A stretch of DNA of 32,000 bases from Erysipelotrichaceae bacterium (lineage in GTDB: Bacteria; Bacillota_I; Bacilli_A; Erysipelotrichales; Erysipelotrichaceae): positions 150,001 through 182,000 of the forward strand of contig JAUVVC010000001.1 in the NCBI GenBank assembly GCA_030604855.1, read 5' to 3'. The position numbers and the translations under genes were made by a program. Below are positions 1-32,000 of this stretch, in pieces. The notes beneath the pieces were generated by a model. That model saw only the letters and a program-made list of their open reading frames with translations, was not told the DNA's origin and ran no database searches. Positions within the stretch are counted from its first letter, which is position 1. Each line of letters begins with the position of its first letter.

Positions 1-1
1 A

Positions 2-256
2 ATTTCGAAGTTCCGCCCTCCAGTGCCTATATTCGCAGTTACCTTTACAAAGTCGGTGCAACGTAAGTTGGAATCACATTGGGGTGTCATCCCAATCTTG
101 TCGGATATTCAGAATGAAATGACGAACGATGATGAATTGGCAACGATCATTGCCAAAGATCGTGGTTTGGTTCGTGGTGACTATGTCATCATTACCGCTG
201 GGTATCCTACCGGTGAGGGTACCGCCAACATGATGAAAATTGTTGAAATCAAATAG
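2..256 (+). CDS. pyk: pyruvate kinase, C-terminal fragment (5' end lies outside the window)
   Basis: The reading frame is open to the left edge. The translation ...FRPPVPIFAVTF..HWGVIPIL..DYVIITAGYPTGEGTANMMKIVEIK follows the conserved C-terminal (allosteric) domain pattern of pyruvate kinases (..P.IAVT..WGV.P....V.TAG.P.G..G.TN..K). TAG stop at 254-256. Confidence 0.8.
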   Translation: MSKFRPPVPIFAVTFTKSVQRKLESHWGVIPILSDIQNEMTNDDELATIIAKDRGLVRGDYVIITAGYPTGEGTANMMKIVEIK

Positions 257-265
257 GGGACAAAC

Positions 266-1165
266 ATGAGAACTGTAATCGGGATTGATTTGGGTGGCAC
301 CAATGCACGTGTTGCCAAAGTGACTGAAGATGGTCAAATCTTACAAGTCGTAAGCGCTCCTTCGCATGCTTTGGAAGGTACTGAAAAAGTCATGGATAAT
401 CTCAAGGCTTTGATCCGTCAGATCAAAGGTTTAGATGAAGTCATTGGAATCGGTATTGGTGTTCCGGGCCCTGTGGATACCGTTCGTGGTGTCATGACCA
501 TGGCAACCAATCTACCCGGTTTTGAAAACTATCCGATGGCTCAAGAAATTGAACGTGAGTTCAATAAGCCGACCTATGTCGATAACGATGCGAACGTCGC
601 AGGTTTAGCGGAAGCTTTGGTTGGGGCTGGTAAAGGTTATAAGATCGTTTACTACATGACGCATTCAACCGGTGTCGGCGGCGCGTTGGTCGTCGATGGC
701 AAAGTCGTTTCAGGTAAGAACGGTTATGCCGGTGAAGTTGGAAACATCATCGTCACCAGCGAAGGTGAGAAGATCAATCACTTGAACGTTGGGGCAGCTG
801 AGAATGTCTTCAGTGGAACCGCTTTGGTCAAATTGGCTCAAAAGGAATTGGATCCTAAGATTACTTCCGCCAAAGCCATCTTTGATTTGGCTCAAGAAGG
901 CAATGAAAAAGCCATAAAGATGATCGATGACATGGCGTATCACTTTGCACTTTTGTGCTCTGCGATCGGCCATGTGGTGGATCCCCATGTGTTTGTCATC
1001 GGTGGTGGGGTTGCGAAGTCCCATGCGTTCTACTTTGATAAAATTTTAAGCAATTACAATAATTTAGTGCATGTCGGCATGCGCAATCCGCTTTTCAAAC
1101 GTGCTGAGCTCAGTGAGCCTGGTATCGTTGGGGCGGCCATGCTTCCAATATCACACGGAAAATAG
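266..1165 (+). CDS. ROK-family sugar kinase (glucokinase-like)
   Basis: Has IGIDLGGTN phosphate-1 motif, DNDANVAGLAE, and a ROK-type GKNGYAGEVGN signature. GGGGA ribosome-binding site upstream of ATG 266. The usual CxCGxxGC zinc motif is not visible, as the protein has only one Cys. Confidence 0.75.
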   Translation: MRTVIGIDLGGTNARVAKVTEDGQILQVVSAPSHALEGTEKVMDNLKALIRQIKGLDEVIGIGIGVPGPVDTVRGVMTMATNLPGFENYPMAQEIEREFNKPTYVDNDANVAGLAEALVGAGKGYKIVYYMTHSTGVGGALVVDGKVVSGKNGYAGEVGNIIVTSEGEKINHLNVGAAENVFSGTALVKLAQKELDPKITSAKAIFDLAQEGNEKAIKMIDDMAYHFALLCSAIGHVVDPHVFVIGGGVAKSHAFYFDKILSNYNNLVHVGMRNPLFKRAELSEPGIVGAAMLPISHGK

Positions 1166-1172
1166 GAGTTTT

Positions 1173-2411
1173 ATGTTAAGAAGAAAAACATTATTGAGTA
1201 AATACGCTGAGTTGGCGGTCAAGATCGGGGCAAATGTCCAAAAGGGTCAACCTTTGATGATCAGTGCCAACATCGAAACGAAGGATTTCATCCGTATTTT
1301 GGTTGAAGAAGGCTATAAGGCAGGGGCTTCCCATGTCTTTGTCCGTTACAACGATGAAATCGTGAATCATCATACCTACACTTATTGTGATTTAGAACAA
1401 TTGGGAACCGTTCCAAATTATATCGTGGAACAATTCAATTATTTCATTGAAAAAGGCTATGCCTTGATTTCCGTACATGCGGAAACACCCGGTTTGATGG
1501 CGGACATCGATCCAATCAAGATTCAAACGGCTGCGATCGCACAAAACAAAGCACTTAAATCATGGCGTGAGCACACCATGGGCAATCGTACCCAATGGTG
1601 CGTCATCTCTGTCCCAACCGCAGGTTGGGCTAAGAAGGTCTTCCCTGACATCACGGAAGAAATGGCCATCGATGCTTTGTGGGAAGCCATCTTCAACGCG
1701 GTGCGTGTTCGTGAGGACAATGATCCTGTTGCGGAGTGGGAAAAACACAACGAAACCTTGCACAATCACAATGAAGCCTTGAATACCTACAACTTCAAGT
1801 CCTTGCATTTCAAGAACAGCTTGGGAACCGATCTCACGATCGAACTCATCCCGAATCATGTCTGGGCAGGGGGCAATGAGAAGTCGACCAAGGGGGTCGT
1901 GTTCAATCCAAACATGCCGACCGAAGAAAGCTTCACCATGCCGTATAAATACGGTGTGAATGGTAAAGTCGTTGCGACAAAACCACTCAACTACAATGGT
2001 AATCTGATCAAGGATTTCTGGTTGGAATTCAAAGATGGCAAAGTCGTCAATTACGATGCCAAAGAGGCTAAGGATTCACTCAAGAGTTTGATTGAGTTTG
2101 ATGAAGGATCATCCTATTTGGGTGAAGTCGCCTTGATCTCACACGATTCACCGATCTCCAACAGCAATATCCTCTTCTTGAACACCTTGTTCGATGAAAA
2201 CGCATCCTGTCACTTGGCATTGGGACGAGCATATCCCATGAATGTCAAAGGTGGCAACGATATGACGCAAGAAGAATTGGATAAGTTGGGTTCAAACAAC
2301 TCGATGGAACACGAAGACTTCATGTTTGGCAGTGTGGACATGTCCATCATTGGCTTGACGCAAGACAATCAAGAAGTGGTTGTGTTCAAAGACGGTAATT
2401 TCGCATTCTAA
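1173..2411 (+). CDS. pepS: M29-family aminopeptidase (PepS/AmpS type)
   Basis: From ATG 1173 (AGGAG at 1164-1168) the product MLRRKTLLSKYAELAVKIGANVQKGQPL... matches the aminopeptidase PepS/AmpS layout, with ...FDENASCHLALG...HEDFMF near the C-terminus. The ORF-track start at 1071 overlaps the ROK gene and has no ribosome-binding site. Confidence 0.75.
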   Translation: MLRRKTLLSKYAELAVKIGANVQKGQPLMISANIETKDFIRILVEEGYKAGASHVFVRYNDEIVNHHTYTYCDLEQLGTVPNYIVEQFNYFIEKGYALISVHAETPGLMADIDPIKIQTAAIAQNKALKSWREHTMGNRTQWCVISVPTAGWAKKVFPDITEEMAIDALWEAIFNAVRVREDNDPVAEWEKHNETLHNHNEALNTYNFKSLHFKNSLGTDLTIELIPNHVWAGGNEKSTKGVVFNPNMPTEESFTMPYKYGVNGKVVATKPLNYNGNLIKDFWLEFKDGKVVNYDAKEAKDSLKSLIEFDEGSSYLGEVALISHDSPISNSNILFLNTLFDENASCHLALGRAYPMNVKGGNDMTQEELDKLGSNNSMEHEDFMFGSVDMSIIGLTQDNQEVVVFKDGNFAF

Positions 2412-2415
2412 TCAA

Positions 2416-2440
2416 GGGAACAGCAGTTCCCTTTTTCTTT
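2416..2440 (+). terminator. intrinsic terminator after the aminopeptidase gene
   Basis: GGGAAC-agca-GTTCCC hairpin followed directly by TTTTTCTTTT. Confidence 0.75.
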
Positions 2441-2454
2441 TGTCTGTGTTAATC

Positions 2455-2475
2455 TGTATATACAATGTATATACA
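2455..2475. promoter_or_regulatory. tandem 10-bp palindromes, probable autoregulatory operator of the RelB/DinJ-like gene
   Basis: TGTATATACA (2455-2464), then a, then TGTATATACA (2466-2475). Each copy is a perfect palindrome. They sit 12 nt upstream of ATG 2487, just before the AAGGAG ribosome-binding site. Confidence 0.45.
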
Positions 2476-2486
2476 CAAGGAGTCTT

Positions 2487-2750
2487 ATGAAAGATTCAAT
2501 CATCAACCTTAGAGTTGAGAAAGCCTTAAAAGAAGAGGTTACCCTAATCCTTGAGGAACAAGGTCTAAGCATGTCTCAATTCATTCAACTTGTTTTAAGA
2601 GAGGTTCAACGTTCAAAACGTATCCCTCGACATCTTGTTTTAAAGGATGAGGATCAAGAAAATAGAGATGATCCAATTCATTTGAAGGGTGAATCCAATG
2701 CGACAATCAGTGAACACTTGTATCGAAAGATGACTGCACAGAAAAAGTGA
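2487..2750 (+). CDS. RelB/DinJ-family (ribbon-helix-helix) antitoxin-like protein, orphan
   Basis: N-terminus INLRVEKALKEEVTLILEEQGLSMSQFIQLVLREV follows the DinJ/RelB pattern (NxRxDxxLKxxAxxxxxxxGLxxSxAIxMFLxQ). AAGGAG ribosome-binding site at 2477-2482. No toxin ORF is adjacent. Confidence 0.6.
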   Translation: MKDSIINLRVEKALKEEVTLILEEQGLSMSQFIQLVLREVQRSKRIPRHLVLKDEDQENRDDPIHLKGESNATISEHLYRKMTAQKK

Positions 2751-2771
2751 TGGACACCATGTTCATCACTC

Positions 2772-3191
2772 TTAATTTTTCTTTATTGAATCCCTTTCGA
2801 TTCGATCGATGACTTTTGTGATCATCCCTTTTAATAAGCCTTTGACCAAGAAACCGGTTCCTGGAACCAAAGGTGTGAACTGTATCACCCAGGACAAATC
2901 TGTAGAATCCTCTTTTTGAGACAAATTGAGCGTTCCGAGATAATCCGATTGAACCGGTGCGCCTTTTAACAGTGTGTAAGTCATTGAAAAGGGTGGATCA
3001 GAACTCAGACATTTCTCTTGAACGCTGAGGGGTCCATTGAATATCTTTCGAATCGATCCGACACCATTGTTTGGATTCCCTTCATCCAAAATAATGACTC
3101 GATATGGACCTGTAGCGGTTTTGAAATTAGATGCCTTCCATGCCTTGTCGATGGATGCATTGATATGACGATTTAGCTCAAGCTTTACCAT
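2772..3191 (-). CDS. SRPBCC (START/Bet v1-like) superfamily protein
   Basis: About 139 aa from ATG 3191 (AGGAGGG ribosome-binding site on the minus strand). The size and the pattern MVKLELNRHINASIDKAWKA... ...LSWVIQFTP are typical of polyketide-cyclase/SRPBCC-fold proteins. The assignment is by general resemblance only. Confidence 0.45.
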   Translation of the reverse strand: MVKLELNRHINASIDKAWKASNFKTATGPYRVIILDEGNPNNGVGSIRKIFNGPLSVQEKCLSSDPPFSMTYTLLKGAPVQSDYLGTLNLSQKEDSTDLSWVIQFTPLVPGTGFLVKGLLKGMITKVIDRIERDSIKKN

Positions 3192-3484
3192 ATTTAGCCC
3201 TCCTAATGTCATCATAGCACTTTATCTTTTTGATACAACGGGAATATCGAGGTATATTGCATGACATGGAGTATAAACTTTGTAGAGTTTAATGTATAAA
3301 TTTAGCAAAGCAACCATCTATTGTGATTAATACAATAAAGACGTGCTTTTTTTGATGATTACTATCAAAATAATTCGGATACTCTATTGAGAGTCGAACC
3401 ACTTTAAAACGATATGAATTATCATTCTAAATTCGATAGAATATTTAAATCTTTGTATTGTGTCATAAAAATATCTTGATAAAA

Positions 3485-3513
3485 TTCAAAATATATGACA
3501 ACAATGCTATAAT
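3485..3513 (+). promoter_or_regulatory. sigma-A type promoter for the XRE-ImmA-PIN cassette
   Basis: -35 TTCAAA (3485-3490), 17-nt spacer ending in an extended -10 TG (3505-3506), -10 TATAAT (3508-3513). It lies 23 nt upstream of ATG 3536. Confidence 0.55.
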
Positions 3514-3535
3514 TGGATTACCAGGGGAGGATATT

Positions 3536-3862
3536 ATGAGTTCTATTAGAAATAATTTTCGTCGTATCAGAGAATCTATGAATATAACGCAAGCATACTT
3601 AGCAGAGTATCTGGGTATCGATCAATCCATGCTTAGTAAATTTGAAAAAGGTGAACGAGAGTTAAGTACACATCACCTTGATAAGGCGTGTTTGTTATTT
3701 GGTTGTTTCATACAAGACTTGGAGATTGAAAATTTTAGTCCAAGTTTAAAGATATTGTTTAGGGCAAAAGAACTCGAATCTATTGACCTTGAATCGATTT
3801 CAAAGATTCAACAGATAGCCCTCAATATTATCGAGATGAAGGGGTTATTACATGAAGACTAA
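3536..3862 (+). CDS. XRE-family helix-turn-helix transcriptional regulator
   Basis: IRESMNITQAYLAEYLGIDQSMLSKFEKGERELS is a canonical Cro/C1-type HTH. GGGGAGG ribosome-binding site at 3524-3530. The ORF-track start at 3458 lies inside the promoter. Confidence 0.85.
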   Translation: MSSIRNNFRRIRESMNITQAYLAEYLGIDQSMLSKFEKGERELSTHHLDKACLLFGCFIQDLEIENFSPSLKILFRAKELESIDLESISKIQQIALNIIEMKGLLHED

Positions 3863-4595
3863 AGACAGTTTACAACGCTTTGCTTATGATGTTCGCACTC
3901 TTTTAGGAGCAGAAGTAGGTGGTCCCATCGACCTTAAAACACTTGTAGAAGCGCATGGAAAACTAACGATTGTATATTATCCTTTTGCAGATAATATTAG
4001 TGGTATGTGTTTAAAGTCAGCTGATTTGATTGCGATCAATTCGAGATCTACTTTAGGGCGACAGAATTTTTCTCTAGCGCATGAACTGTACCATTACTTT
4101 GATCATCAGAACGAAGATAATTCAGTATCCGTTGCTCAAAATTCTAAAGTCAAAGGAAATGATTCTGAAGTAGAAGCTGACCTATTCGCTAGTTATCTAC
4201 TGATGCCTTCACAGTCCTTGCATTCAGATATTACAGAGCGTAAAGAGGATAGAAATAAATTAGAACTCAAAGATATTATTTTTATTGAGCAGCTTTATGG
4301 AGTGAGTCGAAAATCGTTGCTGGTGCGTCTTGTAGCAGATGGATATCTTACCGTAGATGAAAGTAAATACTTCGAAAAAGATATTCAAAGAGGAGCGCTT
4401 CGTTTGGGTTATGATTTAGCTCTATACAAAACTTGCGATAAGAATATTCATTCAACAACTGGGCGTTACCTATCGCTCGCACATAAATTAAGAGATGCAT
4501 CATTGATTTCTCAAGGTAAATTTGAATCATATTTATTAGATGCTTTTAGAGAGGATTTAGTTTTTGATTTGGAAGTTAATGAAGTATATGACTAA
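3852..4595 (+). CDS. ImmA/IrrE-family (COG2856) zinc metallopeptidase
   Basis: HELYH (HExxH) at 4080-4094, followed by EVEADLFASYLLMP (the third-ligand/E..AN.FA..LLmP motif of the family). The start overlaps the XRE stop. Confidence 0.8.
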   Translation: MKTKDSLQRFAYDVRTLLGAEVGGPIDLKTLVEAHGKLTIVYYPFADNISGMCLKSADLIAINSRSTLGRQNFSLAHELYHYFDHQNEDNSVSVAQNSKVKGNDSEVEADLFASYLLMPSQSLHSDITERKEDRNKLELKDIIFIEQLYGVSRKSLLVRLVADGYLTVDESKYFEKDIQRGALRLGYDLALYKTCDKNIHSTTGRYLSLAHKLRDASLISQGKFESYLLDAFREDLVFDLEVNEVYD

Positions 4596-5127
4596 ATTGA
4601 TTTTCTTTGACACGGATTGTTTGTCTTCTTTTTTGTGGGTTGATTCGATGAACTTGCTAATACAATGTTTTCCACAAGGATTCATACTTCCAAGACCAGT
4701 ATATGAAGAATTTAAAAAAATACCACACTTTCATCAAAAAGTTGATGGTTACATTCAAAAAGGCTTTCTAGAAATCAAGGATATTGAATCAGGAACAAAC
4801 GAATATCGGAACTATGTAGATCTTGTTAGTGGACGAGATGCGAGTGTTCCGCGTATTGGTAAAGGTGAAGCAGCTGCAATTGTGTTGGCACATCGATATA
4901 AAGGTATTTTAGCAAGTAATAACTTATCGGATATAAGTTATTACATCCAATTCTTTGATCTTGAGTCATTAACAAGTGCGTCAATCTTGGAGATGATGTA
5001 TCGTAAAAATATCATTGATCTTCAATCCGCTGAGTCGCTTTGGAGCGGCATGTTAAAAAAGCGAAGAAAACTTCCATGTTCAACGTTTCAGGATTACCTG
5101 GATAAGCTTGAAAAGTATCCATATTGA
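4588..5127 (+). CDS. PIN-like (DUF4411-type) predicted nuclease
   Basis: From ATG 4588 the protein begins MTKLIFFDTDCLSSF, a PIN beta-1 strand with an acidic residue. A later GKGEAAAIVLA motif is typical of PIN-like proteins encoded after ImmA genes. The ATG overlaps the ImmA stop (ATGACTAA). Confidence 0.55.
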   Translation: MTKLIFFDTDCLSSFLWVDSMNLLIQCFPQGFILPRPVYEEFKKIPHFHQKVDGYIQKGFLEIKDIESGTNEYRNYVDLVSGRDASVPRIGKGEAAAIVLAHRYKGILASNNLSDISYYIQFFDLESLTSASILEMMYRKNIIDLQSAESLWSGMLKKRRKLPCSTFQDYLDKLEKYPY

Positions 5128-5152
5128 CATTGATTTCCATTTGGCTTAAACT
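5124..5152 (+). promoter_or_regulatory. promoter of the thrS leader
   Basis: -35 TTGACA (5124-5129, overlapping the PIN gene stop codon), 17-nt spacer, -10 TAAACT (5147-5152). Confidence 0.45.
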
Positions 5153-5168
5153 CTAGACATAGCCAATG

Positions 5169-5363
5169 CTTAAGACATGATGATTGGTGCTTTGTACAGA
5201 GAGAAAGTGTTTGGTGCAAACTTTCCTGAGCTCAATTGATTACCACTTAAGGGGTGGATTCATGAAAGAATCCCGTTTGATCGACGTTAACGATGAGTGC
5301 AAGGCAATAGCTTTGAATTAAGGTGGTACCGCGAGAATCTCGTCCTTTGGATGGGATTTTTTT
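5169..5363 (+). promoter_or_regulatory. T-box riboswitch leader, threonine specifier (ACC)
   Basis: - The Stem I base is formed by CTTAAG (5169-5174) pairing with CTTAAG (5246-5251).
- Stem I carries a TGATGA K-turn element, an AGAGAG bay and a GGTGCAAA distal-loop motif.
- Specifier ACC at 5242-5244 is followed by a purine.
- The conserved T-box sequence AATTAAGGTGGTACCGCG is at 5316-5333.
- A terminator hairpin, ATCTCGTCC-ttt-GGATGGGAT plus T7, is at 5335-5363. Confidence 0.85.
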
Positions 5364-5384
5364 ATATAAAAGGAGGATCGTGGA

Positions 5385-7115
5385 ATGATCAATATTAAAG
5401 AACATGCGGAATTGAATGTATTGAATCACTCCGGAGCGCATTTGATGGCTCAGGCAGTGAAACGTTTGTATCCACAAGCGATGTTTTGGGTAGGACCTGT
5501 CATTACGGAAGGCTTCTACTATGACATTGATTTAGGAGATGTGGTTTTGAGTGAATCCGATCTTCCGAAGATCGAAGCGGAAATGAAGAAGATTTCTAAA
5601 GATGGTAAGCGTATCGTACGTGAAGAAATCTCTAAGGAAGAAGCGTTGGAGCGTTTCAAGGATGATCCCTACAAACTCGATCTCATCCACAACATGGAAG
5701 GGGTCACCATCTCGACCTATAAACAAGGTGAGTTTGAAGACTTGTGTCGTGGGCCACACGTGGATACGGTCAAACAAATCAAGTTCTTCAAGTTGTTAAA
5801 GGTTTCTGGAGCGTATTGGAAGGGTGATGCCAACAATAAGATGCTTCAACGTGTTTACGGTATTGTATTTGATACCCAAGAAGCTTTGGATAATCATCTC
5901 TACCTCTTGGAAGAGGCGAAGAAGCGCGATCATAAGAAGTTGGGTAAAGAACTCGAACTCTTCATGATGAGTGAATACGGTCCGGGTTTCCCATTCTGGT
6001 TGAACAAGGGGATGATTCTTAGAAACATCCTGGAGAACTTCTGGTATGAAGAGCACACCAAAGAAGGTTATGAGTTCATCAAGACACCGATCATGTTGTC
6101 TCAAGAATTGTGGGAAGTATCAGGTCACTGGTTCAACTACAAAGAAAACATGTACATCAGTGATGTGGATGATCGTCAATTTGCGATAAAGCCAATGAAT
6201 TGCCCAGGCGGCATGTTGGTGTATAAGAATCGTTTGTATTCCTACAAAGATCTGCCACTGCGTGTGGGTGAATTGGGCTTGGTTCATCGTCATGAGGCAA
6301 GCGGTGCGCTCAATGGTTTGTTCAGAGTGCGTACCTTCACTCAAGATGATGCGCATTTGTACATGACTCCGGATCAGGTTGAAGATGAAATCGTACGTTT
6401 GATTGCGTTCTTCGATCGTGTGTATAAGATCTTTGGTCTACAGTACTCCATTGAACTCTCAACACGTCCTGAAGAGAAATACATCGGAAGTATCGAAGTA
6501 TGGGATGAATCCGAACGTATCCTAGAATCGGCTTGTAAGAAGTCTGGACACAGTGTCAAGGTCAATCCAGGGGATGGGGCATTCTATGGTCCTAAGTTGG
6601 ATTTCCACCTCCAAGACTCCTTAGGACGTGCTTGGCAGTGTGGTACGATCCAATTGGATATGAACTTGCCAGAACGTTTCGATCTGACCTATGTGGACAG
6701 TGATGGTTCGAAGAAAAGACCGATCATGTTGCATCGTGTCATCTTTGGTTCCGTTGAACGTTTCATCGGCATCTTGATTGAGCACTACGCAGGTGCCTTC
6801 CCATTGTGGTTGGCTCCGGATCAAATCCGTATCTTACCGGTCAATCCTGAGATCCACCATGACTTTGCACATGAATTGAAGGATCAACTTCTCGCCTTAG
6901 GTTTCCGTGTTGAAGTGGATGAACGGAATGAAAAGTTGGGTTATCGCTTACGTGAAGCTCAAATGAAGAAAGTTCCAATCCAATTGACTATTGGGGATAA
7001 AGAAGTTGAGAATAAAGAAGTCAATCTTCGTCGTTATGGTTCACAAGCAAGTGAAACCGTCAAAGTACAAGAGATGATTAAGAATCTTCTTAGTGAAGTG
7101 AAGGAAAAACGATAA
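5385..7115 (+). CDS. thrS: threonine--tRNA ligase (short form without the N-terminal TGS domain)
   Basis: - AGGAGG ribosome-binding site at 5371-5376.
- HSGAHLMAQAV editing-domain motif almost at the N-terminus.
- Class II core motifs: FAIKPMNCPGG, RVGELGLVHRHEASGAL, FRVRTFTQDDAH, GPKLDF.
- C-terminal anticodon-binding domain.
- A Thr-specific T-box lies upstream. Confidence 0.95.
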   Translation: MINIKEHAELNVLNHSGAHLMAQAVKRLYPQAMFWVGPVITEGFYYDIDLGDVVLSESDLPKIEAEMKKISKDGKRIVREEISKEEALERFKDDPYKLDLIHNMEGVTISTYKQGEFEDLCRGPHVDTVKQIKFFKLLKVSGAYWKGDANNKMLQRVYGIVFDTQEALDNHLYLLEEAKKRDHKKLGKELELFMMSEYGPGFPFWLNKGMILRNILENFWYEEHTKEGYEFIKTPIMLSQELWEVSGHWFNYKENMYISDVDDRQFAIKPMNCPGGMLVYKNRLYSYKDLPLRVGELGLVHRHEASGALNGLFRVRTFTQDDAHLYMTPDQVEDEIVRLIAFFDRVYKIFGLQYSIELSTRPEEKYIGSIEVWDESERILESACKKSGHSVKVNPGDGAFYGPKLDFHLQDSLGRAWQCGTIQLDMNLPERFDLTYVDSDGSKKRPIMLHRVIFGSVERFIGILIEHYAGAFPLWLAPDQIRILPVNPEIHHDFAHELKDQLLALGFRVEVDERNEKLGYRLREAQMKKVPIQLTIGDKEVENKEVNLRRYGSQASETVKVQEMIKNLLSEVKEKR

Positions 7116-7116
7116 A

Positions 7117-8016
7117 ATGAAGCGATTAATCAGCGTCATTCTTAGTTTATTGATTTTGTTTGGATGTCAGGCTAAACCTTTAGAGTGGGAGAATCTAACG
7201 ATTCTCTCCCCTAAGGGGGCACCTGCACTCAGCTTGATTCCACTTTTGGATGAGGCAAAGGATCAGATTGAGTTTGTGGATGGGACGGATGTCATCAGTG
7301 CGGAACTCATCAAGGGTGAACAAGATATGATCATCGCTCCAGTCAACCTTGGGGCTGCCTTAAGCAAGAAGGGTGAGAACCAATATCGGCTCTATGCCGT
7401 CGTGACTTGGGGTAATCTCTACTTAGTGGGTCCAAGCAATACCGACATCAATGCAGAAACCATCGCTATCTTTGGGGAACAAGCAGTCCCAGGTCTTGTA
7501 TTCAAACAGGTCTTGAATCAAAGCACTGAAGCCTTTGCGTCGGTTACCGATGTCCAAGGTCAACTCTTAGCGGGTCAGTATAAAGTAGGACTTTTAGCAG
7601 AACCTTTGGTTACGGCAACCATCGCAAAGGCTAAGAGCTTGACGCCTGCTTTAGAATTAAGCATCCTCAGCGACCTTCAAGAATTATGGTCCAACAAAAC
7701 AGCACAGGACAACTATCCTCAAGCGGCTATCTTTGTAAAGTCAGATCTCAGTGAAGACAAACAAGCTCAAATCGATGCCCGTTTATTAAAGATGCAAGCC
7801 TACAATGAAGCCATCAATCAAAATCCAAGTCAATTGGAAAGTGATATCACTGAAGAAAGACTCACTCAATTGGGTGTGCCCAGTGGTAAGATCTTAGCTT
7901 CTGCTTGGGAGCGTATGAACATCAATGTTCAAGCGATCGCAGAAGTGAAAGATGCCGTTGAAGTGTTCCTGGAGCTCTTCAAGTTGAATGGATTAGAGAA
8001 TTATTACTACGAATAA
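7117..8016 (+). CDS. lipoprotein, possibly with a solute-binding-protein-like fold
   Basis: Signal peptide plus lipobox MKRLISVILSLLILFGC. The mature part has no recognisable catalytic motif. The binding-protein idea is only a resemblance. Confidence 0.6.
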   Translation: MKRLISVILSLLILFGCQAKPLEWENLTILSPKGAPALSLIPLLDEAKDQIEFVDGTDVISAELIKGEQDMIIAPVNLGAALSKKGENQYRLYAVVTWGNLYLVGPSNTDINAETIAIFGEQAVPGLVFKQVLNQSTEAFASVTDVQGQLLAGQYKVGLLAEPLVTATIAKAKSLTPALELSILSDLQELWSNKTAQDNYPQAAIFVKSDLSEDKQAQIDARLLKMQAYNEAINQNPSQLESDITEERLTQLGVPSGKILASAWERMNINVQAIAEVKDAVEVFLELFKLNGLENYYYE

Positions 8017-8022
8017 ATACGA

Positions 8023-8049
8023 AGGAGCATTTTATCGTGCTCCTTTTTT
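8023..8049 (+). terminator. intrinsic terminator
   Basis: AGGAGCA-ttttatcg-TGCTCCT followed by TTTTT. Confidence 0.8.
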
Positions 8050-8061
8050 AATGGAGGAATC

Positions 8062-8595
8062 ATGAAACCGAAACAATTAAAACAACTCACAAACTTTACC
8101 AATGAAGAACTGATTCACATCATTGAACAATTCACACAAGCGAGCAAGTCCAATCAAGATTTATTGGATGCACTTTTAGCAAGTGAGAAGGATATGGAAA
8201 AATTGTTTGTGAAGTGGGAAAAGAAACTGGATAATAGTTTTTGGACGCGTTCAGGGGATCTCAAGATTGCTAGCCCCAAGGCTGCCAATGATCTTTTAGT
8301 GTGGCTCAAAACCTTTCCTCAAGAAGAAGGGCGTTTATCCCTTATCCTTGATTTTGCGGATAATCTAGCTCTAATTCTGGAGGTATTGTATCGACCGGAT
8401 GAGCGATATCTGGATGTGTTGGAAGATGCGATCTTGGTCTGTTTGGATCGAAACATCGAATGGAAAACTAATCATCTAGAAATGATCGAGAACATAAAGT
8501 CGCATTCACTCCCTGAATACATGAGCAATTATGATGAAGTCTACCGTTTAATGGAAGAGCTTATACCCTATGAAGAAGATGATGAGGAAGAATGA
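8062..8595 (+). CDS. hypothetical protein with acidic C-terminus
   Basis: GGAGG ribosome-binding site upstream of ATG 8062 and coding-like composition. Ends in ...YEEDDEEE. No domain recognised. Confidence 0.6.
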   Translation: MKPKQLKQLTNFTNEELIHIIEQFTQASKSNQDLLDALLASEKDMEKLFVKWEKKLDNSFWTRSGDLKIASPKAANDLLVWLKTFPQEEGRLSLILDFADNLALILEVLYRPDERYLDVLEDAILVCLDRNIEWKTNHLEMIENIKSHSLPEYMSNYDEVYRLMEELIPYEEDDEEE

Positions 8596-8648
8596 TGCTT
8601 TTTATTTTTCGTTGATTCTGTTATGATACTTCCATTCTTGGAGAAGCA

Positions 8649-9203
8649 ATGAAACCACTCAAACGTATGACGATCTCCGCACTCTTAGCAGTCTTGCTTG
8701 TAGTGTCGGCCTATATATCCATTCCTTTGCCCATATCGAGTGTCGCATTTACGGCACAGTCCTTAATGGTCATGCTTATTGGCTTAAGCATGCCGGTGAA
8801 CATTGCGTTCACCTCGGTTGGTTTGTATCTACTTTTAGGTGCGATCGGGTTACCGGTGTTCTCCAATGGGACGGCTGGTCTAACAGTACTTTTCGGCCCA
8901 ACAGGGGGCTATCTCTTTGGTTTTCTGATTGGAGTCGTGGTGATGTCCATCATAAAAGACCATGCGAAAGGTTATGGCGGACGTATGGTGGCGGCCATCT
9001 TTGGGGGCATCATCGTTGTCTATTTCTTTGGTTTCCTCGTATTGAAATTGGTTCTCGGTTTGTCCTACGGCAAAGCCTTGATGATCGGTGTCATCCCATT
9101 TGTACCGCTTGATTTGCTTAAAGCTTGGATTGCGGCCTGGTTCACGAAGAAATATCAGAAGCATTTCAATCGAATGTTGGGACTATCTGTAACCAAGACT
9201 TGA
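8649..9203 (+). CDS. bioY: biotin transporter S-component BioY
   Basis: 184 aa with about 6 transmembrane segments. Has ISIPLP.....FTAQSLMVMLIGL and GPTGGYLFGF motifs characteristic of BioY. Confidence 0.85.
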   Translation: MKPLKRMTISALLAVLLVVSAYISIPLPISSVAFTAQSLMVMLIGLSMPVNIAFTSVGLYLLLGAIGLPVFSNGTAGLTVLFGPTGGYLFGFLIGVVVMSIIKDHAKGYGGRMVAAIFGGIIVVYFFGFLVLKLVLGLSYGKALMIGVIPFVPLDLLKAWIAAWFTKKYQKHFNRMLGLSVTKT

Positions 9204-9259
9204 ACATTACGTAAAGTGTATTATAATAATTATGTACATGGCCTAATAAGGTAGGGAAG

Positions 9260-9281
9260 AACCACGAAGGTGGTTTTTTTC
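9260..9281 (+). terminator. intrinsic terminator after bioY
   Basis: AACCAC-gaag-GTGGTT followed by TTTTTT. Confidence 0.75.
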
Positions 9282-9397
9282 GTTATACGCTAAGTTTTTT
9301 TGTTAAGATTTCTATACTATTCTTGTTTATTTTTATTGTGTTGTCTAATAAACTTAAAGCATAAGAATGTTCTTATATCTTACCACTGAGGTTCACC

Positions 9398-10873
9398 ATG
9401 GGCTTTAAACTCCTCTCCTTATATCTCTTTCTCGCAATTCTTGCACTCTCGTATCTCTTTGTGCATTCCTTTGTCCGTGGTCGATCCCAACATGCCAAAC
9501 TCTTAGGGATCTTGAGCTTGACCTTGCAAGTGTATCTCTTGGGTTATCTAGTGGAGTTGAATGCGACGTCCTTGGATGCGATGATCTTTTGGAATCAGAT
9601 TCAGTACTTTGGGATTCCGTTCTTTCCAGCCTTGTGGTTTGCGGTCAGTGCGGTGTATACCGGACGACCACAGTGGATCCAGGGATGGCGAGGTCTGTTG
9701 GTCATCAGTGTTCCCGTTTTGACGTTTGTCATACGTCTGACCAATGATTTTCATCACTGGTATTATGCGTCCATGACCTTGGTGTTCTTAGGTGATTATA
9801 CGGCCATGTATCTAGTCAAAGGACCCTGGTATCTGGTTCAAATGACCTATGTGTTGATCACCTTGGTCGCATGTACGCGGTTCTATGCCTTACGTTATCG
9901 TAAAGCAAAGGGGAATGAGCGGATGCAGTTCAGTTTGTTGTTGTGGGCATCGATCTTACCCTATGTAGCCTTGGTTTTGGTGTTCATAAATTTTGGTGAT
10001 TTGGGCATTGATTATACAGCTTTAATTCTACCGCCGTGTATACTCTTGATCAATCATGCGCTGACGAAATATAACTTCTTGGAGATCAAGGAAATGGCAC
10101 GGGAGCGTGTGTTTGAGGATAATCGGATCGGGTATTTGTTGTTAAGCAAGCAGTTGAAGGTCGTAGATATGAATCCTTTAGGGAAACAATTGTTGAAGCA
10201 ATTGGAGACAAACAATCCTTCAATTCATGAATGGATCTTGGATGATGCGAAGCATCTTATCCAATTGGAGAAACATAATAAGACAGTATCAATCTCCAGT
10301 CAAGCCATTGAAAACAGTGGGTATTTGGTATCCATCGAAGATGTGAGTGAACGAGAAGCGATTTTGAATCGATTGGAGCATTTGGTGAACATCGATGCTT
10401 TGACGCAGTTGAACAATCGTCGTTCTTTCTTTGAACAAGCCAATCAGATCTTTGATCATGCGGATCGTTACCATGAACCACTTGCCTGTTTGATGATTGA
10501 TATCGATCACTTCAAAGATGTCAATGATCACCATGGGCATGAAGCAGGGGATACGGTATTGAAATCCTTAGCTGAAACCATGAAACAATGTTTTCGAAGC
10601 AGTGATGTGATTGCACGCATGGGGGGTGAGGAGTTTGCGGTTCTTTTACGTATGAGTGAAATGGATGCCGCACTTCTGATTGCCGAACGATTACGTGTAA
10701 CGGTGGAAAAGGAAAGCATCCAGCATAACGAACTCAATCTAAACATCACCATCAGTCTAGGGCTCGCTGTACGCATTGATCATGAAGATCTTGAGTCTGT
10801 ACTCAGACGTGCAGACAAGGCATTATATGAAGCTAAAGCAGCAGGTCGTAATCAAGTGCGTCGTGCTCAGTAG
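9398..10873 (+). CDS. membrane-anchored diguanylate cyclase (7TM sensor N-terminus plus GGDEF domain)
   Basis: About 7 hydrophobic helices in the first ~230 aa. C-terminal GGDEF domain with GGEEF at 10622-10636, an RSSD I-site five residues upstream, and DALTQLNNRR and DIDHFKDVND motifs. Confidence 0.9.
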   Translation: MGFKLLSLYLFLAILALSYLFVHSFVRGRSQHAKLLGILSLTLQVYLLGYLVELNATSLDAMIFWNQIQYFGIPFFPALWFAVSAVYTGRPQWIQGWRGLLVISVPVLTFVIRLTNDFHHWYYASMTLVFLGDYTAMYLVKGPWYLVQMTYVLITLVACTRFYALRYRKAKGNERMQFSLLLWASILPYVALVLVFINFGDLGIDYTALILPPCILLINHALTKYNFLEIKEMARERVFEDNRIGYLLLSKQLKVVDMNPLGKQLLKQLETNNPSIHEWILDDAKHLIQLEKHNKTVSISSQAIENSGYLVSIEDVSEREAILNRLEHLVNIDALTQLNNRRSFFEQANQIFDHADRYHEPLACLMIDIDHFKDVNDHHGHEAGDTVLKSLAETMKQCFRSSDVIARMGGEEFAVLLRMSEMDAALLIAERLRVTVEKESIQHNELNLNITISLGLAVRIDHEDLESVLRRADKALYEAKAAGRNQVRRAQ

Positions 10874-11021
10874 GTATTTGTTATAAAGATTATGTTTCTC
10901 ACAAATTATTCAAATTGTTTCAATCATCAACGGGATTATCCTCGTTAATTTGTTCTTTATCGTGTGTAAATACTTCACATTTACTTACCAATTGGTTACC
11001 ATTAATGTATAAGGTGGCTCA

Positions 11022-12668
11022 ATGAAAACAATACTCAGAATGGGCTTATTATTAAGCCTTTTTATTTCGCTTCACACACCAATTCAAGCTTTAGAAGTCA
11101 AAGAAGTGTATACCGTTGATGATTGGTTGTCGATTGATGTTGGGGATACTGTTTTACTGATGAATGATTTGGATTTTGATGGGGTTGATTATAGACCGAT
11201 TCCATTGTTCAGTGGATTATTGGATGGGCAGGGGAATACGCTAAAGAATGTGGAGATCATTCTGTCAGAAAGCTCAATATCCAATGTGGGCCTGTTTGAA
11301 CAGCTTTCTGGCGCAAGTATTCGTAATCTAAATGTGGACAGATTGACGATCGATGCACTTATGGAAATGGTAAGTGTTGGATCGATTGCAGGACGCGCGC
11401 TAAACAGTACACTTGAAAACATCGCGATATCAAACGTTGAACTGAATAGTGGTTTCAATGCAGGGGGACTGATTGGAACAATCGAACCACTTGATCCTTG
11501 GGCTGAAGTTCTTGAGCCAAATGAAGTGCAGATCAATCAGACTTCTTTTAATGGCATGATTAAAGGTGGATTCCAAGTCGGTGGTTTGATTGGTGCAGTC
11601 AATAGAAGTACAAGTGTATCCATCCGTAATTCTTTCACAAAAGGGACGCTTGATGCCTTGGATAGTATTGGATTGATCATCGGTGAAATCTTGTCATCTT
11701 CAGTAAACATCAAGGATGTGTATTCAAAGATGACTTTGATCAATACAAGTGATGAAACATTGTTGGGTAGTTTTGCATGGATTGGTACACGAATGGGAGA
11801 TGGGTGTGAAACACATCAACTCATGATTGAACATGTTTATCATCAAACCAGCATAAATGATCCGAACTTATATCAAAACTTGAGGGCATGGGTTGGGTCA
11901 GAATTAGACTCACCAGAAACAATATTGAATGATGTTTATTATGATCGGGATCGATTGTTAGTGGATGATGTGGGAATGAAAACAGGTGAAGAACTTTTAA
12001 TCAATGAAACCTATGCACATTTTGATTTTGATACCATTTGGCTAATCGATACGAGTTTAAATGATGGACATCCCTTATTTCAGTATGAAGTATTTGAGGT
12101 AACGATACATCCTAATAATGGAGATGAAATTCAAGTTACGAATCACACTAAAAACAGTAGTATTATATTGCCTGAGTTGATCTACGATGGATTTACACTC
12201 GAGGGGTGGTATCAGGATGAAGCACTAACGATTTCGTTCGATTCAACAAATACATACAGTCAAGATATGGCACTCTATGCGAAATGGATTGAAAATCCAG
12301 CGGACGAAATCATTATCGAAGAACCCGTTGCGGAAGAACCTATCTTTCAAGAGCCAAGTCCTGTAGCTTCAAATCCAGTTCAAGAAGTAGAAGCAAATAA
12401 TGTACAATCGCCAGTCATCATTGTAAGTAAACCGATAGTGGTGTCTCCAGTCATTGAGGAATCATCAGTAACTGAAGATGAACTCGATACGAATGAAATT
12501 ATAGCGGAACCAAAAGATGAAGAAGTGGAACCATCATTGGAGCCTGTAGAAAATAAGGTATCTAAAGCTGGATCTTGGTGTTGGTTGTGGTTGTTACTCA
12601 TTCTATTGCTTATTGCATACACCATCTATCGTAAGCTTAAGAAACGTAAACTTGTAGATAACGAGTAA
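11022..12668 (+). CDS. surface protein with GLUG-type motifs, one Listeria-Bacteroides repeat, and a C-terminal TM anchor
   Basis: - Signal peptide MKTILRMGLLLSLFISLHTPIQA.
- Repeated GGLIG motifs (NAGGLIGT, QVGGLIGA, VGSIAGR).
- VTIHPNNGDE...YDGFTLEGWYQDEALT...DMALYAKW matches the Listeria-Bacteroides (InlB B-type) repeat.
- A Pro/Glu-rich spacer is followed by WCWLWLLLILLLIAYTIY-RKLKKRK. Confidence 0.8.
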   Translation: MKTILRMGLLLSLFISLHTPIQALEVKEVYTVDDWLSIDVGDTVLLMNDLDFDGVDYRPIPLFSGLLDGQGNTLKNVEIILSESSISNVGLFEQLSGASIRNLNVDRLTIDALMEMVSVGSIAGRALNSTLENIAISNVELNSGFNAGGLIGTIEPLDPWAEVLEPNEVQINQTSFNGMIKGGFQVGGLIGAVNRSTSVSIRNSFTKGTLDALDSIGLIIGEILSSSVNIKDVYSKMTLINTSDETLLGSFAWIGTRMGDGCETHQLMIEHVYHQTSINDPNLYQNLRAWVGSELDSPETILNDVYYDRDRLLVDDVGMKTGEELLINETYAHFDFDTIWLIDTSLNDGHPLFQYEVFEVTIHPNNGDEIQVTNHTKNSSIILPELIYDGFTLEGWYQDEALTISFDSTNTYSQDMALYAKWIENPADEIIIEEPVAEEPIFQEPSPVASNPVQEVEANNVQSPVIIVSKPIVVSPVIEESSVTEDELDTNEIIAEPKDEEVEPSLEPVENKVSKAGSWCWLWLLLILLLIAYTIYRKLKKRKLVDNE

Positions 12669-12699
12669 TGCCGTTAGAATAAGGGCATGGAGGATGTTT

Positions 12700-13293
12700 A
12701 TGAAGAAAATAGGATTATTACTCGTGGTGTTTCTACTAACAGCGTGTGCGGTTAAGCCGGATGCGGTGTTGAGTGAATATTTCAATATGATTAAATCAAA
12801 TGACAATCCGATTTATGATGCGGAGTTACATGCAAGCTACTTTGATCGTGATCCAGGTTTGAATACCGAGGATACGGAAGCATTATTAAACAATCAAACT
12901 GAAGCGGGTAAAGAGCTATCTGCCGTTTATCTCGATTTAGTACAAGAGTTTGAATATACCATCAACAATACAACCATTACGGATGATGAGGCTGTGGTGA
13001 ATGTGACCATCAAGGCGTATCCTTTGATGGATATGACGATGGATCTGATGAATCGTCTGATGTCAGCTTTATTTAGCTTAACCTTTACAACTGAAGAAGA
13101 GACAACAGCGTATATGTTGGAGCAGTTCAATCTCTTAAAAGTGGATTATACAAAAACGTTTGAAGGTACGGTTGATGTGTATTTGGTCAAAGTGGATAAG
13201 GATTGGAAGATTGTCGGTGGTGATAAGAATCTACCGCTCTTCTATGCATTAACAGGGAATTTGATGAATATACAGGATGAGTTAGAGTACTAA
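12700..13293 (+). CDS. lipoprotein, function unknown
   Basis: GGAGG at 12689-12693, 6 nt before ATG 12700. Lipobox in MKKIGLLLVVFLLTAC. Confidence 0.7.
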   Translation: MKKIGLLLVVFLLTACAVKPDAVLSEYFNMIKSNDNPIYDAELHASYFDRDPGLNTEDTEALLNNQTEAGKELSAVYLDLVQEFEYTINNTTITDDEAVVNVTIKAYPLMDMTMDLMNRLMSALFSLTFTTEEETTAYMLEQFNLLKVDYTKTFEGTVDVYLVKVDKDWKIVGGDKNLPLFYALTGNLMNIQDELEY

Positions 13294-13310
13294 AGGGCTG
13301 AGGCCCTTTT
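13294..13310 (+). terminator. short intrinsic terminator
   Basis: AAGGGC-tgag-GCCCTT followed by TT. Short stem, so modest confidence. Confidence 0.5.
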
Positions 13311-13371
13311 CTAATGATAAAGCAGAAGTAGAATTGGAATTTGTGTTGGATTATAAATGCAAATTTAGTTT

Positions 13372-13398
13372 AGAAAAAAAGTACTTTGTACAAGTACT
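13372..13398 (-). terminator. intrinsic terminator of the EcsC-like gene (minus strand)
   Basis: On the minus strand, AAGTACTT-gtaca-AAGTACTT (8-bp stem) is followed by TTTTTTT. The stem starts within the stop codon. Confidence 0.7.
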
Positions 13399-14267
13399 TA
13401 AGCCGAGGTTATATCAATGATGTTATATTTATTTTCCAAAAATCTTTTCTTATAAAGTCGATTGGTTGTGTTGATAACTCGTGTTATGTAACCATAGTTA
13501 AATAACCCACCCACCACAGCTCCAATAAATGGAATGCCTTGTATCATCTTTGTTTTTGATAAACGTACACCCTGTGATGCTGCAAAGTTCTTTGCTATCT
13601 GAGGGAGTAAAAACTTACTCCCCATTTCATTTAATTGTTTATATGTGTTCCTCTTTATTGCTATTTTAAGTGCATTCATTTCAAGCAAGAGCTCCGTTTT
13701 ACCGCCTAGTGAAATAAAATCAGAGAAAGCCATTGCTTTTAACATAAATGCTTGCTCGAAATCACTTTCAGGATTAAATCCGTAACATGAGCAAATTTGT
13801 TGTTGGACACGTGCGAGTAAACTAAAAAACACTGGAATTTCTGCAAGTGTCGATTCAAGTCCGCCAATTCCAAAACCAGCTCCTTCAACTGCTGAAGCAA
13901 TTTTATTTTGATCTGCTATCTTCTTAACATGATGCTCAATTGTATTTGCGTTAAAGCTGTTTAGCTGATCAAAAGAGTCAACCTTTAATGCTCTTAAGAT
14001 ATAACTTTTATCATAAGTGTACTTTATATTATCGTGTGTAAATTGGAATGCACCAGCAATTGCGACTTGTAGTGTTTCTTGAACCTTTTTTGACAGATCA
14101 CTGTCGGTTAAAGGTTTAAATGTTCTCGATAATGGTATGGTTACAGGCTTTGCAAGTTCCCCAACCCTCTTAAATGTTCTATTCACAATACTATGCTCAC
14201 GTTTATTAGTGTATTCCACTTCCCAGTGCTTTAGTTCTTCTAAGGCTCTAGAATCGTCAATATTCAT
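13398..14267 (-). CDS. EcsC-family-like protein
   Basis: 289 aa. The general pattern (N-terminal ...ELKHWE..., central glycine-rich AVEGAGFGIGGLES, C-terminal IPFIGAVVGGLFNYGY) resembles the EcsC family. GGGGG ribosome-binding site 7 nt upstream. No ecsAB genes are nearby. Confidence 0.5.
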   Translation of the reverse strand: MNIDDSRALEELKHWEVEYTNKREHSIVNRTFKRVGELAKPVTIPLSRTFKPLTDSDLSKKVQETLQVAIAGAFQFTHDNIKYTYDKSYILRALKVDSFDQLNSFNANTIEHHVKKIADQNKIASAVEGAGFGIGGLESTLAEIPVFFSLLARVQQQICSCYGFNPESDFEQAFMLKAMAFSDFISLGGKTELLLEMNALKIAIKRNTYKQLNEMGSKFLLPQIAKNFAASQGVRLSKTKMIQGIPFIGAVVGGLFNYGYITRVINTTNRLYKKRFLENKYNIIDITSA

Positions 14268-14442
14268 TATGGATCCCCCGTTGTTATGTAACTATTATAC
14301 TTAATATTGTTTAAGAACGAATTAAAAAATGTTGGAATATCATTACTTCAATGTCCATGATAGGTATGTGTCCTTAATTATGTACTTGAATTTGTTTAGT
14401 CTTAATATTTCGTTTATGTTGTTTTAAGGAGGGATGTAGTAT

Positions 14443-14529
14443 ATGAAGATTCTTAAAAATATACAAATAATTCATCTGTTACCAGTATTTTTTGTGCTTA
14501 ATATTATCTTCAACAGTGTTCCACAATAG
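14443..14529 (+). CDS. possible 28-aa hydrophobic micropeptide
   Basis: Strong AAGGAGGG at 14426-14433, 9 nt before ATG 14443. Product is MKILKNIQIIHLLPVFFVLNIIFNSVPQ, with stop TAG at 14527-14529. It lies in the intergenic region upstream of the SNF2 gene. No homology support is possible here. Confidence 0.25.
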   Translation: MKILKNIQIIHLLPVFFVLNIIFNSVPQ

Positions 14530-14655
14530 AAATATCGATATTAAAATTAAAGTTTTTGATAGGTTTATTTACTTAATACTCACAAAAACACAAGGTTTTA
14601 ACATGTTTAACAGTGTTATAATTAATTCAATGATGTTTTTGTGGGGGGTATGATC

Positions 14656-17600
14656 ATGCAGTATCCTTTGGATAATTTGAAGCAGGGCTCGGTGAGTCAA
14701 TTCCTAAAAGACAATATACAAAAAGATTCTGAACTTTTTGTTGTGTCACCGATGTTTACGATCTATGCATTTGATGAATTGAAAGAAATCTTGAGAGATG
14801 TTAAGAAGGTTAGATTCTTATTCAATGAACCGACTTTTATACGTCGACTTCAGAACAATCAAAAAGAAGTTCGAGAATTTAAATTGGAAATGGCGAAACG
14901 CGAGAAAAATGTTTCTGAATTTCCTTATGAGATTAATCTGAAGAATAATCTGGATCAGAATCAAGTCGCAGCCGAATGTTACCGAATGATTGATAAGAAA
15001 ATGGATGTTCGATCTGTAACAACCAGCAACACTGTTCAAACAAGTAATTTTTATATTCATGAACAAACACCAAGCTTCTTAGTCAATGGATCAAGTTTGT
15101 CTTTTTCGCGAGAAGGTTTGGGTTATTATAATCGGCCAAACTTTACCTTTAATATGGTGAGTAGTGAACCTGAAGTTTTAAATGTATTTAAGGGCATGAT
15201 GGATGATATCTGGAATAATGAATCAATGGTTCATGATGTGAAGGATACCTTGTTGTCGTATATCCTAAACCTCTATAAAGAGAATTCCCCAGAACTGGTC
15301 TACTACTTAACTTTATATCAGATTTTTGGAGAGAAGCTTAATTCGATGGATGAGATGGCACGAATTAAAGAGCGTACGGGTATCAGTAAAACCAAGATTT
15401 GGAATATGCTATATAATTTTCAACATGATGCTGTTGTAGGAGCGATTAAGAAGTTAGAACTCTACAATGGCTGTATCATTGCGGACTCTGTTGGTTTAGG
15501 GAAAACGTTTGAGGCCTTAGCCATCATTAAATATTATGAGCTTAGAAATGATCGAATCCTAGTTTTAGCACCTAAAAAGCTAAGAGCAAACTGGGCTGGA
15601 TTCAAACAAAATTCAATTTACAACCCATTGGTCGATGATCGCTTTAATTACGATGTTTTATTTCATACAGACCTTTCCAGAGAAGCTGGGTATTCAGGTG
15701 AAATTGACTTATCAAAGTTGAACTGGGGTAACTATGATTTAGTCGTCATTGATGAGTCGCATAACTTTAGAAATAAGCCTAATGCACCTGAGAGAAAAAC
15801 AAGATATCAGAAGTTGATGGAAGATATCATACAGTCTGGTGTTAAAACAAAGGTATTAATGTTATCCGCAACACCTGTTAATAATGGGTTTACAGATTTA
15901 CGTAATCAAATCATGTTTATCACAGAGGATAAAGATGATGCTTTTCAAGAAAATGCCGGAATAAAAAGTATCAATGAAACGTTAAGAATTGCGCAGACAC
16001 GTTTTAACGATTGGGCGAAACAAACGAATGATAAACGTAAAGTGGAAGAGTTACAAAAATCATTGGATTTTGATTTTTACAACTTACTCAACACAGTCAC
16101 CATTGCACGAAGTAGAAAACATATTCAAAAGTATTATGAAACAACGGGTATTGGAGAGTTCCCAACTCGTTTAAAGCCTATTTCGATAAAAACAAATATC
16201 GATATTAAAGGTAATTTCCTTGATTTTTCAAAGATTAATAACGAGATTCTTAGATTAAAGTTACCGATCTATTCACCATTATTATATCTTCTTCCAATAA
16301 AACGGGATGAATACGAACAAGAATACAAGCAAGTGGTGCAAGAAGGAAAGAGTGCATTCTTTCAGTCGGATCGTGAAAGAAATCTAGTCAACTTGATGCG
16401 AGTCAACTTATTGAAACGATTGGAATCCAGTGTGAATTCATTTGCACTGACACTTGAAAGAATTTTAAACAATGTCAATTCAACTTTAGATAAACTTAAT
16501 ATCGTTCAGGACTTTTCAGAGTTTAGTGAAGAAATGGACGATGAGGAACTTGATGATCTTGAAATTGGAAAGACAGTCAAAGTGAAACTTAAAGACATGG
16601 ATCAAAAAAGATATGAAGAAGATCTATTAGAAGATCAAAGAATTATTAAGTATCTTCTGGAAATGTCTCGTCAAGTTAAGGCGAAAGATGATGCTAAACT
16701 GAATAGACTAATTCAAGAGATTGAAAACAAGATATTGAACCCTATAAATCCAAATAATCGTAAAGTCATTGTATTCACAGCATTCAGTGATACGGCTGTC
16801 TATATCTATGAACATATTCATCGTTATTTCTTAGAGCATCATGGAGTTTACAGTGGTATCGTAACAGGTTCGGATATGGTTAAATCTAATGTTCCTAAGA
16901 TTAGGAATGGATTTGAAGAAATCCTAGCTTATTTTTCACCGCGTTCAAGTAAGATGAATCAAAAGATTCAAGAGATTGATCTTTTGATTGCGACAGATTG
17001 TATTAGTGAAGGTCAGAATCTTCAAGATTGTGACTACTTGATTAACTATGACATTCATTGGAATCCAGTTCGTATTATTCAGCGTTTTGGTCGTATTGAT
17101 CGTATTGGATCTACGAACAAGAGTATTCAATTGGTCAATTTCTGGCCGAATATTGAACTGGATGAATACATCAACTTAGAGAATCGTGTTCGCAATCGTA
17201 TGGCCATGGTGGATTTGGCTGCGACAGGTGAAGATGATCTATTAAATGCTGAAAGTAAGAATTTACAATATCGTAGTGAACAGTTAAAACAGTTACAAAG
17301 CGATGTGATTGATCTTGAAGACTTGACTGGTGGTATTTCAATTACTGACTTGACACTCGATGAATTCTTAATGGCGTTGGATCAGTACATGAAAGCAAAT
17401 CCGGATGTACTTGAATCTTATCCAACGGGCGTGCATGCAATTACGGACATACCAAATGTTATTCGAGATGAGTTTGAACCCGGTGTTGTTTACTGCTTGA
17501 AGGAACGTAAATTTGATCGTAATGAAGTTGCGAGTAATTCACTTTATCCGTTTCATCTTGTCTATGTAAAAGAGGATGGATCCATCCTCTATGGACATGA

Positions 17601-17877
17601 TCATCCTAAGAAAATCTTAGATGCGTTGAAGCTGATGGCAGTCGGTCGTAAAGAACCGATTGAACAGTTAGTGAATCAATTCAACCTTGAGACACGCAAT
17701 GGAAACAACATGTCTAAATACACCAATCTACTCGAGAAAGCTGTTTTTGACATTCAAGGTCGAGTTGAGGAAAAGGGGATTGATTCCTTATTCAAACTTG
17801 GTAAGTCTTCATTGATTGATAAGCAAATCTCCGGACTTAGTGATTTTGAATTGGTTACTTTCATGGTGATCGCATGA
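14656..17877 (+). CDS. SNF2-family helicase with an N-terminal degenerate PLD/HKD-like domain
   Basis: - GLGKT (motif I) at 15493-15507.
- DESH (motif II) at 15751-15762.
- LSATPVNN (motif III).
- SEGQNLQ...HWNP...QRFGRIDRIGS (motifs V/VI).
- The N-terminal ~200 aa ends in FYIHEQTPSFLVNGSSLSFS, which resembles an HKD motif with K replaced by Q (15058-15066).
- The start is taken as ATG 14656, 7 nt after a G6 tract. GTG 14641 and ATG 14650 are alternatives. Confidence 0.85.
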   Translation: MQYPLDNLKQGSVSQFLKDNIQKDSELFVVSPMFTIYAFDELKEILRDVKKVRFLFNEPTFIRRLQNNQKEVREFKLEMAKREKNVSEFPYEINLKNNLDQNQVAAECYRMIDKKMDVRSVTTSNTVQTSNFYIHEQTPSFLVNGSSLSFSREGLGYYNRPNFTFNMVSSEPEVLNVFKGMMDDIWNNESMVHDVKDTLLSYILNLYKENSPELVYYLTLYQIFGEKLNSMDEMARIKERTGISKTKIWNMLYNFQHDAVVGAIKKLELYNGCIIADSVGLGKTFEALAIIKYYELRNDRILVLAPKKLRANWAGFKQNSIYNPLVDDRFNYDVLFHTDLSREAGYSGEIDLSKLNWGNYDLVVIDESHNFRNKPNAPERKTRYQKLMEDIIQSGVKTKVLMLSATPVNNGFTDLRNQIMFITEDKDDAFQENAGIKSINETLRIAQTRFNDWAKQTNDKRKVEELQKSLDFDFYNLLNTVTIARSRKHIQKYYETTGIGEFPTRLKPISIKTNIDIKGNFLDFSKINNEILRLKLPIYSPLLYLLPIKRDEYEQEYKQVVQEGKSAFFQSDRERNLVNLMRVNLLKRLESSVNSFALTLERILNNVNSTLDKLNIVQDFSEFSEEMDDEELDDLEIGKTVKVKLKDMDQKRYEEDLLEDQRIIKYLLEMSRQVKAKDDAKLNRLIQEIENKILNPINPNNRKVIVFTAFSDTAVYIYEHIHRYFLEHHGVYSGIVTGSDMVKSNVPKIRNGFEEILAYFSPRSSKMNQKIQEIDLLIATDCISEGQNLQDCDYLINYDIHWNPVRIIQRFGRIDRIGSTNKSIQLVNFWPNIELDEYINLENRVRNRMAMVDLAATGEDDLLNAESKNLQYRSEQLKQLQSDVIDLEDLTGGISITDLTLDEFLMALDQYMKANPDVLESYPTGVHAITDIPNVIRDEFEPGVVYCLKERKFDRNEVASNSLYPFHLVYVKEDGSILYGHDHPKKILDALKLMAVGRKEPIEQLVNQFNLETRNGNNMSKYTNLLEKAVFDIQGRVEEKGIDSLFKLGKSSLIDKQISGLSDFELVTFMVIA

Positions 17878-18623
17878 GTTGGATGGAGGCTTTGAATCTA
17901 CCAAAGTCATGTTTGATTCAGAAGCGGATTCCTCTGAAGAAACTGGTAGAACATAGTACGCTCAAGCAGAAACAACTCATTGAGCAAACAATTTCATCTG
18001 TTACGCTTGTTGCCTTGATTGATGAGGAAACGTCGCGCATAAGGGCTTATGTGGATGCTTATGAGAATTATCAAGCCTTCTTTATCTTGGAGATAACGAG
18101 CAAACGATTTCCATTAAGTTCAGAGGTGTACGGCTTACTACATGGAATGTTTCCAAACCCAACCATACTGTATTCAATTTACGAGAATAGGATTCAACTC
18201 TCGAGTGCTTTAAAGCGAATCAATTTGAATAACGCTGAGCAAACGATTGTAGAAGAAGTTTATATTACACCAACATTAACGATTAATGAGGAATTCATAA
18301 ACTATATAAGTCAGATCAATTATCAGAGAGTAAAAGTATCAAACCTCAAAGAATACTATTCGAAGTATTCACAAATCATTCAGTTGAGTCAGATTATTGA
18401 GGACATGAATCAATATCCAAGTATTAATGTTGATGTAGAGTTATTGCAGAAGTTGGTCGAAGATATCAAGAATATTCAAGTTTCAATTAAATTAAATGAA
18501 GCTGAAAATCGAAAAGAGAAGAGTCTAGCAAGACGTATGGATCTGCACATGCAGATCAAAATAGATAGAAAGCGATTAGAAGCGTTACAAAAACAAACAA
18601 TGGAGGTCTTATGTCAGAGTTAA
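17874..18623 (+). CDS. DUF4391-like protein
   Basis: The ATGA overlap with the SNF2 stop indicates translational coupling. Its size, its N-terminal ...LPKSCLIQKRIPLKKL... pattern and its position between a helicase and a methyltransferase fit the DUF4391 family. Assignment is from memory of the family pattern. Confidence 0.6.
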   Translation: MSWMEALNLPKSCLIQKRIPLKKLVEHSTLKQKQLIEQTISSVTLVALIDEETSRIRAYVDAYENYQAFFILEITSKRFPLSSEVYGLLHGMFPNPTILYSIYENRIQLSSALKRINLNNAEQTIVEEVYITPTLTINEEFINYISQINYQRVKVSNLKEYYSKYSQIIQLSQIIEDMNQYPSINVDVELLQKLVEDIKNIQVSIKLNEAENRKEKSLARRMDLHMQIKIDRKRLEALQKQTMEVLCQS

Positions 18624-20506
18624 GAATAGAAAAACTGTCAATGGAGAGTGTTGATATCACTAAAGAGAACATTGAGAAAATCAAGGAACTTTTTCCACAA
18701 GTCGTTACGGAAGGAAAGATTGATTTTGATGTACTTAAAGAAATACTAGGCGAACAAATCGAGTCTAGAAATGAACGTTATCAATTTACTTGGAGTGGTA
18801 AATCAGATTCCATTCGTTTTGCTCAACGCCCATCTACTGGAACGTTAAGGCCTGACAAAGAATCTAGTAAAAACTGGGATGCAACTGAGAATCTTTACAT
18901 TGAAGGAGATAACCTTGAAGTGTTAAAGCTTCTTCAGAAGTCCTATCACAGTAAAATAAAAATGATTTATATTGATCCTCCATATAACACTGGTGGGGAC
19001 TTTGTGTATAAAGATGATTTTAAAGATAGTATTAAGAACTACAAAGAACAAACCAATCAAACTTTAAGAGCAAATCCTGAAACAAGTGGAAGATATCATA
19101 CAGATTGGTTAAATATGATGTATCCTAGATTGATGTTGGCAAAAAACTTACTTTCTGATGATGGAATAATATTTATCAGCATTGATGATAATGAAGTTGA
19201 TAATTTGAAAAAGATTTGTGTAGAAGTTTTTGGTGAAACGAATTTTGTAGCGGATTTAATTTGGACTAATCATGAAGGTGGAGGGAGCTCTGACAGTAAA
19301 CTTTTTAGAATTAAGCATGAACACATACTCTGCTTCTCAAAGTCAATAAATTTACTAGAAATTCTTGGTGTAGAAGTAAGTAATGAAGATCGATACAAGT
19401 CTTCAGATCAGTATGTTGCTATTAGAGGCAAATACTATCTTCAAAAATTAGGGATGGGATCTATTCAATACTCAAATTCACTGGACTATCCAATAACCGT
19501 ACCTGATGGTACTATGGTCACCCCAACTGATAATAATGGTGGGAAAAAAGCATGTTGGAGATGGTCTAAAACAAAGTTCGAATGGGGGTTAAAAATGGGT
19601 TTTATTGAGTTTAGAATGGACTCTAATCGAAAATGGATAGTCTATACAAAACAATATTTAAAATGTGATAATGAGGGAAACATTATTGAAAGAACCCAGA
19701 GACCAATGGGTATTATTAGTAACTACTCAAGTACCCAAGGTTCAAAAATGCTTGACTTCTTAGGTTTAAGCTCATTTTTCAATTATGCAAAGCCAATTGA
19801 ATTATTAAATTATCTACTTAATCGAGTTGATTCAAGTGATTGTATAACGTTAGATTTCTTCTCTGGTTCTGCTACTACCGCCCACTCCGTCATGCAACTT
19901 AATGCAGAAGATGGAGGTAATCGTAAGTTTATCATGGTTCAATTGCCTGAGAAGACAGATGAGAAATCAGAAGCATTCAAAGCAGGATATGAAAATATCT
20001 GTGAGATTGGTAAAGAACGCATACGTAGAGCTGGAGATAAGATTAAGAATGAATTAATTGAGAAACGCAACAAGCAAGGTATGCTTGAAGATACGATTGA
20101 TCCTGAACAATTGGATATTGGATTTAAAGTCTTTAAGTTGGATACGAGCAATTTGAAGACATTTGATAGTACATCCAAAGACTTGGAGAATATTTTCTCT
20201 GAAGATGTGTTCTTACCTGAACGTTCAAGTCTCGATATTTTGTATGAGATTCTATTGAAATATGGTGTGTTCGATAAGCCAGTTGATGTGATTCAAATCA
20301 ATGGTAAAGAAGCATTTAGCATCGCAATGAATCAGACAATCGTGTATATCAACCAAACGATTACCGAAAGTGATGTTTTGGAGATTGCTAGACTAGCACC
20401 ACGAGAAGTCATTTTTGATGAACGTGGTTTTGTTAATGATAATGATAAGATCAATGCGTTGAAACGATTGGAAACAGCTGGTGTAGAGAAAGTCGCAACA
20501 ATTTAG
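18611..20506 (+). CDS. mod: Type III-like (beta-class) DNA methyltransferase, Mod subunit
   Basis: DPPY (motif IV) at 18974-18985 precedes DFFSGS (motif I, FxGxG) at 19853-19870. This is the beta-class order, with a long variable region between the motifs. GGAGG ribosome-binding site. 13-nt overlap with the preceding gene. Confidence 0.85.
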   Translation: MSELRIEKLSMESVDITKENIEKIKELFPQVVTEGKIDFDVLKEILGEQIESRNERYQFTWSGKSDSIRFAQRPSTGTLRPDKESSKNWDATENLYIEGDNLEVLKLLQKSYHSKIKMIYIDPPYNTGGDFVYKDDFKDSIKNYKEQTNQTLRANPETSGRYHTDWLNMMYPRLMLAKNLLSDDGIIFISIDDNEVDNLKKICVEVFGETNFVADLIWTNHEGGGSSDSKLFRIKHEHILCFSKSINLLEILGVEVSNEDRYKSSDQYVAIRGKYYLQKLGMGSIQYSNSLDYPITVPDGTMVTPTDNNGGKKACWRWSKTKFEWGLKMGFIEFRMDSNRKWIVYTKQYLKCDNEGNIIERTQRPMGIISNYSSTQGSKMLDFLGLSSFFNYAKPIELLNYLLNRVDSSDCITLDFFSGSATTAHSVMQLNAEDGGNRKFIMVQLPEKTDEKSEAFKAGYENICEIGKERIRRAGDKIKNELIEKRNKQGMLEDTIDPEQLDIGFKVFKLDTSNLKTFDSTSKDLENIFSEDVFLPERSSLDILYEILLKYGVFDKPVDVIQINGKEAFSIAMNQTIVYINQTITESDVLEIARLAPREVIFDERGFVNDNDKINALKRLETAGVEKVATI

Positions 20507-20516
20507 GTGGTATGAT

Positions 20517-23486
20517 ATGGAGCTGAAATTTAGTATTCAGCCGTATCAAACAGATGCGGTTAATTCCATTGTTCGAATCTTTGAAGGAATGGAAATCAAG
20601 CAGTCACAATTCACCATAGATATCTCTCAAGACTTAGGAAGCGTGAGTGGCTTTGCATTAGAAGGTCAAGCTGTATCGTATTTAACAGGTTTTTCTAATA
20701 AATGCACACTTACAAATCATGAGATTCTGCTTAATGTACGCAAAATACAAGACGATAATAACATTCGTATGTCAACGACTTTGGGAAGTCGAGACTTTTC
20801 AATTGAAATGGAAACGGGTACAGGCAAAACATACGTCTATACCAAAACGATATTAGAACTGAATAAGCTTTATGGAATGACAAAGTTTATAATAGTTGTT
20901 CCTAGCATTGCGATCAAAGAAGGTGTGTATAAGAGCTTTCAGATTACCGAAAGTCATTTTAGAGCACACTATGACAACGTAATCTACAACTACTTTATTT
21001 ATGATTCTAATCGACTCGAAAGAATCCAAAATTTCGCGACGAGTTCAAATATTGAAGTCATGATCATTAACATCGATGCCTTTAAAAAGAGTGAGAATAT
21101 CATTAATCGTCCTAATGATCGACTTTCTGGAAACAAGCCAATTGATTTAATTTCAAGTACAAATCCAATTGTTATTATCGATGAGCCTCAATCTGTAGAC
21201 AACACTACAAAATCCAGCGAAGCGATTGATACACTAAGACCATTGGCTAAGCTCCGATATTCTGCAACTTACCGAAAGGGTAAGGAGTTTAATATGATGT
21301 ATCGCTTAACACCAGTGGATGCTTATCATCAAAACCTAGTAAAACACATTGAAGTATCTTCAATCATCGAAGATCAACCAACACATCTTGCTTATGTAAA
21401 ACTCATATCAATCAATGTGAAAAATGGTTACTCCGCAGTCATTGAGATCAATCAGCTATCTAAGAACAATGAAGTCAAACGGAGTAAAGTAACTGTAAGA
21501 GTTGGAAGTGATTTATGGGAAAGCTCAGGTCAATTGGATTATTATAAAGATCAGAACTTTATTGTGGATGACATCGATGCATTCGAGGGACAAGAGAGTA
21601 TTCAATTCTTGAATGGTGAGATATTAAAAATTGGCCAAAGTATAAATGAATCCAATCCAACCATATTGAAACGTGCTCAAATTCGTGAAACTATTTTCCA
21701 ACACTTGAAGAAAGAGAAACACTATTTATCGAAAGGGATAAAAGTGTTGAGTCTTTTCTTTTTGGATGAGGTTAAGAATTATCGAGTGTATAAAGATGAC
21801 GGATCTGTCGAAAAAGGGGAATATGCTCAGTGGTTCGAGGAAGAATACGAGAAGCTGATCAATGGTCAATTCAAGTATTTGAAAGATGCGTTTCCGAACG
21901 TAAACTTTAATTCAGCAGATATACACGATGGTTACTTCTCGATGGATAAGAGAGGGAAGTACGTTAATACTAAGACTGGTGAGGCTGCGGACGATGAGAC
22001 AGCTTATCACCTCATCATGGTAAATAAAGAAAGATTGCTAAGTTTAGAAGAACCTAGACGCTTTCTATTTTCACATTCTGCACTTAAAGAAGGTTGGGAT
22101 AATCCCAATGTTTTTCAAGTATGTACGCTTATCGAGTCAAAGGATACAATGACTAAAAGACAAAAGATTGGACGAGGTTTACGTTTGTGTGTTGATCAAA
22201 GTGGAGAACGCGTCTTAGATATGAATTACAACAAACTTTGTGTCGTTGCCAATGAATCCTATTTTGATTTTGCATCGACTTTACAAAAAGAGTTTGAAGA
22301 TGAAGGATTCAAGTTCGGAATTGTTGAATCTCAAAGCTTTAAGGGATTGTATGTCCATACAGCAGACGATGATAAGTTGATCATTTCAAACGAAGATTCA
22401 AGTAAATTACATAAGTATCTTATAGAGCAAGGTTACTTGAAACAGAATGGTAAAGTTGACGATAAATTCTTTATCGATGTAAGCAGTAATACTTTTGAAT
22501 TACCGACTCAATATGAACCATTCAAAGAAAAGATCATAGCGGAGATTAAACATCTCTCACGTGAGATCGAAATCAAGAATGTTAAAGAGAAGATTGAAGT
22601 AAAACTGAACAAAGAAGTGTATTTATCTGAGAACTTTAGAGTTCTTTGGGATAAGATCAAGCATAAGACTTTGTATAAAGTGAACATCGACATTAAGAAA
22701 TTGATAACATTATGTAAATATAAAATAGACTCTATGCCAACAATCAAATCAGACTTGATAATTAAAAGTGGTGGAGATGTTGAGATTGGTAGTGGCGGTA
22801 TTACGGTAAATGAACATATCTTGGGTAGAGAAATGGATATGGGAGACTTTGAAAATCTAACTTATCCTGATGTCTTAAGAAGACTACAAGACAATACGCA
22901 ATTACTTAGAAAAACAATTCTAGAAATCCTACGTAGTACAAAACGTTTTGATGATTTCTTTAAGAATCCTGAGGTGTTCATTTCTCGTGTTTCCACAATT
23001 ATCAATGAAGTTAAGAGAGAACTTACCTCCGAAGGACTTCAGTATTTCAAGTTGGATGAGGAGTATGTTCAGACTCAGATTTTTGATGATTCTGAGTTGT
23101 TTGGCTACAAAGACTATAATGTGCTGGATATATCTGATCGAAAGAATGTATTTGACCATGTAATCTTTGATTCAATCATTGAGAAACAGTTTGCGTTGGA
23201 TGCAGAGAAAGATAATGATGTTGTTTTGTATGCGAAACTTCCAAGTGAGTTCAAGATTGATACACCTTTTGGCAAGTATAATCCAGACTGGGTTGTTGTT
23301 ATTCAGAAGGATAATGATGATAGGCTTTATTTTGTGGCAGAAACAAAGGGGACTTCTTTAGAATCTAGTCTTCGAGGTTCTGAAATGAATAAAATAAACA
23401 GTGGTAGAAAACACTTTGAAATCGTTGACAGTGAACTTAAATATGAGTTAACCACAAGCTTAAAAATGCTAAAAAGAGAAATGTAA
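20517..23486 (+). CDS. res: Type III restriction enzyme Res subunit (SF2 helicase plus C-terminal PD-(D/E)xK nuclease)
   Basis: GTGKT at 20817-20831 and DEPQ at 21180-21191. ...FSHSALKEGWDNPNVFQ and QKIGRGLR (motif VI) are typical of Res. C-terminal NPDW (D at 23286-23288) ... VAETKG (23340-23348) forms the nuclease motif. Confidence 0.85.
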   Translation: MELKFSIQPYQTDAVNSIVRIFEGMEIKQSQFTIDISQDLGSVSGFALEGQAVSYLTGFSNKCTLTNHEILLNVRKIQDDNNIRMSTTLGSRDFSIEMETGTGKTYVYTKTILELNKLYGMTKFIIVVPSIAIKEGVYKSFQITESHFRAHYDNVIYNYFIYDSNRLERIQNFATSSNIEVMIINIDAFKKSENIINRPNDRLSGNKPIDLISSTNPIVIIDEPQSVDNTTKSSEAIDTLRPLAKLRYSATYRKGKEFNMMYRLTPVDAYHQNLVKHIEVSSIIEDQPTHLAYVKLISINVKNGYSAVIEINQLSKNNEVKRSKVTVRVGSDLWESSGQLDYYKDQNFIVDDIDAFEGQESIQFLNGEILKIGQSINESNPTILKRAQIRETIFQHLKKEKHYLSKGIKVLSLFFLDEVKNYRVYKDDGSVEKGEYAQWFEEEYEKLINGQFKYLKDAFPNVNFNSADIHDGYFSMDKRGKYVNTKTGEAADDETAYHLIMVNKERLLSLEEPRRFLFSHSALKEGWDNPNVFQVCTLIESKDTMTKRQKIGRGLRLCVDQSGERVLDMNYNKLCVVANESYFDFASTLQKEFEDEGFKFGIVESQSFKGLYVHTADDDKLIISNEDSSKLHKYLIEQGYLKQNGKVDDKFFIDVSSNTFELPTQYEPFKEKIIAEIKHLSREIEIKNVKEKIEVKLNKEVYLSENFRVLWDKIKHKTLYKVNIDIKKLITLCKYKIDSMPTIKSDLIIKSGGDVEIGSGGITVNEHILGREMDMGDFENLTYPDVLRRLQDNTQLLRKTILEILRSTKRFDDFFKNPEVFISRVSTIINEVKRELTSEGLQYFKLDEEYVQTQIFDDSELFGYKDYNVLDISDRKNVFDHVIFDSIIEKQFALDAEKDNDVVLYAKLPSEFKIDTPFGKYNPDWVVVIQKDNDDRLYFVAETKGTSLESSLRGSEMNKINSGRKHFEIVDSELKYELTTSLKMLKREM

Positions 23487-23536
23487 TTTTATACCAGTAT
23501 TTCTTTTTTCAAACGAGAACTTAGAGAGGAGCTGCT

Positions 23537-24469
23537 TTGAAGTTAAAAGAAGATGTTATTGAAATTGAATATAAAGAAAAGGACTACTCAGAACTAGAAA
23601 ACATTTTAATCAAATGTAAAATGAGATGTGCAGGACTTTTAGAACAAAATGATCTAAAGTATCGTTTTGATATTCTTGAAAAATCAATAGAGAAGTCTAA
23701 AGAGATAAAGAATGTTGATTTTGAATACTTATCCAGACTGCATGAACTAAAATCTATAATACTTTTCTCAGAACTTGGGAGTTTGACAATCTCAAATGAC
23801 GCTAAACATGAAAAGGGTCCGGATCTATTATTTAACAACGTGTATATTGAGTGTGTTACAGCAAATGTTGGGAACAAGGATAATTATAAGGAACTTAAAA
23901 AAAGTGGATTTGAAAAATATGGTTCACAAGTCATTGATTATGGTGAGAAGTCCAGACAGATGATTTTGAGATTTACAACAGCATTAAAGTCTAAAGTAGA
24001 TCATTGTAATAATGTTTGGAATGATGAGTATCAGCCATTATGTATTTTTTTACACTTAGGCAGATTCTCAAATCAATATCATCAAGGAGAATTCCTGGAC
24101 GAAATGACGAGGTTTTTAGTAGGAAAAGGATCATTAACTTTAGCATATGATGTAAAACAGGGAAAAATTGTTAATGTATATTATCAAAAAAATGAGAACA
24201 TAAAGAATAATAACTTAGCAGATGTAAATGTGAATTTCTTTGGTGATAGCAAGAATAGTATTGTTTCTGCTGTAATTATTTCAAGTGCTTATTACTCAGA
24301 AGATTATGATCTAGAAAATACAGTTGTTTTTACAAACTATAATGCAAAGCATGAGATTAATGCATATTACTTTAATAACTTTGTTATTTGGACAATGAAT
24401 GATTTAGGTGAATATGTACCAACCAAAGATGGAAAGCAGCTAAAACTAAAGGACATAAAGATTATATGA
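23537..24469 (+). CDS. hypothetical 310-aa protein with a possible divergent PD-(D/E)xK-like core
   Basis: TTG start 5 nt after GAGAGGAG. It sits 50 nt after res with no terminator. The only motif-like stretch is HEKGPDLLFNNVYIECVT (D at 23822-23824, E at 23849-23851). Its stop overlaps the next gene's start (ATGA). Confidence 0.55.
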   Translation: MKLKEDVIEIEYKEKDYSELENILIKCKMRCAGLLEQNDLKYRFDILEKSIEKSKEIKNVDFEYLSRLHELKSIILFSELGSLTISNDAKHEKGPDLLFNNVYIECVTANVGNKDNYKELKKSGFEKYGSQVIDYGEKSRQMILRFTTALKSKVDHCNNVWNDEYQPLCIFLHLGRFSNQYHQGEFLDEMTRFLVGKGSLTLAYDVKQGKIVNVYYQKNENIKNNNLADVNVNFFGDSKNSIVSAVIISSAYYSEDYDLENTVVFTNYNAKHEINAYYFNNFVIWTMNDLGEYVPTKDGKQLKLKDIKII

Positions 24470-25320
24470 CAACTAAAAGCCTATCATTCTACTACCCAGA
24501 AAGTAGTAATGCTTCAAGCCTGAAGATTTTCAAAGAGATTGGGACTGCCCTAACTGGCTTTTACTTTAAACGCTCAAGTCTTCCAGAAGTCGTTAAAGAA
24601 CCGAACGCTGAGAACTATGCAATCTATTTCTTATTTGATGATAGTGATAATGAACCGATTGTGTATATTGGTCAGTCTACCAATGGCGTCAATAGAATCA
24701 AAGAACATGTGAAGCTCAAAGAATTCTGGAGCTATTGCATCATGATTGTATCTGATAACAATAGCTTCGATAAATCAGCAATCGATTATTTAGAATATCA
24801 TTTCGTCCAAAAGTTTAAGAACACAGTTTATAAACTTGAGAATGTGGATGGTCGCAACAAAGAACCACAAATCGATATCTTTACAAGAACCACATATAAC
24901 AACTATTGCAACCAAATAGCATTCTTACTAGAAGCTAATGGTATTGACTTCTTAGAGAAGAAGAGTAGCAAAGAAAAAGACTTTCAGTATTTTGATGCGA
25001 GTAAAGGTGTAAAAGCCAAACTATATTTAAAAGACGATGTGTTTTTTGTATGCAAAGATTCTGTGATCACATTGCCAAATGAATCTTCTAAGCTTTGGAG
25101 TGATGAAGGGAAATTTTACAATAAACTGGTGAACAAGTTAAATCATTTGATTGAAGAAGGCAAAGCTAAACTAAAAGATAATGATTCGACTAAAGCAATC
25201 TTACTTGAGAATATACCTTTCAAGAGTCCGAGCTCAGCTGCTGAGTTGTGCTCTGGATCATCTGAGAATGGATGGCAGTTTTGGAAGGGCTTATCTTCAA
25301 TTCGAAAGAACGAAGACTAA
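24466..25320 (+). CDS. GIY-YIG nuclease-family protein with a C-terminal DUF4357-like domain
   Basis: AIYFLF...VYIGQS (24661-24672)...RIKEH...LEYHF follows the GIY-YIG order. The C-terminal ...FKSPSSAAELCSGSSENGWQFWKG matches the DUF4357 signature (F.SPS.AA....G...NGW..WK). Confidence 0.7.
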   Translation: MTTKSLSFYYPESSNASSLKIFKEIGTALTGFYFKRSSLPEVVKEPNAENYAIYFLFDDSDNEPIVYIGQSTNGVNRIKEHVKLKEFWSYCIMIVSDNNSFDKSAIDYLEYHFVQKFKNTVYKLENVDGRNKEPQIDIFTRTTYNNYCNQIAFLLEANGIDFLEKKSSKEKDFQYFDASKGVKAKLYLKDDVFFVCKDSVITLPNESSKLWSDEGKFYNKLVNKLNHLIEEGKAKLKDNDSTKAILLENIPFKSPSSAAELCSGSSENGWQFWKGLSSIRKNED

Positions 25321-25344
25321 ATGTTTGAAAAGGGGGGACAGATA

Positions 25345-26220
25345 ATGCAGACATGGGTAATTTCATGTAGTTTAAAAGAGTATGATGTGATTGGTGCCTT
25401 TCGAGAGTTTGATGCTATTGACTGGAAGCAAAGCGCAAACTTTGAAGTTAGGGATATAATCTTCATTTATGTAAGCCATCCTATCATGAAGTTGTTTTTC
25501 AAATGTGTGGTTGAAGAAATAGGACTTGAAACCAGAAGTCAAAAGGATCGTGAATTTGTTAGTGGGATAAATAGTTTTGAAGATAAAGGACGCTACATGC
25601 GCTTAAAGCGTATAACAACTTTTGAAGAGCCAATTCCTTTTAAATTGCTCAGTGAGAATGGACTTAAAGGCAATGTACAAGGCCCAAGAAGAATATCAGG
25701 AATGTTACTTGAATTTATAGAATCTTATCTAGAAAAATCACGAGTAAATAATGTTTCGATACTTGAAGACAATAGACTGAACGAGAGTATCCAAAAGAGT
25801 CTTACTCGCAATATTAATCCGGTGAAGTATGTACCTAAGCCAAAAGTAAAACCACAGCATAATTATGTTGATGGTGTTAAAGTGTATCCTCGATGTCGTG
25901 AAGTAGCAATAAACGCTCTAATAAGAGCGGATTTTAAGTGTGAATGTGCAGTTGATCATTCCACATTTAAATCTAAGTTTAATGGACTTCCTTATATGGA
26001 AGCACATCACCTCATTCCACTAGCATATCAAGATGAATTTGATTTCTCGCTAGATGTAGAAGCCAATGTAGTTTCATTGTGTAGTCACTGCCATAATGAA
26101 TTTCATTATGGACAGGAAGCAAATAGTAATCTTTTGAGATTGTTAAAAATGAGGCAGAATGAATTAATGGATTGTGGAATAATAATTGAAGTTAGCCTTA
26201 TTTTGGAGTTTTACAAATGA
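25345..26220 (+). CDS. PUA-like (EVE/ASCH-type) N-terminal domain fused to an HNH endonuclease
   Basis: Start at ATG 25345, 7 nt after a G6 tract. N-terminus is MQTWVISCSLKEYDVIGAFREFDAIDWKQSANFEVRDIIFIYVS. The C-terminal HNH has CECA...EAHHLIPL (HH at 26005-26010) and CSHCH (26080-26094)...NEFHYG. Confidence 0.7.
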   Translation: MQTWVISCSLKEYDVIGAFREFDAIDWKQSANFEVRDIIFIYVSHPIMKLFFKCVVEEIGLETRSQKDREFVSGINSFEDKGRYMRLKRITTFEEPIPFKLLSENGLKGNVQGPRRISGMLLEFIESYLEKSRVNNVSILEDNRLNESIQKSLTRNINPVKYVPKPKVKPQHNYVDGVKVYPRCREVAINALIRADFKCECAVDHSTFKSKFNGLPYMEAHHLIPLAYQDEFDFSLDVEANVVSLCSHCHNEFHYGQEANSNLLRLLKMRQNELMDCGIIIEVSLILEFYK

Positions 26221-27344
26221 GTGATAATCTTAAACAATTAGCAAATGATGAATTTTTGTCTGAAGATGAAATAATGAGTCTTCTAGAGCAGAGGGATATA
26301 AACATAGCAAACAATAATCTTATTTCAAAGAGAAACTTAGAAAGTATAACAACTTTGAATGCAAGACAACAAATGTATATGAGTCTATTTAAAAAGGGAT
26401 ATTTAGTGGAATACCCTCACGGTATAGTATCGCAATATGGTGCGATAAATTTGGCTCCAACTCATTTCAGAGGAGAGAATAGAATCTTTTCGGGTCCTTG
26501 TTATTCTTCATTAGCAAGAAGGGTTGCAAAACTTACTGAGATTCAACGCAGAGCACAAATTGTTATCGCGAATCTCAGGGTAAAAGTTTTTGAGGAATTT
26601 CTTTTGCAATTGAATATGTATAGAGATTGGGATATTAGCGAAATAAATGTTGAAACAATTGCACAACATTATGGATTTAATACAAGTCATCTTGATATTA
26701 CTGATGATTTTGCGGTAGCATTATTCTTTGCATGTTGTAAAGCAAATAAGTCAGGTAAATATAGACCTTTTACTGAGAAAGACATTGAAGCTTGTGGAAA
26801 GTATGGTGTAATCTATCGCAAGAACAGACTTGGCTTAGTTAATGAAAATGGTGAAGCATATAAAGACATTGTTCAGATTGGATATCAACCATTTACACGC
26901 TGCCATCTACAAAGAGGCTATTATGTTGAGACAAATCTTGAGAAAGATTTAGTAGATTTTGATTTGATTAAAACCATTGGATTCAAGAAACAGTTATTTT
27001 TAAGAACAACAAAACTCTCAAAGTTTATTTATGAAAAAATGAATAATGGGAAAGCCATTATTGATTATGAACTTTTAGATATAGCGAGCCCAATAATTAA
27101 GAGAATAAAGAATGAGACTCGATTCACAATAAATGAATTAACCACCGTATTAAATATTTTGGGATGGAAACTTAACTCCGATGATTTTGAAGAACTTGCT
27201 AGATGCCAAATTAGTGTAGGTGATTTTAAAAGAAAGTTTAATAGGTCTATTTTAGATTCAATAAATTCAAAATGGAGTTTATCGAGATATATAGAAGATA
27301 ACAGTTTTTATCCAACGACTAGTTTAATCAAATATCCGATGTGA
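26217..27344 (+). CDS. FRG-domain protein
   Basis: IAQHYGFNTSHLDITDDFAVALFFAC (from 26661) matches the FRG-domain core (aQHyG.pT.lLD.T....vAl.FA). GGAG ribosome-binding site 8 nt upstream. ATGA overlap with the HNH gene. Confidence 0.7.
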   Translation: MSDNLKQLANDEFLSEDEIMSLLEQRDINIANNNLISKRNLESITTLNARQQMYMSLFKKGYLVEYPHGIVSQYGAINLAPTHFRGENRIFSGPCYSSLARRVAKLTEIQRRAQIVIANLRVKVFEEFLLQLNMYRDWDISEINVETIAQHYGFNTSHLDITDDFAVALFFACCKANKSGKYRPFTEKDIEACGKYGVIYRKNRLGLVNENGEAYKDIVQIGYQPFTRCHLQRGYYVETNLEKDLVDFDLIKTIGFKKQLFLRTTKLSKFIYEKMNNGKAIIDYELLDIASPIIKRIKNETRFTINELTTVLNILGWKLNSDDFEELARCQISVGDFKRKFNRSILDSINSKWSLSRYIEDNSFYPTTSLIKYPM

Positions 27345-27447
27345 ACAAAAATGGTACATTCCAATTAATGATTATTTAGAGTGAATGCGTATCTAATAAT
27401 AGTGTAGTATCTTATTCTAATCAGGAATGGAATATTTGGGGGGACGC

Positions 27448-28530
27448 ATGAGCATCATCAAAGGCATCATCAGTTTAATGACGCAAGATTTCTCAGAACC
27501 AATCATTGTTAAAGACAGTTGTGAAGCCAAGGTTACCTTAGATAACCTTTTAAGCATTTCTTCTAAACTGAATGATGAAGGTGAACAAGTTATTGAACAA
27601 GAAATCAAATTACTGCAGTCTGGAATCTATGGGGAAGACTCCATTGCGTTTGAACTGAAGAACAGCCATTTACCACTTGTGGTTTTAAGAGACTTACAGT
27701 TATCTTATGCTGGACTATCTGCTCAAATTGATTTCCTTGTACTGACTCCAAAAGTAGGAATCGTCATTGAGTGCAAGAATATGATTGGAAATATTGAAGT
27801 CAATGCCAATGGAGATTTCATACGAACGTTTTCATATGGCAAACGTTTCAAGAAAGAAGGCATCTATAGCCCAATCACCCAGAATCGACGGCACTTAGAA
27901 TTGCTTCGAAAAATAATGGTTGAGCAAAAAGGTAGTATCCTATCCAGAATCTTTTCAGATTTGCATTTTGAACAATACTTCCATCCAATAGTGGTTGTGG
28001 CGAATCCTAAATCCATCCTAAATATCAAATATGCCAAAAAAGAAGTAAAAGACAAAATCATTCGAGGAGATCAACTCATCGAGTACATCCGAAGATGTAT
28101 CATTAACTCAGACATGATTGCTCGATCTTACGACGATCTTGCAAAAATGGCTGAAATGTTTCTGGATCATCACCATGCAAAGAGAATTGATGTAGAGAAA
28201 ACGTATGGTCAATGGATAGAGAATAGTATCGTTGACGTTCCACCAGTATCTAATGTAAAAAATGAGTCTATGGGTGTAGTCAGTAAGTCGTTAAATATTG
28301 AAGAACATCCAGTTTATATCGCTTTAAAGAATTATCGGTTATTAAAGAGTCGAAGTGAGAATATCAAAGCATTTTATATCTATAGTAATAGTCAACTTGA
28401 ATCACTTGTCCAATCAATGCCTAAAAGTATCGAAGAACTACTTAAGGTAAGTGGATTCAACCAAGTGAAGTGTGAGAAGTATGGCAAAGAGATCATTGAG
28501 ATAATACTTAAAAACACTTTAGATAATTAA
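27448..28530 (+). CDS. NERD-domain nuclease with a C-terminal HRDC-like domain
   Basis: GEDSIAFELK...QIDFLVL (D at 27730-27732)...IVIECKN (ECK at 27769-27777)...SPITQNRRH is the NERD / PD-(D/E)xK pattern. The C-terminal YIALKNYRLLKSRSENIKAFYIYSNSQLESLVQSMPKSIEELLKVSGFNQVKCEKYGKEIIEII aligns well with the RecQ-type HRDC consensus. Start is ATG 27448, after a G6 tract. Confidence 0.75.
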   Translation: MSIIKGIISLMTQDFSEPIIVKDSCEAKVTLDNLLSISSKLNDEGEQVIEQEIKLLQSGIYGEDSIAFELKNSHLPLVVLRDLQLSYAGLSAQIDFLVLTPKVGIVIECKNMIGNIEVNANGDFIRTFSYGKRFKKEGIYSPITQNRRHLELLRKIMVEQKGSILSRIFSDLHFEQYFHPIVVVANPKSILNIKYAKKEVKDKIIRGDQLIEYIRRCIINSDMIARSYDDLAKMAEMFLDHHHAKRIDVEKTYGQWIENSIVDVPPVSNVKNESMGVVSKSLNIEEHPVYIALKNYRLLKSRSENIKAFYIYSNSQLESLVQSMPKSIEELLKVSGFNQVKCEKYGKEIIEIILKNTLDN

Positions 28531-28717
28531 CCTGAAGTATTATGAAACTACTTTATAAATTTGAATCAAATGAATAATTAAACAAACAAAAAAGGAGTGA
28601 CCTATAGTCCTCCTCCTTTGCCCCAACGGGGATGCCTATACAGGCCGTTTACATTAAAATTATACCACAGCATAAATCCGTTTCAATGTTAAATATCCAG
28701 AAAAGGAATACACATTC

Positions 28718-29698
28718 ATGCCCCTAACCATCATCCGTCAAGACATCACAACAATGCATGTCGATGTTATCGTCAATGCCGCAAATACACAACTCAGAAA
28801 AGGGGGTGGAGTTTGTGGTGCGATCTTCAGTGCAGCAGGTGCAGAAAACCTACAAACCGCATGTGATGCCTATGCACCTATAAAAGTTGGTGGAGCAGTC
28901 TTAACTTCTGGCTTCAAACTTCCAGCACGATACATCATTCATGCTGTGGGACCTGTCTACAAAGAAGGGAAGTCAAATGAAGAAGAATTACTATCGAATG
29001 CTTACTGGAATAGTTTGGAACTTGCGGTTAAACATGAATGTACCAGCATCGCATTCCCACTGATCTCCAGTGGAATCTATGGATATCCTAAAGATGAAGC
29101 ACTGCATGTTGCGATTAGGACGATCCGTAGCTTCCTTGAATCCCATGAATTGATGGTCTATCTTGTCTTGTTTGACAAAGCCAGCTTAAAGATCAGTCAA
29201 GAACGTTTAGGTGATATTCAAAGCTATATTGATGAAAACTATGTAGAGACCCATACTTTTGGAAGAGGTCGCTTCAATGAACCGGATCTTGTTCTGTATA
29301 AGCAAGCATCTTATACAAAACCATCAGTTAAAGACATCGAAGACTGGGTCAAATTGGTCGACCAATCCTTCTCCGAAACACTCTTGCATTGGATCGATGT
29401 CAAAGGGATGAAGGATGTGGACGTTTATAAACGTGCCAACATGGATCGTAAGTTATTCTCAAAGATACGATCCAACAAGGATTATACTCCTAATAAACGA
29501 AATGTTTTGGCTTTGTGCATTGCGATGCGACTAGGTATAGATGAAACAAATGCATTATTGGAGTGTGCAGGTTATGCACTCTCATCCAGTCAACTCTTTG
29601 ATGTGATCATACGCTATTACATTGAAAACAAGATCTATGACATTGATGAGATTAATGCCGTATTATTTCAGTATGATCAAGCTTTACTGGGTGTTTAG
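28718..29698 (+). CDS. MacroD-type macrodomain protein with a C-terminal HTH-like domain
   Basis: VNAAN (NAAN at 28775-28786), GGGVCGAIF, HAVGPVY and SSGIYGYP are the ADP-ribose-binding and hydrolase motifs. The C-terminal ~130 aa (..VYKRANMDRKLFSKIRS......NKRNVLALCIAMRLGIDETNALLECAGYALS) looks like a helix-turn-helix module. Confidence 0.8.
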   Translation: MPLTIIRQDITTMHVDVIVNAANTQLRKGGGVCGAIFSAAGAENLQTACDAYAPIKVGGAVLTSGFKLPARYIIHAVGPVYKEGKSNEEELLSNAYWNSLELAVKHECTSIAFPLISSGIYGYPKDEALHVAIRTIRSFLESHELMVYLVLFDKASLKISQERLGDIQSYIDENYVETHTFGRGRFNEPDLVLYKQASYTKPSVKDIEDWVKLVDQSFSETLLHWIDVKGMKDVDVYKRANMDRKLFSKIRSNKDYTPNKRNVLALCIAMRLGIDETNALLECAGYALSSSQLFDVIIRYYIENKIYDIDEINAVLFQYDQALLGV

Positions 29699-29721
29699 CG
29701 ATTACAGAAAGCATAATAAAA

Positions 29722-29760
29722 GGGTCTTTCGACCCAATTTGGAGATAAGAATCTCCTTTG
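29722..29760. terminator. pair of hairpins acting as a bidirectional terminator between the macro and mazF-like genes
   Basis: GGGTC-tttc-GACCC (29722-29735) has a T-run on the minus strand. GGAGAT-aaga-ATCTCC (29741-29756) is followed by TTT on the plus strand. Confidence 0.6.
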
Positions 29761-29898
29761 AAAAACTGCGTTACGCTCACGACCTAGAAATCTAGTATGA
29801 GCTAAATACTGTATCAGTAATATAACACTAACTGAAGCAATTTTCAACTCCAAAGTGTATTATGAGTAAACAATAACTAGGATAGTACTTTATCAACT

Positions 29899-30348
29899 CT
29901 AAAGTCCAAAGGACCTAAGCAAGTTGCGCTCCATCTTTTTAAGATTCTCCGGATTTACTAATCCCATGTTGAATTTTAGTCGAACTTTACTTAGTGTCCG
30001 AATATCTTCAAATTGAACAATTGAATCAAATGAGAGAAACGGATAATCCACTTTTTTCATAAGATACTGTGTTGGTAAGAGTTTGATCGTACCATCTGGT
30101 TTTTTCTTGTTTTCTGCATCAGTCATGATCGCAACAATAACGTTTGTACTTGTTAAATTGTTCTGATCGTTAGAGATTATTAAAACGGGTCTCGAATTTG
30201 ATTTTTCATGTCCAACATTTTCACCAAGTTCAGCGAAATATACGGTGCCTCTAACGATTTTACTGTTTACAAATCGATGAAAACTTTCATTTATGGATAC
30301 ACTTTTACCAAACCAATCAATCGCTTCTTTGTGTCTTGTATATGTCAT
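29899..30348 (-). CDS. MazF/PemK-family toxin-like protein with a ~30-aa N-terminal extension
   Basis: IVRGTVYFAELGENVGHEKSNSRPVLIISND aligns with the MazF/PemK N-terminal core (..GD.Y...L.P..G.E....RPVL..S.D). AGGGGTGGG ribosome-binding site. No other Met could serve as a shorter start. Confidence 0.7.
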   Translation of the reverse strand: MTYTRHKEAIDWFGKSVSINESFHRFVNSKIVRGTVYFAELGENVGHEKSNSRPVLIISNDQNNLTSTNVIVAIMTDAENKKKPDGTIKLLPTQYLMKKVDYPFLSFDSIVQFEDIRTLSKVRLKFNMGLVNPENLKKMERNLLRSFGL

Positions 30349-30368
30349 TAACCCACCCCTGTTTAATT

Positions 30369-30397
30369 ATTAAAACAATAACTCAATGGTAAGTCAA
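30369..30397 (-). promoter_or_regulatory. promoter of the mazF-like gene (minus strand)
   Basis: On the minus strand: TTGACT (30392-30397), 17-nt spacer, TTTAAT (30369-30374). Confidence 0.5.
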
Positions 30398-30503
30398 TCT
30401 AAAAATAACTAAAAAATCGATCATATTTAATGAGTCATATGTTTGTAATTTTTGTCTCAAATTATCATGAAAAACATGCACTTAGTAAATGAATTTTTCG
30501 ATA

Positions 30504-31505
30504 TTAAGACTCAGATACTCGTCCTTCTAATATCAACTCCTGCTTATCCGCATCCAGTGTCGCCAACACTCCTATCGGTAAGGTAAGCATCGGATGCGTA
30601 TGTGCACAATCAAACTCTGCGAGAATTGGAAATGTGGGTTTACCAATGACTTCCAATAACAACTCATAGGGTCTACGACCTGTACCCATGTCTTTGAACA
30701 GTTCATGCTTACCTAAGATCAAACCACCAATGCGATCGAATACACCATTGACTTTGAGATGAGCGAAGTTACGTTCCAATGTCGCAATATCTTTTAGTGA
30801 ATCCTCAATGAGCAGGATATCTCCTTGCTTGATTTCAGGCATGTATTCAGAACCCCAGATGCCACCCATGGTATTGAGATTGCCACCGATGAGTCGACCG
30901 GTATGATGACCTGAATGTACGGTGATTAATTGGTTTGTTTGTGGAAGTTTACTTCGATCTTGAAGTGACCAATCGATATACTCCTCTGTCCACTCTTTTG
31001 GAGTAGGAAGAGGATAAGGATACTTAATTTGACCCGATACAATCGCTTCAAAACTTGCGAAAGTTTCGTCCACATACGGAGGAAACTCCCCGAATGATGC
31101 GACTAAAGCAGGACCATAATAGGTCACCAAACCTGTTTTCGCATAGATGCCTAAGAGGAGTGCCGTCACATCTGAATACCCTACAAAGATCTTCGGATCT
31201 TTTTTGATGGCTTCATAATCCAAATAGGGAAGAAGTGAATTGGAGTTCATACCACCAATCATCGACATGATGCAGCGTACTTCAGGATCACGAATCAATT
31301 CGTTTAACTCTTCCACACGTTCTTGAATAGAACCAGAGCGATAGAAATCACGTTGTCCTGTTAAAGAGCCTTCCTTGATGATATAGCCCTTGGCTGATAA
31401 ATAAGCCTTGGCACGTTCAAAACGTGCTAGCGCAAAAGCACTGGCAGGTGAAGAAGGGGAATAAACAGCGATGATATCGCCTTTACGTAAGGGTTGTGCG
31501 AACAT
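30504..31505 (-). CDS. LD-carboxypeptidase / MccF-like S66 peptidase
   Basis: SPSSP near the N-terminus, GYSDVTAL (nucleophile Ser), and a C-terminal ...DCAHTHPMLTLPIG (His). Start is taken at ATG 31505 (GGAG 8 nt upstream, product MFAQPLRKGD...) rather than the ORF-track start at 31538. Confidence 0.8.
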   Translation of the reverse strand: MFAQPLRKGDIIAVYSPSSPASAFALARFERAKAYLSAKGYIIKEGSLTGQRDFYRSGSIQERVEELNELIRDPEVRCIMSMIGGMNSNSLLPYLDYEAIKKDPKIFVGYSDVTALLLGIYAKTGLVTYYGPALVASFGEFPPYVDETFASFEAIVSGQIKYPYPLPTPKEWTEEYIDWSLQDRSKLPQTNQLITVHSGHHTGRLIGGNLNTMGGIWGSEYMPEIKQGDILLIEDSLKDIATLERNFAHLKVNGVFDRIGGLILGKHELFKDMGTGRRPYELLLEVIGKPTFPILAEFDCAHTHPMLTLPIGVLATLDADKQELILEGRVSES

Positions 31506-31626
31506 ATATGGTCTCCAGATATTGAATTCATTATACAAGAAAACGTCCTAAATTAAATGTCGCTTCGCAAGCGACCTTTCAATTGTTCCCAGCGATTAAA
31601 CTATGAACATAAAGGAGCAATACATT

Positions 31627-32000
31627 ATGAAAAACAACGCTACAGAATTGGTCTTCATCTTAGACCGCAGTGGATCCATGGCAGGTTTGGAAAGGGATAC
31701 GATTGGTGGTTTCAACGCCATGCTTAAGAAACAACAAGCAATCGAAGGCGAATGCCGCATCACCACCGTCCTCTTTGATAATCAGATAAACATCCTCCAT
31801 GATCGTTTAGACATCCAAGCCATTGGATGTTTAACTGAAAAAGATTACCAAGTGGGAGGTTCCACTGCACTCTTGGATGCGATCGGCTCAACGATAAATA
31901 AGATCGGTAATGTCCAGAAGCACAGTGCTTATGAACATCGTGCATCCAAAGTCCTCTTTGTGATCATCACCGATGGCGAAGAGAACTCCAGTCGAGAATT
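31627..32000 (+). CDS. von Willebrand factor A (VWA) domain protein, 5' part (continues beyond the window)
   Basis: AAGGAG at 31611-31616. Product is MKNNATELVFILDRSGSMAG, with a DxSxS MIDAS motif, then ...GGSTALLDAIG...VIITDGEEN. The frame is open to the window end, so it is absent from the ORF track. Confidence 0.8.
   Translation, partial: MKNNATELVFILDRSGSMAGLERDTIGGFNAMLKKQQAIEGECRITTVLFDNQINILHDRLDIQAIGCLTEKDYQVGGSTALLDAIGSTINKIGNVQKHSAYEHRASKVLFVIITDGEENSSRE

Follow-up and report, generated by a model that had tools for sequence, protein, structure and literature searches.

[quoted passage not shown] In the regulator NrtR, whose palindromic sites lie 5' of the genes it regulates, ADP-ribose releases DNA binding (PMC2330246). 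Among NERD nucleases, ZwsA, which comes with VHS, DUF647 and S4 domains, works as a single gene and cuts the genomes of RNA phages (bioRxiv 10.64898/2026.04.06.716636).

We analysed a 32,000-nt stretch of DNA from an Erysipelotrichaceae bacterium (hereafter the window; contig JAUVVC010000001.1, positions 150,001 to 182,000), in which a gene for a NERD nuclease with a C-terminal HRDC domain (NERD-HRDC) is followed by a gene for a macrodomain fused to an HTH-like tail (Macro-HTH). The original prediction, made from the sequence alone, had described two neighbouring, co-directional genes inside an island and had proposed that they might form an ADP-ribose-linked defence or toxin-antitoxin pair. 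The description stands, since both genes lie on the plus strand, their open reading frames and domains were confirmed, and they lie in a low-GC island, beside a cluster of type III R-M genes and several candidate genes from PADLOC (Table 1). The pairing does not, as the adjacency of NERD-HRDC and Macro-HTH is best explained as an accident of a defence-island hotspot and not as a working pair.

Table 1. Features of the locus, in window coordinates
Feature	Position	Strand	Basis or remark
Variable cargo of the defence-island hotspot	13311..28711		blastn against related strains and family assignment
NERD (PD-D/ExK) nuclease with C-terminal HRDC	27448-28530 (ORF from 27427)	+	Pfam NERD, HRDC
187-nt spacer, NERD-HRDC to Macro	28531..28717		Peculiar to the window strain
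Macro domain (~residues 1-165), variable linker, XRE-type HTH with two extra helices (~residues 205-326; tail fold predicted)	28718-29698	+	Pfam Macro, alignment, structure models, Foldseek
Orphan MazF/PemK-like gene	29899..30348	-	Pfam PemK_toxin, E = 2.7e-17
LD-carboxypeptidase (S66) gene	30504..31538	-	Pfam Peptidase_S66 and S66C
17-bp dyad GTCGCTTCGCAAGCGAC, predicted operator of Macro-HTH	31559..31575	+	Pattern GTCGC-N7-GCGAC
Predicted -10 hexamer TAAACT of the vWA promoter	31597..31602	+	21 nt past the dyad
Small predicted MIDAS-vWA gene, 5' part, cut by the window end	31627..32000	+	Translation starts MKNNATELVFILDRSGSM

The cargo of the window comprises, in order, genes for an EcsC-like protein, an SNF2 helicase, a DUF4391 protein, type III Mod and Res, a PD-T7-5-like protein, PDC-S14, HNH and FRG proteins and NERD-HRDC, and all the island genes read towards Macro-HTH. 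By blastn, homology to related strains was confined to positions 10003-13310, 28712-29697 and 30524-32000 of the window, and it begins only 6 nt 5' of the Macro ATG. When eight variants of the hotspot were compared, the window included, the seven others from related strains carried different cargo, the neighbours of NERD-HRDC including type I and type III R-M, Thoeris, McrBC, GmrSD and Abi genes, and the Macro-HTH gene was kept in all eight. As a fixed gene, Macro-HTH forms the right border of the hotspot and is not part of its cargo, and NERD-HRDC is interchangeable cargo that shuffles within the defence island. Past this border, and in the window strain only, the MazF/PemK-like gene is inserted between the Macro-HTH and LD-carboxypeptidase genes; the segment 29698-30523 had no blastn homology in the related strain L003, and a search of the locus for an antitoxin ORF belonging to the MazF/PemK-like gene found none.

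The co-occurrence check that the original prediction had proposed was run in both directions. We profiled 85 Macro-HTH loci, each taken with flanks of at most 10 kb and 78 of them outside the window lineage, and searched 80 NERD-HRDC loci, representing 46 lineages, with profiles of Macro-HTH and of the vWA gene described below. NERD-HRDC was found within 10 kb of Macro-HTH in none of the 78 loci outside the window lineage, and among all 85 its profile matched only in the window and in a 92%-identical relative (L005). Conversely, Macro-HTH was found near NERD-HRDC in none of the 80 loci, where the vWA profile likewise gave no adjacent match. The arrangement is not constant among the hotspot variants either, with NERD-HRDC adjoining Macro-HTH in four of the eight (the window, L005, L166 and L167), lying apart from it in two, with Abi_2 (L168/L169) or McrBC (L165) in between, and being absent from another two in which Macro-HTH is kept (L003/L004; L170-L173). 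Adjacency is therefore not conserved across unrelated genomes and is broken in half of the variants of the same lineage, and on the prediction's own terms the pairing fails. Because of this, two of its three readings, namely that the Macro protein is a regulator or antitoxin of the NERD nuclease, or that it counters phage ADP-ribosyltransferases by a DarTG-like logic, lose their support as statements about a pair, and the third, in which the genes are unrelated neighbours, is the one that the non-conserved adjacency favours.

The absence of a DarT-like gene, already pointed out in the prediction, was corroborated, with no DUF4433 match in the island genes scanned; neither DarT nor any other ADP-ribosyltransferase was detected in these genes or among the recurrent neighbours of the roughly 80 Macro-HTH loci. 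This bears on a toxin-antitoxin or DarTG-like arrangement in which NERD-HRDC would be the toxin and Macro-HTH both antitoxin and autorepressor. Such an arrangement draws on the existence of HTH-bearing and macrodomain antitoxins and on the position of the two genes as co-directional island neighbours, but besides the missing ADP-ribosyltransferase it has to contend with adjacency that is unconserved in either direction, with a NERD-HRDC that stands alone in 46 lineages, with a Macro domain closest to YmdB/MacroD and not to DarG, and with the absence of any copy of the predicted operator 5' of the pair, the single copy in the window being the one at 31559. We regard it as highly improbable.

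Another alternative is a coupling restricted to one lineage. In the Erysipelotrichaceae-like lineage of the window, the transcription unit of Macro-HTH could have taken in NERD-HRDC, and the two could be co-expressed and functionally linked there, Macro-HTH for example tuning or buffering the nuclease, while the two families are independent elsewhere. In three related strains only 0-12 nt lie between the end of NERD-HRDC and the beginning of Macro: L005 lacks the spacer, the stop codon TAA being joined directly to the Macro ATG, and L166 and L167 have 12 nt, so that a promoter of its own for Macro could fit only within the coding sequence of NERD-HRDC. Co-transcription of the two genes is probable in these three strains, and this leaves room for a local functional link there, as do their contact in four of the eight variants and the orientation of every island gene towards Macro-HTH. 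On the other hand, the closest relative of this NERD-HRDC (92% identity) has Abi_2 before Macro, McrBC follows NERD-HRDC in L165, two variants have Macro without NERD-HRDC, the window itself carries a strain-specific spacer of 187 nt, and the four adjacent cases may go back to one ancestral arrangement next to a border gene that stays in place. On balance we consider such a coupling unlikely. As to the spacer, its length is as the original prediction gave it, but the weak hairpin reported there is not significant (fold z = -1.31), and no terminator-like site was called within the 187 nt.

Taken on its own, the NERD-HRDC gene is what it had been said to be. The NERD domain (PF08378) scores 61.6 bits against a Pfam gathering cut-off of 22.1, and the PD-(D/E)xK residues D95, E108 and K110 do not vary among 20 homologues, in agreement with an intact D...ECK nuclease; the HRDC domain (PF00570) scores 61.9 bits (cut-off 23.8) and its PDB matches are the HRDC domains of RecQ and BLM, so that the tail is indeed RecQ-like. 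The start at 27448, giving 360 amino acids, agrees with the database cluster P0121, and the architecture is common to more than 3000 homologues. Across the 80 loci and 46 lineages the neighbourhoods have a defence flavour (ResIII helicases, AbiEii, SLFN helicase, Mrr, PLD and DUF3427), and no single neighbour recurs in over 8 of the 46 lineages. Against PADLOC-DB 2.0 NERD-HRDC matches the DpdF models through its HRDC tail only, and the family is absent from the system models of that database. These observations show NERD-HRDC to be free-standing cargo without a fixed partner; most likely it acts alone as a PD-(D/E)xK nuclease, an activity predicted from its conserved residues, with the HRDC tail binding nucleic acid, and it is a candidate single-gene defence nuclease. 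The sole profile match near the NERD-HRDC loci was to a plain macro domain, 7.5 kb away and on the opposite strand. Carriage by phages was considered for both families and rejected, with one full-length match to NERD-HRDC and two to Macro-HTH among 50,697 phage records.

The Macro domain is equally clear as a family assignment (138.7 bits against a gathering cut-off of 22, E = 1e-40, Pfam). Its best PDB matches are YmdB, DR_2288 and MacroD1/2, and by sequence it appears closer to YmdB/MacroD than to DarG; the NCBIfam equivalogs score below their cut-offs. The ADP-ribose-binding motifs NAAN, GGG and G-[IV]-[YF]-G are invariant in the family alignment. The claim that all MacroD hydrolase motifs are present was correct for NAAN, GGG and SSGIYGYP but not for GGGVDGAIH, which reads GGGVCGAIF here, with Asp replaced by Cys and His by Phe relative to YmdB, and this cysteine, Cys33, is invariant in the Macro-HTH family. 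The Asp and His of the GGGVDGAIH motif have been implicated in catalysis, and their replacement makes the chemistry of the Macro domain uncertain.

The C-terminal tail had no significant match in Pfam (HTH_26, E = 0.15), and HTH_26 is passed at 1e-4 by only 3 of 150 family members, one member carrying PF13560; a sequence search against the PDB gave spurious matches only. The AlphaFold model of the tail (pLDDT 86.8), in contrast, had only XRE/Cro-type HTH structures as its top matches when compared with the PDB by Foldseek, C.BclI, C.AhdI, CapH-N, DdrO and SinR among them, with target-normalised TM values of 0.7-0.8 and a probability of 1.0 but weak E-values of 0.03-0.3. The model thus supports a five-helix XRE-type HTH fold, in line with the HTH-like, DNA-binding-type tail proposed originally. 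The recognition-helix region, YKRANxDRKLFSKIR, is invariant, as are the outer half-sites of the dyad described below. This C-terminal module is carried by more than 7700 clusters at 50% identity and is almost always fused to Macro domains; we looked for other sensor domains on it and discarded the apparent non-Macro members, which were mostly N-truncated fragments or Macro proteins with a long linker.

The original prediction had held that any partner of the Macro protein would be new. A new partner does exist, but elsewhere, in the gene that starts at 31627, outside the two-gene region that had been considered. This gene, of about 215 codons, is present in 80 of the 85 Macro-HTH loci, in at least six phyla (HMM search on all ORFs), and stands at position +1 of Macro-HTH in most of them. 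In the window lineage the LD-carboxypeptidase gene separates the two, with the same order in L003, L166, L168 and L170. We assign the product provisionally to the vWA family on the strength of its MIDAS motif, D-x-S-G-S ... T ... D, in which D13, S15, S17, T80 and D116 are invariant among 24 sequences, and of Pfam scores that are sub-threshold (VWA 17-18 bits, cut-off 23.8; VWA_CoxE 18-19 bits, cut-off 26.4); searches against NCBIfam, PADLOC and PDB sequences returned no genuine match, those from the PDB being spurious. Upstream of Macro-HTH we counted 164 families, none in more than three loci, and downstream of vWA the only recurrent family was ADP_ribosyl_GH, in six loci, so that a DraG-like ADP-ribosylglycohydrolase follows the Macro-vWA pair in about 8% of loci. 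Macro-HTH and vWA form a widespread two-gene module, hosted mostly by Bacillota and Chloroflexota, in which vWA is the near-universal conserved partner. Neither protein matched PADLOC-DB 2.0, and a search of the full-text literature, which cannot prove absence, found no description of a Macro-XRE and vWA module; the module appears to be undescribed.

The two genes of this module are accompanied by a 17-bp dyad, which lies 5' of vWA, once per locus, in 77 of the 85 Macro loci, against 2 matches in 0.86 Mb of control loci. It is missing from all five Macro loci without vWA, and it goes with vWA when vWA and Macro are split. Its outer 4 bp are invariant and the symmetry extends to the centre, positions 12 and 14 being complementary in 42 of 68 sequences. 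In an ungapped alignment of these 68 sequences, T43, A44 and T48 of a TAnnnT box are invariant and TG precedes the box in 42; no -35 element was found, and the fixed spacing between the dyad and the TAnnnT box places the dyad centre near -42. The TGTTATCCT box was also considered as a mere anti-Shine-Dalgarno (anti-SD) sequence and rejected in favour of a -10 element, since only the T, the A and the final T are invariant and TATAAT, TATTAT and TATGAT variants occur. Judged by these sequence patterns the dyad looks like the operator of Macro-HTH.

The dyad sits 2-20 nt past the Macro stop, and a run of T comes after it in 14 of 68 loci, so that part of its role could be that of an RNA terminator or hairpin. 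Taken further, the element before vWA might be mainly an RNA device, combining a hairpin that terminates or stabilises the Macro mRNA with an SD-sequestering hairpin, and the HTH-like tail might serve protein-protein contacts. The inner stem does covary (U-A, C-G and A-U, with 27 cells changed on both sides and 0 of 500 shuffles as high), which together with the T-runs speaks for such a device; in MFE folds 74% of read-through leaders have a paired SD, but this is barely above the 61% of shuffled sequences, and we rejected SD sequestration as too weak. Other features are hard to reconcile with a device of this kind: a stem with a structural role alone seldom has outer base pairs as invariant as these, complementarity reaches positions 12 and 14 although these cannot pair in the hairpin, the spacing to the invariant TAnnnT is fixed and ungapped, the element tracks vWA and not the 3' end of Macro where the genes are apart, and Rfam, searched for a known family for the intergenic element, gave no match. 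An element that is mainly RNA seems quite unlikely to us.

The reading we prefer, with a probability of about 75%, is that NERD-HRDC and Macro-HTH are independent genes joined by a recombination hotspot and that Macro-HTH is a predicted regulator of vWA. In this reading the LD-carboxypeptidase gene has become wedged between Macro-HTH and vWA in the window lineage, and the MazF-like gene has been inserted there additionally in the window strain. Macro-HTH has the layout of a one-component regulator, with an ADP-ribose-family domain fused to an HTH and a conserved palindrome in the promoter of the linked gene. We infer that a dimer of the XRE-type HTH binds the dyad GTCGC-N7-GCGAC at about -42 of a vWA promoter without -35, and that occupancy or turnover of ADP-ribose or an ADP-ribosylated substrate in the Macro domain would switch this binding and so set vWA expression, the ligand and the sign of control being predictions as well. 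More tentatively, and with the odds somewhat against it, Macro-XRE may be the first macrodomain-based transcription factor, sensing ADP-ribose or ADP-ribosylated macromolecules and using the dyad to switch on a vWA effector or chaperone, in a module that reached at least six phyla by horizontal spread; possible triggers in that case would be attack by phage or competitor ADP-ribosyltransferases, or NAD-derived immune signalling.

In practical terms NERD-HRDC and Macro-HTH are not worth pursuing as a pair, which saves effort and leaves two separate leads. NERD-HRDC, with its more than 3000 proteins and its exchange between strains as defence cargo, is a reasonable single-gene candidate for phage-defence screens. 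The Macro-HTH/vWA module is widespread and strongly conserved across phyla yet absent from Pfam (the tail and vWA), NCBIfam and PADLOC, and its predicted 17-bp operator and promoter are defined and testable. Confirmation would provide bacterial ADP-ribosylation biology with a macrodomain-based transcriptional read-out and would tie vWA proteins to ADP-ribose signalling.

Compared with known systems, NERD-HRDC resembles ZwsA in joining a NERD catalytic domain to a nucleic-acid-binding domain and in its occurrence in defence loci, but has HRDC in place of VHS, DUF647 and S4, and a defence role that is here a prediction (bioRxiv 10.64898/2026.04.06.716636). Macro-HTH shares with DarTG a macrodomain protein with a non-catalytic C-terminal domain and a defence context, and differs from it in lacking DarT, in its YmdB/MacroD-type Macro domain, in its vWA partner and in its C-terminal domain, which is predicted to be an HTH. 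In the structure models the tail is most like the controller proteins of R-M systems and CapH, which have no sensor or enzyme domain, a different dyad sequence and a different regulated gene.

NrtR has a similar design, with an N-terminal domain of an ADP-ribose-enzyme family and a C-terminal HTH, and the genes of both are annotated as enzymes (PMC2330246). The sensor of NrtR is, however, a Nudix and not a Macro domain, its targets are in NAD biosynthesis whereas a single vWA gene is predicted for Macro-HTH, whose HTH appears to be of the XRE/Cro type with two extra helices, and NrtR motifs vary whereas the predicted operator of Macro-HTH is nearly invariant across phyla. Finally, the predicted anti-ADP-ribosylation systems centred on ADP-ribosylglycohydrolase (ARG) also comprise ADP-ribose-removing enzymes without a linked ADP-ribosyltransferase, accompanied by an HTH regulator that senses a ligand and by a vWA 'chaperone', in some cases also by Macro and restriction-endonuclease-fold nucleases (PMC9503650). 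Those systems have the ADP-ribosylglycohydrolase as their core, use Nudix-HTH or WYL-HTH regulators and occur in actinobacteria, planctomycetes and proteobacteria, whereas the module described here has Macro and HTH in a single polypeptide, includes ARG only as an option (six loci) and is found mostly in Bacillota and Chloroflexota.

Both genes that the original prediction joined into a possible ADP-ribose-linked defence or toxin-antitoxin pair, NERD-HRDC and Macro-HTH, are real open reading frames, separated by 187 nt. The first matches Pfam NERD and HRDC with 61.6 and 61.9 bits and the second Pfam Macro with 138.7 bits, all far over the curated cut-offs, and the nuclease residues described as intact (D95, E108 and K110 of the PD-(D/E)xK motif) do not vary among 20 aligned NERD-HRDC homologues. 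The two genes had also been placed inside an island, correctly so, since they lie in a low-GC stretch among defence-type neighbours: a SNF2-family helicase, DUF4391 and type III Mod and Res, which constitute a four-gene type III restriction-modification (R-M) variant, and a further chain of four genes. The helicase, which has weak DrmD-like matches, and DUF4391 sit immediately 5' of Mod and Res. The chain, whose stops and starts overlap or abut at 24466/24469, 25320/25321 and 26217/26220, looks like a single operon of candidate defence genes; the N-terminal half of its HNH protein has no assigned family.

The pairing itself did not survive a co-occurrence check run in both directions. When 80 Macro-HTH loci (one-genome-per-species contigs, flanks of up to 10 kb, 51-59% identity), whose hosts include Bacillota, Chloroflexota, Synergistota, Elusimicrobiota, Actinomycetota and Bacteroidota, were searched with the NERD-HRDC profile, it matched only in the window and in the 92%-identical relative L005. 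Conversely, neither Macro-HTH nor its vWA partner (described below) was found in any of 80 NERD-HRDC loci from metagenomes, which total 0.86 Mb and represent 46 lineages at 80% identity; the sole match there was a plain macrodomain on the opposite strand, at a distance of 7.5 kb. NERD-HRDC had no constant companion in this set: no family occurred in more than 8 of the 46 lineages, position was never fixed, and the near neighbours were a mixture with an excess of defence-type families (ResIII helicases, AbiEii, SLFN-type helicase, Mrr, PLD, DUF3427 and NA-iREase). Adjacency is therefore not conserved, an outcome that the original prediction had itself listed as speaking against the pair, and we put the probability that the two genes form no dedicated pair at about 0.85; what had been noted is the ordinary case of neighbours in a defence hotspot with no relation to each other.

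In the window and in related strains the same chromosomal site occurs with eight cargo variants; its left flank consists of GGDEF, Flg_new and a 197-aa gene, its right flank of Macro, LD-carboxypeptidase (minus strand) and a 214-aa gene. Compared by blastn, the window and the related locus L003 are homologous only at 10003-13310, 28712-29697 and 30524-32000, with homology breaking 6 nt 5' of the Macro ATG. This break and the cargo variants therefore identify Macro as the hotspot's fixed border and NERD-HRDC as a shuffled cargo gene. In L003 its place beside Macro is taken by a 225-aa protein (9131-9808) with no match in Pfam, NCBIfam or PADLOC. NERD-HRDC would work as a nuclease on its own, with its HRDC domain binding nucleic acid. 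It is likely defensive, because it is exchanged alongside known systems in the hotspot. The spacer between the two genes (28531-28717) is specific to the window's strain and is not found in L005, L166 or L167, where 0-12 nt separate them. Since these junctions are very short, co-transcription of NERD-HRDC and Macro is likely in those three strains, the only observation that still speaks for a lineage-specific link between the two genes.

Strains also vary at a second, small spot, between Macro and LD-carboxypeptidase (L166 10064-11889, L167 10073-10597, L170 11134-12222), which holds DUF1643 and/or a 362-aa protein without assigned family in some of them and a MazF-like gene in the window. It is empty in L003, which lacks the segment around the MazF-like gene (29698-30523). 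No antitoxin open reading frame was found upstream of this gene, the sole one there being 32 aa long.

Features of the window and hotspot cargo in the window and in related loci (L-numbers)
Locus	Feature or cargo	Position	Strand	Remark
Window	EcsC-family protein	13398-14267	-	left edge of variable region; weak matches to PADLOC candidates PDC-S29, PDC-S30
Window	SNF2-family helicase, DUF4391, type III Mod, Res	14641-23486		same low-GC stretch as NERD-HRDC and Macro-HTH
Window	PD-T7-5-like, PDC-S14 (GIY-YIG + DUF4357), HNH, FRG/PDC-S15	23537-27344		four co-directional packed genes after Mod/Res
Window	NERD-HRDC	27448-28530	+	360 aa
Window	Macro-HTH	28718-29698	+	326 aa
Window	MazF/PemK-like protein	29899-30348	-	N-terminal extension of ~32 residues
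Window	dyad GTCGCTTCGCAAGCGAC	31559-31575
Window	TAAACT	31597-31602
Window	vWA gene	starts 31627	+	begins MKNNATELVFILDRSGSM; cut by window end
Window	right-border cargo FRG, NERD-HRDC			adjoins Macro, 187-nt spacer
L005	right-border cargo NERD-HRDC			adjoins Macro, TAA then ATG directly
L166	type I R-M, Abi_C, GTPase, NERD-HRDC			adjoins Macro, 12 nt
L167	McrBC, IS1595, NERD-HRDC			adjoins Macro, 12 nt
L168/L169	NERD-HRDC (92% identical to the window's), Abi_2			Abi_2 between NERD-HRDC and Macro
L165	NERD-HRDC, McrBC			McrBC between NERD-HRDC and Macro
L003/L004	MazG, SLFN helicase, McrBC, one gene without assigned family			without NERD-HRDC
L170-L173	type III R-M, Thoeris ThsA/ThsB, GmrSD, two genes without assigned family			without NERD-HRDC

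The macrodomain of Macro-HTH (residues 1-165) has E. coli YmdB, DR_2288 and human MacroD1/2 as its nearest solved structures. It had been credited with all MacroD hydrolase motifs, which is true only in part: the ADP-ribose-binding motifs NAAN, GGG and SSGIYGYP are kept, and are invariant across the family alignment, but the YmdB/MacroD motif GGGVDGAIH reads GGGVCGAIF, with an invariant Cys. Viral macrodomains lack this Asp and are still active; by that analogy the protein may be a hydrolase, or it may just as well serve mainly to sense a ligand. Sequence searches of Pfam and the PDB gave no significant match for the last 120 residues. Their AlphaFold model (pLDDT 86.8) has a five-helix core followed by two more helices, and in a PDB structure search it retrieved XRE/Cro-type HTH proteins only (RMSD ~2-3 Å over 60-70 residues, with modest E-values), including the R-M controllers C.BclI, C.AhdI and C.Esp1396I as well as CapH-N, DdrO, SinR and 434 Cro. 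A profile of this module matched 7787 clusters (50% identity), in every case at the C-terminus. The members inspected from the best 150 that lack a Pfam Macro match were mostly N-truncated Macro fragments or Macro proteins whose linkers are long or whose motifs diverge, a single protein having two C-terminal modules and no Macro domain, so that the module is tied to Macro. The divergences seen in the cluster representatives P0359, P0381 and P0248 are GRGTSRGIY for GGGVCGAIF, very long low-complexity linkers, and a doubled HTH module with no Macro.

Clustering the neighbours across 85 Macro loci yielded a ~215-aa vWA family directly 3' of Macro-HTH on the same strand, present in 80 of them by an HMM search of all open reading frames; two of the remaining five are cut by a contig edge. 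Macro-HTH and vWA are a near-obligate pair. The MIDAS signature of the vWA family (D-x-S-G-S ... T ... D) is invariant; the family scores weakly and under threshold against Pfam VWA and VWA_CoxE, and has no sequence match in NCBIfam, PADLOC or the PDB. The 5' neighbours of Macro-HTH are heterogeneous (164 families, each in at most 3 loci), and the only recurrent family beyond vWA is ADP-ribosylglycohydrolase (6 of about 70 loci), the remainder being ordinary metabolic genes. L032 (5501-6325) is one of the six loci in which this DraG-like gene follows vWA in the same orientation. An LD-carboxypeptidase gene lies between Macro-HTH and vWA in the window's lineage, as does an orphan MazF-like gene in the window strain.

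Upstream of vWA is a near-invariant 17-bp dyad, GTCG[CT]-N7-[GA]CGAC, with one copy per locus in 77 of the 85 Macro loci (78 matches in 1.22 Mb), against 2 matches in 0.86 Mb of NERD control loci and none in the five loci without vWA. It usually lies 2-20 nt past the Macro stop (in L006-L084, as in the window, it falls between the stop of Macro and the start of vWA), and if the two genes are separated, as in the window, L003, L007, L032, L041 and L045, it is still 45-65 nt 5' of vWA. In an alignment of 68 distinct copies, gap-free over its first 59 columns, the outer GTCG/CGAC is invariant, the next C is kept in 67, and exactly 21 nt past the dyad stands a TAnnnT box with invariant T, A and final T (TATCCT in 36/68; also TATAAT, TATTAT and TATGAT), preceded by TG in 42. 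Judged by its sequence the box is a typical -10 element for sigma-A/sigma-70, in many copies an extended one, and the fixed 21-nt spacing therefore places the dyad centre near -42. No -35-like hexamer was found in the 68 copies (best match at most 3/6). This geometry of dyad and -10 box is kept across phyla. The inner dyad positions vary symmetrically, and 42 of the 68 copies have complementary bases at the innermost positions 12 and 14, which could not form a pair within an RNA hairpin; the predicted recognition-helix segment of the tail, YKRANxDRKLFSKIR, is invariant like the outer half-sites. The element has no Rfam match. A hairpin masking the Shine-Dalgarno site in read-through RNA was also considered and did barely better than shuffled controls (74% vs 61%), and we make no claim for it.

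The XRE-type tail is the only DNA-binding domain in the Macro-HTH/vWA module. We infer that it would bind the dyad as a dimer, that the ligand state of the Macro domain (ADP-ribose, O-acetyl-ADP-ribose or an ADP-ribosylated macromolecule) may modulate this binding, and that the output would be synthesis of the vWA protein, an operator model to which we give even or slightly better than even odds. Class II activators and R-M controller proteins resemble this layout of site and promoter, and by analogy a site near -42 at a promoter without a -35 element would fit activation of vWA; repression by occlusion is equally possible. The occasional downstream DraG-like hydrolase points to ADP-ribosylation stress. 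Starting from the Macro gene, the analysis arrived at a regulator-vWA module that is very widespread and apparently undescribed, and for which the operator is precisely predicted.

Finally, for NERD-HRDC there is a precedent in ZwsA, a stand-alone NERD-domain defence nuclease (bioRxiv 10.64898/2026.04.06.716636). Neither NERD-HRDC nor Macro-HTH belongs to a PADLOC system, and both are rare in phage records. The module was rejected as DarTG: as originally stated no DarT-like gene is present, and the Macro is of another sequence type with a different partner. A full-text literature search found no description of a Macro-XRE and vWA module, which does not prove that none exists. In function, NrtR comes closest to Macro-HTH: it is a fusion of a Nudix-like domain with an HTH whose DNA binding is released by ADP-ribose (PMC2330246), and Macro-HTH/vWA is a variant of this known idea of a one-component ADP-ribose-sensing regulator. 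At the systems level the nearest analogue is provided by the predicted ARG-centred anti-ADP-ribosylation loci, which combine Nudix-HTH or WYL-HTH regulators with vWA 'chaperones' and may also include genes for Macro and a nuclease (PMC9503650, section 3.8).
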